Source: a candidate division FCPU426 bacterium (GTDB lineage: Bacteria > Oederibacteriota > Muellerivitia > Muellerivitales > Muellerivitaceae). From it: a stretch of 64,000 nt of DNA. The DNA lies in the NCBI GenBank assembly GCA_963738405.1, contig CAVTWJ010000018.1, forward strand, positions 76,294-140,293, given 5' to 3'. The position numbers and the translations under genes are program-made. This document shows positions 1 to 64,000 of this stretch, piece by piece. Numbering within the stretch: the first letter of the stretch is position 1; each line of letters starts with the position of its first letter. A model generated the notes under the pieces. That model ran no database searches, was not told where the DNA came from, and saw nothing but the letters and a program-made list of their open reading frames with translations.

Positions 1-407
1 AACCGGTATTAGCCCTATTGAAAGCCGGGGTGGATGTCCACTGCTTGAGGGATCTAACCCGGGGCGGGCTGGCCTCGGCGGTCAACGAAATCGCCCAAGC
101 TTCGAAGCATCCAATACTTCTTGATGAAGCGAATATCCCTATCCCCAAAGCGGTCAATGCCGCCTGTGAGCTTTTGGGGTTGGACCCCCTCTATGTGGCC
201 AACGAAGGCCGGTTTGCCCTTTTTGTCCCCGAAAAAGAAGTTTCGAAGGCTTTGGAAATTCTCAAAGGCTTTGAAGTCAGCGCCCAAGCAGGGGTAATAG
301 GGCAAGTTCTGGAAGGCCCCGGTAAATCCGTTCGGTTAAAGAGTGTTACGGGCGCGACAAGAATATTGGACCTTTTAAGCGGGGAACAGCTTCCCCGTAT
401 CTGCTAA
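1..407 (+). CDS. hypE: hydrogenase maturation protein HypE, C-terminal part; the 5' end lies outside the window
   Basis: The frame is open from position 3, and the track ORF 18..407 begins at an internal TTG. The C-terminal sequence ...LLSGEQLPRIC is the conserved HypE tail (C-terminal Cys), preceded by a TRGGLA block. Confidence 0.8.
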   Translation, partial: PVLALLKAGVDVHCLRDLTRGGLASAVNEIAQASKHPILLDEANIPIPKAVNAACELLGLDPLYVANEGRFALFVPEKEVSKALEILKGFEVSAQAGVIGQVLEGPGKSVRLKSVTGATRILDLLSGEQLPRIC

Positions 408-621
408 GGTCTTAATCGTGGTAAAGATTTTCCCTTTGGGTCCAGCCTGTCATTTTGATGATCAGCTTCGTTGGAACATGTCGGTTTTTAACGATTTAAG
501 GCCCCTTGAGAAGGTGATTCCGTCCCTTGGGGTTTTTATTAACCTAAAAGACCCTTGATTCGTCTAATCTTTAGTTAGAAAATAATCTTACAACGCTTCG
601 ATAAGCTATTAGGAGGCAACT

Positions 622-1035
622 ATGGGTAGCGCAAAATTAAATCTATTACTTTCCCTCGCCGCCGTTGTCGGTTTGGCGATAGGGTGCAGTACCAAGCAGG
701 TTCAAACCACCGAGGTTCCGAAAGAAACGGCGCCAGTTGCGGCGGTTCCGACCCCGACCAGTTTAAAAGATTACATGGTGATGAAGCATGACACCCTTTG
801 GGGCATCGCCGGCAAAAAGAGCATCTACGCTGATAACTTTGCCTGGCCCTTGATCTTCAAGACCAACCGCGACCTGATCACCGACCCGGATTTGATCTAT
901 CCCAAACAGGATTTCAAAATCCGCACCGGTGTTTCGGACGACGACATGTCGGGAGCCCGCACCTTGGCTTCCAAGACGCCGAAGTTCACCCCCCACAGCG
1001 AACCCCGTTCCACCCTGCCGATCGATTATTTCTGA
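622..1035 (+). CDS. LysM-domain lipoprotein
   Basis: There is a GGAGG ribosome-binding site at 612. The protein has a signal peptide with a lipobox (LAIGC), and a LysM-like block (DYMVMKHDTLWGIAGK...YPKQDF). Confidence 0.65.
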   Translation: MGSAKLNLLLSLAAVVGLAIGCSTKQVQTTEVPKETAPVAAVPTPTSLKDYMVMKHDTLWGIAGKKSIYADNFAWPLIFKTNRDLITDPDLIYPKQDFKIRTGVSDDDMSGARTLASKTPKFTPHSEPRSTLPIDYF

Positions 1036-1052
1036 TGACCGCTGTCAATCAA

Positions 1053-1084
1053 GCCCGTCCCTCTAGGGGGACGGGCTTTTTTGT
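1053..1084 (+). terminator. rho-independent terminator after the LysM lipoprotein gene
   Basis: A GC-rich hairpin (cccgtccc-tctag-gggacggg) is followed by a TTTTTTGTT run. Confidence 0.6.
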
Positions 1085-1117
1085 TGAATGGGCCTTTTTT
1101 TCCGGGAGTGAAAAAGA

Positions 1118-1333
1118 ATGAGCGGCGACTTTAAAGAGGAAATCCAGCAAAGTGCCCTTCAGGCGGCCTTGAGGACACTGGAAGCCAAGACGGCTTCCTT
1201 GGTATGCCCCGTCCACGGCCAAAGCCCCAAGTTGAAGATGACCGAAGGGGGCGGCCCCGGAAAGCAAAACATGGGTTTTGATTGCTGCTGCGACGTGCTG
1301 GCCAAGATGATGAAAGAAACATTAGAAAATTAA
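1118..1333 (+). CDS. small Cys-rich hypothetical protein (71 aa; CPVHG ... CCCD motifs)
   Basis: This is an ORF with a GGGAG ribosome-binding-like sequence upstream. It has no family I recognise. Confidence 0.35.
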   Translation: MSGDFKEEIQQSALQAALRTLEAKTASLVCPVHGQSPKLKMTEGGGPGKQNMGFDCCCDVLAKMMKETLEN

Positions 1334-1341
1334 AGGCGAAT

Positions 1342-1423
1342 CCACCACCAAGACACCAAGTACGGCAACCATTCTTATGTTTTAAACAATATTTTTTCTT
1401 GGTGCCTTGGTGTCTTGGTGGTG
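1342..1423. repeat. long inverted repeat: an 18-bp perfect stem (ccaccaccaagacaccaag / cttggtgtcttggtggtg) around a 45-nt AT-rich loop
   Basis: I read this directly from the sequence. It sits between the small Cys-rich ORF and the Gfo/Idh/MocA gene. It could be a terminator, an attenuator or a protein-binding palindrome. Confidence 0.6.
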
Positions 1424-1483
1424 AAAATAGGTTTTGTTTTTAAGCTTTAAGTCTCAAACCCCAACATTCCCGAGGTAATCACC

Positions 1484-2500
1484 ATGGCTCAAAAAATCCG
1501 CTGGGGCATCCTTTCCACCGGGGGGATCGCCCACGCCTTCGCCCAAGCCCTCAAGGTTTCCCAAACCGGCGTGCTCGCAGCCGTGGCCAGCCGGGATGAA
1601 AAGACGGCCTTGGCCTTCGCCCGCCAGTATCAAGCCCGCTCCTATTACGGTTCCTACGAAGAACTGTTGATGGACCCGGAAGTGGACGCGGTTTATATCG
1701 CCCCGCCCCATCCCTTCCACGCCGAGTGGGCGATTGAAGCGGCCAAGGCGAAAAAGCACATCCTGTGCGAAAAACCCCTGACCATGAACCCTCGGGATAC
1801 CCAAGGGGTCTTGGAAGCGGCCAAGAAGCACCGGGTCTTTTTAATGGAAGCCTTCATGTACCGTTGCCACCCCCAGACTGAGCGGTTGGTTCAACTGATA
1901 GGGCAAAAAGCGGTGGGTGAGGTAAAGCTGATTGAATCGGTATTCAGCTTTAACCGGCCGCAGGATTTGAAACACCGGCTTTGGAACAAAAAGCTCGGCG
2001 GCGGCGGAATCCTCGATATCGGGTGCTACCCGGCCTCCATGGCACGGTTGTTGGCGGGGGCCGCCTCGGGCAAGCCCTTTTTGAACCCCTCGGTGGTGGC
2101 GGGAACCGGCGTGATTTCCAAATCAAGCCCCATCGACGAGCTTTCCGCCGCGTCGCTGAAGTTTCCCAACGGGGTGTTGGCCCAAATTTTCTGCGGGTTA
2201 AGCCTGGCCAAGGGCGTAGGCGTGACGGTTTGGGGATCGAAGGGGAAAATACACGCGCCTTCCCCCTGGCACCCGGGCAGATGGACGAAGGGCGTCTCGA
2301 CGATTGAAATTCAGCTTTACGACAAGAAGCCCAAGGTCTTGAAAGTGGTGAAGGCCCTGAACCTTTACGCCGTTGAGGCGGATGAGGTGGGGCGCTGCCT
2401 ATTAAAGGGTCTCAAACAATCGCCCCGCATGTCCTGGGCGGACACCTTAGGCAACGCTAAGACTTTGGAAGCATGGTTGAAGGCAGTTCATACGAAATAG
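1484..2500 (+). CDS. Gfo/Idh/MocA-family NAD(P)-dependent oxidoreductase
   Basis: The N-terminus has a Rossmann motif (IRWGILSTGGIAHAF). It also has the EKPL motif and the family's C-terminal alpha/beta domain. Confidence 0.8.
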   Translation: MAQKIRWGILSTGGIAHAFAQALKVSQTGVLAAVASRDEKTALAFARQYQARSYYGSYEELLMDPEVDAVYIAPPHPFHAEWAIEAAKAKKHILCEKPLTMNPRDTQGVLEAAKKHRVFLMEAFMYRCHPQTERLVQLIGQKAVGEVKLIESVFSFNRPQDLKHRLWNKKLGGGGILDIGCYPASMARLLAGAASGKPFLNPSVVAGTGVISKSSPIDELSAASLKFPNGVLAQIFCGLSLAKGVGVTVWGSKGKIHAPSPWHPGRWTKGVSTIEIQLYDKKPKVLKVVKALNLYAVEADEVGRCLLKGLKQSPRMSWADTLGNAKTLEAWLKAVHTK

Positions 2501-2530
2501 GAATAGGCTGAAATTGTTTGGGGAGAGGAA

Positions 2531-3373
2531 TTACGCCGGGACCAGCTCGTCGTAGGTGCGGATGGTGTTGATAACTTCATCGATCAGATAATCCGGGGTC
2601 GAGGCCCCGGCGGTGATGCCGACCTTGGTTTTTCCCTCAAACCATTTGGGGTCCAGTTCCTGGGCGGTTTCGACGTGGTGGGTGGCATCGGGCAAAAAGG
2701 CCTCGCAAGTATCCGCCAGCTTGTGGGTGTTCGAAGAATTGCGGCCCCCGATGACGATCATGATTTGAACCTGCTGGGACAAAGCCGCCGCGGCGCTTTG
2801 CCGGTCTTTGGTGGGCTTGCAGATGGTGTTAACGGGTTTCACTTCCGAACAGCGCTCCCTTAACAGCTCCACGAAACGATCGAATTTTTCCATCAACAAG
2901 GTGCTTTGGCACACCACCCCGATACGGGCGCCTTGGGGCACCTGGGCGATATCCTCCTCGTTATAAACGATGAGGGGGTCCTTCATGCGGCTGGCGATGC
3001 CCTTCACTTCCACGTGCTTGGGGTCGCCGATGATGACGATCTGAAAACCTTGGTCCTGCAGTTTTACGCCCTCGTTGTAGATCTTGGTGACCAGGGGGCA
3101 GGTGGTGTCGATGATCTCCATGCCCTTTTCTTTCATCGTGTCCAAAACCTTGATATCTAGGCCGTGGGCGGTGATGACGACCTTGTTGTCTTCCACATCC
3201 TCGAGGGAATGGACGATTTTCTTGTTGAGGGAGGCCAGCCGGGCCACTTCCTGGGGGTTGTGGATGAGGGAACCGAAGATGAAGGCCTTATCCATGGTTT
3301 CGGCCCTCTGGATGGCGCGCTTCACGCCGAAGCAGAAGCCGGCGGCGGTGGCGACGATGATTTCACGAGACAT
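2531..3373 (-). CDS. ispH: 4-hydroxy-3-methylbut-2-enyl diphosphate reductase IspH/LytB
   Basis: The LytB family pattern is present (MSREIIVATAAGFCFGVKRAI ... conserved Cys/His). The ORF extends in frame to 3457, but the MSREII start at 3373 matches the canonical N-terminus. Confidence 0.9.
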   Translation of the reverse strand: MSREIIVATAAGFCFGVKRAIQRAETMDKAFIFGSLIHNPQEVARLASLNKKIVHSLEDVEDNKVVITAHGLDIKVLDTMKEKGMEIIDTTCPLVTKIYNEGVKLQDQGFQIVIIGDPKHVEVKGIASRMKDPLIVYNEEDIAQVPQGARIGVVCQSTLLMEKFDRFVELLRERCSEVKPVNTICKPTKDRQSAAAALSQQVQIMIVIGGRNSSNTHKLADTCEAFLPDATHHVETAQELDPKWFEGKTKVGITAGASTPDYLIDEVINTIRTYDELVPA

Positions 3374-3485
3374 ACAAGCTCCCCTGGGTTGAAACTGCCC
3401 GCGACCTTTAGGGCTTTGGGAAAAGCGATTATATATAATAGGGTCGAAAGAAAGCACCCTCCCCCCCTTTCCATGGAGCCAACCT

Positions 3486-6400
3486 TTGAGTTTTTCAATT
3501 TATTTAGGCCCCTATCGGCCTTTTCTCGAACGGTCACTCTTTGATGAGGTGAAGAATCTCCGGCAAAAAGACCCCCTGACGCCGCTGGTGGTGCTGGTTC
3601 CCAACCGCTTGCTGGTGCGCCATCTGCGGGAGGCTTTGGCGCAAGACCAGGGGAAAATTTTCAACATCCGGTTCCTGACCTTCCACCAATATCTGCTGGA
3701 AGCCACCGAGGGGAAATGGATTCAAGAGGGGTTTCGGATGCTTCCCGAATCCCTGGTGTCCTGGGTTTTGCGGGAAACGGCCAGGGGACTCAAGCCCGCA
3801 TTAAGGTCCTTCAAGTCGGTGGAAGAAACCCCCGGTTTCCACAGGACCCTCCAGGCCACCCTTTCCGAACTTCGGCAAGCCGGAATCGACCCGGCGGACC
3901 TGAAAGAATCCTCCCGCAAGATCGGGAAGGACAAGACCCGCAAGAGGCTTTCGGAAAAATGGGATGAATTTTCCAAAATTCTTTCAGCCTATGAAGCCTG
4001 GAAGCGCCAGGAGAAATGGAAAGACCGGGAAGACCTTTATGTCGACGCCCTGACCCTGCCGCCGCCCGAAACCCCGATTTGGGCTTACGGCTTTTATGAC
4101 GCACCGACGCTACAAAAAAAAGTGTTACTTCACTTAACAGCAAAACCTGAGATTGCCACGTCGCCAAACGCCCCGATTGGGGCGGCTCCTCGCAATGACA
4201 ATAAAATGGAAAATTATTGGTTTATTCCCTACGAAGACCATCCGGCTTTTGAATACGCCAAGCCTTTCGTGGAATGGGCGAAAGAATATGGGAACGTTAA
4301 AGGCGTCGGGAAATATGAAAGTGAAAAGAAAACGCCGTTAGGTAAGTTACAGAACAACATATTTAAAACCGAACAACCTCAAGGCACCCCTCACCCTGAC
4401 CCTCTCCCTCAAGGGGAGAGGGCGGCTGGTGCTCTAAAGTTTGAGGACTCCGATGTGAAGATTCTTCTGTGTCCCGGTGAACCCCGTGAAATGCGGGAAG
4501 TGGTAAGGTCCATCACCGAGGAAGCCCAGAGGCAGGGAAGTTCCTTTTCCCAATGCGGGTTGATATTGCGGCAGTTCGATGCCTACCGCCGGGAAATCGT
4601 TCCGGCCTTCGACGGCCAGAAAATCCCCATCGCCAAAAAGCCCCCGGTCTTTTTGTTAGAAACCCCGGAGGCCAAGGCCTTTTTGCTTCTGCTCGAATGT
4701 TTCCAGAACGAATTTCCACGTGAGACCCTGATGAATTTCCTATCCAGCCCCAACCTGGATCCTTCGGGTTTTGGCCTCAAGAGCGCCGACTGGAATCCTC
4801 ATTTGTGGGACCAGGCTTCCAAGGAAGCGGGCATCGTGGAAGGCGAAGGCGCCTGGCTTGACCGCTTGCAGGACCATCTACATGAAGGTTCCGACCCCGA
4901 AGGGCGGGATGAGGAAAGCTTCTCGAAAGAAGAAAGGGAAACGCTGAAGGCCTTCCGAAACCAGGTGCTTCATACGCTCTTCCAAGGGCGGCGGTTGTTC
5001 GAGAAAGAAAAGAACTGGGTGGGTAAGACTCGGGTGCTTTTTGACCTGGTCGAAAAGATCTTCCGGCCTTCCGAGGCGAAGGAACAATTGAAGACCCTTC
5101 GACGCGGCGTGGAGATTCTTTCCAAAGATTCTTTCACGGTCGAGAAAGACGAGTTGGCTTCGCTTCTCACTGGACTCATGGATGAGGTATCAATCCCCTG
5201 GGAGATTTCCGGCTTCGGCGGGGTCGAGGTGTCGGACCTCATGCAGGCCCGGGGCGTTCCCTTTGATGTGGTGGTTTTGCCCGGCTTGGTGGAGCAGGGC
5301 TTTCCCCGTGTGCCCCGGCAAGACCCTCTTTTGTTGGATGAGGAACGGCGCTTGCTCAACGGCCTACTTGAAGGCAAGGCCCATATCCCCGAGAAATCGG
5401 AGGGCCGATTGGAAGAAAAGCTTCTCTTTCTTCTCATGGCCCGAAGCGCCAAGAAATGCCTTATCCTCACCGCCTCACATTTGCATCCCGGCACGGGCGC
5501 ACCAAGGGTTCCATCCAGCTACCTGCACGAGACCCTTCGGGCCGTAACCGGCCAACGCCAGGCTGAATGGGGCGCGGATTCCCCCTATATCAAGAAGGTC
5601 GCGGTGTCCGATTGGATCAGGGACGAGGGCGCCACCCGGGTCGATGACCTGGAAGAGGTGCTTACCCGTTTTCAGGAAGCCCGCCAGGGCAACCCCCTGC
5701 CCGCCCAGGCCTATTTGGAAGGGAAGCCCTTCTATCAGGAAGCACGGGAAATGCTTCAGGAACGGCAGGGCAAGCGTCGTTTCACCCCCTATGACGGGGT
5801 CTTTGAGGATGCCAAGACCATCGAAAGGCTCAGCCAGGAACATTCCCTGCAACATAAACCCCTTTCGGCCTCGCGTCTGGAAACCTACGCCACCTGCCCA
5901 CTGCGCTATTTCTACCGCTATGTGCTGGGGTTGAAGATCCACCCCGAGCCTGAGCGGGTCTTTCAGTTGGACCCGGCGGAAAAGGGAAACCTGATGCACC
6001 AGGTTTTGGAGGAAGTTCTTTCCCGGGGCGTGAAGGAAGGCTGGCTGAAAGAACGCGACCAGGAGAAGGCCCGCAAGGTTCTTGGCGAAGAGACCCAGCG
6101 CATCTTCAAAAAGTTTGAAAAGGAAGGCGTGCCCGGATCGCTGGCCTTGTGGCAGTGGAGCCAGTTAATTTTGACCCAGGACCTGGAAAGGGTTTTGCGG
6201 GAGGTTTTGGAAGACCCAAATTGGACTCCTGTCGATTTTGAAAAGGCCTTTGGCCGTCCGGGCCAAGCCGAAGTGGCCTTTACCTCCCCCGCCGGAATCT
6301 TTCGGCTGGAAGGCTTCATGGACCGGGTGGATGTAAAAGCGGACGGGAAACACTTAAGGGTCGTGGATTACAAATCGGGTAGCGCTATCGGGTTCAAGAA

Positions 6401-6755
6401 GAACAGCGTGAAGGAAGGCACCAAGATCCAAATGCCTCTTTATCTCTGGGCCTGCCGCACGCTTTATCCCCATCTGACCCCCGAACAAGCGGTCTATGAG
6501 TTCATCACCGCCAAGGGCGGCTACGGTTCTACGCCCTTCGATGCCACCGATTGGAACAAGGTCGAGGAACCCCTGAAGGCTCTTTTGACAACGGCCTCGC
6601 AAGCAGTGGAGCGGGGCCTTTTCCCCGCGGCGGCCAAGGCTTGCGAGCGATGTGACTTTAGATTGCTCTGCGGGCCGGGCGCTGAAAAGCGGGGAGAACG
6701 GAAGAGGGAAGATATGAAGGTTGGGGATTATTACAAGCTAGAAGAATTATTGTGA
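3486..6755 (+). CDS. addB: AddB-type helicase-nuclease subunit (inactivated helicase plus RecB-family nuclease with an Fe-S cluster)
   Basis: The protein is 1089 aa. The C-terminus has a PD-(D/E)XK nuclease motif (GFMDRVD...VVDYKSG) and four Cys (YATCPLRY ... CERCDFRLLC), typical of the AddB iron-sulfur domain. It lies directly upstream of the UvrD-like AddA gene. Confidence 0.8.
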   Translation: MSFSIYLGPYRPFLERSLFDEVKNLRQKDPLTPLVVLVPNRLLVRHLREALAQDQGKIFNIRFLTFHQYLLEATEGKWIQEGFRMLPESLVSWVLRETARGLKPALRSFKSVEETPGFHRTLQATLSELRQAGIDPADLKESSRKIGKDKTRKRLSEKWDEFSKILSAYEAWKRQEKWKDREDLYVDALTLPPPETPIWAYGFYDAPTLQKKVLLHLTAKPEIATSPNAPIGAAPRNDNKMENYWFIPYEDHPAFEYAKPFVEWAKEYGNVKGVGKYESEKKTPLGKLQNNIFKTEQPQGTPHPDPLPQGERAAGALKFEDSDVKILLCPGEPREMREVVRSITEEAQRQGSSFSQCGLILRQFDAYRREIVPAFDGQKIPIAKKPPVFLLETPEAKAFLLLLECFQNEFPRETLMNFLSSPNLDPSGFGLKSADWNPHLWDQASKEAGIVEGEGAWLDRLQDHLHEGSDPEGRDEESFSKEERETLKAFRNQVLHTLFQGRRLFEKEKNWVGKTRVLFDLVEKIFRPSEAKEQLKTLRRGVEILSKDSFTVEKDELASLLTGLMDEVSIPWEISGFGGVEVSDLMQARGVPFDVVVLPGLVEQGFPRVPRQDPLLLDEERRLLNGLLEGKAHIPEKSEGRLEEKLLFLLMARSAKKCLILTASHLHPGTGAPRVPSSYLHETLRAVTGQRQAEWGADSPYIKKVAVSDWIRDEGATRVDDLEEVLTRFQEARQGNPLPAQAYLEGKPFYQEAREMLQERQGKRRFTPYDGVFEDAKTIERLSQEHSLQHKPLSASRLETYATCPLRYFYRYVLGLKIHPEPERVFQLDPAEKGNLMHQVLEEVLSRGVKEGWLKERDQEKARKVLGEETQRIFKKFEKEGVPGSLALWQWSQLILTQDLERVLREVLEDPNWTPVDFEKAFGRPGQAEVAFTSPAGIFRLEGFMDRVDVKADGKHLRVVDYKSGSAIGFKKNSVKEGTKIQMPLYLWACRTLYPHLTPEQAVYEFITAKGGYGSTPFDATDWNKVEEPLKALLTTASQAVERGLFPAAAKACERCDFRLLCGPGAEKRGERKREDMKVGDYYKLEELL

Positions 6756-6771
6756 AAGGAGTTATTGAGAT

Positions 6772-7302
6772 ATGAAATATTTTACAGGTGATATGTGGAT
6801 GGGAGTTAATTCTTCAAATAAGAAGGTAATTAATAAAGCCGATTTAATGTGGAAAAGAAATATAAAAGCTTATTCAAAACAATTAGATGGATTAAGGAAA
6901 CATTTAGGGAAAAGAAACTATGATTTTTTTAAAAATATTTCTTTGCACGATAGTTGTTTTATTTCATTCAAGTTCAACCAACGTGAAAGTGAAAGTGTTC
7001 AAAAGATATTAAGATCGCCATTTAATTTTCAAAAAAGAATAATTGAAATAATAACTATAGAAGCCGAAAAGAATCAGATAGTTAAATTGATTTATAAAAA
7101 AGTATTTTCTGTCTTTATGGATTTGCCTGAAAAAGCACCTTTATTCGATGACTCTGATTATTTGGGGGGATGGGGTTATGGAGAATTAACATTAGATAAA
7201 AAAGGCCATCTTCAGCATGAAATACTTTTTAGCACTGGTGCGACGATTAAAATCGCCTTTGAAAATTTTGACTTTAAATATTTGTCAAAACCAAAGGTTT
7301 GA
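6772..7302 (+). CDS. hypothetical 176-aa protein encoded by a low-GC insert (about 30% GC) between addB and addA
   Basis: The ORF has an AGGAG ribosome-binding site 7 nt upstream. Its composition contrasts strongly with both neighbours, and I recognise no domain. Confidence 0.5.
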   Translation: MKYFTGDMWMGVNSSNKKVINKADLMWKRNIKAYSKQLDGLRKHLGKRNYDFFKNISLHDSCFISFKFNQRESESVQKILRSPFNFQKRIIEIITIEAEKNQIVKLIYKKVFSVFMDLPEKAPLFDDSDYLGGWGYGELTLDKKGHLQHEILFSTGATIKIAFENFDFKYLSKPKV

Positions 7303-7354
7303 ACATCCATAACGTGGAGCTAGACCGAATGACTTGTAAATACTGGAAAACGAA

Positions 7355-10300
7355 ATGATCTCTGACCAATCAATCCGAACCCTAGTCACACATGACCACG
7401 AGACCCTCTTTGCAGTGGATGCGGGAGCGGGCACGGGTAAGACCACACAATTGGTCGCCCGGCTTATCGCCCTATTACTCGAAAAGAAGGTTCCTTTAAG
7501 CCGCATCGCGGCCATTACCTTCACTGAAAAAGCTGCCGCGGAGTTGGCCCAACGTCTGCGCTTTAAACTTGAGGAAGCTCTCCCAAAATATCCCGAACAG
7601 AAAGCCCTGATCCTGAAAGCCTTAGAGGACATGGAGCGGGCCCCCATTTCGACCATCCATTCCTTTTGCGCTGGGTTATTGAAGGACTACCCGGTTGAGG
7701 CCGGAGTAGACCCTCAATTTGCCCTGATGGATGAAGTTCAATCAGGCGCTTTCGAGACCCAGACCTGGGAACATTGGCTGAAAAAGAACCTTTCCCAACC
7801 CGTCGAGCCCCTCTTCCAGTTCCTCCGCCTGGGCGGGACCTTCGAGCATGTGGATGAATTGAAGCAGTTCCTCAAGCGAAACCGGACCCTTCTGAAAACC
7901 CCTGAAAAACAAGCTCTTCCTTCGGTTGAGCCATTCCGCAAGGAGTGGAAAGAATTCCTCATCTGGAGCAAACAAGCCGCGAAGGACTGTAAAGACCACA
8001 AAGACAAGTTGTATGAAGCCCTCGAAACCTTCTGGGCCGAGAGCCAGGTTCAGGAATCCTCGAAGCCGGAGGAAGCGGATTTTAACCTCGCTTTGTTGGA
8101 TATCCCCAAGGTGAAAAGAACGGGCAATCAAAAGGCCTGGGATAAGGCGGTCTTGGACGAGATTCGCCTGCGTTTTGAGGGGCTCGCGGAAGACCACACT
8201 TCCGCCTTTGCGCCTTTCCGTGAAGCGGTGTTGTTGAACCTCATCCATTGGATTGGGGGTTACCTGACAGAATGGGAAACCCAGAAGGCTAAGAGCGGTT
8301 TCCTCGATTTCGACGATCTACTTTTAAAAACACGGGACCTCTTGCGCGACCACCTGGACAGTCGGGAAGAGATCAAGAAACGGTTCGACACCCTCTTCGT
8401 GGACGAGTTTCAGGACACCGACCCTTTGCAGGTGGAGATCGTGTTTTTCCTCTGTGAGTTGCAGGGTCGCCATGAAAAGGATTGGAAAAAAGCTTCTCTT
8501 GAACCTGGAAAATTGTTTTTGGTAGGTGACCCCAAGCAAAGCATCTACCGGTTCCGGCGGGCGGATGTAGCCATCTATGAAGCCACCAAAGAACGCATTT
8601 TAGCCAACGGGGGGAAGGTCGAGGTTCTGACCGAGAACTTCCGCACTGTGGGCGGGTTGGTGGAGTGGGTCAACGAGCGGTTCCTTCCTCAATTCGAAGG
8701 TTCGGGCATCACCTATCGAGCCCTGAACGCCAGCCGGGAGAAAGGTAAGACAGAAGGCACGCTTCCCATTCTTTGGGGGCTGAAGGTCCCTGTGCCGGAG
8801 GGTTCGGAAGACACCAAGGCCTTTTACCGTCAGCAGGAAGCCGAGTGGGTGGCGGCCTATTTGAAAGACCAGATCCTTCAGGGTGGGTGGACCGTCGCGG
8901 ACCCCAAAACGCATGAGCGGCGGGCCGTTCGGGCGGGGGATATCGCCCTGTTATTCCGGGACCTTTCCAATGACAACGAAGAATACTGGGAAGAGGCCCT
9001 GCGCAAGCGGGACCTGCCCTACCAGATCATCGGGGGCAAGAGGTTCTACAACCGGCCCGAGATTGTGGCCCTCTCCACTCTCCTCACTTGTCTTTCCTCG
9101 CCTGCGGATGAGGCGGCCTGCGTGGCGGTTTTACGGGGACCCCTCTTTGGGTTCTCGGACGAAGAATTGTTCCTTCATCGTGCTGACAAGGGTTCTTTCC
9201 TGTTTCAAGAAGATGCGAAAGAAAAGATGGGAAAAGCCTTTAAGTGTTTACGGGATTGGTTCGACGCCACCCGCACGCTCGGCGTATCGGAAACCTTGAG
9301 CTACCTCTACGAACACACCAACCTCTTAGCCATCACCGCCGGGCAACCCCACGGGGAACAGCGGGTCGCCAACCTCATGAAGGTCTTAGACCAAGCGCGG
9401 AACCTTGAAACCACCCAGCATTTCACCTACCGGGCTTTCACCCAGTGGCTGACCACCCAGCAAGAAGAAGGAACCTTAGAGGGCGAGGCGCCGGGGCCCG
9501 ATTCCTCCGAGGACCGCACCGGTGTCTTTTATGACACCGGTACCGACAAAACCAGCGCCTCGGCTGGTGGCCTCGGCGCAGATCGCATCACCCTCATGAC
9601 CATTCACAAGGCCAAGGGGTTGGAATTCCCCATCGTGTTCGTTTCCGCCTGGTCATCGGACCCCAAGGATTCGGGGAGCCTGGTGGACCGCAAGGCCATG
9701 GTGGGCGCTTTCAAAGTTGGCCGAGCCGACTTAGGCTTAAAGACCACAAATTACGATTCGGTCAAAGAAGATGAAGAGCTTCAACAACTAGCCGAAAACA
9801 CCCGATTGCTCTATGTGGCGGCCACCCGTGCCCGGGACTGTCTTTTACTGCCCCATTTCCAAATGCCTCTCGAGTGCAAATTCCAAAACGAAAACCTTTT
9901 TGCGGGGCCCCTCTTGAAGGCCTTGGAAGAAAAGGACTCGCCAGTGCGGTCTGCGCCGAGGCCACCAGCCGAGGCGGAAGATTTGACGATACTGGCGTCA
10001 ATAAAGACGCCAGTGCGTTGGGCGGAACCGGATAGTATCAAAGAGTCGCTGGGCGACCCGGCCGTTTGGTCGGTGAAACTGAACGTGGACCCGAAAGACC
10101 CGGCGCTTAAGGCGGAAAAAGAAAAACTCGTTTCCGAAAATCAAAAACGCACAGGTCTGATCGAAAGGATGATGGGCAAGCGAACTTTTCAATCGGTTAC
10201 TTCGGTCCTCGCTGTGGATGAAGATAAGAAAGGAACCGAAGAACGCATCTGGGAAGGGCCTGAGCCTTCTTCCCCCTGGGGTGGAAAGGAATTGGGTTCC

Positions 10301-10735
10301 TTCACCCATCTACTTTTGGAAAAGGCCTGGGATTGGAAACCAGCCCAAATCCCTCAGGCCGCGGAATATTACGGTGAAAAGATGGGTCTTTCACCTGAAC
10401 AAAGGGCGGAGGCGGCCCAGTGGGTCGAACAGACCCTTTTGAACCCTCTCATCCAAAGGGCTAAAAAATCCGAAAGGGCCTTCCGGGAATTGCCCCTTAC
10501 GGGAAAATATGAAGATGATTTTTTGAACGCGGTGCTCGACCTGGTCTTTTTGGAAGAAGGGAAATGGGTCATTGTGGATTACAAAACCGACCGGGACCCG
10601 AACAAGTTAGCCGAAAAATACGGGAAGCAATTAAAACATTACGCCAAGCTTTTGGAGCAGACCACCCAAATACCCGTCAAAGAAGCCCATCTCCTCTTTA
10701 TCCGGGAGAATCGGGCCCAAGCTGTCCCCCTTTAA
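7355..10735 (+). CDS. addA: AddA-type UvrD/Rep-family helicase-nuclease subunit
   Basis: It has a Walker A motif (AGAGTGKTT) and UvrD motifs (DEFQDTDP, TIHKAKGLEFP). A C-terminal RecB nuclease motif (IVDYKTDRD) is present. Confidence 0.85.
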   Translation: MISDQSIRTLVTHDHETLFAVDAGAGTGKTTQLVARLIALLLEKKVPLSRIAAITFTEKAAAELAQRLRFKLEEALPKYPEQKALILKALEDMERAPISTIHSFCAGLLKDYPVEAGVDPQFALMDEVQSGAFETQTWEHWLKKNLSQPVEPLFQFLRLGGTFEHVDELKQFLKRNRTLLKTPEKQALPSVEPFRKEWKEFLIWSKQAAKDCKDHKDKLYEALETFWAESQVQESSKPEEADFNLALLDIPKVKRTGNQKAWDKAVLDEIRLRFEGLAEDHTSAFAPFREAVLLNLIHWIGGYLTEWETQKAKSGFLDFDDLLLKTRDLLRDHLDSREEIKKRFDTLFVDEFQDTDPLQVEIVFFLCELQGRHEKDWKKASLEPGKLFLVGDPKQSIYRFRRADVAIYEATKERILANGGKVEVLTENFRTVGGLVEWVNERFLPQFEGSGITYRALNASREKGKTEGTLPILWGLKVPVPEGSEDTKAFYRQQEAEWVAAYLKDQILQGGWTVADPKTHERRAVRAGDIALLFRDLSNDNEEYWEEALRKRDLPYQIIGGKRFYNRPEIVALSTLLTCLSSPADEAACVAVLRGPLFGFSDEELFLHRADKGSFLFQEDAKEKMGKAFKCLRDWFDATRTLGVSETLSYLYEHTNLLAITAGQPHGEQRVANLMKVLDQARNLETTQHFTYRAFTQWLTTQQEEGTLEGEAPGPDSSEDRTGVFYDTGTDKTSASAGGLGADRITLMTIHKAKGLEFPIVFVSAWSSDPKDSGSLVDRKAMVGAFKVGRADLGLKTTNYDSVKEDEELQQLAENTRLLYVAATRARDCLLLPHFQMPLECKFQNENLFAGPLLKALEEKDSPVRSAPRPPAEAEDLTILASIKTPVRWAEPDSIKESLGDPAVWSVKLNVDPKDPALKAEKEKLVSENQKRTGLIERMMGKRTFQSVTSVLAVDEDKKGTEERIWEGPEPSSPWGGKELGSFTHLLLEKAWDWKPAQIPQAAEYYGEKMGLSPEQRAEAAQWVEQTLLNPLIQRAKKSERAFRELPLTGKYEDDFLNAVLDLVFLEEGKWVIVDYKTDRDPNKLAEKYGKQLKHYAKLLEQTTQIPVKEAHLLFIRENRAQAVPL

Positions 10736-12834
10736 CTTCCTAACCCCAACTGTCCCATTTCATATTTCAACCAGGCGTTTCCCGGGGAAAGCTTCTGGGC
10801 CTTTTGGAAAATCTTTTTAGCTTCCGCTTTTTCGCCTTCTACGGCCAAGAGCTTGCCGTATTTTTCACATAGAGTCGCATCCTGGTAGCTTTTCCCAAAA
10901 GATTGATGGAATGTTTCCGAGAAATTATTCCAATTCGCCCAGTTATCCCCCGGGAAAAAAGTATTTTCCCAGGAAAAATTAAAAGCCAGTTTTTCGAAAT
11001 AACAAGATTGAAGAAAGGGGTCGGAAGGGATGGAGGGATAGGCCTGTAACATTTTTTCAAGGACCGCTTGGTGGGGTTTGCCGGTGGGGATATCCACCGA
11101 TTCCAAATTGATCTCCTGCTGAAACGTGTAATAACTTTTCCATCGCTCCAGGAAGGTCCTATTTACCGGAGTCACCGGTAAAATCCCGAGCGCGTGCCGG
11201 CTCAAGACCCCGGGTTGAGGGGTCCCGCCGTTGATCCAACGGCAGTCAGGGAGAGCCTGGGATAAAAAGGGTAGATAGTGGGTTTCCGTAAAGACCGCCG
11301 CCCATTTCACGTCTTGTCCCAGACGCTGGTTCCAGGCCGCGTTGAAAGGGTAGGAACAATAGGCCAGCGAGTAATTTTGGGGGCTGGGAACCATATCCGA
11401 AAAGATCCAACCGGGTCCCTCCGCCCTCGCCAGGTTGTCCAGACTCCTATATCCGTCCCGGTACTCGCTGAAATCGACCTGGGCGGGATTCGGAAGAAAT
11501 AACCGATTGAGGTCCCAAACCGCCGAAGAACCCAGCACCACGACCAGCAGGAGGGGACGTAATCGGCCTGGCAGGGATAAGACCAAGGTTTCTATTCCCA
11601 AGGCCAAAAAGATCAGCAGAAGGGGTAACGCTAGGAGCATCCGGTGGGCTTCCAGGTCCCTGGATAAAAGGCCGGGCAGGAGGAAGATGGGAAAGGCAAC
11701 CAAAAGAATTTTGGATAGTAATTTAAAGCGCCCTCGGACCATTTCAACGAATCCCAAAAGGAAAGCCGATCCCAATAAGGCGTTTAATAGCCCCCCTTGG
11801 GGCGCCAATTCCATCCCCGAGGTCCCGCCCCAAAAAATCGCCTGAAGATAACTGAAAGCGACCCGCGCCTGACCCCATAGGGTAAAAGAAGGATCATTCC
11901 AAGCCGCTACTTCATGCAAATGCCCGCCATAGCCCGTCCCAACCGCCGTGAGAAGAAAAGGAACCATTCCCCCCAAAAGAAAAATGAAAAAAAGTCCTCC
12001 GGCGGCCCACTCCGTTTTTTTCCAAAACCATCCGCCTGCCACCCCCAACCCAAATAGAGTTAATACGGGCCAAGCCATAAAGGTATAGGGCCCCAAGCCC
12101 AAGGCCAGCCCCAAGGCGCAGGCCCAAATTTTTCGGGAGGCGGGATTGGGGGACAAAGTCAAACGGCCGAACAGGTAAAGTACCCCCCATTCCCAAAAGG
12201 GAAGCAAAACCCCCGGTTCATCGCACCGGGAAAGAAGAAGGTCCCATAGGTTGAAAGCCGTTATAACCGCGAGGATTCCCGCGAGGGGCCTTGAAAAATA
12301 AAGGCGCGCGGCGGCATAGCTTAAAACCACGGTCAAAAACGAGACCAGGGCCGAGGGAATTTGGATTCCCAGAAGATTCGAACCCGTCAACCTTGCCGCG
12401 AAATAGAAAAGGTAACTGAGCGTGCTGGGAACCTGGCTTAGGATCACAAAAGGTTTCCATTGCCAATGGTCCATCCACTGGATGACCGACAGGGCCAAGA
12501 GGGAAGAGTCCCCTCCCGGCCAGCGGCTTAAGGAACCGATACCCCAAAATCTCACGAGGGCCGCGAACGTCAGGAGGAAAAACCAAACCCAGACTGGGAA
12601 GGAAGCGTTTTCGCCGGAACCCTTGGATCGAAGAAATGAACGATCCCTGGCCGGGGAAGAGGGGGATAAATAAATCAAAAGCAAGGGCAAGGCTAATCCT
12701 AAAAGAAGAATCCGGATTTTGGAGGGTGGGGAAAGCGGAGTCTGGGATAAAAGCGAAAGGCTGGCGGCCAGTATGATAAAACAAAGCCAAGCGGGAAATG
12801 GAATCGACCGGGCTGTTATTTTGTTTTTTTTCAC
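10732..12834 (-). CDS. polytopic membrane glycosyltransferase-like protein (GT39/ArnT-like fold) with a C-terminal TPR-like tail
   Basis: About 12 hydrophobic segments are followed by a soluble C-terminal region. It is a paralog of 30845..32881. Its 3' end overlaps the addA stop, so the two genes converge. Confidence 0.55.
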   Translation of the reverse strand: MKKNKITARSIPFPAWLCFIILAASLSLLSQTPLSPPSKIRILLLGLALPLLLIYLSPSSPARDRSFLRSKGSGENASFPVWVWFFLLTFAALVRFWGIGSLSRWPGGDSSLLALSVIQWMDHWQWKPFVILSQVPSTLSYLFYFAARLTGSNLLGIQIPSALVSFLTVVLSYAAARLYFSRPLAGILAVITAFNLWDLLLSRCDEPGVLLPFWEWGVLYLFGRLTLSPNPASRKIWACALGLALGLGPYTFMAWPVLTLFGLGVAGGWFWKKTEWAAGGLFFIFLLGGMVPFLLTAVGTGYGGHLHEVAAWNDPSFTLWGQARVAFSYLQAIFWGGTSGMELAPQGGLLNALLGSAFLLGFVEMVRGRFKLLSKILLVAFPIFLLPGLLSRDLEAHRMLLALPLLLIFLALGIETLVLSLPGRLRPLLLVVVLGSSAVWDLNRLFLPNPAQVDFSEYRDGYRSLDNLARAEGPGWIFSDMVPSPQNYSLAYCSYPFNAAWNQRLGQDVKWAAVFTETHYLPFLSQALPDCRWINGGTPQPGVLSRHALGILPVTPVNRTFLERWKSYYTFQQEINLESVDIPTGKPHQAVLEKMLQAYPSIPSDPFLQSCYFEKLAFNFSWENTFFPGDNWANWNNFSETFHQSFGKSYQDATLCEKYGKLLAVEGEKAEAKKIFQKAQKLSPGNAWLKYEMGQLGLGS

Positions 12835-12978
12835 TCGTCACTTTTCCAGGGGGGATGATCGGGGTTAAAGAGAACCATTCGATTTTATCAACTCTTTCCC
12901 CGCGCCTTATCAGTTTCGTCCTAAATATTTTGTGTTATCCGCTTTTGTAATGGAAAGTCCGAACCCTAAAATAGAGCG

Positions 12979-13911
12979 ATGACCCATCCCCATTCCACGA
13001 ACCATTCGCATCGATCCGAGACCCGTGAGCCAAGCGAGCGCATCCGCAAAACCCGAATGCTCTGGGCCATTGGGATTACCGGGGCCATCCTGATTTTAGA
13101 GGCGGTGGGAGGCGTGGTTTCGGGCTCGCTGGCCCTTCTTTCCGATGCCGGGCATATGCTGACCGACCTGGCGGCGCTTCTGATTTCCCTCGCCGCCATG
13201 ATGATGGCCGAGTGGCCCGCCAGTTCCCAGCATACCTACGGGTGGGCCCGCCTGGAGGTCTTGGCGGCGCTGGGCAACTCCATTACTTTCTTCTTTATGG
13301 TCGCCGGGGTGGGATGGGAAGCCATCCACCGCCTCTCCCATGCCGTTCTCCCCGACTGGAAGACCATGGGGCTGATCGCCTTCATCGGGCTTTTGGCCAA
13401 CGCACTTTCCGCCTGGTTCCTCCACGGCTCGGAGGAAGAAGATTTAAATATGCAAAGCGCCTGGATACACGTTCTGGGGGATTTGGCCTCCTCTGCCAGC
13501 GTTTTGATTGGGGTGACGGTCATCGCCGAAACCGGATGGGTCTGGGTGGACCCGATCTTGAGTTTGGGGATCGCCCTTCTCATCGGCTGGAGCGCCATTA
13601 AGCTTTTCAGGAAGGCCCTGCGGATTCTTTTGGAATCGGCGCCCCATGGCATCGCGCCCGAAGCGCTCCGTGAGGATCTGTTGAAGGAAATCCCCGAAAT
13701 CAAGGAAGTGCATCACGTGCATTTATGGGAAGTGGGTTCGGGGGAGATTCACTTGACGGCCCATTTGGTGGTGGAGGACCAAGCCTTGAGCCGGGTTCAG
13801 GAAATTATCCGCAAAGCCTCCCACCGGCTGGAGGAACACCAAGGCATTAGGCATTCCACCCTTCAAATGGAAACGATGATCCGCGTACCCATCAAGGGCC
13901 CGGCCGAATAG
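12979..13911 (+). CDS. cation diffusion facilitator (CDF) family metal efflux transporter (CzcD/ZitB-like)
   Basis: It has a His-rich N-terminus and six transmembrane segments with HxxxD-type motifs (HMLTDLAA, HVLGDLAS), then a C-terminal cytoplasmic domain. Confidence 0.85.
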   Translation: MTHPHSTNHSHRSETREPSERIRKTRMLWAIGITGAILILEAVGGVVSGSLALLSDAGHMLTDLAALLISLAAMMMAEWPASSQHTYGWARLEVLAALGNSITFFFMVAGVGWEAIHRLSHAVLPDWKTMGLIAFIGLLANALSAWFLHGSEEEDLNMQSAWIHVLGDLASSASVLIGVTVIAETGWVWVDPILSLGIALLIGWSAIKLFRKALRILLESAPHGIAPEALREDLLKEIPEIKEVHHVHLWEVGSGEIHLTAHLVVEDQALSRVQEIIRKASHRLEEHQGIRHSTLQMETMIRVPIKGPAE

Positions 13912-13921
13912 CCGTTTTTCC

Positions 13922-14284
13922 TCACCCGCCCCCCGTGCCGCTCAGCCATTCCTCCAATTGAACTTGAATGGCGGCCAGGCGTTTCACCCAGCGGTCGTGT
14001 AATTCATCGGATAACAGATTCTTTTTCAAACAGAGGGACATGAGGGGCACGCATTCATGGGCAAGCCCTAAGGCTTCCTTGAGATGCCGCTGGGTCTTGA
14101 GGGCGCTGGAGGAGGCTTTGGCCCGTTGGACCTGCTCCGGGAGCTCGTGAATCTGCCGTTTCAGACGGGAGACGGCCTCGTTTTTAACGGCCCAGGGAAG
14201 ATGCTGGTAAACCTTGTTGACCTCGCCCGCCAGGGCCTCGCATTGGGCCGGCAAGTCCAAATCCAGAAAATCGGAACGCGACAT
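13922..14284 (-). CDS. hypothetical helical protein (120 aa)
   Basis: This is an ORF downstream of hpnE. The sequence looks like amphipathic helices, and I recognise no family. Confidence 0.3.
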   Translation of the reverse strand: MSRSDFLDLDLPAQCEALAGEVNKVYQHLPWAVKNEAVSRLKRQIHELPEQVQRAKASSSALKTQRHLKEALGLAHECVPLMSLCLKKNLLSDELHDRWVKRLAAIQVQLEEWLSGTGGG

Positions 14285-14319
14285 GCATCCTCCTCAATGG
14301 GGAAAGCCTCAAGACTATT

Positions 14320-15657
14320 TTAAGGCTTTGGCTGGAGGAAGGATCGTACTTTCTCGGCGGCTCGGTGGCCTGAGAAGCAAGCGCCCTCAATGGTGGCGGG
14401 AAGGCCGGTGGCGGTGAAATCCCCGGCCAAAAACACGTTTTCAAAAACCGTTTCGCAGGTGGGGCGACACGAGACGTTCTCCGGGGTTAATTCGACTGTC
14501 GCGGCCATTTCCTTCACTACCTTGGAATGAAGTCTTTGGGCGCCTTGAGCCAGGGGAAAATGGCGCTGTAATTCTTCCACGGCCGTCACCAAAAGTTCCT
14601 TATCGTTTTTCACGGCCAAATCCATGTCCGCGCTGGCGACCAGGCTTAAATATTGTCCCGGGCCTGCGTAGCCCCAATTGGCGTTGCGGTTGAAGACCCA
14701 CTCGAAATGGGCGCCGGGGAGCCCGGCCCAATGGCCTTTCATCACAGGCCGGTCGAGCAAGAGATTTACGGAAAGAATCGGAGAGCGGCCCATTTGTTCT
14801 GCCGAAACCGGGGAGGGAAGATCGGACGTGGTCCAGAGGGCCTCCAGGGACCGGGGGGGGAGGGCCAAGACGAGGGCGTCGCCGGAGAAAATTTTGCCCG
14901 AGGCTGTTTCTACCTCGAAAGGTCCGCTGACCAGCCGGAGGTGGCGGGCCCCATCCCCCAAATGGATCATTCCCCCTTTTTCTTTCAAGTAGCTTTCAAC
15001 TTTGGGAAAGGCCAATTCGCTTAAGGGTTTGGCGGGCAGGGCGATAGCGCTCTGGGCGCGGGTTCCAAAAAAGGCCCTGTGCAGGGCCTCCCCGAATTCC
15101 AAAAGGGAGGATCGTTCGGGCTGCAGGTTCATGACGGCCCGGCAGAGGGGATCCCAGAATCTTTCACGGGAAATCGGCCCCTGACGGGTATGGACCAAAA
15201 ACTGGCCCACCGTTTGGAGGCCCTTAGCAATTGAAAAGGGGCGCCGGGCGAAGGGCTGGAGCGCCCGGGCCAGGGAAAGTTTTTCCCCCATGGGAAAGGC
15301 CTTGGTTTTCAGCAAGCCCACCGCCAGATGGAAGGGAGCCGGAAGATTGGCGCAGGAAAAGGAGGCGGGTACGCCGCCGGGGCTCATCCAGGTGATTTCC
15401 AGCGGGTTGATCCAATGGAAGGAGTTTTCGAATTCCAAGCGCTTGAAAAGCGCCCAGGTGTCTTTGTAACAGCCCAGGAACAGATGGGGACCGTTGTCGC
15501 AGGGAGCTGGAAAGGAATCTCCCGGCGCGATGGTGTAGACCCGGCCGCCGAGGGAAGAGCGGGTCTCCAAAAGTTCCACCCCGATTCCCTGCTCGGCCAA
15601 GGCGGTGGCGGCGGCCACCCCGGAGTAACCTCCTCCCACCACAATAACCCGGCTCAT
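14320..15657 (-). CDS. hpnE: FAD-dependent hydroxysqualene dehydroxylase HpnE (amine-oxidase/phytoene-desaturase family)
   Basis: The N-terminus is a dinucleotide-binding motif (VIVVGGGYSGVAAA ... LGGR). It is the last gene of the hpnC-hpnD-hpnE arrangement. Confidence 0.75.
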   Translation of the reverse strand: MSRVIVVGGGYSGVAAATALAEQGIGVELLETRSSLGGRVYTIAPGDSFPAPCDNGPHLFLGCYKDTWALFKRLEFENSFHWINPLEITWMSPGGVPASFSCANLPAPFHLAVGLLKTKAFPMGEKLSLARALQPFARRPFSIAKGLQTVGQFLVHTRQGPISRERFWDPLCRAVMNLQPERSSLLEFGEALHRAFFGTRAQSAIALPAKPLSELAFPKVESYLKEKGGMIHLGDGARHLRLVSGPFEVETASGKIFSGDALVLALPPRSLEALWTTSDLPSPVSAEQMGRSPILSVNLLLDRPVMKGHWAGLPGAHFEWVFNRNANWGYAGPGQYLSLVASADMDLAVKNDKELLVTAVEELQRHFPLAQGAQRLHSKVVKEMAATVELTPENVSCRPTCETVFENVFLAGDFTATGLPATIEGACFSGHRAAEKVRSFLQPKP

Positions 15658-15676
15658 GCGTTTTCTCCCCCGGGCC

Positions 15677-16513
15677 TCAAGCGAATACCTTCCCCAGCGA
15701 ACAGCGGCCCAGGGCGCCCACCACCGAAAGAACCTTATCCGCGCGGGAAAGGGATCTTTTTCCCTCGAGTATGGTGAAGGGTTGGTCGTAAAGCCGCTGG
15801 TAGAGCTTCACATAAACTGCCGCGATGGCCTCGGCGGTGGGAAGCTCAGCCCTTTGTTTAGTGGAAAGGGCGGCGCGGGATTTCAACAGGAAACCCAGGG
15901 CCCTGTCCAATTGGAACCGTACGAAGGCCGGCCAATGGGAATCGCCCTTTTGAATGTTTTCCGGAACCAGATGAAATTGACGAAAGTCGGAAAGGGGGAA
16001 ATAAAGCCTCTTGAATCCTAGGTCTTCCTTAAAATCGCGGGTCACGTTGACGAGCTGGAGAAAAACACCGAGGTTTTCGGCATAGACCCGGTGGGCTTCA
16101 TCCTTAAACCCGAATATTTCCATGCTAGCCAAACCAGGCCCTCCCGCCACTTGCAGGGCGTAAGAATGGAGTTCCTTGAAATTTTTAAATCGCAGGGGTT
16201 TTAAATCCCTGGCGATGCCGTTCAAGATGCGTTCCAGAGGCTCGGACGAAAGGTTGAAATCCCGGATCACTTCCTGAAATGAGGTAAACAGGGGATCTTT
16301 CGATTTTTGCAAAAAAGCTTTTTTGAGTTCCGCCCTGAACCGGGCGAGCCGGGATTTCTTTTGGGCGGAGGTGCCTTCCCCGTCGGCGATCTCGTCCGCG
16401 TTCCAGCAAAAACGGTAAAGGGACTCCATGGCTGCCCTTTTTTGGGGGGATAGAAGAAGGAGGGGGAAATAAAAACTCGATTTTTTTTCCAGGGAATCTT
16501 TTTGGGGATTCAC
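15677..16513 (-). CDS. hpnD: presqualene diphosphate synthase HpnD (squalene/phytoene synthase family)
   Basis: It has the SSFYFPLLLL block characteristic of HpnD and Asp-rich motifs of the trans-isoprenyl diphosphate synthase head-to-head family. Confidence 0.8.
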   Translation of the reverse strand: MNPQKDSLEKKSSFYFPLLLLSPQKRAAMESLYRFCWNADEIADGEGTSAQKKSRLARFRAELKKAFLQKSKDPLFTSFQEVIRDFNLSSEPLERILNGIARDLKPLRFKNFKELHSYALQVAGGPGLASMEIFGFKDEAHRVYAENLGVFLQLVNVTRDFKEDLGFKRLYFPLSDFRQFHLVPENIQKGDSHWPAFVRFQLDRALGFLLKSRAALSTKQRAELPTAEAIAAVYVKLYQRLYDQPFTILEGKRSLSRADKVLSVVGALGRCSLGKVFA

Positions 16514-16549
16514 GCGGCTTCCTTCAAGGGATATGTGATTGACTTTTTC

Positions 16550-17446
16550 CTAGGGCCGGACGAAACCGGCCAGGGATCGGAGGGCCAGGAGAGCCTTGTC
16601 CAAGGCGTTCCAGGAGGGCCTTTCCTGAAGCACATTGTAGTCCAGGGCCCGAATTTTCGAGAGGATTCCCTGGCCTCCCAGATAGGTGGCGCGAAGCTCC
16701 ATCAGGAACCTGCCCCGGACGGCCTCCAGTAAGGGGAAACCCCGCCGGAAATAGTTATCCGTGAATCGGACCGATTCCCTCACCAAGGCGCGAACCTGTG
16801 GGGAGTCCCTTAAAGCCAAGAGGTTGGAGGGTTTGACCCCGGCTTTTTTAAGTTCCGCCAGCGGGTAATAGATCCTTCCCCTTTTCAAGTCGATGGCCGA
16901 ATCCTGCCAGAAATTAATGAGCTGAAGACCCGAGCAAATAAAGTCCGACCAAAGGTGAAGTTTTTTTTCCCGGTAGCCGGAAATGTATAGCACCATCCTT
17001 CCCACGGGGTTGGCGCTGTGGCGGCAATAATAGAGAAGGGAATTCCAAGTGGAATAGCGGTGGATCTTAAGGTCCATGCGGTAGGCTCTCAATAGGTCCA
17101 AAGGCAGGGACGTTGGTATCTGAAAGGTTCGAAGGGTATGGGCGAAGGCTTTAAGAACCGCTGGAGAATCTTTCCCCTGGAGGGCTTTTCCCAAACCCCT
17201 TTCCCAGGCGTCGATTTCTTTCAACCTTCGGCCCTCGTATCTTTCCTCATCGGCGAAATCATCTGCGGTACGGGCAAAGGCATAGAGGGCGGCCACGTGG
17301 GGCCGGGATGCTTTGGGAAGAAGCAGGGAAGCGACCGGAAAATTCTCATAACGCGCCGAGGCTTGGTTTTCACAGGCCCGGTAGGCTTCTTGCAAATGTA
17401 CAGGAATGGGATAATTCACACCCCAAGGGTAAAGGGGTAGGGGCAA
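16550..17446 (-). CDS. hpnC: hydroxysqualene synthase HpnC (squalene/phytoene synthase family)
   Basis: It has the YENFPVAS motif and DDFADE, typical of HpnC. It is the first gene of the operon on the minus strand. Confidence 0.8.
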   Translation of the reverse strand: MPLPLYPWGVNYPIPVHLQEAYRACENQASARYENFPVASLLLPKASRPHVAALYAFARTADDFADEERYEGRRLKEIDAWERGLGKALQGKDSPAVLKAFAHTLRTFQIPTSLPLDLLRAYRMDLKIHRYSTWNSLLYYCRHSANPVGRMVLYISGYREKKLHLWSDFICSGLQLINFWQDSAIDLKRGRIYYPLAELKKAGVKPSNLLALRDSPQVRALVRESVRFTDNYFRRGFPLLEAVRGRFLMELRATYLGGQGILSKIRALDYNVLQERPSWNALDKALLALRSLAGFVRP

Positions 17447-17596
17447 AACGGAAACCCTAATTTTAGGACTTTTTCTTTACAAGGATTCATTCGGGATAGA
17501 TTTAGCCCAAATTCAACTTTTTATTTGAGATGGTTTGGAGAAAGACGTCGTTTTGTTTGATAAAATCCAGTCCGCATCCCTGGACCAAAATCTGAC

Positions 17597-18706
17597 ATGG
17601 AAAAAATGAACTTTTCTAAACCATTCGTATTAGGAGCCGTGACTTCCTTTTTGGGACTCGTTTTATTAAGCGAGATGCTTCTTCGCCTGACGGTTCCAAC
17701 GGGTTTCTGGTACCGCCATTTCGACTTATCCGCCGATTTCACAAGTTTGGCCGAGGTTCAAGACCGGTTGCGTTACGGGGCCCAGGGAAACCCTGTCGTT
17801 TTTGTAATGGGTGACAGCGTATTGGGGGCCAGCGCCCTCATGGAACACCGCCTCCCAGGAGCCCGAACCCTGACTTTGGGGCGTTCCCTGGGCCGTGAGC
17901 TGGAACCGGATGGCATTCATGCCCTGACCCTTGGCGCCGATGGAATTCTTTTGCCAGATCTTTTGGCCCTTACCAGCGAGTTTCTTCCCCAATATGAAAA
18001 GATCTCAAATGGGCTTAAACCGCAAAAAATACTTTTGCTGCTGAATTTTCGTATGTTTTCTCAGGAATTCGCGTCCGGTCCCAAAGCCCTTTCCAGGGAA
18101 TTTTTAAAGGAAAATTTGCCTCTTTCCCTGGCGGCGGCGCTTGGGACCGATCCTAAGAAGACGGATGAAAACAGGCTCAGCGATAAACTTTTTGAATTCC
18201 TTTGCCGGCACTTCTTTCTTTTCCGCGAATCCCAAATGGCGAAGACCCTTTGGTATTACCCAAACCAGAAAGATTTTTTCCAGCGCCAGTTGGAGAAAGT
18301 CATGGGGCCGTCGAAAGAAGAGGAGGATTTGGTGGAAGCGGGCTTGAAACTCAAGATCGCGACCTATTACCAGGCCTACCACTGGCCGGAAGACGGGATG
18401 CCCTTTCTAAGTCTGGCGCTTTTATTACAAAGGTTGAAGGAATCCAATATCCCGGTCGATGTGATTTTAACTCCCCAAAACCCGGCCTTTTTAGGGGAAT
18501 ACTTGGACCGACCCAGTTTTGAATTCAACCGGAGGAATCTTCAGCTTTTCATGAAGGCCCATGGATTCAAGGGATTGGAGTACAGGGACTGGTCCAACCG
18601 ATATGAATCCCGCCTATTTCTGGATCATTGTCATTTGACCCCTGAGGGAAATCAGGCCTATGCCAGGGATTTGGCAGATCTGCTTGCGCGAAAGGAAAAA
18701 AGCTAA
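17597..18706 (+). CDS. membrane-anchored SGNH/GDSL-family hydrolase or acyltransferase
   Basis: It has an N-terminal transmembrane helix, a block-I motif (FVMGDSV) and a C-terminal block-V DxxH (DHCHLT). It is adjacent to an MBOAT gene. Confidence 0.55.
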   Translation: MEKMNFSKPFVLGAVTSFLGLVLLSEMLLRLTVPTGFWYRHFDLSADFTSLAEVQDRLRYGAQGNPVVFVMGDSVLGASALMEHRLPGARTLTLGRSLGRELEPDGIHALTLGADGILLPDLLALTSEFLPQYEKISNGLKPQKILLLLNFRMFSQEFASGPKALSREFLKENLPLSLAAALGTDPKKTDENRLSDKLFEFLCRHFFLFRESQMAKTLWYYPNQKDFFQRQLEKVMGPSKEEEDLVEAGLKLKIATYYQAYHWPEDGMPFLSLALLLQRLKESNIPVDVILTPQNPAFLGEYLDRPSFEFNRRNLQLFMKAHGFKGLEYRDWSNRYESRLFLDHCHLTPEGNQAYARDLADLLARKEKS

Positions 18707-18842
18707 TGAACCATTCATTTCTGAAGGGCCTGGGTGTGGGAATGGTTTTGTTTTTGCTTTTCCTGGCCATCCTTCTTTTTTCCGGGGATCTTTCTGCTTC
18801 CAAGTTTATTTATGTTGATTTTTAAAAACCGGGGAGCGCTTT

Positions 18843-20045
18843 TTGATATTTAATACGAGCTGGTTTCTTCTTTTTTTTCTCCTTTTTTATCCATTGCTTT
18901 GGCTGATGCCGACTCCCCGGTTCCGACTGGTTTATACGCTTGTCTGCAGCGCCATTTTTCATTACCACTTCGCCGGACCTGCCGGAATAAAACCCATCAT
19001 TGCCATGGCGGTTTTAACTTTTTTTTTCGCCCTCGGGATTGCGGCCAAGCGGCAGAAACCGGGAATGGGAAAGGGCCTTTATTTAGGAGCGGTTCTTATA
19101 CCGGTTTTAGGGCTGTTATTTTTCAAGTATCAATACCTGCTGGTTACTTCCCTGGGAAACATGATGGGAGGAGACATGGGGAGTTGGTTTCAAACCCACG
19201 CCTATCAGCCGGCCCTGCCCCTGGCCATTTCTTTTTTCACCTTTGAATTTGTCCATTACCTGACGGACGTCTACCACGGCAGCGAACCGGTGAGAAATCC
19301 CGTTAAGTTCGGTATTTTCTGCATTTTTTTCCCTTCCATCGTTTCGGGCCCCATCAAACGCTACCAGCCTTTTCTGGCCCAGCTTCAGGAAGGTTTGAAA
19401 AGGCCCGAGGTGGAAAGGGCCTTGCTGGGATTGTTCCAGGTATTATTAGGCTTCTTCAAAAAACTGGTCATTGCGGATAACGCGACGATGGTCATCCATC
19501 TTCTTGAAAAAAGAACTGATCTGACCTTTGGACCCACCTGCCTTCTTTTGGCGCTTCTTTCTATCCGTATACTTTTCGACTTTTCCGGCTATAGCGACAT
19601 CGCCATCGGCTTAGGCAAATTGATAGGCTTGGATCTGCCAATCAACTTTAATTTTCCTTACATTTCAAGAAATATCACGGAATTCTGGAGACGCTGGCAC
19701 ATATCCCTTAGCAGCTGGATTCGAGATTACATTTACATTTCCCTTGGTGGCAACCGTCACGGCTTGTTTAGAAAATTTTTGAACCTGATGGCGACCATGT
19801 TCGTGTGCGGATTGTGGCATGGAGCCAGCTGGCATTTCGGAATCTGGGGCCTCTATCATGGTTTGGGCTTGGTGCTCCACGGCATTTTTGAGAAAACCCG
19901 GGCCGGGCGCTGGTGGATTAACTTTCCTTTCAGTCGTTGGCTGGATATCGCGTTCACAAACCTCTTTGTCGCCTATGGGTGGCTTTTGTTTTTCTACCCG
20001 ATGGATCAGGTGGAAAAATTCACGAGATGTCTTTTGAGTTTTTGA
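18843..20045 (+). CDS. MBOAT-family membrane-bound O-acyltransferase (AlgI/DltB/PatA-like)
   Basis: It is polytopic and carries the conserved MBOAT histidine region (WRRWHISLSSWIRDYIY ... GLWHGASW). Confidence 0.85.
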   Translation: MIFNTSWFLLFFLLFYPLLWLMPTPRFRLVYTLVCSAIFHYHFAGPAGIKPIIAMAVLTFFFALGIAAKRQKPGMGKGLYLGAVLIPVLGLLFFKYQYLLVTSLGNMMGGDMGSWFQTHAYQPALPLAISFFTFEFVHYLTDVYHGSEPVRNPVKFGIFCIFFPSIVSGPIKRYQPFLAQLQEGLKRPEVERALLGLFQVLLGFFKKLVIADNATMVIHLLEKRTDLTFGPTCLLLALLSIRILFDFSGYSDIAIGLGKLIGLDLPINFNFPYISRNITEFWRRWHISLSSWIRDYIYISLGGNRHGLFRKFLNLMATMFVCGLWHGASWHFGIWGLYHGLGLVLHGIFEKTRAGRWWINFPFSRWLDIAFTNLFVAYGWLLFFYPMDQVEKFTRCLLSF

Positions 20046-20105
20046 TGGGGTGGGCGTATCTTGATTAAGGGTTTTGTTCGTTTGAATGCATCATTGGGAG
20101 GAAAC

Positions 20106-20588
20106 ATGAAAATTGGGTTTATCTTTTTATTTCTAACGGTTGCCGCGGTGGTTTTGGCGCAGGACGCCACTCCAACACCTTTTGCGACAATTCCGACGGG
20201 ACAATGGAAAACTTCATCCGTTCCCTGGGATGACTGGTTCCCCAAAAATGCGCTCGTGACGGATAAAGGGGATTACGTTCATTTCTTTTGGAATGCCGAG
20301 GACGCTAAGGAAAATTTCGCCGGCAAGGACCGCAAAGATCGGCTCGCTGATTCCGCGCTTGAATTGGCTGCGAAACTCCAACCCGCCGGTGCCAAGGCCG
20401 ATCTCGCCAAGGTGGATATTGTTTTTGTATTGGAAAGGGATTCCTACGGCCAGCCTAAATGGGACAGTCTTCAAAGGGTGGCCCATTTTGAGTTTTCGCG
20501 GGCGAAAGCCTTAAAGGTGTTGAATGGAAAGGCCGCCTGGACCGCTGCCGCTATGAAAAAAGTTTTTACTGTTGCCCAGTACTTTTGA
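20106..20588 (+). CDS. secreted hypothetical protein (signal peptide MKIGFIFLFLTVAAVVLAQ)
   Basis: The ORF is directly downstream of the MBOAT gene. The track ORF begins at 20061, and the ATG at 20106 gives a canonical signal peptide. Confidence 0.45.
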   Translation: MKIGFIFLFLTVAAVVLAQDATPTPFATIPTGQWKTSSVPWDDWFPKNALVTDKGDYVHFFWNAEDAKENFAGKDRKDRLADSALELAAKLQPAGAKADLAKVDIVFVLERDSYGQPKWDSLQRVAHFEFSRAKALKVLNGKAAWTAAAMKKVFTVAQYF

Positions 20589-20633
20589 TCCCTCTTTCAT
20601 GATTCTCAGAGGCTAGGGTTGTAAGGCTGGTGT

Positions 20634-20663
20634 TGGTTGAAAAGGCCATTTTTTCGCTATAAA
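20634..20663 (+). promoter_or_regulatory. putative sigma70-like promoter for the tRNA-Val gene (TTGGTT/TTGAAA ... TATAAA)
   Basis: The -35/-10-like hexamers lie about 50 nt upstream of the tRNA. This call rests on sequence alone. Confidence 0.25.
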
Positions 20664-20714
20664 CTACCAGCCCTCTCTCAGATCATGCCATTAGGTAAAT
20701 GGTCGATGGACCTT

Positions 20715-20791
20715 GGACATTTAGCTCAGCTGGTTAGAGCGTCGCGTTCACATCGCGAAGGTCACTGGTTCGAGTCCAGTAATGTCCACCA
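20715..20791 (+). tRNA. tRNA-Val: tRNA-Val (anticodon CAC)
   Basis: I folded the cloverleaf by hand. The acceptor stem GGACATT/AATGTCC is perfect, with a D-arm GCTC...GAGC, an anticodon stem TCGCG/CGCGA around loop TTCACAT, and a T-arm ACTGG-TTCGAGT-CCAGT. A CCA 3' end is encoded. Confidence 0.9.
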
Positions 20792-20796
20792 TAAAT

Positions 20797-20827
20797 GCCC
20801 CTCCCTTTTGGGCGGGGCTTTTTTATT
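20797..20827 (+). terminator. rho-independent terminator after tRNA-Val
   Basis: The stem pairs gcccctccc with gggcggggc, with one mismatch, and is followed by a TTTTTTATTT run. Confidence 0.55.
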
Positions 20828-20935
20828 TGGGTTGTTTTATGGATTGAATGGACCTTAAGCATAATCACTGGATCTGTTCCTAAAAGGTTGGGTTCGGGAT
20901 TTAAGCATGCGGAAGGAAATTGATGGAGGCGTGAT

Positions 20936-23023
20936 TTGGGGAATTTTCTTAAAAATTCTTCCTGGCCGGGAAGGTTTTACAAAAGAAGCTTGAAGGGGAA
21001 GGCGGTTAAATGGCGCCCGATCCTTTTTTTCCTCATGGGACTTGGGGTATCCCTTCCCCAGAGTTCTTGGGCCGTTCGCCCCATGTACCATTCCATCGCC
21101 CTGGTGGCTGGCAGCGGTTCCCAGGGGTTCCTCGACGGATCTTTCACCTCGGCGCTTTTTAATAATCCTCTTGGATTGGCCATCAATAAAGATGGAACCC
21201 TGCTTTTTGTGGCCGATACGGGAAACAATCGCATCCGCGTTGTCCATCTTGACCAATCAAATAGGGTTTCAACCCTCACGGGCCAGGATTCCCCGGGGAG
21301 CCAGAACGGTCCTTTGACAGTAGCCAATTTCAACCAACCCAGGGGTGTACTTTGCATCCCGGGGGAACGGCTCGTCGTCAATGACTTTGGCAACGGCTTA
21401 CTGCGTCTTATAGACCTGAAAACCGGTTGGGTCTCCAATCTTGCTGGAGGTCCCACAGCCAATTTATCGGAAGGTCCCGCGTCCCAGGTATCTATGGGTG
21501 GAATCCGAGACATGGCCTATTTGCCGGAAGCCGACTCGCTTTTCTTAACCCAACCGGGGGAAAAATCGCTCAAAAGGCTGGATTTGAAAACCGGGGAAGT
21601 GACTTTTGTCCTGCGGGAAAACGCGGATATTCCGGCACCCATTTCGATTTGTGGGGTCGGAGGAAAACTTTACATTGCCGATTCGGATCGAATCTTCAGC
21701 ATGAATTGGAAGGCCGGCTTGGACCCTAAAATCGCCTTGATCGCCACCCTCTCCTCAAATATACAGGCCCTGGCGGAAAACGGGGACCGGCTTTACGCGC
21801 TCAATTTAAACAGCGTGACACCGTTGGTGAGAGTTCTTCCCCAGCTGGAACCGGTGACTTTTACCACAACTTCCGGCGATGTGATGCCTGATCCGGGAAA
21901 AAACTTGCCCACCTTCTCGACCCAACAACCCCCTTGTTTCGTCTCTGATCCCACGGACGAAAGCAAATTTTTCATCATGAATCCGTCTCTCAACATCATC
22001 ACATCCTTCAGGGATCTGTTTGGTCGCGAACCTGACTGGTACGCATGGAGGAATTCGAATGGTTTGAATGAAGACGAGTATCCAGCGCACAAGCCTCCCC
22101 GGACTTTCCGCATTCTCTTCTGTGGTGATTCCCGGTCCTGCGGGGTCGTCAATTACCCTTTCAAGACGACCTGGAATATCCAATCCTGGAAAAACGTGAC
22201 CGGGGACGTAAATGGGGCCCCTCCGCGCCAGGTCAGCATCGCCAAAAGGATGGAAGTCGAGCTGAATACACTCGCGGCCCTGGACGATTTACCTTTTAAC
22301 TTTGAAGTCTTAAGTTTATTCCACAATGCCAACGATCCCCCCCTTCTCGTATGGCCGGCTTACGAAATCCCCGATGCGGTTAAAAAGAATGACATCGATT
22401 TAGTCATGATTTTCTGGCCTCCCCCCGAAATTATGCCCGATCTCCCCCCTGTCATTTCTTATTACCAACGCCCTATTAATTCAGAGGGGATTCCCGAGAA
22501 ATGTATCGATCCCGAGTATCTCTTGAAGCCTCTCCAGGAAAGAATTCCCGAGGGTGCGCCAAGGCAATTCTATGAAATGTGCAAAGCCCGTCATTTCGTC
22601 AGGGAGAGCGAGAGTTCTTATTTTTTCGATTTGAAAGTATACAAGGATCCGGCTTTTCGCGATCTCCTCATACAGCTGTACGGCAAACCCTTCGAAGTCC
22701 TAAAGAAAAAACTTTCCATTTTGAAAACCTCCGGGGGCCAACCCGTCCGGTTGCTTTTTTGTTCCGCCCATACGAGCGTATTTGACAAACCGGTGGAAGA
22801 CCCGGTCATGTGGAAGGAAATAACCAAAAATCTGGATATCTCCTTCCTGAATTTAAACGATGAAGTGTCGGCTTTAACACCTTCCTTTTTTCCCTTGGCT
22901 GAAGTCGGAGGGAATGACCATTTGGATCCGGACGGCCACCTTTTCTTCAGCTGGCTTCTAGTCCATGACCTCATTCGGGATGGATATTTGCCATGGGGCA
23001 AGACGCCTCCATCCAACCCCTGA
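20936..23023 (+). CDS. secreted NHL-repeat (beta-propeller) protein with a C-terminal SGNH-hydrolase-like domain
   Basis: It has a signal peptide. NHL-type repeats are present (LGLAINKDGTLLFVADTGNNRIRVV and others). The C-terminal region has GDS (ILFCGDSRS) and DxxH (GGNDHLDPDGH) blocks. Confidence 0.5.
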   Translation: MGNFLKNSSWPGRFYKRSLKGKAVKWRPILFFLMGLGVSLPQSSWAVRPMYHSIALVAGSGSQGFLDGSFTSALFNNPLGLAINKDGTLLFVADTGNNRIRVVHLDQSNRVSTLTGQDSPGSQNGPLTVANFNQPRGVLCIPGERLVVNDFGNGLLRLIDLKTGWVSNLAGGPTANLSEGPASQVSMGGIRDMAYLPEADSLFLTQPGEKSLKRLDLKTGEVTFVLRENADIPAPISICGVGGKLYIADSDRIFSMNWKAGLDPKIALIATLSSNIQALAENGDRLYALNLNSVTPLVRVLPQLEPVTFTTTSGDVMPDPGKNLPTFSTQQPPCFVSDPTDESKFFIMNPSLNIITSFRDLFGREPDWYAWRNSNGLNEDEYPAHKPPRTFRILFCGDSRSCGVVNYPFKTTWNIQSWKNVTGDVNGAPPRQVSIAKRMEVELNTLAALDDLPFNFEVLSLFHNANDPPLLVWPAYEIPDAVKKNDIDLVMIFWPPPEIMPDLPPVISYYQRPINSEGIPEKCIDPEYLLKPLQERIPEGAPRQFYEMCKARHFVRESESSYFFDLKVYKDPAFRDLLIQLYGKPFEVLKKKLSILKTSGGQPVRLLFCSAHTSVFDKPVEDPVMWKEITKNLDISFLNLNDEVSALTPSFFPLAEVGGNDHLDPDGHLFFSWLLVHDLIRDGYLPWGKTPPSNP

Positions 23024-23138
23024 TCGAGAGGCCGGTTCCTCCCATGAGCTCAAAGGGAGCGGTGTCATAGGTTGGGATGAACAAAGGTTTAAAAAGTCGG
23101 GAAAGATACGATCAAAGAATCTGTTACAATAGCTTTAT

Positions 23139-23828
23139 ATGTGCACTCGATATGTATTGAAAAGTCCTTCGAAGGCCATTTCCCAATTATTCAAGCTGGA
23201 AAAGACGTTTGAATGGAAATCCAGCTATAACATCGCGCCTTCCCAAACCGTCCCCGCGGTCATTCGTCCGATGGAAAATAAAAAAAGAGAAATCAAAATG
23301 CTCCGATGGGGCTTCGTGGCTTCTTGGACCCAGGGCGGGCGGTTGGTCGTGAATACACGCTCGGAAGACATTCAGGATCGGCCCCTTTTTCAGGAAAGTT
23401 TCGAGCACTGGCGCTGTTTGGTGCCCATGGACGGGTTTTACGAATGGCGCCATGAGGCCAAGGAAACCCGCCCTTATTATTTTAAGATGAAGGATGAAAA
23501 ACCTTTCGCGGTGGCTGGAATTTGGGCCACACAGAAGTTGGAAACGGGTACGGTAGATTCCGTGAGCCTCATGACCACTACCCCCAATGAAGCGGTGAGG
23601 GCTATTCATGACCGGATGCCCGTGATTCTTGAAGAAAAGGACTTTGGCCTGTGGTTGGATATTGAAGACGTGCGGGATTTTAAGAAATTGCGGGAATTAT
23701 TAAGACCCTTTCCTGCCGAGAAAATGACCAGTATTCCGGTCAGCTCCAAAGTCAATAAGACGACTTTTGACGAATCCGGTTGCATTGAAATCTCATACGA
23801 ACCGGAAACCCTTTCCTTCAATTTTTGA
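23139..23828 (+). CDS. SOS-response-associated peptidase (SRAP/YedK-family, abasic-site processing)
   Basis: The N-terminus is MCTRY... with the catalytic Cys2 layout, and the SRAP core is conserved (WRHEAKETRPYYF, RMPVIL). Confidence 0.8.
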   Translation: MCTRYVLKSPSKAISQLFKLEKTFEWKSSYNIAPSQTVPAVIRPMENKKREIKMLRWGFVASWTQGGRLVVNTRSEDIQDRPLFQESFEHWRCLVPMDGFYEWRHEAKETRPYYFKMKDEKPFAVAGIWATQKLETGTVDSVSLMTTTPNEAVRAIHDRMPVILEEKDFGLWLDIEDVRDFKKLRELLRPFPAEKMTSIPVSSKVNKTTFDESGCIEISYEPETLSFNF

Positions 23829-23833
23829 TCTTT

Positions 23834-24292
23834 TTATTTTTTGAAAGTGGCGAAGTTAGAAGGGGTTTCCCACAGGGTGAGCTCTTGCAAGACTACCTTT
23901 TCCCTTTTCAGCACAGGCTCCAGCCTCTTCCAAATGACCACCAGAAGGTTCTCCACCGTGGTCTGGAAAAGCGGGTCGCTTTTGAAGGGTTCCACTTCCC
24001 GGTTGATGAACCGATGATCCAATGAATCGAAAATTTCCCGCTTTAATATTTCTTTTAAAATTTTAAAATCCACCACAAAACCGGTTTCGGGATGGATAGG
24101 GCCCTTAACGGTCACCCGGAGGCGGTAAGAATGCCCGTGCGGATAAAGGCTGGCTTGAGGGTCATCCTTTCGGAATCCGGAGCATTTTTTAAATATCTCC
24201 AGATTTTTGTCCCGGTTCCATTTGGGATGATGCAGGTAATGGGCTGCCTCAAAAGTTATTTCCTTGGTGAGTTCAAGCAGAATGCGTTTCAT
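23834..24292 (-). CDS. queD: 6-carboxy-5,6,7,8-tetrahydropterin synthase QueD / 6-pyruvoyl-tetrahydropterin synthase family
   Basis: It has PTPS motifs (FEAAHYL ... HGHSYRLRV ... ETGFVVDF). The track ORF extends to 24379, but the MKRILLELT start at 24292 fits family length. Confidence 0.8.
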   Translation of the reverse strand: MKRILLELTKEITFEAAHYLHHPKWNRDKNLEIFKKCSGFRKDDPQASLYPHGHSYRLRVTVKGPIHPETGFVVDFKILKEILKREIFDSLDHRFINREVEPFKSDPLFQTTVENLLVVIWKRLEPVLKREKVVLQELTLWETPSNFATFKK

Positions 24293-24323
24293 GGAAGCCT
24301 CGATGGGGAAACGGGAAAGGGGT

Positions 24324-25970
24324 TCAATTTTCCGGTTCCTTGAATTTTTGGGCGATGGGGACCCGTCGTCCCAGGCCAAAGGCCTTTGTCGTGACCTTGA
24401 GACCGGGAGCCATCTGTCGGCGCTTGTATTCGTTTCGGTTGATCATCTTTAGAACGTTTTGTACCAGATCCTTTTCGAACCCCGCTTTTTTAAGCTTGGA
24501 AGGCGGCTGGTTTTCCTCAATGTAAAGTCGAAGGATGCCGTCCAAGAGGTCATAGGGGGGCAGTGAATCCTGATCCTTTTGGTCAGGCCGCAATTCCGCG
24601 GAGGGGGGTTTTTCAAAAACCGCTTCAGGTATCAGGGGCTTGATCCGGTTTGCGTGTCTCGACAGTTGATACACCATTCCCTTGGGAACGTCTGAAATGA
24701 CCGCCAAACCTCCGCACATGTCGCCGTAAAGGGTGCAATAGCCGACCGCCAATTCACTTTTGTTGCCGGTGGAGAGAACCAACCGGTTGAACTTGTTAGA
24801 TAAAGCCATCAACAGTAACCCCCGCAGGCGGGCCTGGATATTTTCCTCAGTGGTGTCGGGGGTTAGCCCTTCGAAAATAGGTTTCAAGGCCGCGAGAGAC
24901 GCTTGGTAAAGAGGCGTTATGGGAATTTCTTTGAATTCAATCTGTAGGGCTTCAGCCAATTGCCGCGAATCCTCAATGGAACCCATGGAGGAAAAGGGGG
25001 AAGGCATGGTGACGCCCATGACATTGACGCTGCCCAGGGCCTCGGAGGCGATGGCCGCCACTAGGGCCGAATCAATGCCGCCGGACAAGCCCACGAGCAC
25101 CTTTTCAAAACCGCATTTGCGCACGTAATCCCGGGTGCCTGTCACCAGGGCCTGGTAAATCCATCCAACCTCGGTGCTCGGGGGAGGAGGGTTTTTGGCG
25201 GAAGGGTTTTCGGTGTCATAAACAAAAAAATCCTCCTCAAAGGCCTTTCCCACCTGAAAAAGATTTCCTGCCCCATCCATCACCATGCTGCAGCCGTCAA
25301 AGACCAGTTCGTCATTACCGCCAACCAGGTTGCAATAGAGTATGGGTGCGCCTGTTTTCTTGGTCACTTTCTTTAAAAGGGCCTGACGCACGGGAAGTTT
25401 GGCGGCGTGAAAAGGTGAAGCGGACAGATTTAATATTAGATCCGGTTTCCCTTTGGCGATCTCAACCACAGGGTCTTTTTCATATAAGCGGTTCGGGAAT
25501 ACCCCCTCCGCGTTCCAAATGTCCTCGCAGAGGGTCATGCCGATCTTGAGTCCACCATATAAAAATGGCGGAGTGGGGTGGGGAGCGGGCGCGAAATAGC
25601 GAGCCTCATCGAAAACGTCATAATTAGGAAGAAGAACCTTATGGTAAGTATGGAGAACCTTTCCATCCTTGACCGCGACGGCGGAATTAAATAGGGCTGG
25701 CCCTTTTCCTTTGTTTTCAAGGATAGTGCCTACCACGGCTAAAATTCCCTTAGAGGCCTTGGCCACTTGGTCGAGAGCCCTTTGGGCGGCCTCAAAAAAG
25801 GAGAAGCGGTCTAAGAGATCCCTGGGGGGATAACCCGTCAGGGTTAACTCGGGAAAAAGGGCCATCTCACAACCTTGGGCCTTGGCTTTCTCAAGGGAAA
25901 GGATCACTTTGGCGATATTGCCGTCAAAGTCGCCCACCGTAGTGTTAATCTGGCAAATGGCGATTTTCAT
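24324..25970 (-). CDS. nadE: glutamine-dependent NAD+ synthetase NadE (CN-hydrolase domain plus NAD synthetase domain)
   Basis: The N-terminus is a nitrilase-like domain (MKIAICQIN...). The C-terminal part has the PP-loop SGGIDS. Confidence 0.9.
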   Translation of the reverse strand: MKIAICQINTTVGDFDGNIAKVILSLEKAKAQGCEMALFPELTLTGYPPRDLLDRFSFFEAAQRALDQVAKASKGILAVVGTILENKGKGPALFNSAVAVKDGKVLHTYHKVLLPNYDVFDEARYFAPAPHPTPPFLYGGLKIGMTLCEDIWNAEGVFPNRLYEKDPVVEIAKGKPDLILNLSASPFHAAKLPVRQALLKKVTKKTGAPILYCNLVGGNDELVFDGCSMVMDGAGNLFQVGKAFEEDFFVYDTENPSAKNPPPPSTEVGWIYQALVTGTRDYVRKCGFEKVLVGLSGGIDSALVAAIASEALGSVNVMGVTMPSPFSSMGSIEDSRQLAEALQIEFKEIPITPLYQASLAALKPIFEGLTPDTTEENIQARLRGLLLMALSNKFNRLVLSTGNKSELAVGYCTLYGDMCGGLAVISDVPKGMVYQLSRHANRIKPLIPEAVFEKPPSAELRPDQKDQDSLPPYDLLDGILRLYIEENQPPSKLKKAGFEKDLVQNVLKMINRNEYKRRQMAPGLKVTTKAFGLGRRVPIAQKFKEPEN

Positions 25971-26031
25971 GAAGCCCCATATGGAACCGGCAAGTTGATT
26001 GTGCCGGAGTGATTTGAGGGCCTAGTGTAAG

Positions 26032-26577
26032 GTGAAGGAAGGGCTAAGTCAAAAAGGGAGGGTTTGGGTGGTATTTGGGGTCTTGGCCGATACGGCGGGG
26101 TTGTTAACCCTTTCCGATTTGAATTTACTTCGGCGCGCCTTCAAGGGCGTGGATGCCATTTTGCACGCGGGGCCCGTGGGGGATCTGCGGGTCCTGGAAC
26201 AACTCTCCCAATTGGCTCCCACCAAGGGGGTTTGCGGAAACGCCGAAAGCTCCATCGTGCGGTCCGAAATGTATGTTCGGATCGCCTGGCGACAAGGCGC
26301 TCTCACCATGGGACTCATCCACGGATACGGAAAACCGCAGCATCTGAAACAGTTTTTGTTGCGTCAATTCGAGGAAGATCCTGTTCAAGTCATTGTCTAT
26401 GGAAGCAATTTTGAGCCCCTGGCCCGGCAATACGGTGAAACATTCTTTTTCAATCCGGGATCCTTTTCGGGAAGACAACCCGAAGGTCAAAAGGGAACTG
26501 GAAAAAGAAGGGTCGGTCTCCTCTATATCCAAGGGCGTAAAGTGGAAGGCCAACCCGGGATTCTTTTGGCCCCTTGA
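26032..26577 (+). CDS. YfcE-like metallophosphoesterase family protein with partly degenerate metal-binding motifs
   Basis: The calcineurin-like fold blocks are recognisable (VVFGVLADTAG, HAGPVGD, GNAES). The true start is probably the GTG near 26062, after a GGGAGG ribosome-binding site. Confidence 0.55.
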   Translation: MKEGLSQKGRVWVVFGVLADTAGLLTLSDLNLLRRAFKGVDAILHAGPVGDLRVLEQLSQLAPTKGVCGNAESSIVRSEMYVRIAWRQGALTMGLIHGYGKPQHLKQFLLRQFEEDPVQVIVYGSNFEPLARQYGETFFFNPGSFSGRQPEGQKGTGKRRVGLLYIQGRKVEGQPGILLAP

Positions 26578-26651
26578 CATAAGCCCAAGGAATGATCGTA
26601 TAATTAATTGACTGATAACCGTTTTCATTTGACGGAAGAAGTGAGGAACAA

Positions 26652-26975
26652 ATGCTTCAACTGACCGATTCGGCGATTACCAAGGTCAAGGATTTCGCCA
26701 CCAAGAACGCCTCCTACCAAGGAAAAACCTTCAGGGTCTATGTCCAAGGGGGAGGCTGCAACGGCTTCTCTTATGGTTTTGCTTTCGACCAAAAGCGGGA
26801 TGACGACGAAGTAACCAAAGCGGGGGATGTGGAAGTGCTGGTGGACCCCCAAAGCGCCCGTTACCTGAACGGTTCGAAGATTGATTACGTTGAGGATTTG
26901 AAAGGGGCCGGATTCGTGATTGAAAACCCCAATACCACCGGAACTTGCGGGTGCGGAAATAGCGTTAGCTTCTAA
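26652..26975 (+). CDS. erpA: A-type iron-sulfur cluster carrier (ErpA/IscA, HesB family)
   Basis: The three conserved Cys are present (GGGCNGFSY ... GTCGCGNS). Its 107-aa length is typical. Confidence 0.85.
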   Translation: MLQLTDSAITKVKDFATKNASYQGKTFRVYVQGGGCNGFSYGFAFDQKRDDDEVTKAGDVEVLVDPQSARYLNGSKIDYVEDLKGAGFVIENPNTTGTCGCGNSVSF

Positions 26976-27002
26976 ACTTAAAGTTTAAACTTAATTTCAT
27001 AA

Positions 27003-27032
27003 AAGCGGCCTTGGCCGCTTTTTGTTTTTTGG
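27003..27032 (+). terminator. rho-independent terminator after erpA
   Basis: A hairpin (agcggccttggccgct) is followed by a TTTTTGTTTTTT run. Confidence 0.5.
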
Positions 27033-27051
27033 GGGCATTGAAAGGCCACGT

Positions 27052-27297
27052 ATGGAAACCATGGAAAAAGTTGTTTTAAACACCGATATTTTGGCGGGGA
27101 TGGACGGGAAAGTGAATGAAGCTTCCGTCCAACTGAAATATCCCCAATTCAATCCAGAAGATTACCGGGGCAAGCATGTGGTGGTAAAGGGCTGCGCGCC
27201 CACCTGGACGGTGATGCTGCTTCAGCATAAGCTTCAGGGGGTCGCGGTCAAGTTATCGTTCGTTTTGTATGACGGCAAGGAATACCCCATTTATTGA
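27052..27297 (+). CDS. small hypothetical protein (about 81 aa)
   Basis: This is an ORF upstream of the lipoate ligase-like gene. I recognise no family. Confidence 0.3.
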   Translation: METMEKVVLNTDILAGMDGKVNEASVQLKYPQFNPEDYRGKHVVVKGCAPTWTVMLLQHKLQGVAVKLSFVLYDGKEYPIY

Positions 27298-27352
27298 TTT
27301 TGCCTCGCGGTTTTATCCCCCAAGTCCCCATCTCAAACCTAAAATCTCCTCT

Positions 27353-28027
27353 ATGATCGCTTGGCGCTATATACCTTCCCGTTTCGTTCCCGCTATGGGA
27401 CAAATGGCCTACGATGAGGAGCTTTTTTCTCAGTTCAGGCCAAGTGATTTCCCAATTCTAAGGTTTTTTATTTTCCAAAAACCCACGCTTACCCTGGGGC
27501 GATTGGAAGCCAGACGATTGAACCTCCAAAACTTACCCTTTCCTCATGAAATCCGCCCTACCGGCGGCCGGGGGGTTCTCCACGGGTCGGGCGACCTTTG
27601 TTACACACTCCTAGCCTCTAAGAAAGATCCGATTGTTGGAGGGGGACTCATAGAAAGCTATTGCCGTATCGGAAAAATATTGTCCCGGGGCCTTCAATCA
27701 CTGGGGCGGGACGTCCAGATGACCGAGGAGAAACATTTAGGGATGGGTGATCCACATTGCTTTTCGGCTCCCAGCCAGGCGGAGCTGACCTTGAACGGAA
27801 AAAAAGTAGCGGGCGGTGCCCAGGCCCGGCGGGAAGGCGTTTTTCTTCAACAGGGGGTCATTCTTTTTAAAGTGGCGGATGAATGGAAAAAAGCATTTCC
27901 AGGATCAGGATTTGAAGCCATGACAGGATTGAACGAGGACCCGGTTCAACCTTCGATAACCCCCAACGACTTGGAACAAACGTTACTTTACTCTTTTGAG
28001 GAAGAAAAAATCCGGTTTCATGAATGA
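27353..28027 (+). CDS. lipoate-protein ligase / octanoyltransferase family protein (LplA/LipM-like BPL catalytic domain)
   Basis: It has the BPL_LplA_LipB motifs (RPTGGRGVLHGSGDLCY, NGKKVAGGAQ). The track ORF starts at 27269, and the MIAWRY start was chosen from family length. Confidence 0.65.
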   Translation: MIAWRYIPSRFVPAMGQMAYDEELFSQFRPSDFPILRFFIFQKPTLTLGRLEARRLNLQNLPFPHEIRPTGGRGVLHGSGDLCYTLLASKKDPIVGGGLIESYCRIGKILSRGLQSLGRDVQMTEEKHLGMGDPHCFSAPSQAELTLNGKKVAGGAQARREGVFLQQGVILFKVADEWKKAFPGSGFEAMTGLNEDPVQPSITPNDLEQTLLYSFEEEKIRFHE

Positions 28028-28129
28028 AAAGAACCGTAACCTCAAGGACAAGGCGTCCATTTTCCAGATGCCTTCTCTGCCGCCAAGTGCGAAACTAAAT
28101 CTGTTGTTAAGGGCAGGGCGGGAGAAATC

Positions 28130-29419
28130 ATGAAGAAATTCGATGCCATGGTGATCGGCGGCGGGCCCGGTGGCTATATGGCGGCCCTGCGCTTGGCGCG
28201 CCAAGGCAAAACCGTGGCCCTATTTGAGAAAAAGAAAATTGGAGGTTCCTGCCTCCATGTGGGTTGCATCCCCACCAAACTTCTTCAATCCGCCGCGACT
28301 CGCTTCCACACCTTTTCCAAAGAAGGAAAGTCTTGGGGTATCGAAGCCGAAAATATAAAAATGAATTTTCAAACTTTGACTGAGCGAACCCGAAAAACAA
28401 TCGACATCCTTGAAAAAGGAATTCAATTCCAATTGGTGGCCGCAAAGGTTGAAGTGATCCAGGGAGAAGCGAGCGTTAAGGGTCCCGACCTGGTTCTATG
28501 CGGAGGGGAAGAATACAAGGGCGGTCTTCTCGTCCTCGCCCTGGGTTCCAGGCCCCGCCGCCTTTCCGATTTTCCCATCGGTGAAACCATCGTGACCAGC
28601 GATGAGCTGTTGGTTCAGCCACGCCTTCCCAAATCCCTTCTTATCGTCGGCGCGGGGGTTATCGGCCTGGAATTCGCCTGCCTCTACGCCCAATTGGGAA
28701 CCAAAGTGCGGGTGGGGGATGTGCTGCCAAATATCCTTCCGACGATGGATGAGGATGCCGCCCAGCAATTATTGAATTCCATAAGGCGGCTTGGAGTGGA
28801 AATCGAATTAGGTTTAGCCCGGGTCCAGGCGAAAGATGAGGAACTGATTTTGGTGGCGGCTGGTAGGGTGCCCAATTCGGACCAAGCCGATCTCCCTGCC
28901 CTTGGGTTGGAGCTCCAAGGTTCCAAAATCAGAACCAACGGGCACCTGCAAACATCCCTTCCTGGGGTTTACGCTATCGGGGATTTAACGGGAAACTACC
29001 CTTACGCCCATTCGGCCTACGAACATGCCCGGCTAGTGGCCCGGCACCAAGAACCGGGCGGAGATTCGGAGGTTTTGGACGATAACCGAATTCCCCACGT
29101 GGTTTTTACCTCTCCGGAAATCGCCTCGGTTGGTTTGACGGAAAAGGAAGCCAGGGCAAAATATCCCAATGTGACAGTTCATAAAAACAACTTTGCCGCC
29201 AACAGTAAGGCCCGCATCTTGGGGGACATTCAAGGTTGGGGCAAGATCCTATCGGATGGGATTTCGGGAAGGATTTTAGGCGTTCAACTCGTGGGCCCCG
29301 AGGCGACGGACCTGATTGGCGAGGCGTGTTTAATCATTTCCAAGGGGGTCACTTTAGGGGAGCTGGAAAGGGTTGTTCATCCTCACCCAACCCTTAACGA
29401 GATATTCGGCCTCCACTAA
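28130..29419 (+). CDS. lpd: dihydrolipoyl dehydrogenase (E3, pyridine nucleotide-disulfide oxidoreductase)
   Basis: It has the FAD-binding GGGPGG motif, the redox-active disulfide motif (GGSCLHVGCIPTK), an NAD-binding domain and a C-terminal HPHPTLNE dimerisation motif. Confidence 0.8.
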   Translation: MKKFDAMVIGGGPGGYMAALRLARQGKTVALFEKKKIGGSCLHVGCIPTKLLQSAATRFHTFSKEGKSWGIEAENIKMNFQTLTERTRKTIDILEKGIQFQLVAAKVEVIQGEASVKGPDLVLCGGEEYKGGLLVLALGSRPRRLSDFPIGETIVTSDELLVQPRLPKSLLIVGAGVIGLEFACLYAQLGTKVRVGDVLPNILPTMDEDAAQQLLNSIRRLGVEIELGLARVQAKDEELILVAAGRVPNSDQADLPALGLELQGSKIRTNGHLQTSLPGVYAIGDLTGNYPYAHSAYEHARLVARHQEPGGDSEVLDDNRIPHVVFTSPEIASVGLTEKEARAKYPNVTVHKNNFAANSKARILGDIQGWGKILSDGISGRILGVQLVGPEATDLIGEACLIISKGVTLGELERVVHPHPTLNEIFGLH

Positions 29420-29546
29420 ATATAAAAAACCTCAAAATTCCTAGAATTATGATCCAAATGAGGGCTTTAGATTTTTGGTTTTCAACCGTTAGGAATTACA
29501 TCAACATCCGGTAGGGTTATTCGAAATCAGGCGATGAGGTCCAATT

Positions 29547-29900
29547 TTGAAAAAAATGACTTTTTTTCTCTTCCTTTTCCTGGGCACGGCCGCTTTCGCC
29601 AACCCACCTTTAAAGGTGATTTCCAGCACAACCACCACGACCCATTTTCTCATGAAATGGCCCTACCACACAGTGACCACTTATAACGCTACCCAAACAA
29701 AGCCTTATTATTCGACGGGCCGAATCCTTTATCTGGTGACCCATCAGGATGTTTCAAAATATCGATATTATTACCCTCAAAATACCTGCCAAAACGAATG
29801 GGGTTATTTCTTCCCGCCTGGAACCAAACTTTGCAGTCACCGTCCCGCCCGAGCCTTTGGCGAACCAGATTCTTACGTTGTTGAGATTTACTCCAAGTAA
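29547..29900 (+). CDS. secreted hypothetical protein (low GC, Tyr-rich)
   Basis: The ORF has a signal peptide (MKKMTFFLFLFLGTAAFA) and AT-rich composition. It lies in an accessory islet. Confidence 0.4.
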   Translation: MKKMTFFLFLFLGTAAFANPPLKVISSTTTTTHFLMKWPYHTVTTYNATQTKPYYSTGRILYLVTHQDVSKYRYYYPQNTCQNEWGYFFPPGTKLCSHRPARAFGEPDSYVVEIYSK

Positions 29901-30077
29901 GTTTCCCCCTTGCGGCCCCAAAGCTGACGGGTTGGCTTTACCAACCTTTGTAACAGGTTTCCATCCCCTATGTAACATCTGGTTAACAAACCTTTCCGAC
30001 AATAATACACAACCACACCGACCCAACGCCCTTCAACGCCTACTTAACACTTTATCCTGTAGGGCCTTGGAGGACGT

Positions 30078-30266
30078 ATGTTGAAGCTAGACCAATTCTC
30101 GGAATGCGTCTTGTTCCAATGCGACCGGTGTCGGCATGTGGGAGAACTTTTCACCGACATCGTCGAGGAGGACGGCAGTTACCACTGTTGGAGCTGCCTG
30201 AACGAGATGAAAAGGTCGGGGAAAAAAACCAGCGAAGAAAAGGAAACACATGTTATTAACGGATAA
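30078..30266 (+). CDS. small zinc-ribbon-like protein (CxxC ... HCxxC), paralog 1
   Basis: It is 62 aa with a CDRC ... HCWSC motif, and is paralogous to the next ORF. Confidence 0.4.
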   Translation: MLKLDQFSECVLFQCDRCRHVGELFTDIVEEDGSYHCWSCLNEMKRSGKKTSEEKETHVING

Positions 30267-30432
30267 AAGCCCCAAAGGCGAACCGTTGTTTGAGTGCGAG
30301 GAATGCCGTGCCGTCGGCGAAATAGGAAATATTTTTATTGATGAGAAGGGATCGCATCACTGTCTCTCATGCTGGTGCGAGCGCAACTTGAGCAGGGCCA
30401 AGCAGCGCCGTTTGATCGTCGTTGAGCGTTAA
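30250..30432 (+). CDS. small zinc-ribbon-like protein (CxxC ... HCxxC), paralog 2
   Basis: It is 60 aa with a CEEC ... HCLSC motif. Its start overlaps the end of paralog 1 by 17 nt. Confidence 0.4.
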   Translation: MLLTDKSPKGEPLFECEECRAVGEIGNIFIDEKGSHHCLSCWCERNLSRAKQRRLIVVER

Positions 30433-30544
30433 GTTTTTCCCGCCGGGCCGGGGATCCCCCGGCCGTTAGAGATGTTCCGTCCGTAAATCAAAATGGCCTA
30501 ATCTATTCAATGATTTTTTTGCCTTCTAAGTCAGGGTTCATCAT

Positions 30545-30691
30545 CCCATGCCCGCAAATTTTTGGTCTGGGCACTTGCGCTGGGAATATTCTTTGTCCCA
30601 GGAATTAATAAAGATTATAGGGCGGTCACGGGGGTCTCTCGTTTTCAAAACCTGCATCAGCGTGTCGAAGGTTTCCGGGTCCCCCACGAGC
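30545..30691 (-). pseudogene. about 150-bp remnant copy of the 3' end of prfC
   Basis: The segment aligns by eye, in the same orientation, with 32919..33067, the C-terminal codons of intact prfC. I estimate about 75-80% identity. Confidence 0.6.
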
Positions 30692-30844
30692 TAAACAATG
30701 TCGTCTGATTGCCGTGGAGCATTACGCCTTTTCCATCGGGCCAGGATTCCCGCATCCGTTAAAGAAAGTCTTTAAGCAGTGTTTTTACCCATATAAAAAT
30801 TATTAAAATTTCCTTTAATAACCTTGAAGGGCCAGTTTTGCCGC

Positions 30845-32881
30845 CTAAACAAAACTTTTCTTTGACTCTTCATCTCGTTTTTGAAATTGAAGGCATAATC
30901 CCAGGTTGTAGTAAAGTTGGGCGGCCGGTATTCCCAAATGGATTGCGTTCTTAAATGCTTGAGTTGCTTGCACGAAATGACCGTCCAAAACCTTGAAAAA
31001 CGCGAGTTTTTCCCAGTAGACCGCGGTTAAAAAGCGGTCGGCGGGAAAGGAATCGGGTAGGGTTGGCCGGGACTCCAAAAAACTAGCCCATCGTTCATTC
31101 TGCCTTTTATTCATAACCTCAAACTGGGCATCACCGTAAACCCGGTCGGCGCTTTTCCAAGCTTCAAGCATAGGCGGGGGAATTTGGGCTGTTGGAATTA
31201 AAAATACCGCAAAAGGTTTGGGGTCCTCTGGACGACGTTTGTCTGTATCAAGGATTTTCCACCTCACGCCGGGAAATCTTTTCTCGAAATAAGGCGCGTA
31301 ATGAGCGTTGGTGATCAATGCAGTCCAAGAAGGGTTTGGATTCCTTAGGGATGGGTTGTGGATCGCGTCAAAGGGGTAACATGCGACATCTAATGTTCTA
31401 TTTACATAGTCCGTGTTGAACTCGGTGAAAAGGTTGAGGGAACCTTCCGGTTTGCTGAACGCCTTTAAAATTCGATAAGCGTCGTAATATTGAAAATTTC
31501 GCCATTGCTGGTTCAAATTTCCGCATAGCCGGATATCGTCATATAAATTGAAGAAATGATAAAAATTGAGGAGAGTGGGTGTCAGCAATAGACCGAGGAA
31601 AGCCCATTTCCTTAAAGGAAAAGATATATTTGTAAAAAGGTCACGGAGACCGAATGAAGCAAAAAGCATAAAAAAAATGAACACAGGCGTGGCTCTCTGC
31701 AATTCCAATCCGTTGGAAAGGATGCCGGGAAAAAGGGAAAGAAAGGTTCCGGAAACCAAAAGAAAAAAAACCTTTCGGTCTAAACACCGTGCCGAGTATA
31801 AAATTCCATTTAAAACAAGGGTTCCGGTCACTGCGTCAAAATACCCGCCCCAAATGGGGCCAAGGGGATAACTGTCCTTTCCGTTCAAAAAAAATCCACG
31901 AAGATACGAGAAAAAAGAAGAAAAAAATGATGAACTAATAACATTTTCTTGAAGGTGCTGGGTCGCTCCGGGTGCAAAACGAGCGAGGACTAAGGGCAAG
32001 GAAAGCGCCAACGAAAGAACAATAAATAGAAAACCTTGGGATCTTTTAATTCGATCGGGATAAGAAAAGATGACCATCGCAAAGAATAACCAGGCGACGA
32101 TCCAATTGGTGTAACTATAAAATCCAAAGCCGCACCAAATTCCCAAAACCACTGTCCAAAACCAAGAATTGGAATTTCTTTGGGTTTTCATGAGGATTCC
32201 CAAAAGAATGAAGGCGATGAGTTGAAAAAGCGGGATTAAGTCATTGGGAGTGCACTGACGGGAGAAGCCGATCTCCCAAAAGGATAGGGTAACAAACCAG
32301 CAAAAGACAAAAGCGAGAAAAGGCTCAAAAACTCGTTTTGCGGCGGCATAGGCCGAACCGCCGATGGCGATTGATATAAGGACGGTAAAAAACCTTTGCG
32401 TCAGCAGTGAAACTCCGACCCATCGATAGAACAAAGCTAACAACCATAGCAGCAGGGGTTCCATCTGACCTTGGGCCCAAAGAAGAGTAGTGCTCCACTT
32501 TTTCATGAGGCCGATCGCCAAAAAAGAAAAAATACCTTCGTCAGTTAGGGGCCAAAAAGGGATGCTGGACAATCGGTAAAACCTTGAGAAAACAAAAAAA
32601 ACAAAGAAGAGAATCCAAAAGAAAGGGAATAAATGGATTGTCTTTTCAAAAGTTGTTTCCGGCACATCTTTCAATTTTCTCGTACGGATTCCAAAAAAAA
32701 TGCCCAATAGGAAAGGAAGAAAAAGACCCATCCATCCAATCCATAGAATGGCTTGTGGAGGAAGTGAAAAATAAGATAGAAGAACGTTGGAAGCTAGAAA
32801 CAAGCAGAAGTAGGGCCAGGGATTAAAGTGTGGATGTTTTTTAAGGAGAACTAAAATATTCTGAAAATCTTTCATAGGCAT
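30845..32881 (-). CDS. polytopic membrane glycosyltransferase-like protein with a C-terminal TPR-like tail (paralog of 10732..12834)
   Basis: Its architecture matches the other paralog, and the C-terminal soluble domains are alignable (YFEKLAF / YWEKLAF). Confidence 0.55.
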   Translation of the reverse strand: MPMKDFQNILVLLKKHPHFNPWPYFCLFLASNVLLSYFSLPPQAILWIGWMGLFLPFLLGIFFGIRTRKLKDVPETTFEKTIHLFPFFWILFFVFFVFSRFYRLSSIPFWPLTDEGIFSFLAIGLMKKWSTTLLWAQGQMEPLLLWLLALFYRWVGVSLLTQRFFTVLISIAIGGSAYAAAKRVFEPFLAFVFCWFVTLSFWEIGFSRQCTPNDLIPLFQLIAFILLGILMKTQRNSNSWFWTVVLGIWCGFGFYSYTNWIVAWLFFAMVIFSYPDRIKRSQGFLFIVLSLALSLPLVLARFAPGATQHLQENVISSSFFSSFFSYLRGFFLNGKDSYPLGPIWGGYFDAVTGTLVLNGILYSARCLDRKVFFLLVSGTFLSLFPGILSNGLELQRATPVFIFFMLFASFGLRDLFTNISFPLRKWAFLGLLLTPTLLNFYHFFNLYDDIRLCGNLNQQWRNFQYYDAYRILKAFSKPEGSLNLFTEFNTDYVNRTLDVACYPFDAIHNPSLRNPNPSWTALITNAHYAPYFEKRFPGVRWKILDTDKRRPEDPKPFAVFLIPTAQIPPPMLEAWKSADRVYGDAQFEVMNKRQNERWASFLESRPTLPDSFPADRFLTAVYWEKLAFFKVLDGHFVQATQAFKNAIHLGIPAAQLYYNLGLCLQFQKRDEESKKSFV

Positions 32882-32923
32882 GCGTGGATTTTAACATAGG
32901 TTTTTAAGACCTTTTGGAAAGTT

Positions 32924-34525
32924 TCAACCCATGTCCACTAATTTGTGATCGGGGCATTTGCGCTGGGTGTATTCCTTTTCCCAGGAAGTCTTAAAAAGAA
33001 TCACGGGACGGTCGTGTCGGTCGCGCGTTTTCAAAACCTGCACTGGCGGGTCGAAAGTCTCTGGATCTCCCACGAGCCAGGCGCTGGATTGGTAAGGAAG
33101 AAGTTCTAAATGGCTTTCAGCGCTGTACTCGTTTTTAAGGCGATACTGCAATACGTCAAACTGCAAGCGCCCCACGGCGGCAACGTAAATATCTAGATCA
33201 TTCCAACTTTTTAACAATTGGACCGTTCCTTCTTCGGTCATCTGCTGCAAACCCTTATCAAAAGATTTGCGCTTGGAAACGTCCTTCGGCCTCACTTGGG
33301 CGAAGATTTCGGGTTGGAACTGAGGCAGGGGCTTGAAGTCGAACCCGCCTTCCAGCGAAAGGGTGTCGCCGATGGAAAAAACGCCGGGATTGATCACGCC
33401 CACGATGTCGCCCGGATAGGCCACGTCTAGGATGTTACGGTCTGAGGCCAGCATGGAGTGGGGGCGGGAAAGGCGCAGTTCCTTGTTTAAACGGTGGTGC
33501 TTGACCACCAGGTCCCTTTCGAACCGGCCTGAGCAGACCCGCATAAAAGCGGTGCTGTCACGGTGTTTGGGGTTCATGTTGGCTTGAAGCTTAAAGACAT
33601 AAGCTGAAAAGGGTGTCTCCACCGGGTCCACCAGGATCTCCTCACCCGAGGGGGTGTCGGCAATGCGTGCCCCGGGGGGAGGGGCCATTTCCACAAAGGC
33701 GTCGAAAAAAGGTTCCACCCCGAAATTGGTCAGGGCGGAGGCGAAGAAAACCGGAGTGACTTCGCCGTTTAAGAATTTACCCGGTTCAAAGGGGTTCCCC
33801 GCCACTTCGAGCAATTCCAGGTCATGCCTCAGCTTTTCCAGAAGTTCAGGATTTAGGCGGGATTCGGTCGCCGGGTCTTTCAGGGAAAGGCGTTCCACCG
33901 AGGCCTTGGCCGCTCCCCCTACTGAAACCTTTGCGAACATCAACAGTTCCTGGGTGCGCCGGTCCATGACGCCCGAAAAATCCCTGCCGCTTCCCACGGG
34001 CCAATTGATGGCGGAAGAGCCGATCTTTAAGACTTGTTCCACTTCCTGCATCAGGTCCAGAGGATCGCGCCCTGGCAGATCCATTTTGTTGATAAAGGTC
34101 ATGACAGGGATGCCCCGCAAGTGGCAAACATCGAAAAGCTTGCGGGTCTGGGTTTCCACGCCCTTGGCGGCATCGATCACCATGATGGCGCAATCGGCGG
34201 CGGTGAGGGTACGGTAAGTATCTTCCGAGAAATCTTGATGGCCAGGGGTATCCAACACGTTGATGATGGCGTTCTTGTAGGGAAACTGCATGGCCGAGGC
34301 GGTGATAGAAATACCGCGCTCCTGCTCCATGCCCATCCAGTCGGACACGGCGACTTTTCCGCCCTTGCGGCCCCGCACCATGCCCGCAGTTTGGATCATG
34401 CCCGAATACAAGAGCAGCTTTTCGGTCAATGTGGTTTTGCCGGCGTCCGGGTGGCTGATAATGGCGAAAGTCCGCCGTTTGGCGATGGCGTTTTTGATTT
34501 CAACGGTTAAGGCGGGGTCGGTCAT
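32924..34525 (-). CDS. prfC: peptide chain release factor 3 (translational GTPase)
   Basis: The N-terminus has the G1 motif (RRTFAIISHPDAGKTTLTEKLL), followed by DTPGH and NKMD GTPase motifs. Confidence 0.9.
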   Translation of the reverse strand: MTDPALTVEIKNAIAKRRTFAIISHPDAGKTTLTEKLLLYSGMIQTAGMVRGRKGGKVAVSDWMGMEQERGISITASAMQFPYKNAIINVLDTPGHQDFSEDTYRTLTAADCAIMVIDAAKGVETQTRKLFDVCHLRGIPVMTFINKMDLPGRDPLDLMQEVEQVLKIGSSAINWPVGSGRDFSGVMDRRTQELLMFAKVSVGGAAKASVERLSLKDPATESRLNPELLEKLRHDLELLEVAGNPFEPGKFLNGEVTPVFFASALTNFGVEPFFDAFVEMAPPPGARIADTPSGEEILVDPVETPFSAYVFKLQANMNPKHRDSTAFMRVCSGRFERDLVVKHHRLNKELRLSRPHSMLASDRNILDVAYPGDIVGVINPGVFSIGDTLSLEGGFDFKPLPQFQPEIFAQVRPKDVSKRKSFDKGLQQMTEEGTVQLLKSWNDLDIYVAAVGRLQFDVLQYRLKNEYSAESHLELLPYQSSAWLVGDPETFDPPVQVLKTRDRHDRPVILFKTSWEKEYTQRKCPDHKLVDMG

Positions 34526-34611
34526 AGGCCGGGTATCCTACCACAAACCCTTTCCCGCTCAAGGCGATTGGTTCTTGATGGGTTTAAGGTGAGCCGATAA
34601 ACTAAACCCTC

Positions 34612-35277
34612 ATGAAATTTCTCAAGAAAATCATCCGCGAAATCCGGTTTTTTATCCGCCGGACCTGGTTTTTAACCGCTCTGTTGGGATTGGCCTTTCT
34701 GGTTTATGTTTTCAACGGCGACAAGAACGAGGTAATCCTTTGGATCACCCTTTCTTACATTTCATCCTTCGTTTTCTACACATTGACCATCTACCTTCCC
34801 GACCGGGTCAGCCGAAAGAATATCCACCGGGTGATCACGCCCTATTTGCAGACGGTTATTAACGACACGAAGGGGATTTTTTACAGCTTTCTGGCGGCTT
34901 CCAACCACCCCTGCGACGTGGATCATTTGAAAGAAGAAGATTTCCACCAAATTTTCACCAAGATCAATCCCATGGACCGTTCCACCCGCCTGGACTACCT
35001 GGGTTTCGGCAATTGGTTTGAGTATCTGGAGCATCAGAAGGGCCGGATCCGACGGACCATGGATAAGATCCTTACCTACGAGCATTACCTGGACACTGAT
35101 TTCATCCTCATTCTTGAGAAAATCAACAACTCCACCTTTTTTGAGATATTGGATTTCATTGAGCACAAGCCTATGCCCTACAAGGACTTCGCTTTTTTGG
35201 CCGATTCCTACCGCCACTGCTATAACCAGGTGGAAAAGTTGGAAGTGTTTTTAATGAAATACCTAGCGGACGCTTAA
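34612..35277 (+). CDS. hypothetical membrane protein (low GC, two N-terminal transmembrane segments)
   Basis: The ORF has about 40% GC and lies between prfC and gcvT. I recognise no family. Confidence 0.4.
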   Translation: MKFLKKIIREIRFFIRRTWFLTALLGLAFLVYVFNGDKNEVILWITLSYISSFVFYTLTIYLPDRVSRKNIHRVITPYLQTVINDTKGIFYSFLAASNHPCDVDHLKEEDFHQIFTKINPMDRSTRLDYLGFGNWFEYLEHQKGRIRRTMDKILTYEHYLDTDFILILEKINNSTFFEILDFIEHKPMPYKDFAFLADSYRHCYNQVEKLEVFLMKYLADA

Positions 35278-35302
35278 ATTTGCTACTAAGAGAGGATTTC
35301 CT

Positions 35303-36400
35303 ATGCGCGACACCTTTTGCCTGGCCTGGGACCAAGCCCATGGCGCCAAACTGGTCGATTTTCACGGCTGGAACATGCCGGTTTCCTACGCCAAGGGAAT
35401 CCTTCACGAGCATGAAGCCACCCGCACTTCCTGCGGCCTTTTCAACATTACCCACATGGGACGGCTGAGAATCGAGGGACCCCAGGCCTACAAATTCTCG
35501 AACTATGCCTTTAGCAACGACCTCACCCTTTGCCCTATCGGCAGCGCCCTTTATGGTTTTCTCCTCAATTCCAAAGGGGGAATCATCGATGACGTGATTA
35601 TTTACAAGGAATCCAACGATAAGTTCCTTTGGATTATCAATGCGGGGGGGCGGGAAATAGATGTCGAGCATTTGCGTAAACTTTCGGCGGGAAAAGACCT
35701 TAAGATCGACCTTCTTTCAGACCAGACTGGGTTTATCGCCTTGCAGGGCCCCAAGGCCCATGAGGTTTTGGGACGCTTGGTTCAAAATGCGGACCTGACC
35801 AAGATTCCCTACTTTGGGTTTGGAAGGGGAACGATCCAGGGAAGACCTGTTTTCATCATGGCGACAGGTTATACGGGGGAAGACGGTTATGAATTGATGG
35901 TGGATGTCCAAGATGCGCCCATGATTTGGGATCTATTGGCTTCCCAAACGGAAGTTACCCCCTGCGGACTGGGTGCCCGGGATTCTCTGAGGCTGGAAGC
36001 GGGCCTGCCCCTGCACGGAAACGACATCGATGAGACCACTCAGCCCTATGAAGCGGGGTTGGGTTGGGCAGTCAAAATGGAAAAAGAAGGCGGTTTTTTC
36101 GGGCGCGAATCCTTGAATAGAACTCCGGGCCGCAAACTGATCGGATTAACCCTTGAAGGCCAAAATATTCCCCGTTCCCACTATAAGGTTGTTTCGGAAG
36201 GCCAAGAAGCCGGGGAAGTGACCAGCGGAGTCTTTTCACCGACCCTCAAAAAAGGCATCGCTTTGGCTTATGTGAAAAAAGAATTTTTGGAAAAACCCCT
36301 GGCGGTTGATATTCGTGGGAAAGCTGTTCTAGCTATGGTCGCCAAGCTTCCATGGGTGAGGCATATCACGAAATCAAAAGCACAACCCCTCAAAGCCTGA
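35303..36400 (+). CDS. gcvT: glycine cleavage system T protein (aminomethyltransferase)
   Basis: It has the GcvT N-terminal pattern (LVDFHGWNMPVSYAKGILHEHEATRTSCGLFNITHMG) and a length of 365 aa. Confidence 0.9.
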   Translation: MRDTFCLAWDQAHGAKLVDFHGWNMPVSYAKGILHEHEATRTSCGLFNITHMGRLRIEGPQAYKFSNYAFSNDLTLCPIGSALYGFLLNSKGGIIDDVIIYKESNDKFLWIINAGGREIDVEHLRKLSAGKDLKIDLLSDQTGFIALQGPKAHEVLGRLVQNADLTKIPYFGFGRGTIQGRPVFIMATGYTGEDGYELMVDVQDAPMIWDLLASQTEVTPCGLGARDSLRLEAGLPLHGNDIDETTQPYEAGLGWAVKMEKEGGFFGRESLNRTPGRKLIGLTLEGQNIPRSHYKVVSEGQEAGEVTSGVFSPTLKKGIALAYVKKEFLEKPLAVDIRGKAVLAMVAKLPWVRHITKSKAQPLKA

Positions 36401-36404
36401 ACCC

Positions 36405-36968
36405 ATGTCTAATTCTGTGGGAATTCCGACGGATTATGATCCCTCAAAAGACCCTATCGAAATCGTTGAATATGACTCCACATGGCCCGAAAAGTTTGCT
36501 CTGGAAAAAAGGGCCATTATCCATACTTTGGGTTTTATACCCGGCTTGAAGGTTGAGCATTTTGGAAGCACATCGGTGCCCGGTCTGGCGGCTAAGCCTA
36601 TTCTTGACATCATAGTGGGAGTTTCTCACAAAAAAGATTGGCCCAAACTAATAAAGCCTCTCGAGATGGCAGGTTATGTTTATTGGGAAGAGAACCCCAA
36701 AACGGACGAGATGTTTTTCGTTAAGGGAATGCCTCCCTTTGGAAAAAAACGAACCCATCATGTTCATATCTATGAGCTTTACGAGGAACGCTGGAACAGG
36801 GAACTGTCTTTCCGGGATTATCTAATCGCTCATCCGAATGAAGCCAAGAACTATGAATCGATCAAAAAGAATTTAGCTACGCGATTTCAATATGACCGTG
36901 AGGCCTATACGAAATGGAAGAAGCCTTATATTGAGACGGTTATGACAAACATAAATAAAGGGATTTAA
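36405..36968 (+). CDS. grpB: GrpB-family protein (UPF0157; minimal nucleotidyltransferase fold)
   Basis: It has the GrpB motifs (VEHFGSTSVPGLAAKPILDI). The gap after gcvT is 4 nt, and the gene's GC is lower than its neighbours. Confidence 0.7.
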   Translation: MSNSVGIPTDYDPSKDPIEIVEYDSTWPEKFALEKRAIIHTLGFIPGLKVEHFGSTSVPGLAAKPILDIIVGVSHKKDWPKLIKPLEMAGYVYWEENPKTDEMFFVKGMPPFGKKRTHHVHIYELYEERWNRELSFRDYLIAHPNEAKNYESIKKNLATRFQYDREAYTKWKKPYIETVMTNINKGI

Positions 36969-36972
36969 GCCC

Positions 36973-37509
36973 ATGCCCAACATTGAAATTAAAGCCTATT
37001 ATCCAGAACTTGCCAAGGGCAGGCGAATCGCCCGGCAATTAAAGGCTCGCTTTGTCGGGCGCGCCAAGCAGATCGATACCTTCTTTAAGGTGGCCCAAGG
37101 GCGGTTGAAATTGAGGGAATCCAGCCTCAAGGGCGCTGAGTTGATCCCTTACGTCCGGCCTAATGTCCGGGGTCCTAAAACAAGCCAATATGTGGTGCTT
37201 CCAGTGGCTGATCCCGCCAAGACCAAGGTTCTTTTAAAAGAACTTTTGGGAGTGGAAGGGGTTGTGGAAAAAACCAGGGACCTATTCCTCTTGGGTAATG
37301 TCCGAATTCACCTCGACCAGGTCAAAGGTTTGGGAAATTTCTTGGAATTCGAGGCCGTCATGCCGAAGGTTTCATCCAAGATCCGAAAGGCCGAGACAAA
37401 GAAGGTGAAAAGGTTGCTCAAACTATTTCAGGTCGTTTCCAAAGACTTGATCGATCTTGCCTACCGGGACCTTCTGAAAAAGAAAAAAGCGAAAGGGATG
37501 AAGTCCTAA
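36973..37509 (+). CDS. CYTH-domain protein (triphosphate tunnel metalloenzyme; class IV adenylate cyclase/CyaB-like or triphosphatase)
   Basis: The N-terminus is EIEIK-type (NIEIKAYY), with Lys/Arg/Glu-rich beta-strands typical of CYTH. The gap after the GrpB gene is 4 nt. Confidence 0.65.
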   Translation: MPNIEIKAYYPELAKGRRIARQLKARFVGRAKQIDTFFKVAQGRLKLRESSLKGAELIPYVRPNVRGPKTSQYVVLPVADPAKTKVLLKELLGVEGVVEKTRDLFLLGNVRIHLDQVKGLGNFLEFEAVMPKVSSKIRKAETKKVKRLLKLFQVVSKDLIDLAYRDLLKKKKAKGMKS

Positions 37510-37618
37510 TTTGGCTGGAAAACGACATTCGTTTTTAATATAGTCAATTCCGTTCCCAACGCTTTCCCCACGCCCTCCAAACATCCCACGCCCGATCCGG
37601 TTTTATCAAGGAGCCTCC

Positions 37619-37984
37619 ATGCGCAAGTTCGCCAAGTCCCACGAATGGTACGAAGACTTAGGGAATGGAAAAGTTCGAATCGGTATTTCTAAGCACGCGG
37701 CCCACGAGCTTTCCGACATCGTTTTCGTCGAACTTCCCGACCTAGGAAAAAAACTTGCAGATAAGCAAAGCGTCTGCGTTTTGGAATCGGTGAAGGCCGT
37801 GGCCGATGTTTATTCCCCCGCCGGGACCGTGGCAGAAGTGAACGGCAAGCTCAAGGACCAGGCTGGCTTGGTCAACCAAGACCCGGAAGGCACGGGCTGG
37901 ATCGCTGTGGTGCAGTTGGACAACCCCAAGGCGCTGGAAAATCCCGAATATCTGGCCGAACAGGATTATTTGAAAACCGTTTAA
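37619..37984 (+). CDS. gcvH: glycine cleavage system H protein (lipoyl carrier)
   Basis: The lipoyl-lysine motif (VLESVKAVADVYSP) is present, and the 121-aa length is typical. Confidence 0.9.
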   Translation: MRKFAKSHEWYEDLGNGKVRIGISKHAAHELSDIVFVELPDLGKKLADKQSVCVLESVKAVADVYSPAGTVAEVNGKLKDQAGLVNQDPEGTGWIAVVQLDNPKALENPEYLAEQDYLKTV

Positions 37985-38017
37985 GTTTTTAGCTGTTTTG
38001 AATTCATCCTTTGCGGA

Positions 38018-40750
38018 GTGAAAGTGTCCTACATTCCTATTACCCCCGAAGATGAAAAGGCCATGTTGTCGGTCATTGGGGTGAAAAACATCGACGATCT
38101 TTTCGCTGACGTGCCGCCCTCCGTTATTCTCAAAAAAGGCCTGAACCTTCCTCCCGGCCTGACCGAACCCGAACTCAAGCGTTTCTTCAACATGATCGGA
38201 AAGAACAATCAGCCGGTTTCCGACCGTCCCTGTTTTCTAGGAGCTGGGCTTTATTACCATGAGGTTCCCGCCGCCGTGAAGGCCGTGGTAACCCGGCCGG
38301 AATTTTTAACTTCCTATACGCCCTACCAGCCCGAGATCGCCCAGGGAACGCTCCAGGTTCTCTTTGATTTCCAAACCTATATGGCTGAATTGACAGGGCT
38401 GGAAGTTTCAAACGCCTCCCTTTACGACGGCGCCTCCGCCGTGGCGGAAGCGGTGCTTTTGGCCCTCAGGGTCAAAAAGGCCGAATCCTTTGTTTATGTG
38501 TCCCGGGGATTGCACCCCGAATACCGCCAGACCATCCAGACTTACTTAAACCCCCAGGGGCATAAGATCCACGAGATCGGTTTAAAGGGAACAGAAACCG
38601 ACCTGGAACAGCTCAAGACCGATCTTTGGCCCAATGCGGTGGTGGTGGTCCAATATCCCAATTTCCTTGGAACGGTCGAGGATCTATCCGCCATCTCAAA
38701 AGCTTGCAAAGAAAAGAACGCCTATTTGGTAGTGGCCGTGGCCGAAGCCATGAATCTGGCCCTGTTGCCTTCCCCTGGGTCGCTGGGGGCGGATGTATGC
38801 GCTGGGTCCGCCCAATCTTTCGGAAATCTTCTTTCTTTCGGCGGGCCCCACGCCGGGTTCTTGACCGCCCGCTTTGAGGATATCCGCCAGATGCCGGGCC
38901 GCATCGTGGGCGAAACCACCGACCGCAACGGAAAAACCGGCTGTGTGCTTACCTTTCAAGCCCGGGAACAGCATATCCGCCGTGAAAGGGCGGCTTCCAA
39001 CGTCTGTACCACCCAGTCCCTCATGGCCAATTTCGCCTCCGCCTGGCTCTACTTTAAAGGCGGCAAGGGCGCCCAACAGGCGGCCAAGGACGGCGCGGCC
39101 ACGGCCCACGCTTTGGCGGGAGAAATTCAGAGAATTCCTGGGTTTAAAATAGAAACGGTTCGATACGCCAATGAGTTTGTAGTTCGTCCGCCCTCCTCCA
39201 GGTTCGCTGATTTCCTGGCCGAATGGGGCTTGGTAGCGCCCTACGATTTATCCAACGACTATCCCGAGTTCAAAGACTGCGTCCTAGTGGCTTGTACCGA
39301 ATTGACCAGCCTGGAAGACATGGAATCTTTTTTCTCGGCCTGCGAGGAATTCTCAACCAAGGGCCACGCCGGGAAGGTCCACCAAAAACCAACCGAGCTT
39401 CCTTCCTGGATCACGGTCCGCAAACCCGCCGCCATCGCCGAACACCCGGAGGTGGATTTGATCCGCTATTACACGGCCTTGGCCCGTAAAAATTTCTGCA
39501 TCGACAACGGCTTTTACCCCTTGGGTTCCTGCACCATGAAGTACAACCCGAAAGTGAACGAGGAAATCGCCCTCGCGGACGCCTGGGCCAACCTGCATCC
39601 CACCCAGCGTGAGGATGAGGTTCAAGGCGCCCTGCAGGTAATTTTCGAACTGGAACATTGGCTAAAGGAAATTACCGGCTGTCACGCCCTGACGCTCCAG
39701 CCCGCCGCTGGCGCCCATGGGGAACTGACGGCTCTTTTGATGGCAAAGCGCTATTTCGCCGACCGGGGCGAGCACCAAAGGGTCAATGTCATCGTTCCCG
39801 ATTCGGCCCACGGCACCAACCCGGCCTCGGCCACCATGGCGGGTTGGAAGACCATTTCCATCCCCACCGATGCCAGGGGCAACATGGACGTGGAACTATT
39901 GAAGGCGAAATTGGGTAAAGACACGGCTGTCTTGATGTTGACTAATCCAAGCACCTTAGGTCTTTTCGAAGAGAACATTCTTGAGGTGGCCAGGCTGGTA
40001 CACGAAGCGGGGGGTCTTCTTTATTATGACGGCGCCAACATGAACGCCATTGTAGGGATCTGCCGCCCGGCGGATATGGGGTTCGATTTGGTGCACTTGA
40101 ATCTTCACAAAACTTTTTCCACACCCCATGGCGGCGGCGGTCCAGGCTCGGGCCCGGTAGGCTGCACGAAGGCTCTGGAACCCTATTTACCTGAACCCAG
40201 GGTCTTCAAAGAAGGCAACCGGTATTTCTTAAAATCCGGGTCGCCCCAGTCCATCGGCCGCATGAAGGCGAACGTGGGCAATTTCGGCGTGCTCATCCGG
40301 GCCCTGGCCTACTGCAAGCGATTGGGCAAGCAGGGACTGGAAAGGGTGGGGCGTGTCGCGACCTTGAACGCGAATTATATGTTGGCCCGCTTGAAGGGCC
40401 CCTATACGCCCGCTTATGACCGCCTTTGCAAGCATGAGTTTGTCTTAACCGCCGAGCCTCTTAAGGAAAAATACGGTATCTCGGCTTTGGATATCGCCAA
40501 ACGGCTGATTGATTTTAATTACCACCCGCCCACCATCTATTTCCCGCTGGTGGTCCATGAGGCGGTCATGATCGAGCCCACCGAGACCGAAACGAAAAAG
40601 ACGTTGGATGAATTTTCGGAGGTCATGCTCCAGCTGCGCCAGGAAATGGAAACAAACCCGGATGTCTTCAAAAGCGCGCCCTATTCCACGCCCGTCTCAA
40701 GATTGGATGAGGTTAAGGCGGTCAAGGAACCGAGATTAGTGAAGAAATAA
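38018..40750 (+). CDS. gcvP: glycine dehydrogenase (decarboxylating), a single-chain fusion of the P-protein subunit 1 and subunit 2 regions
   Basis: The protein is 910 aa. The N-terminus is MKVSYIPITPEDEKAML, and the PLP-lysine region is in the C-terminal half (NLHKTFSTPHGGGGPG). Confidence 0.9.
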   Translation: MKVSYIPITPEDEKAMLSVIGVKNIDDLFADVPPSVILKKGLNLPPGLTEPELKRFFNMIGKNNQPVSDRPCFLGAGLYYHEVPAAVKAVVTRPEFLTSYTPYQPEIAQGTLQVLFDFQTYMAELTGLEVSNASLYDGASAVAEAVLLALRVKKAESFVYVSRGLHPEYRQTIQTYLNPQGHKIHEIGLKGTETDLEQLKTDLWPNAVVVVQYPNFLGTVEDLSAISKACKEKNAYLVVAVAEAMNLALLPSPGSLGADVCAGSAQSFGNLLSFGGPHAGFLTARFEDIRQMPGRIVGETTDRNGKTGCVLTFQAREQHIRRERAASNVCTTQSLMANFASAWLYFKGGKGAQQAAKDGAATAHALAGEIQRIPGFKIETVRYANEFVVRPPSSRFADFLAEWGLVAPYDLSNDYPEFKDCVLVACTELTSLEDMESFFSACEEFSTKGHAGKVHQKPTELPSWITVRKPAAIAEHPEVDLIRYYTALARKNFCIDNGFYPLGSCTMKYNPKVNEEIALADAWANLHPTQREDEVQGALQVIFELEHWLKEITGCHALTLQPAAGAHGELTALLMAKRYFADRGEHQRVNVIVPDSAHGTNPASATMAGWKTISIPTDARGNMDVELLKAKLGKDTAVLMLTNPSTLGLFEENILEVARLVHEAGGLLYYDGANMNAIVGICRPADMGFDLVHLNLHKTFSTPHGGGGPGSGPVGCTKALEPYLPEPRVFKEGNRYFLKSGSPQSIGRMKANVGNFGVLIRALAYCKRLGKQGLERVGRVATLNANYMLARLKGPYTPAYDRLCKHEFVLTAEPLKEKYGISALDIAKRLIDFNYHPPTIYFPLVVHEAVMIEPTETETKKTLDEFSEVMLQLRQEMETNPDVFKSAPYSTPVSRLDEVKAVKEPRLVKK

Positions 40751-40762
40751 AGTTCACTAATT

Positions 40763-41935
40763 TTAAGGATTCCACTTCTTTTCCATTTCCTTATATTCAG
40801 GCGTGTTAATAATGTTTTTAAATTGGGTGTCATCATATATTTGTTTTTTATAGGTCGGATCTAAAAGATAAATCTGACGTATTTCTTCGATCGCTTTCGT
40901 GTTTTGAGATTGTGCCCAATAAACAATTGCCAGATTGTAGTGGGACATTATTAAATTAGGATTGATATAAAGGGATTGTTGCAGTGCTATCTTGGCGTCA
41001 TCTAATTGTCCATTTCTATAATAGGAATAGCCAATCAACCCATATGTTTCTGCATCCTGTTTTTTGTCATCGAGTGCCTTTTTATATTCAGAAATCGCGT
41101 TAATGTATTGGTGTTTTAAATATAACTTTTTTCCTACTGCTATATGATCTGTTTCCACTACCCATTTTAGAAATGAGTTGTCCGAATGACCTGAAGTTAT
41201 AACGTAATCTGTGTTTTTTTTAATGTCGTAAACATGTATTTGACGGTCACCAAAAGCTAATGGCCCTCCATCCACCCAAACAATCCAATTTCCTTCATCG
41301 GAAATTATGAATTCTTGGCCTGTTCCAATATGAATCATGGATTTTGCTTCGGGATTATATTGGTAAAAATTATCTGCCCGTATATCCGTCGTTCCACCAG
41401 GCAATGAAAGAAAAAACAAATCGTGATAGTTAGCCCAACCCAAAAATTCCCAATCAAACAAGCTGGATTCTGTGCCTGCCAATTTGATAATTTTATTTAT
41501 AGAATTATTTTTGTAGCGAATACCTATTTCTGGTGATCCATCGAAACAAACTGACCACCTGCCATCAGTTGAGGAAATTAAAACTGGAGACTCAGCCGTG
41601 GCAGATGCGATTTCGTTTTCCAAACTAATTAAATCATGTCGCTTTTCGAATCTAGGATCAAATTGGGATGTGTAATCGGGTAAAGATTGATCTTGGAAAT
41701 AAGTTCCATCTGATTTGACCAAATTGGGTTTAAAAATACTTTTTCCTTTATGTTGGTAAACTCTGCGCCAAATATAAAAAGATGGAAAATCAGGTTTGTC
41801 TTTGACCAAATTTCCTTGAATCACTTTAATCGTTTTTGCGGTAACTGCTTCAGATTGAGCATTCAAGTAAGGGGTTGGAAATGTGTATAGAGAGACTATA
41901 AAGAGAAGTAATAAGCTCAATATTTTTCTAAACAT
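40763..41935 (-). CDS. secreted hypothetical protein with C-terminal TPR repeats (low GC, about 35%)
   Basis: It has a signal peptide and TPR-like repeats (AETYGLIGYSYYRNGQLDDAKIALQQSLYINP...). Its composition contrasts sharply with gcvP and lipA. Confidence 0.5.
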   Translation of the reverse strand: MFRKILSLLLLFIVSLYTFPTPYLNAQSEAVTAKTIKVIQGNLVKDKPDFPSFYIWRRVYQHKGKSIFKPNLVKSDGTYFQDQSLPDYTSQFDPRFEKRHDLISLENEIASATAESPVLISSTDGRWSVCFDGSPEIGIRYKNNSINKIIKLAGTESSLFDWEFLGWANYHDLFFLSLPGGTTDIRADNFYQYNPEAKSMIHIGTGQEFIISDEGNWIVWVDGGPLAFGDRQIHVYDIKKNTDYVITSGHSDNSFLKWVVETDHIAVGKKLYLKHQYINAISEYKKALDDKKQDAETYGLIGYSYYRNGQLDDAKIALQQSLYINPNLIMSHYNLAIVYWAQSQNTKAIEEIRQIYLLDPTYKKQIYDDTQFKNIINTPEYKEMEKKWNP

Positions 41936-41983
41936 AGTTATCTCCTAAATTAGGAAAATAAAATTCGAATTATTTTATCAAAC

Positions 41984-42946
41984 ATGATTCAGAGAAGACC
42001 CTTGCACCTTATAGATTCAGGGTTTTCAATTCATAGAGTTTCGAATATCCTTAATCGACCGATGAATTCTACCAACCTTCAAACCGCACCGCACCCTTTG
42101 CCCAAATTTCTACTTAATCCCCATCCCAAGCATGTATTTCGTGACGCCATCGCCAAGATTCCCATGAACGGCATCCACACTATTTGTGAGGAAGCCAAGT
42201 GCCCGAACCGGGGAGAATGCCTGCCCCACCACGGAACCATTTCCATCATGGTGATGGGGTCCATCTGCACCCGGGGATGTCCTTTTTGCGCTGTCACGAC
42301 AGGAAAACCCCTGCCGCTAGATTCGTTTGAACCGGCCAAGGTGGTGGAGATCGCCAAGTCCTTGAACGTGCGCTACCTGGTCATGACCTCCCCCAATCGG
42401 GATGAGCTGGAAGACGGCGGGGCTTCTCAATTCGTGCGCATCGTCACGGCTCTGCGTGAGTTCAACCCTGCTTTGAAAATCGAAATTCTCGTGCCCGACT
42501 TTCAAGGAAAGGAAACCTCCTTCAAGGTTTTGCTCCAAAATCCGCCGGATGTCATCGCCCACGACCTTCAGACTATCCCTCGGCTTTACGGGCCCATCCG
42601 CCCTGGGGCGGAGTACCAGCGTTCGCTTAATTTATTTAGGTGGTTCAAAAAAAACGCAGATCCCCAAAAGGTAACCCTCAAGGCGGGCCTGATGGTGGGC
42701 TTTGGTGAAACTGAAGATGAAGTGGTGGAAGTGTTAAGAGATGCCAAGGAAGCCGGGGTCCAGTTCTTCACCATTGGCCAGTACCTCAAGCCACCGGGTT
42801 CAACCTTGGATGTCGTTGAATATGTGCCCCTCGAGAGATATGAACATTGGTCGCAGGCAGGAAAAGAAATGGGTTTGGCGGTGCAGGCCTCGCCCTTGAC
42901 TCGAAGTAGTTACCTGGCGGACCGGCTTGCGGCACAGACCCGTTAA
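41984..42946 (+). CDS. lipA: lipoyl synthase (radical SAM)
   Basis: Both Cys triads are present (CEEAKCPNRGEC and CTRGCPFC), and a C-terminal RSSY motif. Confidence 0.9.
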   Translation: MIQRRPLHLIDSGFSIHRVSNILNRPMNSTNLQTAPHPLPKFLLNPHPKHVFRDAIAKIPMNGIHTICEEAKCPNRGECLPHHGTISIMVMGSICTRGCPFCAVTTGKPLPLDSFEPAKVVEIAKSLNVRYLVMTSPNRDELEDGGASQFVRIVTALREFNPALKIEILVPDFQGKETSFKVLLQNPPDVIAHDLQTIPRLYGPIRPGAEYQRSLNLFRWFKKNADPQKVTLKAGLMVGFGETEDEVVEVLRDAKEAGVQFFTIGQYLKPPGSTLDVVEYVPLERYEHWSQAGKEMGLAVQASPLTRSSYLADRLAAQTR

Positions 42947-43282
42947 ATGGAATATTTTTCCGATTCGATGGTCAAGGCGACCCTCTACACTTCCCAAAAA
43001 AAGCCTTTTCTCGTGGGGGAAATTCCGACCTTGGTTCAATGGGGTATCCGCAATTTGGAACGCCGGTTTCCCGGTCTCAAGGTGGTTGTCTCCACCGTTT
43101 ATCCCGAAAGGGTTGAAATGGTTCTGGATTTTAAAAGGCTGGACGATGATCTTTTAAGGGTTCTGCAATCCTTCAAATCGGAAATGAAGAACCTGGCGAA
43201 AAAGAAGGGGCTTCATGAAGACCCCCTGTGGCAATGGCAGTACGATGAGAAAATGGTGGAAAAGGTTCAAATTCCGGGTTAA
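42947..43282 (+). CDS. hypothetical protein (111 aa) translationally coupled to lipA
   Basis: Its ATG immediately follows the lipA TAA stop, and I recognise no family. Confidence 0.35.
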   Translation: MEYFSDSMVKATLYTSQKKPFLVGEIPTLVQWGIRNLERRFPGLKVVVSTVYPERVEMVLDFKRLDDDLLRVLQSFKSEMKNLAKKKGLHEDPLWQWQYDEKMVEKVQIPG

Positions 43283-43291
43283 CGAAAAAGC

Positions 43292-43849
43292 CTACTTTTC
43301 TGTTTCGCTCACGATTTCCGAAGATTCAATCAGGGTCACGCCGGCCTTGGCCATGGCCTTCAAGGCCTTGGCTCCGTCCCCTTCCTTCACGTTGACGGCT
43401 GCTACGGCGTCCTCCACCACGAAGGTCTCAAACCCCCGCTTGTCGGCGTCCAAAGCCGTAGCTTTCACGCAGTAGTCGGTAGCCAGCCCCGCGATAAAGA
43501 GGTCCGTAACCTCCTTTTTTCTCAAAAATTTTTCCAAATCGTCGCTGGTGGCCTCAAAGGCGGAATAACCGTCATCCTTGTTTTTTGATCCCTTCAGGAA
43601 GACCTTGCTGATTTTCGAGGCGTTAAGCGCCGGATGAAATTCAGCTCCGGGGGTGTTCTGGACGCAATGGGGAGGCCATTTCTGGAAATGGACAGTGTCC
43701 TTGGGGTGCCAATCCTTGGAAGCGATCACGAGGGGAAAAAGGTCCATCAATTTGTTGATAACGGGCAAGATCTTATCGCCCTCCGGCACGCCCAAGGCTC
43801 CGCCGGGGCAAAAGTCATTTTGAACGTCCACGATTAATAACGCCTTCAT
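43292..43849 (-). CDS. pncA: nicotinamidase/pyrazinamidase (isochorismatase family)
   Basis: The N-terminus is LLIVDVQNDFCPGGAL, with a catalytic Cys motif. It is adjacent to pncB. Confidence 0.8.
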   Translation of the reverse strand: MKALLIVDVQNDFCPGGALGVPEGDKILPVINKLMDLFPLVIASKDWHPKDTVHFQKWPPHCVQNTPGAEFHPALNASKISKVFLKGSKNKDDGYSAFEATSDDLEKFLRKKEVTDLFIAGLATDYCVKATALDADKRGFETFVVEDAVAAVNVKEGDGAKALKAMAKAGVTLIESSEIVSETEK

Positions 43850-43910
43850 TGAATACCTCGAACATCATTTGATTCATGGGTTTGATTACAAACGAGAAGG
43901 GGGTTCTTCG

Positions 43911-45329
43911 TCAATTCGTAAAATGCGCGATGATTTCATCCCTTAGGTGCGCCAATTTGGGGCTCAACCCCACCTTGTAAACGTGGGGGTTCTCGAACCG
44001 CTTGCGCTCAGGCGAGAGCTTCAATAACCGTTCCTTCGCGTAAGCTGCTGCCTCGTGAATTCCCAAGGGGGTTAGTCTTTTGCCCGCCTCCATCACCTTA
44101 AAGAGGATGTTCTCGGGAAAACAATGGGTCACTTTGCTTTTTTTATCAGGGGAAAAGGGGTGGTAAATCCATTCGGTGCTTTTTTCATCCTCTAATAGAA
44201 CCGCGTCAGCGTAAAAGAAACCTTCCGGATCGGTGTATCGGACAATTTTTTTCGCCCCCGGCAGGGTACCCTTGGCTGAATTTTCTGAAATCTTGAGGCA
44301 GGGTTTTCCGTTAAGAATCGATAGTTTATAAACCCCGTCCAAGGCCGGTGAATCCTGTCCAGTGACGAGGCTCGTGCCTACCCCAAAGGCGTTAATGGGC
44401 GCCCCCTGGTCGAGCAGGCTCTTGATGAGGTATTCATCCAATTGGTTGGAAACCACGATCTTGACCCCATGCAGGCCCGCGTTATCCAACAGGGTTCGGG
44501 CTCTTTTGGAAAGATAGGCCAGATCGCCGCTGTCCAATCGAATGCCGGATAACTTTTGCCCCTTTTCCTCCATTTCCTTGGCCACGGTGATGGCGTTGGG
44601 AATTCCGCTTTCAAGCGTGCTGTAGGTATCCACGAGAAGCGTGCATTGGTTGGGATAGATACGGGCGAATTCGCGAAAGGCCGTCAGCTCGTCGGGAAAA
44701 CTCTGCACCCAGGAATGGGCCAGGGTGCCGGAAGGGGGAATGTCGTAGGTCATGGCGGCTAACACGTTGGAAGTGCCTTCCACCCCCCCGATGACCGCGG
44801 CGCGGGAAGCCTGAAGACCGCCCAATCCCTGGGCTCGGCGGAGGCCAAAATCCACCACCCGTCGGCCCCGGGCGGCCTGGACCATGCGGGAAGCCTTGGT
44901 GGCGATCAAAGACTCGAAATTAAGGAAATTACAAACCAGGGTCTCGATCAGCTGGGCTTCAAAGAGAGTGCCTTCCACCCGCAAGGTGGGTTCCAAGGGA
45001 AACACGAGCTCCCCTTCCCGGACCGAATAAAGCTTTCCCTTGAAGGTAAAGGTTTTGAGGAAGCTCAGGAAGGGTTTTTGAAAACCCTGTTTTTCCAGGT
45101 AGGCCAAATCGTCGGCCTCGAATCGATAATCCTCCAAAGCCTCCAGAAGGGTTTCCAGCCCCGCGAACACCACATAGGCCCCCTTGAAAGGGGGATTGCG
45201 GTAAAAGTAGTCAAAACAGGCGGGCCATTCCGCCTTACCCGAAAGAAAATACCCTTGGGCCATGGTGAGTTCGTAGAGGTCCGTGAAGAGGCCGACGTGT
45301 TTGGGAAGGATCGAGGACATGGGTGCCAT
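43911..45329 (-). CDS. pncB: nicotinate phosphoribosyltransferase
   Basis: It has the NAPRTase family N-terminus (LFTDLYELTMAQGYF) and a length of 472 aa. Confidence 0.85.
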   Translation of the reverse strand: MAPMSSILPKHVGLFTDLYELTMAQGYFLSGKAEWPACFDYFYRNPPFKGAYVVFAGLETLLEALEDYRFEADDLAYLEKQGFQKPFLSFLKTFTFKGKLYSVREGELVFPLEPTLRVEGTLFEAQLIETLVCNFLNFESLIATKASRMVQAARGRRVVDFGLRRAQGLGGLQASRAAVIGGVEGTSNVLAAMTYDIPPSGTLAHSWVQSFPDELTAFREFARIYPNQCTLLVDTYSTLESGIPNAITVAKEMEEKGQKLSGIRLDSGDLAYLSKRARTLLDNAGLHGVKIVVSNQLDEYLIKSLLDQGAPINAFGVGTSLVTGQDSPALDGVYKLSILNGKPCLKISENSAKGTLPGAKKIVRYTDPEGFFYADAVLLEDEKSTEWIYHPFSPDKKSKVTHCFPENILFKVMEAGKRLTPLGIHEAAAYAKERLLKLSPERKRFENPHVYKVGLSPKLAHLRDEIIAHFTN

Positions 45330-45391
45330 TATAACCAGAGCGGAAGGTGGAACGGACGAAGAAGGGCCCTTCAGGACAGGGCCCGAGGGAA

Positions 45392-47299
45392 TTATTTATT
45401 GAAAAGGCTGGGGATAAATCCCGTCAGGAAAGGTACGTAAGTGATAAGAAACACCATGGCCACCATTAAGAGGTACATCGGGAGTATGGCCTTGTAAACC
45501 TCGGTCATGGGTTTCTTGAAGCGGTAGGAGGAAAGAAACAGGTTCAACCCCAGGGGCGGGGCCATGAAACCCAGCTCCATATTGCAAAGAAAAACGATAC
45601 CCATGTGCACCGGGTCCACGTGAAAGGCGTCGGCCATGGGAACCAAAAGGGGAACCACCACCACGATGGCGGCGAAAATTTCCAAGAGTCCGCCGATAAA
45701 GATCAACATCACATTGACCATCAAGAGGAAAAGCCATTGTGAATGCACATTGGTCGAAACCCAATCGGCCAGCTTGGCAGGGATCTGGGCATCCACCATG
45801 TCGTTCGTGAACCCGAGGGACACTCCTAAAATGAGGAGAACGCCTCCCACTAAGATGCCGCACTCGGTGATGACAGCAGGGATGTACTTGAGTTTTAGAT
45901 CCCGGTACACGATCACTTCCACCACGAAGGCGTAGAGGGCTGTCAGGGCGGCCGATTCCACCAGGGTCACCTTCACCACAAACAAAAAGATAAATACGAC
46001 CAGGGGAAGAAAGAACTCCCATTTTGCTTTCCAAATGGCATCCCGGGCCTCGGCGAAAACAAACGGATGTTTGCTCGCCTGATCGCTTGAACCCTTGACG
46101 ACTCCGAAAATCGCCGTCATCACGATCAAAAGAAAACCGGGCAAAAGCCCGCCCAAGAAAAGCTTGTCGATGGGAGTGTGGGAGACGACGCCGTAAAGAA
46201 TGACTGGAAGGCTGGGAGGGAAAAGAAGGCCGAGGGAACCGGCGGAAGTCAAAAGACCCAGGGAATTTCGTTCGGTATATTTTTCGGCAATCAGGATGGG
46301 CATCAGAAGCCCGCCCAGGGCCAAAATCGTCACACCCGAGCCCCCAGTGAATGAGGTAAAGAAGGCGCAGACCAGGCAGGTCACGATGGCGGGCCCACCC
46401 TTCATGGAACCGAAAAGGGCTTGGAAGACGCGGAGCAGCCGCTTGGAAGCCCCGCCTTCGGCCAAAAAGTAACCGGTGAGGGTGAAGAGGGGTATGGTGG
46501 GGATCGTTGGGGAAACCACCATGCGGTAGGTTTCAGCCGGGATGGAATCGATGGGGGTATCGGAGTTCCAAAGAAAAATCAGGGCCGCCCCGCCCAAGGC
46601 CACGAAGACCGGTGTGCCCAAAACGACAGCCAATAGCAAAACGGCGAAAGCGATATAAAGGAAAGTTTCCGAGGGGCTGTGCAAAAGAGGCCCCAGGGAG
46701 GCCAGCCCTGCGGCCATGGCGAGGGTGGCCAGGCGCATGTACCAGTGGATGCCGGACCGCCAGATCAACCGGATTAGGATCAACGTGAATCCCAGCGGCA
46801 GGAAAGCCAGGACAATCCACTTGGGAATACCAATGGCGATGATATCGCCCACCTGCTGTTCGATCAGTGCGAAGTTAAAGGAGGCCTTAGCCAGGTAAAG
46901 GGTAATGGCGGCCCCGAAGGCCGAGGTCATGACCCGGGTAAAGGCCTTGTACTTGTCGGGGATCATGCTGGAGGTGGAGGAGAGTGCAAGCAATTTACCC
47001 TCACGCGCGGCGATGGCCCCGCCGAACATCATAATGGCCAAAACAGTGTGCTGGACCAGGGTGAGGGAACCCGGGACCAGGGTGATGGGAACAAACTGAA
47101 AAAAGCCGTGCAGTTTCCGCCCCAAAATGTCCAGCAGGGGCAGGATCATCATGAAGGCGAAAAAGAAAGTCAGAAGCAGGTTTTCGGCGGGGTGCCAGAA
47201 AGCCTTTTGAACCGGGGGCTCGCCCGGATGATCTTCCACCGCTAAAACGGACCCCGGTTCGGGAAGCTCTATATTTTCCGGGTTTTCGATCGAACTCAT
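45392..47299 (-). CDS. TRAP transporter fused small/large permease (DctQ-DctM fusion)
   Basis: It is 635 aa and polytopic, with a 4-TM segment followed by a 12-TM segment. Its start overlaps the stop of the upstream substrate-binding-protein gene. Confidence 0.8.
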   Translation of the reverse strand: MSSIENPENIELPEPGSVLAVEDHPGEPPVQKAFWHPAENLLLTFFFAFMMILPLLDILGRKLHGFFQFVPITLVPGSLTLVQHTVLAIMMFGGAIAAREGKLLALSSTSSMIPDKYKAFTRVMTSAFGAAITLYLAKASFNFALIEQQVGDIIAIGIPKWIVLAFLPLGFTLILIRLIWRSGIHWYMRLATLAMAAGLASLGPLLHSPSETFLYIAFAVLLLAVVLGTPVFVALGGAALIFLWNSDTPIDSIPAETYRMVVSPTIPTIPLFTLTGYFLAEGGASKRLLRVFQALFGSMKGGPAIVTCLVCAFFTSFTGGSGVTILALGGLLMPILIAEKYTERNSLGLLTSAGSLGLLFPPSLPVILYGVVSHTPIDKLFLGGLLPGFLLIVMTAIFGVVKGSSDQASKHPFVFAEARDAIWKAKWEFFLPLVVFIFLFVVKVTLVESAALTALYAFVVEVIVYRDLKLKYIPAVITECGILVGGVLLILGVSLGFTNDMVDAQIPAKLADWVSTNVHSQWLFLLMVNVMLIFIGGLLEIFAAIVVVVPLLVPMADAFHVDPVHMGIVFLCNMELGFMAPPLGLNLFLSSYRFKKPMTEVYKAILPMYLLMVAMVFLITYVPFLTGFIPSLFNK

Positions 47300-48348
47300 T
47301 CCGCCTTGGCCGCCTTGGCCCGGTACTCATCCCGGTACTTGATGGCCATATCCATAATATCCGTCGGGATGATGGTTCCTGAGATCTGGGGATAGACACT
47401 CTGAAAGAGTTTTTCCCACTGGTCGTATTGATCTTCCGTGATGTCGTGGACCTGAAGCCCATACTTCTTCATGCTTTCAATGGCCTTGTCGTTGCTAATG
47501 CGGATGTCGTCCCGGAAGGACTTGCCAGCGACGGCTGCGGCCTTCAAAACCGCGGGCCGGGCGGAAACGGGAATCTTGTCCCAGCCTTCCTTGGTGATGA
47601 TGGTAGCGCCCACCAGCGGGCACCATTTCATGTTGGTCATGTGTTTGGCCAGGGCGAACCACTGGAAGGAAAGGGCGGCGACCGGGGTGGTGTCGAAACA
47701 GTTGATCATGCCGGTTTGAAGATTGGGCAGGATGTCGGTTGCGGACAGGGGGATGGGGGAAAAACCGGCGGATTTCCAGATATTCATGGTGTCAGCATCG
47801 TCTCCCCAAATGAAGAACTTCATTTTTTTCAAGTCGTCGGGAATCAGGATGGGGGTTTTGCCGAAGAAATAAACCCAACCCGCCTCGCCCCAGTTCAACA
47901 CCTTGAAACCCTTGGCTTCCAGGCGTTTTTCCAGGATGGGCTGCATCTTGGCGCGGACGTAATCGCTTTCTTTGTAATTTTTGTACAACATGGGAATGGA
48001 AAGCACTTCCACGGCCTTGTCGATCGCGGAAAGCCCCACCACCGTGAAGACGCCTACTTGAAGCTGGTGGATGCGCAGTTTGCTGACCATGTCGGGCTCG
48101 TCGCCCAAAACACCTCCAGGGTAGATCTGCAATTTCACCCCGGACTTAAGCCAGGAGTTGCCCATGTCGTCCAGGATGTTATAGAAAGGCGAATGGTCGG
48201 GGGCCAGGGTACCCAGTTTCAAGGTAACGGCGGCATTCTGCGCGCGGGCGGAAAGGGGCAACAAGGTTGTTCCCAATGCGACCAAAATTAAACTTATGCG
48301 TCGTAGGGTCTTCATGAAATTTCCTTTTACTGCTTTCTTTAGAATCAC
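47296..48348 (-). CDS. TRAP transporter substrate-binding protein (DctP/TatP-like)
   Basis: It has a signal peptide (MKTLRRISLILVALGTTLLPLSARA) and the DctP fold length. An upstream GTG start at 48348 overlaps the TatT-like stop as GTGA, and ATG 48315 is an alternative start. Confidence 0.75.
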   Translation of the reverse strand: MILKKAVKGNFMKTLRRISLILVALGTTLLPLSARAQNAAVTLKLGTLAPDHSPFYNILDDMGNSWLKSGVKLQIYPGGVLGDEPDMVSKLRIHQLQVGVFTVVGLSAIDKAVEVLSIPMLYKNYKESDYVRAKMQPILEKRLEAKGFKVLNWGEAGWVYFFGKTPILIPDDLKKMKFFIWGDDADTMNIWKSAGFSPIPLSATDILPNLQTGMINCFDTTPVAALSFQWFALAKHMTNMKWCPLVGATIITKEGWDKIPVSARPAVLKAAAVAGKSFRDDIRISNDKAIESMKKYGLQVHDITEDQYDQWEKLFQSVYPQISGTIIPTDIMDMAIKYRDEYRAKAAKAE

Positions 48349-49265
48349 AAGAACAGCTTGTCTTCGTTCGCCAAGAGCCAGCGGGCTCTGTCCTGCATCA
48401 GCAAATTGACGAGGCGGGAACTGGGTTCCTGATCCGCATCAATGGCCAAGGCTTTGTTCAGCATTTCCTCAAACTCGGCCTTGTTTTGTTGTTTCTCGTC
48501 CACAGCCTCCGCGTAATTGATGTAAGTGGAAGCGTGCAACCCTTTGTTCAGCACCAGGGCCCGGTCGAAATGCTCTTTTGCTTTCACCACCGAACCACCC
48601 ATCATGGCGGGTTTGCCGCCTTCATAGGTGATCAGGAAATCATGGATGGCGCCCTCATCGTAATCGGGGTTCAATTCGTAGGCGCGATAGAGTAGGGCCT
48701 CGGCCTGGGGCTCCTCGGCCATACGGTCGTTGTCGTCCTTGTCGATCACAATGGCTCCCAGCCAAGAAGCGGCGGTCCAGTAAAGAAGTTCCACGTCGTC
48801 CTTGTCGGCCTTGGCGACCGTTCCCTTGGGGTCCAGTTTCAGCATTTCGCTGAACTTGTCGTGACGGGCGTCCAAGCCCCTTAAACCGTAGCCCTGGGCC
48901 CGCAGGTAAAGGTTCTTGGCGCGGTGGGTCCAGACTTTCTTTTTTTCGTACTGGGCGTCTTCCATCTTCTCCTCGTCCGATTGGACGAAGGCATAGGCGT
49001 ATTCGGTAAAGCCTTTGGCGAGGGCGGTCAAAAGGCCCACGTGGCGGGGAGTTGCGGAAAGCACGCTTTCCATCAGCTTCAAGCTGAAAGGAACGGCTTC
49101 CCGGATGAGTTGCGGGTCGTTATCTGAGCTAAAGGTGTCGCCCGTGCCCGCCAAGCTGTCCGCGATGGAATCCACCGCCATGGATTTCAGAAAGCAACCA
49201 TGCAGGGATAAGCCCAATCCCAATAAAAGGACAAGAAGTAGAACTATTCGTATCGTGGAACTCAA
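48345..49265 (-). CDS. TatT-like TPR/helical lipoprotein associated with TRAP transporters (TPAT accessory protein)
   Basis: It has a signal peptide with a Cys (LSLHGC) and an all-helical repeat sequence. It is the first gene of the three-gene TRAP operon. Confidence 0.5.
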   Translation of the reverse strand: MSSTIRIVLLLVLLLGLGLSLHGCFLKSMAVDSIADSLAGTGDTFSSDNDPQLIREAVPFSLKLMESVLSATPRHVGLLTALAKGFTEYAYAFVQSDEEKMEDAQYEKKKVWTHRAKNLYLRAQGYGLRGLDARHDKFSEMLKLDPKGTVAKADKDDVELLYWTAASWLGAIVIDKDDNDRMAEEPQAEALLYRAYELNPDYDEGAIHDFLITYEGGKPAMMGGSVVKAKEHFDRALVLNKGLHASTYINYAEAVDEKQQNKAEFEEMLNKALAIDADQEPSSRLVNLLMQDRARWLLANEDKLFL

Positions 49266-49410
49266 AAAAACCTCCTAAAAAAGAGGGCCCATGTGGGCTC
49301 GTAAAACGGCTTATCGTTTTACCGTTAGACGGTTGAGGTGTCAATGACGGCCTTAGCTATAAGAAAACAGTAGAATTATAGGGTTTTCGGGCTAAAGGGG
49401 CCTTAGAAAA

Positions 49411-49443
49411 TAAAAAAAGCGGATCTAGGGGATCCGCTTTTTG
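49411..49443. terminator. bidirectional rho-independent terminator (A-run, hairpin agcggatc-tagg-ggatccgct, T-run)
   Basis: A perfect 9-bp GC-rich stem is flanked by poly-A on one side and poly-T on the other. It lies 3' of the minus-strand gene 49469..49927. Confidence 0.6.
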
Positions 49444-49468
49444 AACCTATCGGGACGACAAAAACAGG

Positions 49469-49927
49469 TTAATTTGCCGCCGGGGACGTTGAGGCGTCAG
49501 GCGTCGCTGAAGCGCCGCTATCGGTCGAACCTTCCGCCTTCTGGTCGTGGATGGCGGTGGAATTATCGTCCAACTCCTGGTTCAGCTGTTTGGATTGGTC
49601 CGAGGTTAGTTTCCCATCGCCGTTGGCCTTGATGTCGCTTTGCATTTCTTCCCGGATGGATTTGACCTTGGCATGGAGTGCCTTGGCCTCGTCCTTAGTC
49701 AATTTCTTGTTCTTGACCCCGGCCTTAATGCGCATGTTTTGCTCCTCAAACCGGCCATGAAGTTCTTTAATCATGGGGTGGTTTCCTTTTCCCATAGGGC
49801 TCATGGGGGTGGCTTCGGCGGAGGGGGCGGTAGCAGCGGCAGGAGTCGAGGTATCGTTTTGGGCAAGCAGGATCCCGGCGGCACCGGCGAACAACAAAGC
49901 GGACGTCAACGACAGAATTTTTTTCAT
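49469..49927 (-). CDS. periplasmic Spy/CpxP/ZraP-like protein (LTxxQ motif family)
   Basis: It has a signal peptide (MKKILSLTSALLFAGAAGILLAQ), LTxxQ-type motifs (KLTKDEAKAL, KLTSDQSKQL), and a Lys-rich helical sequence. Confidence 0.45.
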   Translation of the reverse strand: MKKILSLTSALLFAGAAGILLAQNDTSTPAAATAPSAEATPMSPMGKGNHPMIKELHGRFEEQNMRIKAGVKNKKLTKDEAKALHAKVKSIREEMQSDIKANGDGKLTSDQSKQLNQELDDNSTAIHDQKAEGSTDSGASATPDASTSPAAN

Positions 49928-50036
49928 GGGTACATCCTCCAAAAAGTTTGTGCCTCTCAACATGGATTGGACGGGGAAAGAAGCGAAAAAGTTCAAGGAG
50001 TCAGGAACAGGAATGTTAAATCTTGAGGTGGGAACA

Positions 50037-50078
50037 ATAAAAAAGGGGCCCGATCATTGACCGGGCCCCTTTTGAAAA
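50037..50078. terminator. bidirectional rho-independent terminator (hairpin ggggcccg ... cgggcccc flanked by A and T runs)
   Basis: An 8-bp GC stem sits directly 3' of the minus-strand small gene 50087..50323. Confidence 0.55.
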
Positions 50079-50086
50079 ATTTGAAA

Positions 50087-50323
50087 TTACTTGCTGGGTG
50101 CGGTGCTGGTAGTGGTATCCGTGGTGCTGGAGGCGCTGCTGGCAGAAGCGCTCTTCTTGTGTTTTTTGTGGCCCTTAGACTTGTGGCTCTTGTGAACTTT
50201 CGGGGGAGCCGAACCCGTCGTGTCTTGCGCCATCACTAAACCGGATGTAACGGCCAAGAAGGCAACCGCCAAAGACAACACAATCAACTTTTTCATTGAA
50301 ATCCTCCTCAAAGTTTTAAACAA
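50087..50323 (-). CDS. small secreted His/Lys-rich protein
   Basis: It has a signal peptide (MKKLIVLSLAVAFLAVTSGLVMAQ) and then an HKSHKSKGHKKHKK stretch. It is monocistronic between two terminators. Confidence 0.35.
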   Translation of the reverse strand: MFKTLRRISMKKLIVLSLAVAFLAVTSGLVMAQDTTGSAPPKVHKSHKSKGHKKHKKSASASSASSTTDTTTSTAPSK

Positions 50324-50450
50324 GCAGGCTTATCCTACCCAAGTTAGACGAAAAGAAGCTTTTAAATGTTTCGCGATTTGATAAGGCCTTCGGACGATAT
50401 TTGTCATTCGTTTTCCCTCTGTTAAAAAGCGTTTTTCAACCTTGTTATTT

Positions 50451-50466
50451 TACCGACCGGTCAGTA
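50451..50466. promoter_or_regulatory. imperfect 16-bp palindrome TACCGACCGGTCAGTA (core GACCGGTC), a candidate operator for the TetR gene
   Basis: It ends 11 nt upstream of the probable ATG (50478) of the TetR-family gene. TetR regulators commonly autoregulate through such palindromes. Confidence 0.3.
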
Positions 50467-50477
50467 GGTTATTGCCC

Positions 50478-51092
50478 ATGGTCAAAATTTTAAACGAAAT
50501 AAAACACGCGGATCAAAAAAAGCGCTTTGTCGCCCAGGCGAGAAAGCTCTTCGCCTCCAAGGGCGTCATGGAAACCAGCATGTCCCAAATCGCCCGGGCC
50601 TGCAAGGTCACCAAGCCGGCGCTTTACCATTACTTCAAAAGTAAGGACGCGATCCTCAAGGAAATATTTCTTTCCCATGTGGTCGAAAAAAAGGAAACCA
50701 TCGCCCAATTGTTAAGCCGGGCGAAAAACCTCGAAGAATCCCTCTACATCATCGGCAAGTACCATCTGCAGGACATGGCCCGGCCGGACCATTTCGAGCT
50801 TTTGAAAATCCTCTTGAGCGAAACCATGAAGAACGCTGAGATGAGAAAGTTCTACCTGCGGTTCATCACCGAGCAAATTCAAACGGTGGTTCAGGAAATT
50901 CTCATCCCCAGGGTTCCCCATCCGAAGGGAGAGAAGGAAACCCGCATGCTCTTTTTTCAGTTTTTCGCCTGCATCCTCCATTACTCCTGGCACCAGATGA
51001 TGGTGGGAGATATCACGCCTCTGATCGGCGATTCGGAAGTTTTCATCCGCACCCTCTCCCAAACCTATGCCCGGGAGCTTCAGAGAGCGTAA
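50478..51092 (+). CDS. TetR-family transcriptional regulator
   Basis: It has an N-terminal helix-turn-helix (GVMETSMSQIARACKVTKPALYHYFKSKD). The track ORF starts at an upstream TTG (50442). Confidence 0.8.
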   Translation: MVKILNEIKHADQKKRFVAQARKLFASKGVMETSMSQIARACKVTKPALYHYFKSKDAILKEIFLSHVVEKKETIAQLLSRAKNLEESLYIIGKYHLQDMARPDHFELLKILLSETMKNAEMRKFYLRFITEQIQTVVQEILIPRVPHPKGEKETRMLFFQFFACILHYSWHQMMVGDITPLIGDSEVFIRTLSQTYARELQRA

Positions 51093-51141
51093 TTATTTTT
51101 CAACTCGATAGACAAAAGGCGAGCGCAAAGGATCTTTCTTC

Positions 51142-51708
51142 ATGAAAGAGGTCGAGGCCCAACCCATGCAAGTTTTTCGGCAGGAGGAGGATTTTCAGGC
51201 TTTCGTATACGAACACCGAAGCCTGTGGCTTCGCCTGGCCTACCGTGTGCTGGAAAACAGGGAGGAAGCGGAGGATACGGTCCAGGAAACCTTGGCGATC
51301 CTCTGGGAAAAACGCCATGACCTGGAAGTAGAAAATCCGGCCGCCTATGCCGCGCGATCGGTTTGGCTGAATTCCATCAAGAGACGCAGCCGCAAAAAGC
51401 CGCAGATTCCGCTGGAGGAGATCGCGGAACTCCAAGCCCCGGAGGAAGAGGGCCCCGGGGAAGGACTGGGTGATCTGGATCCGCTGGAACTGGAAGAAGC
51501 CCTCATGGAATTGCCGGAAGCCCAGCGGACGGTAATCCGGATGAAATATTACATGGGTCTTTCTTTCCGGGAAATCGGGGAGGCCTTGCAGATTTCGTTG
51601 AATACCGCCGGCAGCCGCTGCCGGTACGCGCTGGAGACCCTTCGGGAATTGTTGACGCCCGACGATAACCCTCAAGAGCCGAAAAAAAAGTTGGAGGAAG
51701 CCTTATGA
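51142..51708 (+). CDS. ECF-subfamily RNA polymerase sigma-70 factor
   Basis: It has region 2 (EEAEDTVQETLAILW) and region 4 (YMGLSFREIGEALQISLNTAGSRCRYALETL). Confidence 0.85.
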   Translation: MKEVEAQPMQVFRQEEDFQAFVYEHRSLWLRLAYRVLENREEAEDTVQETLAILWEKRHDLEVENPAAYAARSVWLNSIKRRSRKKPQIPLEEIAELQAPEEEGPGEGLGDLDPLELEEALMELPEAQRTVIRMKYYMGLSFREIGEALQISLNTAGSRCRYALETLRELLTPDDNPQEPKKKLEEAL

Positions 51709-52100
51709 ACGAAGAACCGAAAGAAAACGAAAAAGTGCAGGCGAATGTCCAGTTCCGGACCGGGGGCAACACCATCGCGGTGGCGGGTATCTTGGGGGGA
51801 GCCGGCATCGCCCTGGGCCTGCCGCTCATCGTACTGGTTTACGGCCAATCCCTGGGCGCCACCCTTTTGACCGTCTTTGTGATCGCGTCCCTTTTAATCG
51901 GCGGGACCGTGGCCCTGGCCTCGGCTGTCTTAGGGCTCGTCATTCCCCAGCAAGTGAACGGGGCCGGGCACGGCCCTTGGGGGCGCCGGGCTTTCAAACA
52001 TTGGGCCAGGCGCCATTGGTGCGATCAGCCCGAGGGCGACTGGAAAAACTGGACTGAAGAGCAATGGATCGCCTGGGCGGACAAGAAAAAAGAAGAATAA
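51705..52100 (+). CDS. membrane protein, candidate anti-sigma factor
   Basis: Its start overlaps the sigma-factor stop (ATGA). It has two or three transmembrane helices (Gly/Ala/Leu-rich) and a Trp-rich C-terminal tail. Confidence 0.4.
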   Translation: MNEEPKENEKVQANVQFRTGGNTIAVAGILGGAGIALGLPLIVLVYGQSLGATLLTVFVIASLLIGGTVALASAVLGLVIPQQVNGAGHGPWGRRAFKHWARRHWCDQPEGDWKNWTEEQWIAWADKKKEE

Positions 52101-52140
52101 CCTTTTGTATTTCCGAGTTGAATCACAATTGAGGAATCGT

Positions 52141-53133
52141 ATGAAAAAAACATTTCTATTGGGATTGGGTCTTTGGCTCGCGGCCGGCTTAAGCCTCGCC
52201 CAGCAAAAACTGTCACTGGAGAATTATCTTCAACAGGTCCAGCAACAAGGCCCGGACTTCCAGGCCTCCAGCGCGGCGGCGGAAGGCTACGAGAAACAAT
52301 CCCACCAGCAGGACCTGGTCTATTCGCCCCAATTAGTGGCCTCCTACAACCACATGGATGACCAGTCCCAGCAATCAACGGTTTTGGCCACCACCCAAAC
52401 CCTGGCCGACTCGGCGGGCCTGTCCATTGTGGACAAATTACCCTTCGGGCCATCAGTGGCGGTGGGTTACGCTTTCAACGACATCAACCTGACCTACGCT
52501 CCCCAGCTGGTTAATTTTTTCGGAGGCAACAGTTCCGCCTTCTTAAATTCTTACTATCAAATCAGCCCTGTGGTCTCCCTGTCAGTCCCCCTCTTCAAGG
52601 ATTTCGGAGGCGCCCAAACCAATGCCGGGGTGAAGGCCGTCCAGTACGGCTTGGAATCGGCGCAAAAACTTTCGGCCTTCCAGCGCGAAGGCGTCCTCTA
52701 TAACGCCAAGGTCGCCTATTGGAACCTGGCCCTCACCCGGGAAGAAGTGGATATCCGCCAAGACACCCTGGACCGCAGCCAAAAGATATGGGACTGGACC
52801 AAACGCCGGGTCGCGCGCAACCTGGCCGACCCCCCGGATGCCCTGCAGGCCGAGGCCTCGGTGCGGGAAGCAGAGCTTGATTTACAAACCGCCGAAAACC
52901 GCGAGCGCTCTGCCCGGCTGGCCTTTAACCGTTTCCGCAACGGCGCCACCGAGGATGTGCCCGAACAGCTGGAGGCCCTGGAAGATTCGCTGACCCTGGT
53001 GAAGGTGGATTTTCCCGCCGACTTACCCCAGCGCATCGACCTTCAGGCTGTGGAGGCCCAAACCCGCCCAGTGTTCCTGCTGGGTGAGGCCAGGCTTATT
53101 CGCTGGCATCAGGAGAGCGGCGGCCGACACTAA
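52141..53133 (+). CDS. TolC/OEP-family outer-membrane efflux protein, apparently C-terminally truncated at the compositional breakpoint
   Basis: It has a signal peptide (MKKTFLLGLGLWLAAGLSLAQQ) and OEP-type coiled-coil/beta repeats. Only about 330 aa are present against about 450 expected. The ORF ends where GC content and gene content change. Confidence 0.55.
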   Translation: MKKTFLLGLGLWLAAGLSLAQQKLSLENYLQQVQQQGPDFQASSAAAEGYEKQSHQQDLVYSPQLVASYNHMDDQSQQSTVLATTQTLADSAGLSIVDKLPFGPSVAVGYAFNDINLTYAPQLVNFFGGNSSAFLNSYYQISPVVSLSVPLFKDFGGAQTNAGVKAVQYGLESAQKLSAFQREGVLYNAKVAYWNLALTREEVDIRQDTLDRSQKIWDWTKRRVARNLADPPDALQAEASVREAELDLQTAENRERSARLAFNRFRNGATEDVPEQLEALEDSLTLVKVDFPADLPQRIDLQAVEAQTRPVFLLGEARLIRWHQESGGRH

Positions 53134-53176
53134 ATGGACAAGGAGGCTTAAATGGCCCGAACGCTCACCTTGGTAG

Positions 53177-54115
53177 GTGGCGATATTGGTTGCGCTGACT
53201 GTTCCCTTCGCGATTTTGCAGTCCACCACGCAGCCGAAACCGCCGCCCACGCCGATCCGCGTTGTCGATCTACCGATCGCTAATTTCACGCCGCTCCTGG
53301 TCGCCCGCGACAAAGGCTACTTTGCCAACGAAAATCTCTCGGTGACCTGGACACCGGTCGCACAGGGTGCCGTCGCCATAGAAGCGGTATTCGGCGGCAG
53401 CGCCGAGATCGGCGCCAGCGCGATCTATGAGACGATCGTGGCGCGCGGCAACGGTTTTGACCTCATGTTTCTCGCGCCCGGCGTCCATATTAATAACCAG
53501 CCGCCTGACAATTCGGCGCTGCTCGTGCGCACCGACGGCTCGGTGAAAGGCGCCGCCGACCTGGTCGGCAAGAAGGTTTCGGTCGGGCTGATCAACAGCG
53601 TCAATTACGTGCACATGCTGGAATGGCTGGAAAAGCACGGCGTCGATCCAAAACGCGTCGAATTTCTGGAGATTCCGTTTCCGCAAATGGCCGACGCGCT
53701 GTTACAGAAGCGCCTGGAAGCGGTCTGGAACGTCGAGCCGTTCGTCACCTTCATGACGCAGAGCGGCAAAGCGAAGGTTTTGGCCTATCCTTACCTCGAG
53801 ACGATCCCGGGCATGGACATTGCCAACTACTTTGCCAAGGAGAGCTGGATCAAGGCGCATCCGGAACTCGCGCGCGGTTTCAGGCGCGCCATCGACCACG
53901 CGACCAGCGACGTCGCCGCAATGTCGAAGGATGAACGCGACGGCTGGGTATCGAAATTCACCGGCATGAAGCTTGGCGTGGTCAAGAACGTCACCCTGCC
54001 GGTGTTCTCGACCGCGTACAATGTCCCCAGCCTCCAGGCCAATCTCGAGCTTGCGCTCAAGCACAAGATGATCAACAGGTCGTTCGACGTCAACACGATG
54101 ATCTGGAAACCGTAG
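53177..54115 (+). CDS. ABC-transporter substrate-binding protein, NMT1/SsuA/TauA-like (high-GC segment)
   Basis: It has the SsuA-like start of the mature protein (PIRVVDLPIANFTPLLVARDKGYF) and the NMT1 fold. The N-terminal signal region lies at the junction and is uncertain. Confidence 0.65.
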   Translation: MAILVALTVPFAILQSTTQPKPPPTPIRVVDLPIANFTPLLVARDKGYFANENLSVTWTPVAQGAVAIEAVFGGSAEIGASAIYETIVARGNGFDLMFLAPGVHINNQPPDNSALLVRTDGSVKGAADLVGKKVSVGLINSVNYVHMLEWLEKHGVDPKRVEFLEIPFPQMADALLQKRLEAVWNVEPFVTFMTQSGKAKVLAYPYLETIPGMDIANYFAKESWIKAHPELARGFRRAIDHATSDVAAMSKDERDGWVSKFTGMKLGVVKNVTLPVFSTAYNVPSLQANLELALKHKMINRSFDVNTMIWKP

Positions 54116-54137
54116 GAGGCGGACATGTTGCGGACAC

Positions 54138-54794
54138 TTGCCGAGAAGGTCGCAGCCGGAACACTGCGCGCTCCTGATCGTCGACGTGCAGAACGACTTC
54201 TGCGCCGAAGGCGGGGCCATGCATCGCGAGGGGCGTGACTTGACGCTGGTCAAGGCGATGGTGCCGCGCCTTGCAGCGTTCGTGGACGCGGCACGGGCGG
54301 CTGGCGTTCCGCTGATCTGGATCCGCAATGTCTACAACACCGGGCCGAACTGGTACCTGTCGGAGGTTTGGCTCGAACAGGCACACCGCCGCCGGCGTGG
54401 CGCTTATCTGTCGATTCCGGTTTGCGAGCCGGAACAGTGGAACGGCGATTTCTTCCAGATCAGGCCGATTGCTGATGAAGCGATCGTGACCAAGCACCGC
54501 TACGGCGCATTCGAATCCAGCGATCTCGACCTGGTGCTGCGCTCACGTGGCATACGCACCGTGGTCATGACCGGGGTCGCGACGAATGTCTGCGTCGAAA
54601 CCACGGCCCGGCAGGCGTTCCTGCGTGACTATTACGTCGTCTTCACCAGCGACTGCACGGCGACCTACAGCCAGGCCGAGCATGATGCGACACTGCACAA
54701 CATCAATTCGTTCTTCGGCGCTGTCGTTAGCTCCGAGGAAGTGCGCGCCTGCTGGCCGCTGCCGAGCATTCGCCTGCGCGCGGCTGCTGGTTAG
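54138..54794 (+). CDS. isochorismatase-family cysteine hydrolase (N-terminus possibly frameshifted)
   Basis: It has ALLIVDVQNDF and VVMTGVATNVCVETTAR motifs. An ATG at 54125 is in another frame, suggesting an indel near 54165. Confidence 0.65.
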   Translation: MPRRSQPEHCALLIVDVQNDFCAEGGAMHREGRDLTLVKAMVPRLAAFVDAARAAGVPLIWIRNVYNTGPNWYLSEVWLEQAHRRRRGAYLSIPVCEPEQWNGDFFQIRPIADEAIVTKHRYGAFESSDLDLVLRSRGIRTVVMTGVATNVCVETTARQAFLRDYYVVFTSDCTATYSQAEHDATLHNINSFFGAVVSSEEVRACWPLPSIRLRAAAG

Positions 54795-54824
54795 CGGGCG
54801 AGCCGCACCCTGCCGGGACAATCC

Positions 54825-56600
54825 ATGACACAAAGACCGCGTATTGCCCATTTCGCCGGGCCAAACGCCACCATCCAGAACAGCCCGCCACTCGTCACCA
54901 GCAACAAGGCGCGGAAGCAATACGGTCTGCCGCTCGGCACCAATCCGGACGGTACGCCGGCGCGTTTCGACGTGCTGCGTCCGCAGCGCCTCGCCGCGCC
55001 GGTGACGGTCTACGTCGAGCAGTTCAGCGCCCATCCGCTCGAGCGCGACGCCGCCGAGCTTTATGGTCCGCCTGACGGCTATGTCGACGCGGACGGTCGC
55101 TTCCACAAGGAGCGGCAGCGCCCGAAGGACAAGCCAGTCTATGAGATCGTGCTGTCGCCGGAGGACGGGCTCTATCCGCTCCCCTACATGGCGCGGCAGG
55201 CCGATCGGCACCGCCTGGGAGGAGGACATGCGCGACGCCCGGCGCGCCGGAGGAACGCGCGCGCCAAGCCGTTCTATCCCGACGGCTCGCGCATCTTCGA
55301 GGAGATCGACCGGCTGGGCATCGGCGAAAACGGTCTCGGCAATCTCATCGCCGCGCGCGCCGACGGTCGATTTCTACCGCGTGCTTCCGCCGGGCGGCTA
55401 TACCAAGGGCCTGCCGCCGGCGAACGCACCGATATCGGCGACGGGCGACATCCCGCCCGGAACGGCGCGGCCGCGACTTCTTTCCCTACCGGCCGCGTCA
55501 CCTCGATTCCACGAGCCGCGGCTTGGCCTCGCGCGCATCGCCAACGGGGTGCAGCGAGGTCCTCGTCGAGCGGACAATATCAGGGCGGCATCTGGTCGCA
55601 GGGCAGTCCGCGCATCGAGGAGACGATCTATTGGCTCACCTCTGCTCGAATCACCGTGCCGGTCTGCGGCAACTCGGCGCAGCGCCCGCACGGCCAGGTG
55701 AGCGAGGACGGCTCCAAGAACCTGACCGATTCCGTCGACTACATCGCCTCCCGCGTCTGGGCTGACGAGGCGGGCGCAATCGCGCCGGTGCGGTCCTCAT
55801 CCAGGAGCAGCAGATCTTCGCTGCACGCGACGTGCAGAAAGGCGATGCACGGCCGGGCGGATACTCACGACCGGCGGACACGGCGGCATCATCGGCGCGG
55901 TCGGCTATGACGGGCCGCCGCGGCTCACCTACCTGCCCCACACGTTGCACAGCTATCTGTCGGAAGTGAATATTTCGCGGCTGCCGGACAAGACGGTCGG
56001 CGTGCGCAGCGACGGCGCGAAGGCAAACCCCGTTGAGGTGCCTATCAAGGACGGCGCCGGCAAGCTGCTCGACGGCGCCATCCCCAAGGTCGTGATCGTC
56101 AAGGACGGTACCTACGATAGTGACGATTTCGACGTCGATCTCAATCGCGAGATCGATCTCTTGGCGCGCATGGAGCACAATCTGCGGCACGCGCCACTCG
56201 CAGGCTTCATCGTCGAAGGTCTTTCGCCTTACGGCATCATGACCTCGGTAGCGCGGCACCGGCTGATGCTGCGCGCGGTGCATCGCGGCATGCCGGTCGT
56301 GCGCGTCGGCCGCGGCAACAACGCCGGCTTCACGCCGCGGCGCGACCGAATGATCGGCGGGGGCAATCTCACCGCCACCAAAGCCCGCCTGCTGCTGATG
56401 GCCTGTCTGATGAAGTTCGGCGGCTTGCCGCCGGCGGCCGATCCCGATCATCCGACCGAGGCCGAAGCGGCCGCCATCCGCAACAAGGTCTCGGCTTATC
56501 AGGCGTGTTCGATACGCACTGACGCGTTCCAGCAGCAATCCGCGGCGGCCCGCAGGCAAGCTTCGCTTGGCCGCCTGCCGTCCGATGCTATAAGCGACGA
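54825..56600 (+). pseudogene. L-asparaginase-family gene disrupted by apparent frameshifts
   Basis: The C-terminal domain is recognisable in ORF 55945..56835 (GMPVVRVGRGNNAGFTP ... TATKARLLLMACL). The N-terminal part is in ORF 54825.., and the middle is unreadable in any single frame. Confidence 0.45.
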
Positions 56601-56628
56601 TCGAATCCGCCCACTTAAGAGGAAAAGC

Positions 56629-57636
56629 ATGCCGATCGACGTGCACGCGCATTACGTGCCCAACCGGCTCATCGACACGCTGGAGGAGCATGCTCGGGAG
56701 TACGGTGTTTCGCTGATCAAAACACCGCCGCAATGCGCGCTGCATTTCCACTACGGGCTGAAAATCCGTCCGTTTTTTCCCAAGCTCGTCGAGGCGTCGA
56801 TCAGCGGCTCGCCGGAATGGCCGCGCAGGGCGTGACCTGCCAGGTGCTCTCGGTATGGCCTGACATTTTCGCCTATGGATTGCCGGCGCGGATTGCGGTG
56901 CGCTGGCACCGGCTCTTGAACGAAACTCTATCCGATCTGTGCGCCAAGCATCCGGGCCAATTCGCGTTGTTCGCGTCCGTGCCGCTACCGGACGCGGCTG
57001 CCGCGGCGCGCGAGGCCGAATACACCATGAAGCAGCTCGGCGCCGCGGGTCTTGTGGTCGCCACCAACGTCGAGGGCACCAATCTCGGCGAGATTGCGCT
57101 CGATGAGTTCTGGGACGCAGCAGTCAAACTCGATGCGCCGGTATTCATGCATCCGGTGCAGGCAATGCCAACTCCGCGCATCGCCAAATTCGCTCTGGTG
57201 CAGATCGCGCAATACACGTTCGACACGACGCTTTGTGTCGGCTCACTGATTTTTTCTGGCGTCCTTGATCGCTTCCCTGACCCTGCGCCTGATCCTGTCG
57301 CATGGCGGCGGCGCATTTCCCTATTTGCTTGGCCGCTTCGACTGCATGCACGCGCGCATGGACCGTGCGGCACAAGCCGATGTTGCCGTTTCAACCCCGT
57401 CGGCTTACGTCCAGCGCTTTCACTACGACACGGTTCTGCATAATCCCATGCAGTTGCGCTGGCTCGCCGAGGCCGTGAGCGTCGACCGCATCGTTTTGGG
57501 CAGCGACTATTCGTTCCCGCCCGCCGATCTCGACCCGATCGCGACAGTGCGCATGGCGGGCTTTGCCGACGCGGATGTGGCAAAAATCCTCGACCAGAAC
57601 GCGCTCAAGCTGATGCCGCGGCTGCGAACAGCGTGA
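56629..57636 (+). pseudogene. amidohydrolase-2 (ACMSD-like) family gene with two apparent frameshifts
   Basis: MPIDVHAHYVP at the start and a C-terminal LGSDYSFPP motif are in different frames (ORFs 55945.., 56733.., 57265..). Together they reconstruct one gene of about 335 aa. Confidence 0.55.
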
Positions 57637-57698
57637 ACGCGCGGGACAGAGACAATAGTTGGCCGCGCGGCCGGTGCGGATCCCGGAATCAACCTGCT

Positions 57699-58865
57699 TC
57701 AGAGCAGGAAATCCTGGCTCTCAAGACCGAACATGACGGCACCCCAGTTAGCGCCGTAATGCTCATATTGATTGGAGACATGCTGGCGTGCGGCCAACAG
57801 GTCATTGAGTATTCTGCCGAAAGGCAAATCTTCGGATAGGCCCGCGGCCCCGGTCGCCTTGAAGATTCGCGCCGCGAGAAGCGTACAGCGCTCAATCACC
57901 GCGCTCGATTGAAACTTGAATTGCAGCCGTAATTCGAGCGGCGGCGCCTCATCACGCTGCGCATAGTCATGCAGCGTGCAGCAATTGCGATGCAGCGTCT
58001 GCCGCATCTCATCGAGCGCCGCCGCCGTCTCGGCGCAGAGCAGCTGGATGGTGGGATTTTGTGATGAGAGGCCGCCGGCCCGAGAGGCCCGGCCGCGGCT
58101 ATGCGCGATGAGCGCCGTGAGCATGGCCTGCAGCGCGCCGAGGCCGGCGGTGGAAACGCCGCGCACGAAGATCTGCCCAAACGGCAAACGGTAGAGGCTA
58201 GACGGATTGGCCGCTTGACCGGCACCTTTAAGCCGAAAATTGTCCTGCAGGCGTTGCGCGCGATAGTGCGGAACGAAAACGTCCTCGACAACCACATCGA
58301 TGCTTCCCGTGCCCTGAAGACCTGCGACCTGCCAGTTGTCGACGGTCCGATAGTCCTGACGCGGCACAACGAAGAAATACCAATCGGGCGGCGCATTGCC
58401 GGCATGCACCATGCCGCCGAGCAAGGCCCAACCGCTGTGCTCGCAGGCGCTGGCGTAGCGCCAATGACCGGTGAGACGGAACCCGCCGTCGACCGCGGTC
58501 GCCTTGCCCGCCGGCATCGTGGAAGAGCAGATCAGCGTCTCGGTATCCTGGCCCCAAACTTCTTGCGCGACGCGGTCGTCGATCAGGCCCAGAAACCAAC
58601 TGACGACCCCAAGCACGCCGTAACCCCATCCCGCAGACATATCGCCTTCGCCCAGCGCCATCTCGATGTCGTAGAAGGTATTGAGGTCCATCTCGTAGCC
58701 GCCCCAGCGCTTCGGCTGCAGCACGCGAAAGAACCCCGCCGCCTGCATCTCGGCGATGGTCTCGGGTAGGATTCCTCGCCTGCTTTTTTGCTCGATGGAA
58801 CGCCCGGCGAGCGCTGGAATCATCGATCGGGCGGCTGCAACCAGCTCTGCCGGGTCAGGTGTCAT
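57699..58865 (-). CDS. acyl-CoA dehydrogenase-fold flavin-dependent oxygenase/dehydrogenase (intact)
   Basis: It is 388 aa with an ACAD-like fold (WGGYEMDL ..., C-terminal four-helix region). There are no frame breaks. Confidence 0.65.
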   Translation of the reverse strand: MTPDPAELVAAARSMIPALAGRSIEQKSRRGILPETIAEMQAAGFFRVLQPKRWGGYEMDLNTFYDIEMALGEGDMSAGWGYGVLGVVSWFLGLIDDRVAQEVWGQDTETLICSSTMPAGKATAVDGGFRLTGHWRYASACEHSGWALLGGMVHAGNAPPDWYFFVVPRQDYRTVDNWQVAGLQGTGSIDVVVEDVFVPHYRAQRLQDNFRLKGAGQAANPSSLYRLPFGQIFVRGVSTAGLGALQAMLTALIAHSRGRASRAGGLSSQNPTIQLLCAETAAALDEMRQTLHRNCCTLHDYAQRDEAPPLELRLQFKFQSSAVIERCTLLAARIFKATGAAGLSEDLPFGRILNDLLAARQHVSNQYEHYGANWGAVMFGLESQDFLL

Positions 58866-59331
58866 TTTTTGAATGGGGTCGGACCTTCATCCGGCCTTCC
58901 ATGTACGCTTGAGAGGATCGTGGTCAGGATAGCGTTGACGCCGCCCGACACGCAATTCACTTGGCCCGCGAAGTCGGGACCGAAGCAAATCTTCCCCGCC
59001 GTAATTATAAGCACTCTGAACTGTCGAGCCCCAGGCGTTTGGACATACGCAGAATGTCCGGCGCTGCCTAGGAGCCGATCGGAGGAACATTATGGCAGGC
59101 GTATGCTCGGTCCGGTTGAAGCGCCCCGGCCTCCGATGCGGCTAGGAACGCCGAGCGCCTTTCGCGAATCATAATCCGCGACCCACATCGAGCCCTTCCG
59201 GCCATTCGGGCAGGCCTTGCCGATACGTTTGCGCTTGGGAGGCCTGCGCATCGAGAGGAGCGTGGCGCGAGGCTTCGGGAATAGAATAATATCCAACGAA
59301 AATCCGTCCGACTAACTGGGAGGCGGCCAAT

Positions 59332-60308
59332 ATGATGAGGGTCCTACTTACGGCACTGCTGTGCGCCGGATGGGCGTTGCACAGCGCCAGTCCAGCGAAC
59401 GCGCAGGCCTATCAGACCAAGGAGCCGATCAAAGTCATCGTCCCCTTCCCGCCGGGCGGCCCGACCGACGGCATGGCGCGCATCATCTCCGAAAAACTCG
59501 GCGCTATCCTGGGCCAGACCATCGTCATCGAGAATCGCGGTGGCGCCGGCGGCGGCATCGGCGGCAAGTTCGTCGCGGAGTCCGCCTCCCGGTGGCTACA
59601 CCATCCTGATGACGCCGGGCGGCGCGCTCACGACCGGGCCCATCATCAATCCCAACATCGGCTACGATCCGGTCAAGGTATTCGCTTCGGTGTGCGAGCT
59701 GATCGAGACGCCGCTAATCGTCTCGGTCAATCCGAGCCTGCCGGTAACGTCGATGGCCGAGATCGTAGCTTACGCCAAGGCGAATCCCGGCAAGATCAAA
59801 TGGGGCTCGCAGGGTTTCGGCACCGCGCCGCATCTGCTCGCCGAAATGTTCAAGCTCGAAGCCAACGTCAACGTCCTCCACGTGCCGTATCGCGGAACAG
59901 CGCCGACGCTGAACGCGATTCTGGCCAATGAGGTACAGATGGTTGCCGATCCCGCCACCACGAGCCTGCCTTATATCCAGGATGGCAAGCTGCACGCCAT
60001 CGCCATCGCGGGCGATACCCGCGATCCGAAATTGCCCGATGTGCCGATCGTCGGCGAGGAAGGCTTCCCCAAGCTCCTGTCGCCCTTCTGGCTCGCCGTC
60101 GTGGCGCCGGCCGGAACCCCGCATGATGTCATCGCAAAGCTCAACGGGCATTCCGTCAGGCTTTGCCGCACCGGAGACGCGCTCGCGGCTCGACGCGCTT
60201 GACGCACAGAGCAAGGTCGGCAGCCCCGAGGATCTCGACAAGATGCTGGCCGCGGAACGTGCGCGCTGGAGCGAGGTCGTCAAGGCGGCCAACATTAAGA
60301 TGGAATGA
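59332..60308 (+). pseudogene. Bug/TctC-family tripartite tricarboxylate transporter substrate-binding protein with two apparent one-base frameshifts
   Basis: It has a signal peptide and PFPPGGPTDGMARI in frame 1. It continues as PPGGYTILMTPGG... in frame 2 from about 59,585, and the C-terminal RSRLDALDAQ...ANIKME is in a third frame. Confidence 0.6.
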
Positions 60309-60379
60309 CGCGCGCACGCCTGGCTTTGCCGAAGCCGGTTTGCGCTTTTGTTCATGCTCAGCAGTGAGAGTTCCCCGCC

Positions 60380-61531
60380 ATGTTTCGCCGCGATACGCCT
60401 GACGAAGCCGCGTTCCGCACTGAGGTGCGCACGTGGCTTGAGGCCAATCTGCCGGCGGCGTTGCGCTGGCGCACGGCGCGGCCGCCGCCCGCGGAGCTGA
60501 TGCCCTGGTACCAAACGCTCTCGCGCAAAGGCTGGGTCGCGCCCCATTGGCCCAAGCAGTACGGCGGCATGGGCGCAACACTGAATGAACAGATCATCAT
60601 GACCGAAGAGCTGGCGCGCGTCGGCGCGCCGCAGCTCCCGGCCCAAGGCCTCAATCACATCGGGCCGATCATCATGGAGTTCGGCACCGCTGCGCAGAAG
60701 GCGCAGCATCTGCCGCCGATCATCGCCGGCACGGTGATCTGGGCCCAGGGTTATTCCGAACCGGGCGCCGGCTCCGACCTTGCCAGCCTTTCGACCCGCG
60801 CGACGCTGGAAGGCGATCATTTCGTCGTGCAGGGACAAAAAATCTGGACCACCTGGGGTCATCATTCGCAATGGATGTTCGCGCTCGTACGCACCGATCC
60901 GCAGGCGCAGCCGCGGCACGCCGGCATCAGTTTCCTGCTCATCGATCTGCAGAGCCCAGGCATTCGCATCAGGCCGATCAAGACGATCGCCGGCGATGAC
61001 GAATTCAGTGAGGTGTTCTTTGACGGCGTGCTAGTGCCCACGGAAAACCTGATCGGGAAGGTCAACGACGGCTGGCGGATCGCCAATGCGCTGTTGGGAT
61101 ACGAACGCCTGGGCACTTCGAATCCCCAATTCGCCTGGATCGCGCTGGAGCGTATCAAGACGATGGCGCGAGCATCGGGCGTGATCGCCGATCTGGCGTT
61201 CCAGGATCGCCTCGCGGCCGCGAGCATCAATGTGACGGCGTTGGCAGCCATGTTCAGCCACACCGTCAAACTCACCAACCAGAAACAGAGCCCGGGCCCG
61301 GAAGCCTCTGTGGTCAAGATCTTTGGCTCCGAGCTGCTGCAGTCGCTCAATGAACTTCTGATCGAGGCGGCCGGCGGTCACGCAACCGCCGCGGATCCGA
61401 TCACCACGAACTTCGGCACGGTCGACGTTGCCGGGCCGTTCCTGCAGGTGCGGCGCGCGACCATCTACGGCGGCTCCTCGGAGATCCAGCGCAATGTACT
61501 CGCCCGCCGCGTCCTGAACCTGCCAAGCTAA
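60380..61531 (+). CDS. acyl-CoA dehydrogenase family protein (intact)
   Basis: It has ACAD motifs (YSEPGAGSDLASL; IYGGSSEIQRNVLARRVL). Confidence 0.8.
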   Translation: MFRRDTPDEAAFRTEVRTWLEANLPAALRWRTARPPPAELMPWYQTLSRKGWVAPHWPKQYGGMGATLNEQIIMTEELARVGAPQLPAQGLNHIGPIIMEFGTAAQKAQHLPPIIAGTVIWAQGYSEPGAGSDLASLSTRATLEGDHFVVQGQKIWTTWGHHSQWMFALVRTDPQAQPRHAGISFLLIDLQSPGIRIRPIKTIAGDDEFSEVFFDGVLVPTENLIGKVNDGWRIANALLGYERLGTSNPQFAWIALERIKTMARASGVIADLAFQDRLAAASINVTALAAMFSHTVKLTNQKQSPGPEASVVKIFGSELLQSLNELLIEAAGGHATAADPITTNFGTVDVAGPFLQVRRATIYGGSSEIQRNVLARRVLNLPS

Positions 61532-61552
61532 CGAGACCCGCAGTCGATCGAC

Positions 61553-62647
61553 ATGGACCTGCATCTCACATCGGAGCAAAGCCTGCTGCGCGACAGCGCC
61601 GCCAAATTTGCCGCGGCTGCGGGGCCCAAGGTGGCCCGTGCACTACGCGAACAGAATCCGAGTTCTCGCGGCCCAGGTTGCAGCAAGCCGGCGAGCTCGG
61701 ATGGCTTGGGATTCTCGTCCCGGATGCGGCGAATGGCCTTGGTTTGGGCCTTACCGAATTGGCCTTGGTGCTTGAACAAGCCGGTCGCGGCCTGATCTGC
61801 GAGCCAATCGGGCTTGCGGCCATATCGGCTGCGATGCTTGCGCTGGCGCCCACTCCTCATCCGAAGCTACAACAGGTGCTGGAGGGCGACTGGCTTGTCG
61901 TGCCGGCCCTGCAGGAGACCGCGCAGGGCGACGACCCGCTTGTGCCGCGCACCCAAGCCGCAGGCCGCGACGGAGCGGTTCGCCTGACCGGGCCAAAAAG
62001 TATTTGTGTGTGCCGACGGCGCCGATGGTTTTCTGGTCAGCGCCAGCGGGCGCGATGGACTTGTGCTCGGCCATGTAGCGCGCAACGCGCCCGGCTGCAC
62101 CTTGACGACGACGCAGACTGTGGAGGGCCGCAAGCTTGCGACCTTGAGCCTTGCAGATACGCCGGCGGATTTCATCCCGCCGCATCCGTCATCGCCCAAT
62201 GCGGTAGAGTCGCTGCATCATCTCACGCTGTTCGCGCTCGCCGCTGAACTGCTTGGCGTGATGGAAAAGGCGCAGGAGATCACGTTCGACTACCTGCGCC
62301 TCCGTAAGCAGTTCGGCAAGCCAATCGGCAGCTTTCAGGCGCTGCAGCATCAGGCGGTCAACACTTACATCAGGACCGAGGCGACACGCTCGCTGGTCTT
62401 TCAGGTCGCGGCCAACAACGAGGCCTATCGCATCGATCCCGCATTGGCCATCGCCATGAAAGCGAAAGCGTCGGAGGACGCCATGTTTGTGACCGAGGCC
62501 TGCATCCAGCTGCACGGCGCCATCGGCTTCACCGACGAGCACGACATCGGGCTTTATCTCAAGCGGGCCATGCTGCTGTCGTCGCTGTCAGGCAACGCGG
62601 CGGCCCAGCGGCGCCGCTATGTGAAAATAGCCGAGCTGGCGCTATAG
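61553..62647 (+). pseudogene. acyl-CoA dehydrogenase family gene with apparent frameshifts
   Basis: The ACAD C-terminal domain (GKPIGSFQALQHQAVNTY ... IQLHGAIGFTDEHDIGLYLKRA) is in ORF 62006... The N-terminal and middle parts are in ORFs 61553.. and 61678.., in other frames. Confidence 0.55.
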
Positions 62648-62713
62648 ATTTGCGAAGCCGCGCGTGCAATCCATCGCAAAACTGCATAACGCTGCACGAA
62701 TGGCTTTGCCGGC

Positions 62714-63514
62714 TTGGATCAGGAGAAGTTCATGAGCGAAGAACAGACGGTCACCTACGAACTCGAGGGCGAAGTCGCCCTCGTCGGCCTGAATCGTCCC
62801 GACAAGCGCAATTGCTTTAATCCGACGTCTGAAGCAATTGCGCGAGGCCATCGAGCGTGCCGGCGAAGAAGCCAAATGCGGCATCATCTTCGGTCACGGC
62901 GATCGAATTTCTGCGCCGGGCTCGACCTGCAAACGGGCGGCGGAGAACTGGAAGAACGGGCGCGCTCAGCGGCTGCCGTTTCCGTTCAATCGCAATACTT
63001 AGTTCGAAGCGATGGCGCGCGGCAAATCCCGTTCATAGCGGCGATGCACGGCGCGACGCTCGGGCGGCGGACTCGAGACGCCGCTGCCGCGCATATCCGG
63101 GTGGCGGATGAAACCACGTTTTTGGGCTGCCCGAGGCGACCCGCGGGATCTTCCTCGGCGGCGGCGGATCGGTCCGCATCGCGCGGCTGATCGGGTTTGC
63201 GCGCATGCAGGATCTGATGCTCACCGGCCGCGCGCTCAGCCCCGAGGAAGCCGAGCGTTACGGGGCCGTCCAATACGTCGTGCCCGAAGGGCAGGCGCTG
63301 GCGAAAGCAAGGAACTCGCAGCGAAGATTTGCATGAACGCACCGCTGTCAAATTTCGCCATCACCAACAGCCTGCCGCGGATTCAGGACCTGTCCTACGA
63401 CGACGGCCTCTATTTCGAGCGCATGATCGGGGAGTTCACGCGCAGTCCTGAGTCGTTCACGCGGCTAATAAGTTTCTCGACAAAACCGCTCCGCGCGTCC
63501 GCATGCCGGATTAA
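62714..63514 (+). pseudogene. enoyl-CoA hydratase/isomerase (crotonase) family gene with apparent frameshifts
   Basis: The N-terminus is VALVGLNRPDKRNCF, and the C-terminal FLDKTAPRVRMPD* is in another frame. At least three frame changes are needed to read the whole gene. Confidence 0.5.
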
Positions 63515-63537
63515 CGACAATACAGGGAGGGTGAACC

Positions 63538-64000
63538 ATGGGTTTGCGCGACAACGCGATCGTTGCCTACGCCGAAACCAAGGTGATGGAGAAGAGCGAC
63601 CGGGACGTGTTCGTGCTGGGCGGCGAAATTCTTGAGGAATTGCTCGACAAGACCGGCGTTGAAAAAAACGAGATCGATGGCCTGGTGATGGCGGGCCTGA
63701 CCGGCACCGGCGCCGCCAATCCGTTCTGGGCGCAAACCACGGCCGACGTGCTCGGCCTCGACGTCGGTTTCTGCGAGCAGGTTCACACCGGCGGCTGTTC
63801 GGCCGCCGGATGCGTCGTGCGGGCGGCGGCGGCGATCGATTATGGGCTGTGCGACGTCGCGTTTCTGCTCTTCGCCGACACCCACGTGCTAGAGGACAAG
63901 ACCGACCACAGCCACTCCTATCGGCGCGAGTGGACCGATCCCTACGGCCTGATGGGGCCGCCGGGCGCCTTTGGGCTGCTCAGCCGCGCCTACGAGGCGA
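63538..64000 (+). CDS. thiolase-like (SCP-x/nonspecific lipid-transfer-type thiolase) protein; the 3' end runs off the window
   Basis: A GGGAGG ribosome-binding site sits 7 nt upstream of the ATG. The thiolase N-terminal pattern is present (IVAYAETKVME ... GLVMAGLTGTG ... CSAAGC). The frame is open to the window end. Confidence 0.6.
   Translation, partial: MGLRDNAIVAYAETKVMEKSDRDVFVLGGEILEELLDKTGVEKNEIDGLVMAGLTGTGAANPFWAQTTADVLGLDVGFCEQVHTGGCSAAGCVVRAAAAIDYGLCDVAFLLFADTHVLEDKTDHSHSYRREWTDPYGLMGPPGAFGLLSRAYEA

Follow-up and report, generated by a model that had tools for sequence, protein, structure and literature searches.

Gene organization between addB and addA

The window, i.e. the whole stretch of 64,000 nt of FCPU426 DNA analysed here, carries on its plus strand the two genes of an AddAB-type helicase-nuclease. 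The first (3486–6755) encodes an AddB-like protein of 1089 amino acids, in which a helicase-like N-terminal part is followed by a PD-(D/E)XK nuclease with C-terminal Fe–S cysteines (Pfam PDDEXK_1, 7e-40; ADDB_N, 7e-11; UvrD_C, 4e-8). The second (7355–10735) encodes an AddA-like protein of 1126 amino acids with a UvrD-type helicase and a C-terminal PD-(D/E)XK nuclease (UvrD-helicase, 9e-53; UvrD_C, 5e-25; PDDEXK_1, 3e-9). Since the scores against the NCBIfam models addB_Gpos (8e-32) and addA_Gpos (3e-89) are both well under the equivalog cut-offs, the genes are called AddAB-type by domain architecture and not as equivalogs.

The gap between addB and addA, given as 600 bp in a preliminary description of this DNA, measures 599 bp and is largely filled by an ORF of 531 bp (6772–7302, ATG to TGA), which is on the same strand as both flanking genes and encodes a protein of 176 amino acids. 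The ORF is separated from addB by 16 nt and from addA by 52 nt. Its own ribosome-binding site, already noticed in the preliminary description, is the Shine-Dalgarno sequence AAGGAG (6756–6761, plus strand), located immediately 3′ of the addB stop codon and 10 nt before the ATG. The 52-nt spacer on the other side (7303–7354, plus strand, 40% GC) stands where the addB stop and the addA start overlapped in the putative ancestral arrangement discussed below, and the ribosome-binding site in front of addA is weak and of the GGA type.

The GC content of the ORF is 28.4% (GC3 23.7%), in agreement with the ∼30% stated before. That its neighbors are rich in GC also holds, but the previous figure of ∼57% was slightly too high, as addB has 55.3% (GC3 65%) and addA 54.4%. 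For windows of 531 nt across the 64 kb we determined a mean of 53.6% with a standard deviation of 6.6%, and the ORF is the minimum of the entire window, followed by a region with 32.8%. It lies in a low-GC island of 760 bp (6661–7420, 33.7% GC), the deepest GC trough of the window. Thus, a compositionally foreign gene is indeed wedged into an AddAB-type operon. In a different part of the window, the GC content jumps after ∼53 kb.

Within positions 6000–8000 neither a terminator-like hairpin nor an excess of promoter-like sequences was found, and there was no Rfam match and no terminal repeat or target-site duplication above chance around the insert. Judged from the common strand and the lack of a predicted terminator, the ORF is probably cotranscribed with addB and addA, which fits the single transcription unit assumed previously.

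A genuine gene with an ortholog at the same position

At the composition of the ORF, an open frame of 176 codons has a probability of ∼2.4e-8, and the other five frames contain 9–24 stop codons. A word-indexed protein search returned, apart from the protein itself, one protein of 76% identity (P0002). Its gene occurs in three independent soil metagenomes (L001, L002, and L003) at exactly the position of the window ORF, with addB, the ORF, and addA in one direction and lytB on the other side of addB in the opposite direction. It has a GC content of 27.5% next to an addB gene of 56%, and in L001 it is preceded by the Shine-Dalgarno sequence GGAGG at a distance similar to that of AAGGAG in the window. 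Between the window and the L001 lineage, AddB is 68–70% and LytB 81% identical. The comparison of the ORF with its ortholog gave a dN of 0.13 and a dS of 0.74, and the resulting dN/dS of 0.18 indicates purifying selection. The ORF at 6772–7302 is a genuine gene under such selection.

Low-GC inserts in metagenome-assembled genomes can be created by misassembly, and the window with its GC jump after ∼53 kb might raise the suspicion of an assembly or binning chimera, if not of a chance ORF in an AT-rich spacer. Both have practically no probability and were ruled out. Over 11.9 kb including the junction, the sequence is 100% identical in an independent Logan assembly, and orthologous junctions are present in the three other metagenomes. 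The improbability of the open frame, the dN/dS value, the 255 clusters of homologs, and the confidently predicted structure (both described below) are likewise incompatible with a non-gene.

A divergent member of the DUF4085 superfamily

The preliminary description did not recognise a family for the 176-aa product, and our scans against Pfam, NCBIfam, PADLOC, and PHROGs also resulted in zero families (PADLOC at E ≤ 1), so that a component of a known defence system was rejected. By exhaustive HMMER searches we found homologs in 255 cluster representatives at E ≤ 1e-3, and in 76 at E ≤ 1e-10. Nearly all of them have a length of 150–190 amino acids and align end to end. In an alignment of 70 members the N-terminus MKYFTKELW is conserved, Y34 is invariant, and H59, D60, Y108, W134, G135, Y136, E138, and H149 are conserved in at least 90%. 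Eight of these 70 relatives match Pfam DUF4085 (PF13315; best value 5.2e-8), an uncharacterised bacterial family with proteins of ∼130–220 amino acids. The window protein resembles DUF4085 in its length, the MKYFTKE.W start, and the HD and HEILF-type motifs, but it falls outside the Pfam model, with no match even at E ≤ 1. Using tblastn, a RefSeq “DUF4085 family protein” from Clostridium tagluense plasmids was detected (2e-11, 29% identity over 94% of the query), and the plasmid search repeated with a bona fide DUF4085 query returned the same four records and no others. Homology in tblastn together with the missing match to the Pfam model suggests a divergent sister group outside the current DUF4085 model. 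By its sequence, the window protein is a divergent member that is new to this uncharacterised superfamily. Since a literature search on DUF4085, PF13315, and 5V77 found no mention, the name adds no function. A sequence profile search of the PDB produced only a chance match to cystalysin (E = 0.06), and a tblastn search with the ORF product against phages revealed no homolog.

We inspected ∼12 genomic contexts of homologs from other genomes. In none of them was addAB or recBCD located next to the homolog, no conserved partner gene was found, and no LXG, Rhs, PAAR, CdiA, or other toxin gene was present upstream. One homolog (L005) is placed between a COX15/CtaA gene and a UbiA/CtaB gene, overlaps both, and has 38% GC compared to 54–60% in its flanks. 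Another one, in a Planctomycetota genome (L006), follows 3′ of a PIN-type toxin–antitoxin pair, a third (L037) is found after genes for HNH, DUF6883, and DUF4926 proteins and upstream of rpsU-dnaG-rpoD, and a fourth (L021) lies 3′ of a PAPS-reductase gene. Hypothetical genes and GNATs are the neighbors in L007–L009 and L023. Homologs on plasmids occur in Clostridium and Bacillus, one of them 7 nt 3′ of a gene for an alpha/beta hydrolase. For all seven loci that were measured, the homolog was richer in AT than its surroundings. The family thus has the profile of a stand-alone accessory gene, often directly behind a native gene. The toxin candidates nearest to any homolog are the stand-alone HNH gene of L037, at a distance of two genes, and the upstream PIN gene of L006.

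Predicted structure and possible function

The AlphaFold2 model, built with the 70-sequence alignment (pLDDT 93.5, pTM 0.88), predicts an alpha + beta protein with three helices (residues 6–55), followed by an eight-stranded beta domain and one short helix. Foldseek matched this model to PIM7 (PDB 8owu, chains D/E; probability 1.00, target TM-score 0.65–0.67) and returned no other credible match. PIM7, which was not detected by the profile search of the PDB, has an identity of 9–10% to the window protein and spans only its C-terminal two thirds. A search of a viral fold library with the ORF model gave no meaningful match. Experiments have validated PIM7 as the protein that confers immunity to PT7, an LXG-linked DNase toxin of Bacillus cereus. 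PIM7 plugs the nuclease pocket of PT7 via an Asp at the tip of the α1-βA loop (10.1101/2021.10.19.465003). Since the preliminary description had proposed structure prediction for this protein, it is worth stating that a PIM7-like fold and no homology to a housekeeping family was obtained. The predicted similarity to an immunity fold is the first structural lead for the DUF4085 superfamily.

In the model, a loop with H59 and D60 is located between helix 47–55 and strand 62–69. This loop appears to take the position of the Asp loop of PIM7, as inferred from its place in the model. The beta domain of the window protein shares the fold of PIM7, but the window protein has an additional basic helical N-terminus of 55 residues, and the binding face of PIM7 is acidic while the window protein is basic overall. 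Its pI is 9.6 and its net charge +10, with +9 in the N-terminal helical part. The PIM7-like part (residues 57–176) is near neutral with 17 K+R versus 16 D+E, and the median pI of the family is 8.8.

Based on the predicted fold, the product may act by protein binding, as an orphan immunity factor or antidote that counters an incoming toxin, a tentative assignment for which the chances are clearly below even. Binding of the toxin would then use the H59-D60 loop together with the strands carrying W134-G-Y-x-E138 and H149-E150, and the missing toxin neighbor would be explained because the immunity gene is an orphan. However, neither the window ORF nor any homolog examined adjoins a toxin gene, and the ∼12 contexts of the family contain no adjoining polymorphic toxin. 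Most members of the family are basic, in contrast to the acidic toxin-binding face of PIM7, and the nearly invariant His, Asp, and Glu residues resemble a catalytic or metal site at least as much as a fast-evolving binding interface. The low identity to PIM7 and its restriction to the C-terminal two thirds of the protein also speak against this function. Since the synteny of a cognate immunity gene with its toxin gene was not observed, we did not file the protein as an immunity protein. The conserved residues would also suit a small enzyme or a metal- or ligand-binding protein, e.g., with a detoxifying or modifying activity, encoded by a hitch-hiking gene as well, which we regard as slightly less likely. 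In either case the product is a cytoplasmic stand-alone protein.

The addB–addA junction in other FCPU426 genomes

The junction was surveyed in 8 GTDB loci collected with an AddA query (four of the eight are named FCPU426) and in 12 metagenome loci collected with the AddB C-terminus. After duplicates had been dropped (L013 = L026, L016 = L032, L030 = L003), 19 distinct genomes remained. In three of them (L013/L026, L016/L032, and L034) the junction is empty and the addB stop and addA start overlap by 4 nt, with the sequence ..GAGGAACTTCC TTGA TCTCCGACC.. (..CC TTGA TCTCC..). Judged from these sequences, the 4-nt TTGA overlap must be the ancestral state of the junction. The other 16 genomes carry an insert of 0.4–2 kb, comprising 14 mutually unrelated primary genes and one low-GC insert without a long ORF. 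Comparison of related addB–addA loci, as suggested in the preliminary description, hence revealed that the window ORF is not conserved across the lineage.

The DUF4085-like gene for 176 amino acids is the only insert in the window and in L001. Single genes without extra genes also encode proteins of 299 (L011), 304 (L015), 352 (L018), and 363 (L025) amino acids with no Pfam family, membrane proteins of 131 (L024) and 199 (L029) amino acids, a TPR protein of 399 amino acids (L028), a Ser/Thr kinase of 541 amino acids (L031), and a DUF1573 protein of 159 amino acids (L035). The insert without a long ORF (L033) has at least 751 nt, and no extra genes were seen in it. Four inserts contain confirmed or candidate toxin–antitoxin genes next to duplicated ends of addA or addB. 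A ∼150-aa lipoprotein-like protein is accompanied by a MazF-type module and an addB 3′ fragment (L012), a 394-aa protein with a hydrophobic N-terminal part by a Phd/PIN pair and an addA 5′ fragment (L014), a 179-aa protein with no Pfam family by two small ORFs, one of them weakly CcdA-like, and an addA 5′ fragment (L017), and a weakly Sel1-like protein of 353 amino acids by an RHH/MazF pair and an addA 5′ fragment (L027). The labels secreted, membrane, and lipoprotein-like were read from hydrophobic N-termini; by this feature, the proteins of L011, L015, L018, L025, L027, and L028 look secreted. For the window ORF itself, a toxin–antitoxin component was ruled out, as it is a single gene for 176 amino acids with no partner gene.

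Nearly all primary genes are on the strand of addB. Overlap between the start codon and the stop codon of addB (NTGA), at the former site of the addA start, was observed for 9 of 15 inserts. The inserts have 32–49% GC and the flanks 52–63%, every insert measured being well below its flanks. Low-GC segments were found in 12 of 17 slots, compared to ∼5 in 156 kb of flanking DNA outside the slot. Two pairs of genomes allow a direct view of empty and filled junctions. L034 (empty) and L035 (filled) have flanks of ∼86% nucleotide identity, and the insert is bracketed by a CCTTGAA repeat; between L016/L032 (empty) and L015 (filled) the bracketing repeat is ATGA.

All-against-all BLASTP of the inserted genes detected no similarity except between the window and L001. 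In the clade of the window (AddB 88–92% identical) every genome carries a different gene, and the DUF4085-like gene is common only to the window and L001, which belongs to another clade (AddB 70%). Since near relatives differ and a distant genome shares the gene, turnover is fast compared to the divergence of the flanks, and the distribution of the inserted genes departs from the AddB tree. No recombinase domains were found in the ORFs of the slots, no long terminal repeats in the window, no attC-like motif or shared k-mer in the spacers before addA of 10 loci, and no integrase in the flanks. An integron cassette was ruled out because an attC-like site and an integrase are missing. The addB–addA junction is a lineage-wide insertion hotspot without mobile-element genes in FCPU426.

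Compared to its close relatives, the window loses identity on both sides of the slot, over the terminal 150 nt of addB and the initial 78 nt of addA. In a clade-wide sliding average no dip past normal fluctuation was visible in the flanks beside the slot, and the comparison of the window with L001 gave no clear signal for cotransfer of the flanks.

Probable accessory cargo rather than a component of AddAB

We consider it likely that the ORF is a real accessory cargo gene residing in a hotspot and not a component of AddAB. We propose that transcripts starting at the addB promoter would read through into the ORF and that its translation would be initiated from its own AAGGAG site. The gene would thereby borrow its expression from a repair operon that is needed constitutively, while its product would neither depend on AddAB nor act on it. 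Recombination within the conserved flanking genes addB and addA could account for the turnover of the slot, as for other hotspots without mobile-element genes. A cargo gene exploiting the operon, perhaps an immunity gene, was one of the options offered before, and it fits best to the unrelated genes found in nearly every relative and to the immunity-like fold.

The other option, a regulator or inhibitor of AddAB, would imply that the product attaches to AddAB or to the DNA on which AddAB acts and modulates or blocks the helicase-nuclease, and this would explain its coexpression from inside the operon. The genes of both subunits enclose the ORF with short spacers, no terminator was predicted, the gene is kept at the same site in two lineages under purifying selection, and the helical N-terminus with its charge of +9 could bind DNA. 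Nevertheless, we judge such a role very unlikely. The slot is empty in three genomes and elsewhere holds unrelated secreted or membrane proteins, a kinase, and toxin–antitoxin modules, so that its contents are interchangeable, and neither addAB nor recBCD is found near the homologs in any of the ∼12 other contexts. The structural matches of the ORF model include no known RecBCD/AddAB inhibitor (Gam, gp5.9, or others) and no phage protein. With no likeness in sequence or fold and no phage homolog, a phage anti-RecBCD protein (Gam, gp5.9, Abc2, and similar) was rejected.

The cargo does not need to be a recent arrival. A DUF4085-like gene could have been present in the slot of the common ancestor of the two clades and could have given way to other genes repeatedly in other genomes; AT-biased mutation under weak selection, not a foreign donor, would then account for its low GC. 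In favor of this possibility, the ortholog shares the exact position, the Shine-Dalgarno sequence is conserved and the 3′ spacer partly so, and the deep divergence of the two copies (dS 0.74, 76% amino acid identity) is of the same order as that of lytB (dS 0.93). Moreover, all genes of the slot as well as family members in other phyla are richer in AT than their flanks. However, no fewer than 10 replacements or losses would have had to occur independently under such a history. The dS of the ORF is lower than that of addB (1.69) and its nucleotide identity higher than that of the flanks (81% compared to 73%), which suggests a later exchange, and GC3 is 24–27% in both lineages compared to 65% in the host, with no drift to the host value at a dS of ∼0.7. 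We therefore regard an old resident as possible but rather unlikely. Low GC alone is no proof of a foreign donor, since the accessory genes of this lineage are all AT-rich.

It is improbable, though worth considering, that the junction represents a dedicated, long-lived polymorphic locus with envelope or secreted and immunity-like alleles that are tied to the expression of the repair operon. It would be comparable to O-antigen or mating-type idiomorphs, with alleles swapped via recombination in the flanks, for example orphan immunity or surface-variation genes that are coexpressed with the repair of damage by nuclease toxins or phages. The DUF4085-like protein would then be an immunity factor against an incoming DNase and functionally paired with repair by AddAB. 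As a further possibility, an insert such as the accessory gene described here may break the translational coupling of addB and addA and lower the dosage of AddA, thereby shielding itself from recombinational curing.

Comparison with known hotspots and operon insertions

Price, Arkin & Alm (2006, PMC1480536) reported that ORFans often sit downstream of native genes, whose promoters drive their expression. The lineage-restricted AT-rich gene directly downstream of addB resembles these hitch-hiking genes, but that study does not describe many different genes recurring at a single internal junction. According to the same study, insertions within pre-existing operons are much rarer than additions at operon ends. 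Many transfer hotspots are without mobile elements (Oliveira, Touchon & Rocha 2017, PMC5635113). Such hotspots tend to adjoin recombination or repair genes, and their diversity arises through double recombination at the core genes on either side. The FCPU426 slot shares with them the conserved core flanks, the rapid turnover of unrelated accessory genes, and the absence of an integrase or transposase. However, these hotspots lie between transcription units, and new genes rarely integrate within operons (PMC5635113), whereas the FCPU426 slot coincides with a 4-nt overlap between subunit genes that are translationally coupled, and it usually takes up one gene, which is translationally coupled to addB. 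Hotspots free of mobile elements and hitch-hiking ORFans are already known; the FCPU426 slot differs in being a hypervariable site inside an operon.

Operons for multi-subunit enzymes are thought to be resistant to internal insertion, but the FCPU426 junction was opened repeatedly. It is surprising that at least 14 unrelated genes have made recurrent and precise use of the addB–addA overlap in the main operon for double-strand-break repair of an uncultured soil phylum. The slot provides a clean natural system for the origin and turnover of hotspots without mobile elements, allows to test if insertions beside recombination genes are selected, and shows how ORFan genes borrow the expression of a native operon.

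The adjacency of addB and addA, described as normal in the preliminary description, has a textbook exception in the homologous E. coli operon recC-ptrA-recB-recD, where an unrelated gene, for the periplasmic protease III, is found at the equivalent junction (RecC corresponding to AddB and RecB to AddA). Its presence there has been attributed to insertion into an ancestral operon of recC and recB (PMC1480536). Unlike the FCPU426 cargo, ptr is classed as native by Price et al. (PMC1480536), and the FCPU426 junction differs from that of E. coli by its hypervariability between close relatives and its low-GC, ORFan-like cargo. The arrangement recC-ptrA-recB may have arisen by the process seen in FCPU426 and then become frozen. 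In the annotation of K-12, the only E. coli strain checked, ptrA is on the same strand as its neighbors and overlaps recB by 8 nt.

Gene pairs and expression signals at the addB/addA junction

In addition to single cargo genes, the slot between addB and addA contains pairs of small genes in four FCPU426 genomes. Three of the four pairs are confirmed TA modules, namely a MazF-like gene with its partner (L012:4789-5503), a Phd/PIN pair (L014:6001-6833) and an RHH/MazF pair (L027:5103-5775), while the fourth consists of two small ORFs, one of them weakly CcdA-like (L017:6001-6810). Each pair is bounded by a full-length flanking gene and by a duplicated fragment of the end of this same gene, comprising residues 1-24 or 1-54 of AddA or residues 1017-1082 of AddB. 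Since the pairs lie between the intact gene and its duplicated end, recombination events that duplicate the addA 5' or the addB 3' end are suggested as their route of entry.

In most genomes the 3' end of addB (..TTGGAGGA..) also serves as the Shine-Dalgarno site of the next gene, be it addA or cargo. Within the window's own addB 3' end (6700-6755) this site inside the gene has decayed to CTAGAAGAA, and a new AAGGAG is found 3' of the addB stop codon.

Two copies of the flanking genes are irregular. The AddA match in L018:6001-9392 falls into two pieces (residues 1-226 and 236-1126) about 150 nt apart, and AddB of L013 carries a frameshift about 60 codons ahead of its end (5828-5831). Both could be due to sequencing errors in the MAGs, to small insertions or to pseudogenisation.

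Related genes at other sites

After the ortholog P0002, the nearest relative of the DUF4085-like window ORF is P0003 (41% identity), encoded at L005:300-830 between the COX15/CtaA and UbiA/CtaB genes. Its two ends overlap the adjoining genes (TAATG and TTGA), and its GC content is 38%, compared to 54-60% in the flanks. L005 is a second instance of a member of this family within a two-gene functional unit. The gene of another member, P0004, is grouped with a stand-alone 94-aa HNH protein gene and a DUF6883/DUF4926 gene pair (L037:3921-5549), flanked by nuo genes and rpsU-yqeY-dnaG-rpoD; in its makeup the group resembles a small conflict-system cluster.

The window has a second gene of markedly low GC (40763-41935, minus strand; 35% GC, GC3 30%), which directly follows the gene at 38018-40750. 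Its product is a TPR protein of 390 aa whose N-terminus resembles a signal peptide. Because the addB/addA slot cargo of L028 is a homolog of this protein (38% identity, E 4e-68), different sites are populated from one common pool of low-GC accessory genes.

Other features of the window

Two PMT_2-type (dolichyl-phosphate-mannose-like) glycosyltransferase genes, distant paralogs with 25% mutual identity, are present on the minus strand. One (10732-12834) is convergent to addA, sharing 4 nt with the 3' end of that gene; in the other (30845-32881) GC is lowered to 43%. Over the final 10 kb (53000-64000) GC climbs from about 53% to 61-68%, with GC3 of the ORFs near overall GC and few Pfam matches (acyl-CoA dehydrogenase C-terminal domain, amidohydrolase). 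The region may be a genomic island, or the contig, being assembled from a metagenome, may be chimeric at this point.

What the first reader, a model, noticed from the sequence alone, without database searches (positions are those of the whole stretch)
17597..23023. Candidate glycan O-acylation module: anchored SGNH, MBOAT, small secreted protein, and NHL-propeller/SGNH fusion, with a tRNA-Val inside
The architecture parallels PatA/PatB/Ape (peptidoglycan O-acetylation) and AlgI/AlgJ/AlgF/AlgX (alginate acetylation). It has an MBOAT membrane acyl-translocase, a membrane-anchored SGNH protein, a small periplasmic protein, and a second secreted SGNH enzyme. Here the second SGNH domain is fused to an NHL-repeat beta-propeller rather than a carbohydrate-binding module. 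That fusion is a combination I do not recognise. The tRNA-Val, with its own promoter and terminator, sits in the middle of the cluster.
Basis: partly seen in the sequence, partly recalled or inferred. Interest (0 to 1): 0.55.

Follow-up and report, generated by a model that had tools for sequence, protein, structure and literature searches.

The report
Dlt-like membrane acyl-transfer gene cluster

Summary
The four ORFs and tRNA-Val(CAC) are all there.

- **MBOAT:** it is a short, DltB-type enzyme (Pfam 4.5e-25; best solved relative DltB, 1.7e-33).
- **ORF1:** it has no sequence-family hit. Its AlphaFold model (pLDDT 89) matches DltD crystal structures best, and S74, G116, N150 and D343xxH346 are invariant.
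- **ORF4 C-terminus:** it models as an SGNH/GDSL fold. It has a conserved Ser/Cys399–His662 pair but no DxxH aspartate.
- **Missed gene:** a 39-aa microprotein (18706-18825) ends in FIYVDF, the FxYxxF acyl-shuttle motif of DltX. It is under strong purifying selection.

ORF1, the microprotein, MBOAT and ORF3 recur together in nine independent loci, one of them from Thermoanaerobaculia. Eight of the nine have an NHL–SGNH gene alongside. No DltA or DltC lies nearby.

In this window ORF4 is a separate transcription unit behind the tRNA's conserved promoter and terminator. It belongs to a mostly dispersed paralogue clade.

Most likely this is a transmembrane acyl relay, MBOAT His286 → microprotein Tyr36 → ORF1 Ser74. 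ORF3 and the NHL–SGNH proteins would be periplasmic accessory or terminal enzymes. Donor, acyl group and acceptor are unknown.

Verdict: a new variant of the known MBOAT–SGNH kind, of moderate interest.

The parts
17597..18706 (+). ORF1 (369 aa): N-terminally membrane-anchored, DltD-like SGNH-fold protein. Putative catalytic residues are Ser74 (GDS), Gly116, Asn150 and Asp343-x-x-His346.
   Evidence: There is no Pfam, NCBIfam or PDB sequence hit. The AlphaFold2 model has pLDDT 89.2 and pTM 0.88, with an N-terminal helix at residues 8-35. The top 12 Foldseek PDB hits are all DltD structures (6o93, 7dxm, 3bma, 6pfx; E 1e-6 to 5e-5), followed by other SGNH enzymes including PatB. D73, S74, G116, N150, D343, H344, C345 and H346 are invariant in 38 homologues. 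Relatives carry a weak precomputed hit to the new Pfam family PF27429.
18706..18825 (+). Microprotein (39 aa, MNHSFLKGLGVGMVLFLLFLAILLFSGDLSASKFIYVDF). It has one transmembrane helix and a C-terminal FIYVDF, which is the FxYxxF 'acyl-shuttle' motif, with the putative acyl-accepting residue Tyr36. It is DltX-like.
   Evidence: Read directly from the sequence; its ATG overlaps the ORF1 stop as TAATG. It is present between ORF1 and the MBOAT in all seven loci examined, with ...GDLS(A/S)S(K/G)FIYVDF* conserved as far as a Thermoanaerobaculia MAG. In the last 23 codons there are 9-13 synonymous against 1 non-synonymous difference versus four relatives. Other pipelines called it as a 39-40 aa gene in L106, L109, L110, L112 and L114. 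The motif and its role are as described for DltX and PatA in PMC12148441. The Pfam DltX model is not hit.
18843..20045 (+). MBOAT (400 aa): short, DltB-type membrane-bound O-acyltransferase. The catalytic His286 lies in RWHISLSSW. There is no C-terminal FxYxxF; the protein ends ...TRCLLSF.
   Evidence: PF03062 at 4.5e-25. TIGR04091 DltB matches end to end (4-383 against 5-376 of 380) at 188.8 bits, below the 375-bit equivalog cut-off. The best solved relatives are DltB 8jem and 6bug at 1.7e-33, with the WHxSLS histidine aligned. His positions and the C-terminus were checked.
20106..20588 (+). ORF3 (160 aa from ATG 20106; the mechanical ORF starts at TTG 20061): small secreted protein of an uncharacterised family. 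It is a core member of the module.
   Evidence: It has a signal-peptide-like N-terminus and conserved blocks DYVHFFWNA and ERDSYGQPKWDSLQ(Q/R)VAHFEF. No Pfam or PDB match is found, even with a profile. It has 115 homologues, none named. It is found next to the MBOAT module in the window, L099, L106, L109, L110, L111, L113 and L114.
20637..20665 (+). Promoter-like site of tRNA-Val (TTGAAA-17-TAAACT).
   Evidence: It is a 9/12 consensus match, and the count in the region is no more than chance. However, the block GTTGGTTGAAAAGGC...TATAAACTACC is invariant between the window and L106/L107 inside an otherwise diverged spacer.
20715..20791 (+). tRNA-Val (anticodon CAC).
   Evidence: Found by ARAGORN and by Rfam RF00005 at 71.8 bits. 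It sits in the same position in L106/L107. In L099, L109 and L110 the same tRNA lies after the module, just upstream of the SRAP gene.
20797..20828 (+). Intrinsic terminator of tRNA-Val: GC-rich hairpin (20797-20818) followed by TTTTTTATTT.
   Evidence: The 47-nt stretch 20789-20835 that contains it folds at -19.4 kcal/mol, z = -2.2. In L106/L107 a hairpin with a different stem sequence sits at the same place, followed by the identical T-run.
20936..23023 (+). ORF4 (695 aa): secreted two-domain protein. It has a signal-like N-terminus, an NHL-repeat region (about aa 55-371, nt 21098-22048) and a divergent SGNH-fold domain (aa 372-695, nt 22049-23020) with Ser399 (GDS) and His662.
   Evidence: PF01436 NHL matches aa 75-102 at 1.3e-7. 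Internal repeats were shown by hhalign. The C-terminal domain model has pLDDT 82 and pTM 0.85. Foldseek PDB top hits are SGNH/GDSL esterases (Axe2 3w7v at 3e-5, EstL5, AlAXEase), all with probability 1.00. G397 and H662 are invariant; S399 is Ser in 36 of 38 and Cys in 2 of 38; the Asp at -3 of the His is absent. An exhaustive HMMER search of the C-terminal domain finds only 264 representatives, nearly all 620-700 aa with the domain at the C-terminus.

Best explanation
The locus encodes an MBOAT–SGNH envelope-acylation pathway with the split, three-part architecture so far described only for Dlt.

Inferred mechanism:

1. The DltB-type MBOAT takes an acyl group from a cytoplasmic thioester donor. 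The donor is unknown, either acyl-CoA or a carrier protein.
2. Using His286, the MBOAT transfers the acyl group to Tyr36 in the C-terminal FIYVDF of the 39-aa microprotein on the outer face of the inner membrane.
3. The microprotein tail hands the acyl group to Ser74 of the membrane-anchored DltD-like SGNH protein ORF1.
4. From ORF1 the acyl group goes onto an extracytoplasmic acceptor. This happens either directly or via the soluble NHL-propeller–SGNH proteins (Ser399/His662). Their propeller would bind the acceptor, analogous to AlgX's carbohydrate-binding module. Alternatively these proteins edit or remove the modification, as Ape1 does.
5. ORF3 is a non-catalytic-looking periplasmic accessory protein, occupying the place of AlgF.

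What is shown: the gene content, the folds, the conserved catalytic residues and motif, the purifying selection, and conserved linkage reaching into a second phylum.

What is inferred: every chemical step, the topology, and the roles of ORF3 and ORF4. Donor, acyl group and acceptor are unknown.
For: - **MBOAT type:** MBOAT with a DltB-like full-length match and the aligned catalytic His.
- **Microprotein:** it ends in FxYxxF at the extreme C-terminus, is conserved in seven loci and is under strong purifying selection. The role of that motif as the acyl-Tyr shuttle in DltX and PatA is taken from PMC12148441.
- **ORF1:** the model matches DltD best, and the S-G-N-DxxH set is invariant.
- **ORF4 C-terminus:** SGNH fold with a conserved nucleophile and His.
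- **Linkage:** ORF1–microprotein–MBOAT–ORF3 is found in nine independent loci, including a Thermoanaerobaculia genome. Eight of the nine have at least one NHL–SGNH gene adjacent.
- **Family sizes:** the ORF1 and ORF3 families are similar in size (123 and 115) and share at least 19 contig lengths in the hit tables.
- **Translational coupling:** overlapping or abutting stop and start codons, TAATG between ORF1 and the microprotein and TAAATG between the microprotein and the MBOAT in L109 and L110.
Against: - No biochemical evidence exists. The donor and acceptor are unknown.
- No carrier protein or adenylating enzyme lies in the window or within 10 kb in six loci, so a DltB-like enzyme would need a different donor.
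- The microprotein does not hit the Pfam DltX model, and ORF1 does not hit the DltD models. The similarity rests on the motif and the fold only, with TM-scores of only 0.4-0.47 to DltD.
- ORF4 in this window is separated from the operon by a tRNA with its own promoter and terminator. It belongs to clade A, most of whose members lie far from any MBOAT.
- ORF4 lacks the SGNH Asp, and no block II Gly or block III Asn is evident.
- No complex model could be made.
Confidence: 0.65

Rival explanations
1. The core module (ORF1–microprotein–MBOAT–ORF3) is an acylation pathway as above, but ORF4 is not part of it in this genome. On this view ORF4 is an independently expressed secreted GDSL-type esterase or lipase with a propeller binding domain, one of many dispersed paralogues that happens to sit next to the module.
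For: ORF4 lies behind a tRNA gene with a conserved promoter and terminator. In the tree it falls in clade A with copies that have no MBOAT within 10 kb: L001, L003, L084, L088, L092-L094, L100 and L108. The module-embedded paralogues of relatives (clades B1 and B2) are only 32-38% identical to it and are missing from the window. Its closest solved folds are esterases.
Against: Clade-A copies also flank the module in L106/L107, L110, L112 and L113. Some NHL–SGNH gene is adjacent in 8 of 9 module loci, including one in another phylum.
Confidence: 0.3
2. It is a genuine Dlt pathway: D-alanylation of a teichoic-acid-like or other anionic polymer. DltA and DltC would be encoded elsewhere in the genome.
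For: The only NCBIfam hit of the MBOAT is DltB, matched end to end, and the best solved relative is DltB. The best structural match of ORF1 is DltD. A separate microprotein carrying FxYxxF is otherwise described only for Dlt (PMC12148441).
Against: The DltB score is 188.8 against a cut-off of 375. No DltA- or DltC-like gene is in the 64-kb window or in the flanks of six related loci, whereas dlt genes are normally one operon (established knowledge). The window encodes a TolC-like outer-membrane protein, so the organism is probably diderm and not expected to make teichoic acids (inference). The Dlt Pfam models for DltX and DltD are not hit. ORF3 and NHL–SGNH proteins are not part of any Dlt operon.
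Confidence: 0.1
3. It is a peptidoglycan O-acetylation and de-O-acetylation cluster of the PatA/PatB/Ape1 type. ORF1 would be the PatB-like transferase and ORF4 the Ape1-like esterase, carrying a substrate-binding domain.
For: PatB is among the structural hits of ORF1 (7trr, 7tjb; E about 5e-4). ORF4 is a binding domain plus SGNH, like Ape1, and its nearest folds are esterases. The organism is probably diderm.
Against: PatA carries the FxYxxF motif fused to its own C-terminus on two extra helices (PMC12148441), whereas this MBOAT does not. DltD structures outrank PatB for ORF1. The many NHL–SGNH paralogues per genome, including three in tandem in L096, are not expected for a single housekeeping esterase. 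No peptidoglycan genes are nearby.
Confidence: 0.1

Closest known systems
Dlt pathway of Gram-positive bacteria (DltB MBOAT, DltX microprotein, DltD SGNH, with DltA/DltC as donor system)
   Same: It shares the three-part membrane machinery. The MBOAT is short and lacks its own shuttle motif. A separate single-helix microprotein ends in FxYxxF. An N-terminally anchored SGNH protein has DltD as its best structural match and the canonical Ser...DxxH order.
   Different: No DltA or DltC is in the neighbourhood. The MBOAT scores below the DltB equivalog cut-off. The DltX and DltD sequence models are not hit. The host is probably diderm and belongs to uncultured lineages near Firestonebacteria/FCPU426, with one locus in Thermoanaerobaculia. 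It has extra partners, ORF3 and the NHL–SGNH proteins. PMC12148441 states that non-Dlt MBOAT pathways lack a DltX-like microprotein, so this would be an exception.
Alginate O-acetylation AlgI/AlgJ/AlgF/AlgX (and cellulose WssH/I/G/F)
   Same: It has the same four-role layout: MBOAT, membrane-anchored SGNH-like protein, small periplasmic protein without obvious catalytic residues, and a soluble two-domain SGNH-like protein carrying a binding module. In the Alg model the acyl group is relayed from the anchored protein to the soluble one (PMC4148444).
   Different: AlgI-type MBOATs carry the FxYxxF motif on their own C-terminus (PMC12148441). AlgJ and AlgX are circularly permuted (H-S-G-Y order, DxH), whereas ORF1 and ORF4 are canonical. 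ORF3 shows no similarity to AlgF or to any Pfam family. The binding module is an NHL propeller, not a CBM. No polysaccharide synthase genes are nearby.
Peptidoglycan O-acetylation PatA/PatB with the esterase Ape1
   Same: It pairs an MBOAT with an SGNH transferase, and has a second SGNH enzyme with an added binding domain in the same cluster. The acyl-Tyr shuttle chemistry was demonstrated for PatA (PMC12148441).
   Different: In PatA the shuttle motif is fused to the enzyme, whereas here it is on a separate microprotein. ORF1 resembles DltD more than PatB. The NHL–SGNH family is multi-copy.
SGNH/GDSL hydrolase superfamily (e.g. acetylxylan esterase Axe2, 3w7v)
   Same: The ORF4 C-terminal domain has the same predicted fold, and the block I GDS serine and block V histidine are conserved.
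   Different: No Pfam SGNH or GDSL model is hit. The DxxH aspartate is absent and blocks II and III are not recognisable. There is a roughly 100-residue helical insertion. It forms a small closed family of 264 representatives, almost always fused to the NHL region.

Membership tests
MBOAT superfamily (PF03062) | Match to the family model above the curated cut-off, and the invariant catalytic histidine | tested here: met
   The match is 89.1 bits against a cut-off of 27. His286 in RWHISLSSW aligns with the WHMSLS histidine of DltB.
Dlt pathway | DltB equivalog (TIGR04091) score above cut-off | tested here: not met
   The score is 188.8 bits against a cut-off of 375, although the match covers the full length.
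Dlt pathway | Separate membrane microprotein with a C-terminal FxYxxF (DltX) | tested here: inconclusive
   The motif FIYVDF is present at the extreme C-terminus after one transmembrane helix, and is conserved in seven loci. However, the Pfam DltX model is not hit at E <= 10.
Dlt pathway | DltD: membrane-anchored SGNH protein with a Ser/His/Asp triad | tested here: inconclusive
   The best Foldseek matches are DltD structures at E about 1e-6, but with TM-scores of only 0.4-0.47 and 12-17% identity. S74, D343 and H346 are invariant. No DltD Pfam hit is found.
Dlt pathway | DltA (D-Ala ligase) and DltC (carrier protein) encoded with DltB/DltD | tested here: not met
   No AMP-binding or PP-binding gene appears in the gene tables of six related loci or among the 33 window ORFs scanned, which were the larger ORFs only, so a carrier protein of about 80 aa would not have been scanned. 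tblastn with DltA, DltC and AcpP sequences recalled from memory found nothing. The rest of the genome could not be searched.
Dlt pathway | D-alanylation of teichoic acid | not testable with these tools
   This needs biochemistry. A TolC-like gene in the window suggests a diderm host.
Bacterial MBOAT–SGNH envelope acyltransferase systems (general) | An MBOAT encoded with an SGNH partner, and an FxYxxF acyl-shuttle motif either on the MBOAT C-terminus or on a partner | tested here: met
   The definition is taken from PMC12148441.
AlgIJFX-type acetylation machinery | Circularly permuted SGNH-like AlgJ/AlgX (DxH before the Ser), an AlgF homologue, and the shuttle motif fused to AlgI | tested here: not met
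   ORF1 and ORF4 have the Ser first and the His last. ORF3 hits no Pfam family, AlgF included. The MBOAT lacks the motif. The permutation is described in PMC4148444.
SGNH/GDSL hydrolase superfamily (ORF4 C-terminal domain) | Alpha/beta/alpha fold with a block I Ser and a block V His | tested here: met
   Foldseek probability is 1.00 to many SGNH esterases, with E from 3e-5. Position 399 is Ser in 36 of 38 and Cys in 2 of 38; His662 is present in 38 of 38.
SGNH/GDSL hydrolase superfamily (ORF4 C-terminal domain) | Block V Asp (DxxH), block II Gly and block III Asn | tested here: not met
   The position at -3 of His662 is Gly or a gap, and the -1 position is variable. After the DIDLV strand the sequence is xPP rather than GxND.
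NHL-repeat beta-propeller (ORF4 N-terminal region) | Five or six NHL blades forming a propeller | tested here: inconclusive
   One repeat is above the Pfam threshold. Profile comparison links blades 1-2-3-4, and more weakly 5 and 6. NHL proteins align over residues about 40-355.

The most novel reading that the evidence does not exclude
A Dlt-style split acyl relay (short MBOAT, FxYxxF microprotein, DltD-like SGNH) has been adopted by diderm candidate phyla without DltA or DltC. There it feeds an expanded family of NHL-propeller–SGNH transferases, each propeller selecting a different acceptor.

The acceptors could be surface proteins or their glycans rather than a classical polysaccharide. Relatives encode Thr/Pro-rich lipoproteins, an outer-membrane-barrel-like protein and PMT-type glycosyltransferases inside or beside the same locus.

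That would be an MBOAT-dependent extracytoplasmic acylation of proteins or glycoproteins in bacteria.
Probability: 0.1. Interest if true: 0.8.

Novelty: new variant of a known kind. Interest (0 to 1): 0.5.

Why it matters
MBOAT–SGNH pathways decorate bacterial envelopes with D-alanyl groups on teichoic acids and acetyl groups on peptidoglycan, alginate and cellulose. These modifications affect antibiotic, lysozyme and immune resistance.

The current view (PMC12148441) is that only Dlt uses a separate shuttle microprotein, and that it does so together with a carrier-protein donor. This locus breaks that pairing. It has the Dlt-type split machinery without DltA or DltC, in a probably diderm uncultured lineage, with two unstudied partner families: ORF3, and an NHL-propeller–SGNH fusion with a Ser–His pair but no Asp.

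It offers a compact five-gene system for three questions:

- What decides donor choice in DltB-like enzymes?
- Can one relay serve several terminal transferases?
- What do NHL propellers recognise in the envelope?

It also shows that 39-codon genes essential to such pathways are easily missed in annotation.

Tried and rejected
**Sequence searches that found nothing**
- Sequence-family searches for ORF1, ORF3 and the ORF4 C-terminus gave nothing usable: Pfam, NCBIfam, and PDB by phmmer and hmmsearch.
- The microprotein does not hit Pfam DltX.
- Profile-profile comparison of the ORF1 family with the ORF4 C-terminal family gave only a 5% probability match. It did align the His blocks.
- Scanning the six putative blades one by one found NHL only in blade 1.

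**Tool and library failures**
- The genome scan was dominated by generic NHL proteins, with only two true family members.
The source organism is therefore inferred only from best hits, which are Firestonebacteria and FCPU426.
- Model coordinates are not exposed, so catalytic geometry was not measured.

**Literature**
- The Schultz et al. 2023 paper (PMC10664464) is not held.
- Searches for MBOAT+SGNH+NHL, LB356 and Firestonebacteria gave nothing relevant.

**Ideas considered and dropped**
- A functional link to the divergently transcribed hopanoid (hpnCDE-like) genes was considered. That adjacency holds only among close relatives, not in L111, L113 or L114; L112 is too short to tell.
- tRNA-targeted insertion of a mobile element carrying ORF4 was considered. 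No integrase or repeats were seen, and the arrangement is shared with L106/L107.

Full report
**1. What is there**

The region 17597-23023 carries four co-directional ORFs on the + strand plus one tRNA, exactly as described. ORF1 is 17597-18706 (369 aa). An MBOAT is at 18843-20045 (400 aa). ORF3 is listed as 20061-20588, with ATG 20106 the likely start, giving 160 aa. tRNA-Val(CAC) is at 20715-20791 and ORF4 at 20936-23023 (695 aa).

It is a 39-codon ORF at 18706-18825 whose ATG overlaps the ORF1 stop (TAATG). It encodes MNHSFLKGLGVGMVLFLLFLAILLFSGDLSASKFIYVDF.

**2. Identity of the parts**

- **MBOAT.** It is unambiguous (PF03062, 4.5e-25). It matches the DltB model TIGR04091 from end to end, but at 188.8 bits against a cut-off of 375. 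Its best solved relatives are DltB structures at 1.7e-33, with the catalytic histidine aligned (His286, RWHISLSSW). At 400 aa it is the short DltB type, and it ends ...TRCLLSF with no acyl-shuttle motif.
- **ORF1.** It has no sequence-family or PDB sequence hit. A 38-sequence alignment shows invariant GDS (Ser74), Gly116, Asn150 and Asp343-His-Cys-His346, which is the canonical S-G-N-H order. Its AlphaFold2 model is confident (pLDDT 89, pTM 0.88) and has an N-terminal membrane helix. The top twelve Foldseek PDB hits are all DltD crystal structures (E 1e-6 to 5e-5). Generic SGNH enzymes, including PatB, follow. TM-scores are modest at 0.4-0.47.
- **ORF4.** It has one clear NHL repeat. Profile comparison links at least four, probably six, repeats. 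NHL proteins from many phyla align over residues about 40-355. Its C-terminal 324 residues hit nothing by sequence. They model with pLDDT 82 as an α/β fold whose best PDB matches are SGNH/GDSL esterases: Axe2 at 3e-5, with probability 1.00 for about twenty entries. Across 38 family members Gly397 and His662 are invariant. Position 399 is Ser in 36 and Cys in 2. The aspartate expected three residues before the histidine is absent, and blocks II and III are not recognisable.
- **ORF3.** It is a signal-peptide protein of a 115-member family with no Pfam, PDB or name.

**3. The microprotein**

The peptide has one hydrophobic helix followed by a tail ending in F-I-Y-V-D-F-COOH.

- It is present between ORF1 and the MBOAT in all seven loci examined. 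The tail ...GDLS(A/S)S(K/G)FIYVDF* is kept even in a Thermoanaerobaculia MAG that is only 34% identical in ORF1.
- In the last 23 codons, four relatives differ from the window at 9-13 synonymous sites but at only one non-synonymous site.
- Gene callers annotated it as a 39-40 aa protein in five loci.
- FxYxxF at the extreme C-terminus is the "acyl shuttle" motif. According to Anderson et al. 2025 (PMC12148441), DltB loads D-Ala onto the Tyr of this motif in the microprotein DltX, which passes it to the Ser of DltD. PatA auto-acetylates the same Tyr (FIYSSF, FIYANF) at its own C-terminus.
- The same paper states that non-Dlt MBOAT pathways lack a DltX-like microprotein and a carrier protein.
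- The peptide does not hit the Pfam DltX model, so the link is by motif and context, not by demonstrable homology.

**4. Conservation of the cluster**

*Starting from ORF1.* The order ORF1–microprotein–MBOAT recurs in nine independent loci: the window, L099, L106/L107, L109, L110, L111, L112, L113 and L114. ORF3 is present wherever the contig is long enough. At least one NHL–SGNH gene is adjacent in eight of the nine. L109 keeps only a 50-residue remnant. L111 is from a Thermoanaerobaculia (Acidobacteriota) MAG. The ORF1 and ORF3 hit lists share at least 19 contig lengths.

*Starting from ORF4.* The picture is different. Many paralogues have no MBOAT within 10 kb, and one locus has three in tandem (L096). 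A neighbour-joining tree separates two groups:

- Module-embedded clades: B1 lies after the MBOAT and B2 after ORF3, and both are 32-38% identical to ORF4.
- Clade A contains the window's ORF4, the dispersed copies, and copies flanking the module in L110, L112 and L113.

An exhaustive HMMER search with the C-terminal domain finds only 264 representatives among 1.84 billion proteins. Nearly all are 620-700 aa with the domain at the C-terminus. The fusion is therefore the rule for this small family.

**5. The tRNA**

tRNA-Val(CAC) sits between ORF3 and ORF4 in the window and in its closest relative, L106/L107, which is 68% identical in ORF4. In L099, L109 and L110 it lies after the whole module, just upstream of the SRAP gene.

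The promoter-like block upstream is invariant between the window and L106/L107 while the surrounding spacer has diverged. The terminator hairpin (in the window, -19.4 kcal/mol for the 47-nt stretch folded around it) is kept with a different stem sequence, followed by the same T-run. ORF4 is therefore a separate transcription unit here. The window lineage has a reduced module: it lacks B1, B2 and several further genes.

**6. Donor and acceptor**

No AMP-binding or carrier-protein gene is found among the 33 window ORFs scanned or in the flanks of six related loci. Only the larger window ORFs were scanned, so a small carrier-protein gene cannot be excluded by that scan alone. A TolC-like outer-membrane gene suggests a diderm host. 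No polysaccharide synthase or peptidoglycan genes are adjacent.

In relatives, the space between the module and the tRNA holds lipoproteins with long Thr/Pro-rich linkers and a protein that looks like an outer-membrane barrel. PMT_2-type GT-C glycosyltransferases lie beside the module (window 10732-12834 and 30845-32881; L109) or within it (L114). These are hints about a surface glycoconjugate or protein acceptor, nothing more. None of the Thr-rich genes is in the window.

**7. Mechanism proposed**

- Shown: the gene set, the folds, the conserved residues and motif, the selection, and the linkage.
- Inferred relay: cytoplasmic thioester donor → MBOAT His286 → microprotein Tyr36 → ORF1 Ser74 → acceptor. 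The last step may be direct or go through the NHL–SGNH Ser399. ORF3 would be an accessory protein. I put 0.65 on this.
- Main rival (0.3): ORF4 is an unrelated secreted esterase in this genome.
- Other rivals: a true Dlt pathway with DltA and DltC elsewhere (0.1), and a Pat/Ape-type peptidoglycan system (0.1). Both are less likely.

**8. Comparison with known systems**

The system works most like Dlt, with a split MBOAT, microprotein and DltD-like protein. It fails the membership tests for Dlt: the DltB cut-off is not reached, DltA and DltC are not found, and the DltX and DltD models are not hit.

Its four-role layout resembles AlgI/J/F/X. However, AlgJ and AlgX are circularly permuted (PMC4148444), AlgI carries its own motif, and ORF3 is not AlgF.

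It is best filed as a new variant of the MBOAT–SGNH envelope-acylation kind, with two unstudied partner families. No paper in the library combines MBOAT, SGNH and NHL.

**9. Verdict**

Interest is moderate (0.5).

Noticed in passing
window 52000-64000: G+C content rises from about 0.50 over most of the window to 0.58-0.66 from about 52 kb onward. This could be a genomic island, a change of gene content or an assembly join.
   Followed up: no
window 14320-17446 (- strand): Three genes are transcribed divergently from ORF1: two squalene/phytoene-synthase-family genes and an amine-oxidase-family gene, resembling hpnC/hpnD/hpnE for squalene and hopanoid synthesis. The same adjacency is seen in L106, L107, L109 and L110 but not in L111, L113 or L114 (L112 is too short to tell). 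It looks like shared ancestry rather than a functional link.
   Followed up: partly
window 10732-12834 (-) and 30845-32881 (-); L109 137-6551; L114 8327-10729: Large membrane proteins of about 680-800 aa with weak to moderate PMT_2 (GT-C glycosyltransferase) matches, some with TPR tails, recur near the module. There are two in the window. L109 has three adjacent ~700-aa genes next to hpnE, one of which carries the weak PMT_2 hit. L114 has one inside the module, followed by an NPCBM-domain protein and ORF3.
   Followed up: partly
L099 7580-11271; L109 13331-19880; L110 17116-20155: Between the module and tRNA-Val, relatives carry conserved genes with no Pfam match. These are lipoproteins with long Thr/Pro-rich (TPT-repeat) linkers, a protein of about 270 aa, and a protein of about 520 aa that ends like an outer-membrane barrel (...FDVAF). 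None is present in the window. They are possible acceptors or partners of the pathway.
   Followed up: partly
L109 12432-12584: A roughly 50-residue remnant of the C-terminus of a clade-B1 NHL–SGNH gene sits directly after the MBOAT. This is evidence of gene loss within the module.
   Followed up: yes
L096 6780-12915: Three NHL–SGNH paralogues lie in tandem with no MBOAT within the locus. In L110 a 359-aa protein next to the module (6545-7621, - strand) consists of NHL-like repeats only.
   Followed up: no
window 52105-53133 (+): A TolC-like outer-membrane efflux protein (PF02321) is encoded here. This implies an outer membrane in the source organism.
   Followed up: no
window 3486-10735 (+): Two large adjacent genes look like an AddB/AddA-type helicase-nuclease pair. 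One has ADDB_N plus PD-(D/E)XK domains; the other has UvrD helicase plus PD-(D/E)XK domains.
   Followed up: no
ORF1 family (P0122, P0130 and others): Precomputed annotations give many ORF1 homologues a weak hit to the very recent Pfam family PF27429 (LB_356). This family is not in the local Pfam copy, and no paper was found for it.
   Followed up: partly

Follow-up and report, generated by a model that had tools for sequence, protein, structure and literature searches.

O-antigen and capsule loci are variable regions bounded by conserved genes and exchanged by homologous recombination in their flanks. Integrative conjugative elements of the SXT/R391 family, SXT itself being about 100 kb, use an integrase to enter the 5' end of prfC, and islands that target tRNA genes or gene 3' ends rebuild the target with an element-borne tail. 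During conjugation in E. coli, a single crossover with recircularised molecules duplicates 109-950 bp of the homologous locus (PMC3240628), whereas classic homology-facilitated illegitimate recombination (HFIR) leads to an insertion with deletion of recipient DNA (PMC3240628).

The locus described here is found in a stretch of 64,000 nt from an FCPU426 bacterium (hereafter the window), where the neighbouring genes are lpd, zr1, zr2, prfC and gcvT. It is probably the scar left when a single recombination event, anchored in prfC and closed by one illegitimate join, imported a glycosyltransferase (GT) cassette from a related lineage. The features of the locus are the following, with the basis of each in brackets:

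29547..29900, plus strand: sec117, a secreted 117-aa protein (tblastn synteny)
30078..30266, plus strand: zr1, a zinc-ribbon ORF (tblastn synteny)
30250..30432, plus strand: zr2, a zinc-ribbon ORF, native and intact (orthologs in relatives)
30433..30540, no strand: native prfC/zr2 intergenic region with the bidirectional terminator hairpin GGCCGGGGATCCCCCGGCC at about 30446-30464 (colinearity with L001)
30541..30691, minus strand: prfC tail remnant, 49 codons plus stop, one codon deleted (alignment, profile match)
30692..30765, plus strand: dead copy of the zr2 3' end (zr2') and degenerate copy of the bidirectional terminator (local and multiple alignment)
30766..30844, minus strand: non-coding 3' flank of the GT (comparison with other sequences)
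30845..32881, minus strand: GT-C / PMT_2-type membrane glycosyltransferase-like gene, 678 aa, the inserted cargo (Pfam PMT_2)
32882..32923, minus strand: prfC-GT spacer, 42 nt, with TGTTAAAAT at 32888-32896 (comparison with L008)
32924..33077, minus strand: intact copy of the repeated prfC tail, last 49-50 codons plus stop (alignment)
32924..34525, minus strand: prfC (release factor 3), intact, 533 aa (Pfam GTP_EFTU 7e-54, RF3_C 7e-37, EF-G_D2)

As in the Campbell-type products obtained in E. coli, a direct duplication lies on either side of the insert (about 155 bp in the window, 109-950 bp in the experiments), the recipient keeps all of its DNA, and beside the distal repeat the two fragment ends meet head-to-tail, in the relative L082 as well as in the window; the difference is that here the event is read from sequence alone, in an uncultured phylum and across homology that is about 15% diverged. 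With HFIR (de Vries & Wackernagel 2002; Prudhomme et al. 2002; Meier & Wackernagel 2003), as it is summarised in PMC5361080 and PMC3240628, the locus would share one homologous anchor (prfC), one illegitimate joint that is possibly microhomologous and a foreign gene placed beside a conserved one; it differs in presenting a duplication and no deletion, and in an incoming fragment with some homology at its far end. Modules that enter behind a conserved gene are also found in Rhs orphan tips (Jackson et al. 2009) and in the T6SS effector-immunity arrays of V. cholerae (PMC5361080), where older modules are pushed downstream with a 3' fragment of the anchor and repetition of the process builds arrays, as is the case in L004, L082 and L100. 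In contrast to those systems, the anchor here is a translation factor with a housekeeping role, and the variation does not lie in its tail; the cargo is a separate GT-C gene with its own promoter and with no toxin tip or immunity pair. The hypervariable GT set located between conserved prfC and zr2/lpd resembles an O-antigen or capsule type of locus, but it is made of single-gene cassettes of one family (PMT_2) and not of multi-gene pathways, and its scars show that some of the exchanges were not clean double crossovers. With SXT/R391 the locus shares the host gene, prfC, and differs in the use of the 3' end, the lack of an integrase, an insert of 2.2 kb and variable boundaries.

The intact prfC is 93% identical at the amino acid level to those of L001 and L082 and 79-88% identical to those of other FCPU426 genomes. 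Its tail, which is conserved, is 85% similar to L001 and 87% to L082, which is the level of the remaining prfC. The direct repeat of this 3' end described in the first-pass annotation is real and significant: a DNA profile of 20 functional FCPU426 prfC tails gave a minus-strand nhmmer match at 30542-30696 (E 8.9e-28), and the codon-aligned identity between remnant and intact tail is 112/147 (76% nt). The first copy lies where it had been placed, whereas the second occupies 32924-33077 and not 32919-33067. A repeat search returned two blocks, 30541-30612 with 32924-32995 (79%) and 30605-30691 with 32991-33077 (75%), whose offset corresponds in the MAFFT alignment to one in-frame indel of 3 nt, the frame being kept. 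A 48-aa frame is still open in the remnant and is preceded by TAG, the first 484 prfC codons are absent, and four of the changes affect nucleotides that do not vary among 20 functional prfC genes.

The closest relative, L001, contains prfC followed by 150 nt and zr2, with neither GT nor remnant. In the window the remnant is followed by 108 nt and zr2, and this segment (30433..30540) is colinear, shared terminator included, with L001 11603-11752, located directly behind the intact L001 prfC. All the neighbours present in L001 are kept and no recipient sequence was lost at the locus relative to that genome. Synteny was followed by tblastn in L001, L004-L018 and L082-L101. Both zinc-ribbon ORFs (30078-30432) and sec117 adjoin lpd in nearly all FCPU426 relatives, with or without a GT, and zr2 orthologs adjoin zr1, sec117 and lpd in most of them; on synteny these genes belong to a conserved core outside the insertion, and the accessory block is about 30692-32900 only. 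Comparison of the lpd-prfC interval among relatives supports the first proposal that a gene was inserted where prfC ends and that a remnant stayed behind, and it reduces the extent of the insertion: an islet of 29.4-32.9 kb, including the zinc-ribbon ORFs and the secreted protein, is not supported. The empty site of L001 could in principle be secondary, by pop-out between the repeats.

A second duplicated piece, overlooked at first pass, is located beside the remnant. Positions 30702-30765 are identical to 30409-30472 (zr2 3' end and terminator) at 46 of 64 sites, with 0 of 2000 shuffles as good, and the copy was also multiply aligned with L001 and L082. The last 12 or so codons of zr2 are the source sequence type for 30692-30726; the dead copy reads AKQCRLIAVEHY where native zr2 ends in AKQRRLIVVER*. 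Its junction with the prfC tail falls within 30688-30696, and a possible GnGCCA microhomology is present at 30688-30693 (GAGCCA in prfC, GGGCCA in zr2), blurred by later decay. The piece at 30692..30765 forms the far end of the fragment that was imported. Since a zr2' and terminator copy lies beside the remnant, an 'occupied' allele (prfC-GT-terminator-zr2') has been joined head-to-tail to an 'empty' allele, and the piece fixes the topology. The order of the product, in prfC orientation, is intact prfC, GT, dead terminator and zr2', junction, dead tail, native terminator and zr2.

The GT, not present in L001, was matched to Pfam PMT_2 (PF13231) with 34.2 bits over residues 142-298 (gathering threshold 26.1), with no NCBIfam match and no PDB sequence match for the protein. 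A crude hydropathy scan identified at least eight Kyte-Doolittle windows at or above 1.6 in residues 45-389, the C-terminal part after these hydrophobic segments being soluble and of about 290 aa. Its GC3 is 0.45, compared with 0.57-0.75 in most window genes (about 0.6-0.7 in the neighbours) and 0.59 in the paralog; this atypical composition may be counted in favour of import. The closest GT homologs are only 52-53% identical, and no donor genome for the cassette was found. The paralog at 10732..12834 pointed out earlier is real (25% identity over 606 aa, E 3e-38) but distant, and it took no part in the event. The flank at 30766..30844 would be donor-derived; it presented no similarity to any sequence compared and no ABC-transporter remnant.

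Ahead of the GT, the 42-nt spacer is nearly identical to that of L008 (GTGTTAAAATCCACGCATG). The prfC-spacer-GT junction matches L008 and others, TGTTAAAATCCACGCATG included, and the cargo therefore came from a genome with a GT already behind prfC. Within the spacer, TGTTAAAAT is an extended -10-like box 6 nt ahead of the GT ATG and the sole match to a TGnTAnAAT-type motif in the window. Among the relatives, TGnTAnAAT was identified 6-8 nt (10 nt once) ahead of an in-frame ATG in 20 of the 29 GT genes of the locus. The box is the cassette's own promoter, and the GT mRNA is probably leaderless.

Remnants that immediately follow a GT, on the same strand as prfC, were also identified in L004 (E 4.7e-5), L082 (8.2e-7), L100 (8.2e-6) and L092 (1.2e-4). 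Their starts lie at profile positions 118, 154, 126 and 172 respectively, compared with 82 in the window, and all reach the stop; with boundaries that differ, these four remnants are independent, and those of L004, L100 and L092 carry frameshifts or stops. The remnant precedes GT3 by 49 nt in L004 and lies ahead of GTb in L082 and of GT2 in L100; in the window and L092 it lies ahead of the old zr2 junction. The junction partner is zr2' in the window and L082, and in L100 and L092 it is the stop codon of the GT. A dead terminator/zr2' copy precedes the remnant of L082 (53/75 identical, 0 of 2000 shuffles as good); in that recipient the tail and the terminator are 4.4 kb apart with GTb-GTc between them, so this zr2' piece must be donor-borne. 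L100 and L015 have prfC and GT1 in common at 93% nt identity, and the similarity breaks exactly at the GT1 end, before the remnant. The GTs that flank remnants in L004, L082 and L100 are 26-35% identical whereas the remnants retain 64-81% nt identity with prfC, and the remnants are therefore far younger than the GT paralogs. GT genes at the locus number 0-3 per genome, are 25-60% mutually identical and have a patchy distribution when set against the prfC tree. A repeat is lacking altogether at most prfC-GT loci. Within the phylum the process has recurred: new GT cassettes have been stacked directly behind prfC, and the old tail and its followers have been pushed downstream.

The two tails of the window differ at 12 sites of codon positions 1/2 and at 23 of position 3, with dN 0.158, dS 1.18 and dN/dS 0.13, all over 49 codons only. 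Eleven changes at positions 1 and 2 are specific to the remnant, whereas the functional branches have 1 and 3: selection was relaxed on the remnant after the event. The dead zr2' copy contains six synonymous and four non-synonymous changes (codons read by eye). Decay in the dead pieces amounts to about 0.1-0.11 neutral substitutions per site compared with about 0.26 synonymous substitutions per site in each lineage, a difference that would place the event later than the split from L001. No mosaic breakpoint in the intact prfC was visible in divergence profiles against L001, L002 and L003, and no crossover was located from site patterns within the prfC tail.

The import would have started from an 'empty' ancestor like L001, with prfC and its tail, the intergenic terminator and zr2. 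The donor would have been a related 'occupied' FCPU426 lineage with prfC, a promoter-bearing spacer of 42 nt, GT, terminator and zr2, about as distant from the recipient as the window is from L001 (some 85% nt identity in prfC). The fragment would have begun within the tail of prfC and reached about 35 nt into the zr2 3' end, one end being resolved by homologous recombination in prfC and the other by an illegitimate join at a GnGCCA-like microhomology, at prfC codon -50. It may have circularised and then entered when one crossover took place in the tail of prfC (Campbell type), or the illegitimate joint may have landed inside the homologous region (HFIR); the topology is observed and the mechanism presumed, both routes yielding exactly this product. 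Afterwards the dead pieces would have decayed neutrally. Single crossovers are poorly served by a tail of about 155 nt with some 80-85% identity, and this counts against the import, as do the failure to find a donor genome and the lack of a visible mosaic breakpoint in prfC.

A tandem duplication within the genome at the prfC 3' end, of tail-GT or of tail-terminator-zr2', with later loss or decay of the copy and no foreign DNA, is unlikely. It would account for the same-orientation direct repeats that flank the GT and for the 1-3 tandem GT genes that relatives carry at the locus, and a 300-bp duplication of tail-terminator-zr2' followed by a clean homologous GT insertion would lead to the same final map. 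However, the 12 versus 23 codon-position pattern is incompatible with duplication and neutral decay (P <= 3e-4 at every age tried in simulations), which rejects the simple duplication offered as an alternative at first pass, where the zr2' piece was missed. In addition, the sequence after the remnant is that of the empty site and not a GT, the remnants of L004, L082 and L100 are far younger than the flanking GT paralogs, the 4.4-kb gap of L082 means that a small tandem duplication cannot explain its zr2' copy, and the GC3 of the GT is atypical.

Site-specific integration of a small non-autonomous cassette, with an integrase in trans, an att site in the prfC 3' end and a replacement tail carried along, is very unlikely. 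No recombinase gene is present in the insert, where the GT is the only substantial ORF and PMT_2 the only Pfam match, and most prfC-GT loci lack the repeat. The topology does fit, since a tail brought by the element would restore the gene and leave the native one as distal repeat, and prfC is an integrase target of SXT/R391, at its 5' end. Five genomes also show the event at this gene end, but the five remnants differ in their starts (82, 118, 126, 154 and 172) and junction partners, and no common motif was found in their spacers or junctions.

Slimmer still are the chances that selection kept the remnant, as a 48-aa peptide (GTG start at 30687) or as an RNA or regulatory element. The open frame, the in-frame indel and the synonymous excess (dN/dS 0.13) would agree with it, although this excess is equally explained by divergence before the event in a different lineage. 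Read by eye, the sequence has TAG immediately upstream and no ribosome-binding site; some sites that are the same in every functional prfC gene are changed, and the remnants of L004, L100 and L092 are broken by frameshifts or stops. The remnant gave no Rfam match and a fold z-score of -0.9, with no conserved structure around prfC tails.

Over its 5552 bp, the Logan assembly L081 (run ERR11718638) matches window 28609-34160 with 100% identity, crossing both repeat copies and both junctions, and the structure is therefore not peculiar to one assembly. An assembly or binning artefact joining two strain variants, with and without the GT, is extremely improbable even for a metagenome-assembled genome, where chimeric joins are typical at strain-variable hotspots: a separate single-run assembly gives the identical 5.5 kb over both junctions, repeats at 76% identity are too diverged to fool an assembler and analogous structures occur in four other genomes from other studies.

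A quite unlikely extension is that the prfC 3' end is a dedicated acquisition site, where self-promoted leaderless GT-C cassettes (TGTTAAAAT 6-8 nt before the ATG) are captured, stacked and shuffled. If this were true, the site would be integron-like, lacking a linked integrase or using a recombinase in trans, and would diversify the cell-surface glycan; the prfC-tail copies that are kept would then be landing pads for further exchange and not mere debris. As the scar of an import, the recombination footprint is ordinary in kind, yet it is recurrent at the prfC site of an uncultured phylum.

The prfC locus of the window comprises the following features in order of position.

27269-28027, plus strand: lplA, from the ORF map, confirmed with Pfam
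28130-29419, plus strand: lpd, from the ORF map, confirmed with Pfam
29547-29900, plus strand: sec117, a 117-aa protein with a signal-peptide-like N-terminus
30078-30266, plus strand: zr1, a zinc-ribbon ORF overlapping zr2
30250-30432, plus strand: zr2, a zinc-ribbon ORF overlapping zr1
30541-30687, minus strand: 48-aa ORF within the copy of the prfC tail (the remnant)
30845-32881, minus strand: membrane glycosyltransferase-like gene (GT), a 678-aa ORF with PMT_2 as sole Pfam match
32924-34525, minus strand: prfC, confirmed with Pfam
beyond prfC: a 221-aa ORF, then gcvT, confirmed with Pfam

The 678-aa protein scored 34.2 bits with PMT_2 against a Pfam cut-off of 26.1. The zr1 and zr2 ORFs (30078-30432) are paralogous tandem CxxC...CxxC zinc ribbons of about 60 aa each, overlapping by 17 nt; the pair adjoining lpd is kept across the phylum and its sole family match is a weak one to DUF7685. 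Elsewhere in the window, the low-GC ORFs at 6772-7302 (plus strand, 28%), 40763-41935 (minus, 35%) and 36405-36968 (plus, 42%) stand out against the window mean of 54% and may also be of foreign origin.

The direct repeat of the prfC 3' end reported in the first-pass annotation is real. The repeat search identified the pairs 30541-30612/32924-32995 (79%) and 30605-30691/32991-33077 (75%), with a 3-nt indel between them. In a codon alignment the prfC tail and the remnant are 76% identical, and a DNA profile built on functional prfC tails matched the remnant with an E value of 8.9e-28. The remnant translates as LVGDPETFDTLMQVLKTRDPRDRPIIFIN-SWDKEYSQRKCPDQKFAGMG* and the intact prfC tail as LVGDPETFDPPVQVLKTRDRHDRPVILFKTSWEKEYTQRKCPDHKLVDMG*. 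The Logan assembly of a single sequencing run (ERR11718638) is 100% identical to the window over 28609-34160.

A prfC search of species-representative genomes places the window in candidate division FCPU426. Identity of the protein is 93% with L001, the closest of the relatives' prfC loci (numbered with L), and 75-88% with L002-L019, then drops to about 70% in Nitrospira; a second scan, of metagenome contigs, contributed L082-L102. The prfC of L082 is likewise 93% identical, but this locus contains three different GTs. As identified by tblastn, the conserved synteny of the phylum is formed by lpd, sec117, zr1 and zr2 on one side and by prfC and gcvT, with or without the 221-aa ORF, on the other. 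Since the zr genes and sec117 are conserved next to lpd across the phylum, the accessory block comprises only the GT and its flanks, and the islet of 29.4-32.9 kb first proposed, which included the zinc-ribbon genes and the secreted protein, proved too wide when the lpd-prfC interval was compared across relatives. The prfC-zr2 interval is hypervariable, with 0, 1, 2 or 3 PMT_2-type GT genes per genome in the tblastn search, which marks it as a hotspot. In L001 there is neither GT nor remnant, and the prfC stop lies 150 nt from the zr2 end.

Other arrangements were identified in this neighbourhood. In one FCPU426 clade (L004, L008, L009, L015, L016, L017 and L018) an ABC-2-type transporter pair, ATPase and permease, lies between the GTs and zr2 (e.g. 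L008 13741-15370); the pair is absent from the window locus and from L001, and no homolog was found anywhere in the window. In L017 a GT is reduced to its last 109 codons (13830-14156), adjoining an opposite-strand 680-aa ORF inserted behind prfC, a stub that is another sign of turnover at the hotspot. In the next-closest relatives, L002 (about 14942-15772, downstream of prfC) and L003, prfC has other neighbours, without gcvT, lpd or the zr genes, so the surroundings of prfC have been rearranged in that subclade; L002 also presents a transposase-like ORF near prfC.

The two sides of the window GT resemble two different alleles, an occupied one (prfC-GT-terminator-zr2) and an empty one as in L001. 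The downstream flank of the remnant (30433-30540) is colinear with the L001 prfC-zr2 intergenic region, through a shared hairpin, GGCCGGGGnnCCCCGGCC, and therefore the remnant and the sequence downstream form the empty-site junction. Behind the intact tail, by contrast, comes a 42-nt spacer which is nearly base-for-base the prfC-GT spacer of L008 (GTGTTAAAATCCACGCATG). A second duplicated piece was identified at 30702-30765, where the zr2 3' end and terminator (30409-30472) recur in degenerate form (46 of 64 positions identical, reached in 0 of 2000 shuffles). Its equivalent in L082, 11759-11833 against the native 16357-16432, matches at 53 of 75 positions (0 of 2000 shuffles), and the GT-remnant spacer of L082 contains the terminator-like GGCCGGGGGA. 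In prfC orientation the order in the window is intact prfC, spacer with promoter, GT, 80 nt, dead terminator and dead zr2 end (zr2'), then, across the joint, dead prfC tail, intergenic region, terminator and zr2. This order amounts to an occupied allele followed, head to tail, by an empty one. Their joint falls within 30688-30696, where GAGCCA of prfC and GGGCCA of zr2 are a possible microhomology. No remnant of the ABC transporter, the gene that follows the GT in L008-type relatives, was found in the 153-nt GT 3' flank, this flank had no blastn match among all loci, and no motif or hairpin common to the five junction spacers was found.

The alternative history offered in the first-pass annotation, a duplication in place at the prfC 3' end, misfits the differences between the two tails. 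These fall at 5, 7 and 23 sites of codon positions 1, 2 and 3 (dN 0.158 and dS 1.18, NG86). Duplication was simulated within one genome, with one copy in neutral decay and the other at an omega of 0.05, at several ages; at most 0.03% of the runs at any age had no more than 12 changes at positions 1 and 2 together with at least 23 at position 3. The remnant has 11 specific changes at positions 1 and 2, with 1 on the branch of the intact window tail and 3 on that of L001, and it also contains four changes at nucleotides invariant in 20 functional prfC genes and one deleted codon. The codon-position bias and the relaxation of the remnant fit a two-stage history. In the first stage both tails would have diverged within functional prfC genes of two lineages at about the distance between the window and L001, whose prfC genes differ at 0.37-0.38 of third positions; in the second, one copy would have lost its function and accumulated about 0.1 substitutions per site. 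The dead zr2' (AKQCRLIAVEHY), with six synonymous and four non-synonymous changes relative to the native AKQRRLIVVER*, tells the same story.

The GC3 of the GT is 0.45, against 0.57-0.75 for most window genes and 0.59 for the other PMT_2 gene of the window, and this fits an origin outside. The closest GT is that of L008 (53%). The prfC genes of L008 and L004 are 90% identical, yet the best GT of L004 is only 42% identical to that of L008; such patchiness of GT types relative to the prfC tree is only supportive, as sorting of paralogs could give the same pattern. A search of JGI metagenome contigs for a donor or closer strains gave no match to the GT, a search of 5.8 billion proteins returned the window's own protein and a next best of 52% identity, and the exact-protein lookup of prfC gave no match. 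The lookup of zr2 had as sole match a 100%-identical Logan contig. The GT paralog noted earlier at 10732-12834 exists, yet it is only 25% identical and was ruled out as the source of the GT. An RNA or regulatory role as explanation was rejected: Rfam gave no match and the promoter and terminator searches no notable one, folding of the remnant region is not unusual (z = -0.9), and the inverted repeat 32901-32920/32978-32997 is not conserved, and the prfC tails of 12 genomes have no consensus structure around them.

Further remnants were identified with the tail profile, in a search repeated with a 41-sequence profile. All are on the prfC strand and directly behind a GT.

Remnants of the prfC tail in relatives
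L004, 16295-16412: E 4.7e-5, frameshifted, third GT 49 nt on
L082, 11851-11937: E 8.2e-7, with 11880-11937 identical to its own prfC tail at 47 of 58 positions
L100, 7587-7699: E 8.2e-6, ahead of GT2
L092, 3944-4030: E 1.2e-4, with the topology prfC-GT-remnant-zr, as in the window

Remnants start at positions 82, 118, 126, 154 and 172 of the 240 in the profile and all extend to the stop codon, and each is closest to the prfC tails of its own clade. The GTs flanking a remnant are only 26-35% identical to each other; the GT paralogs are thus far older than the remnants, and the GT arrays of relatives cannot come from tandem duplication. Over prfC and GT1, L100 and L015 share about 93% identity, with the break exactly at the GT1 end, before the L100 remnant, and homology resuming inside GT2. 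Between L100 7563-9049 and L015 13662-15037, GT2 is shared only in its last third; its first two thirds, like the intergenic region, are wholly different. GT2 in these loci is, by this pattern, a mosaic gene from internal recombination, and exchange by homologous recombination is evidently active at this locus. Control profiles of gcvT, lplA and a 548-aa ORF identified no remnants; that of lpd identified downstream lpd-tail repeats in some relatives, unlike the prfC remnants.

In several relatives the last 14 or so lpd codons (HPHPTLNEIFGTH*) recur in frame some 90 nt past the lpd stop (L087 13104-13237; L018 8431-8555; L009 15186-15320, equal to L088; L016 18789-18899; L015 about 18505-18590); the repeat is absent from the window. 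The spacer before it is conserved, hairpin-rich and G-rich, and it opens with 13 nt that are reverse-complementary to the lpd tail. These repeats co-vary with their own lpd tail across distant lineages, several stems have compensatory changes, and the element has no Rfam match. Possible explanations are a structured 3' element and an old scar that gene conversion has homogenised.

The first-pass proposal of an insertion at prfC that left a gene remnant was right in essence, given the empty site of L001 and the colinear flank of the remnant. An incoming fragment (prfC tail, GT, terminator and zr2') would recombine homologously in prfC, and an illegitimate join would link either both of its ends to each other or the far end to the chromosome. 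On topology alone the best fit is the Campbell route, a single crossover of a circularised fragment; in E. coli, single crossovers with recircularised molecules have been shown to produce duplications of the homologous locus 109-950 bp long, whereas true homology-facilitated illegitimate recombination (HFIR) gives insertion plus deletion (PMC3240628). HFIR with the illegitimate joint inside the homologous region yields an identical product, and HFIR would be eased by a longer anchor (all of prfC) at about 15% divergence. No mosaic breakpoint is visible in prfC against L001, L002 and L003, and crossover mapping inside the tail with L001 and L082 gave no signal to tell the two routes apart. Most prfC-GT loci are without a scar, as expected if exchange is usually by clean double crossover and only exceptionally leaves a scar, a reasoning also applied to the T6SS arrays of Vibrio cholerae (PMC5361080). 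A site-specific mechanism is unlikely from these loci, since there is no recombinase, boundaries and junction partners vary and no motif is shared.

The GT probably arrived with its own promoter elements in view of the following. The motif TGTTAAAAT is found at 32888-32896 (minus strand), 6 nt ahead of the GT ATG, and the general form TGnTAnAAT (mostly TGTTAAAAT), which is extended -10-like, precedes 20 of the 29 PMT_2 GT genes of the prfC-downstream locus, 6-8 nt from an in-frame ATG and 10 nt in one case. The relatives with this box are L004, L006, L008, L011, L015, L016, L082, L085, L092, L094, L096, L098, L100, L101 and L102; in the window it occurs a single time. This suggests that the GT cassettes are self-promoted and their mRNA leaderless, and the position of the box supports a GT start at ATG 32881, for a protein of 678 aa and not the deposited 676 aa. 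The terminator copy adjoining the GT is degenerate; transcription probably continues past it and across the dead tail as far as the native hairpin (about 30446-30464).

Recombination scars of this kind are already known; this one is notable mainly because it is so clear and because, in an uncultured phylum, such scars recur at the end of a single housekeeping gene. Current understanding is not overturned; the locus is a clean natural example of mechanisms described from laboratory genetics and toxin-immunity arrays. It allows a base-level reconstruction of how an uncultured phylum of soil and peat swaps surface-glycosylation genes, in exchanges anchored on a conserved housekeeping gene of which occasional "sloppy" ones leave datable scars. 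The scars show the direction of the event, an insertion and not a loss, give it an approximate date, later than the divergence from the closest sequenced relative, and provide evidence that the donor and recipient lineages differed.
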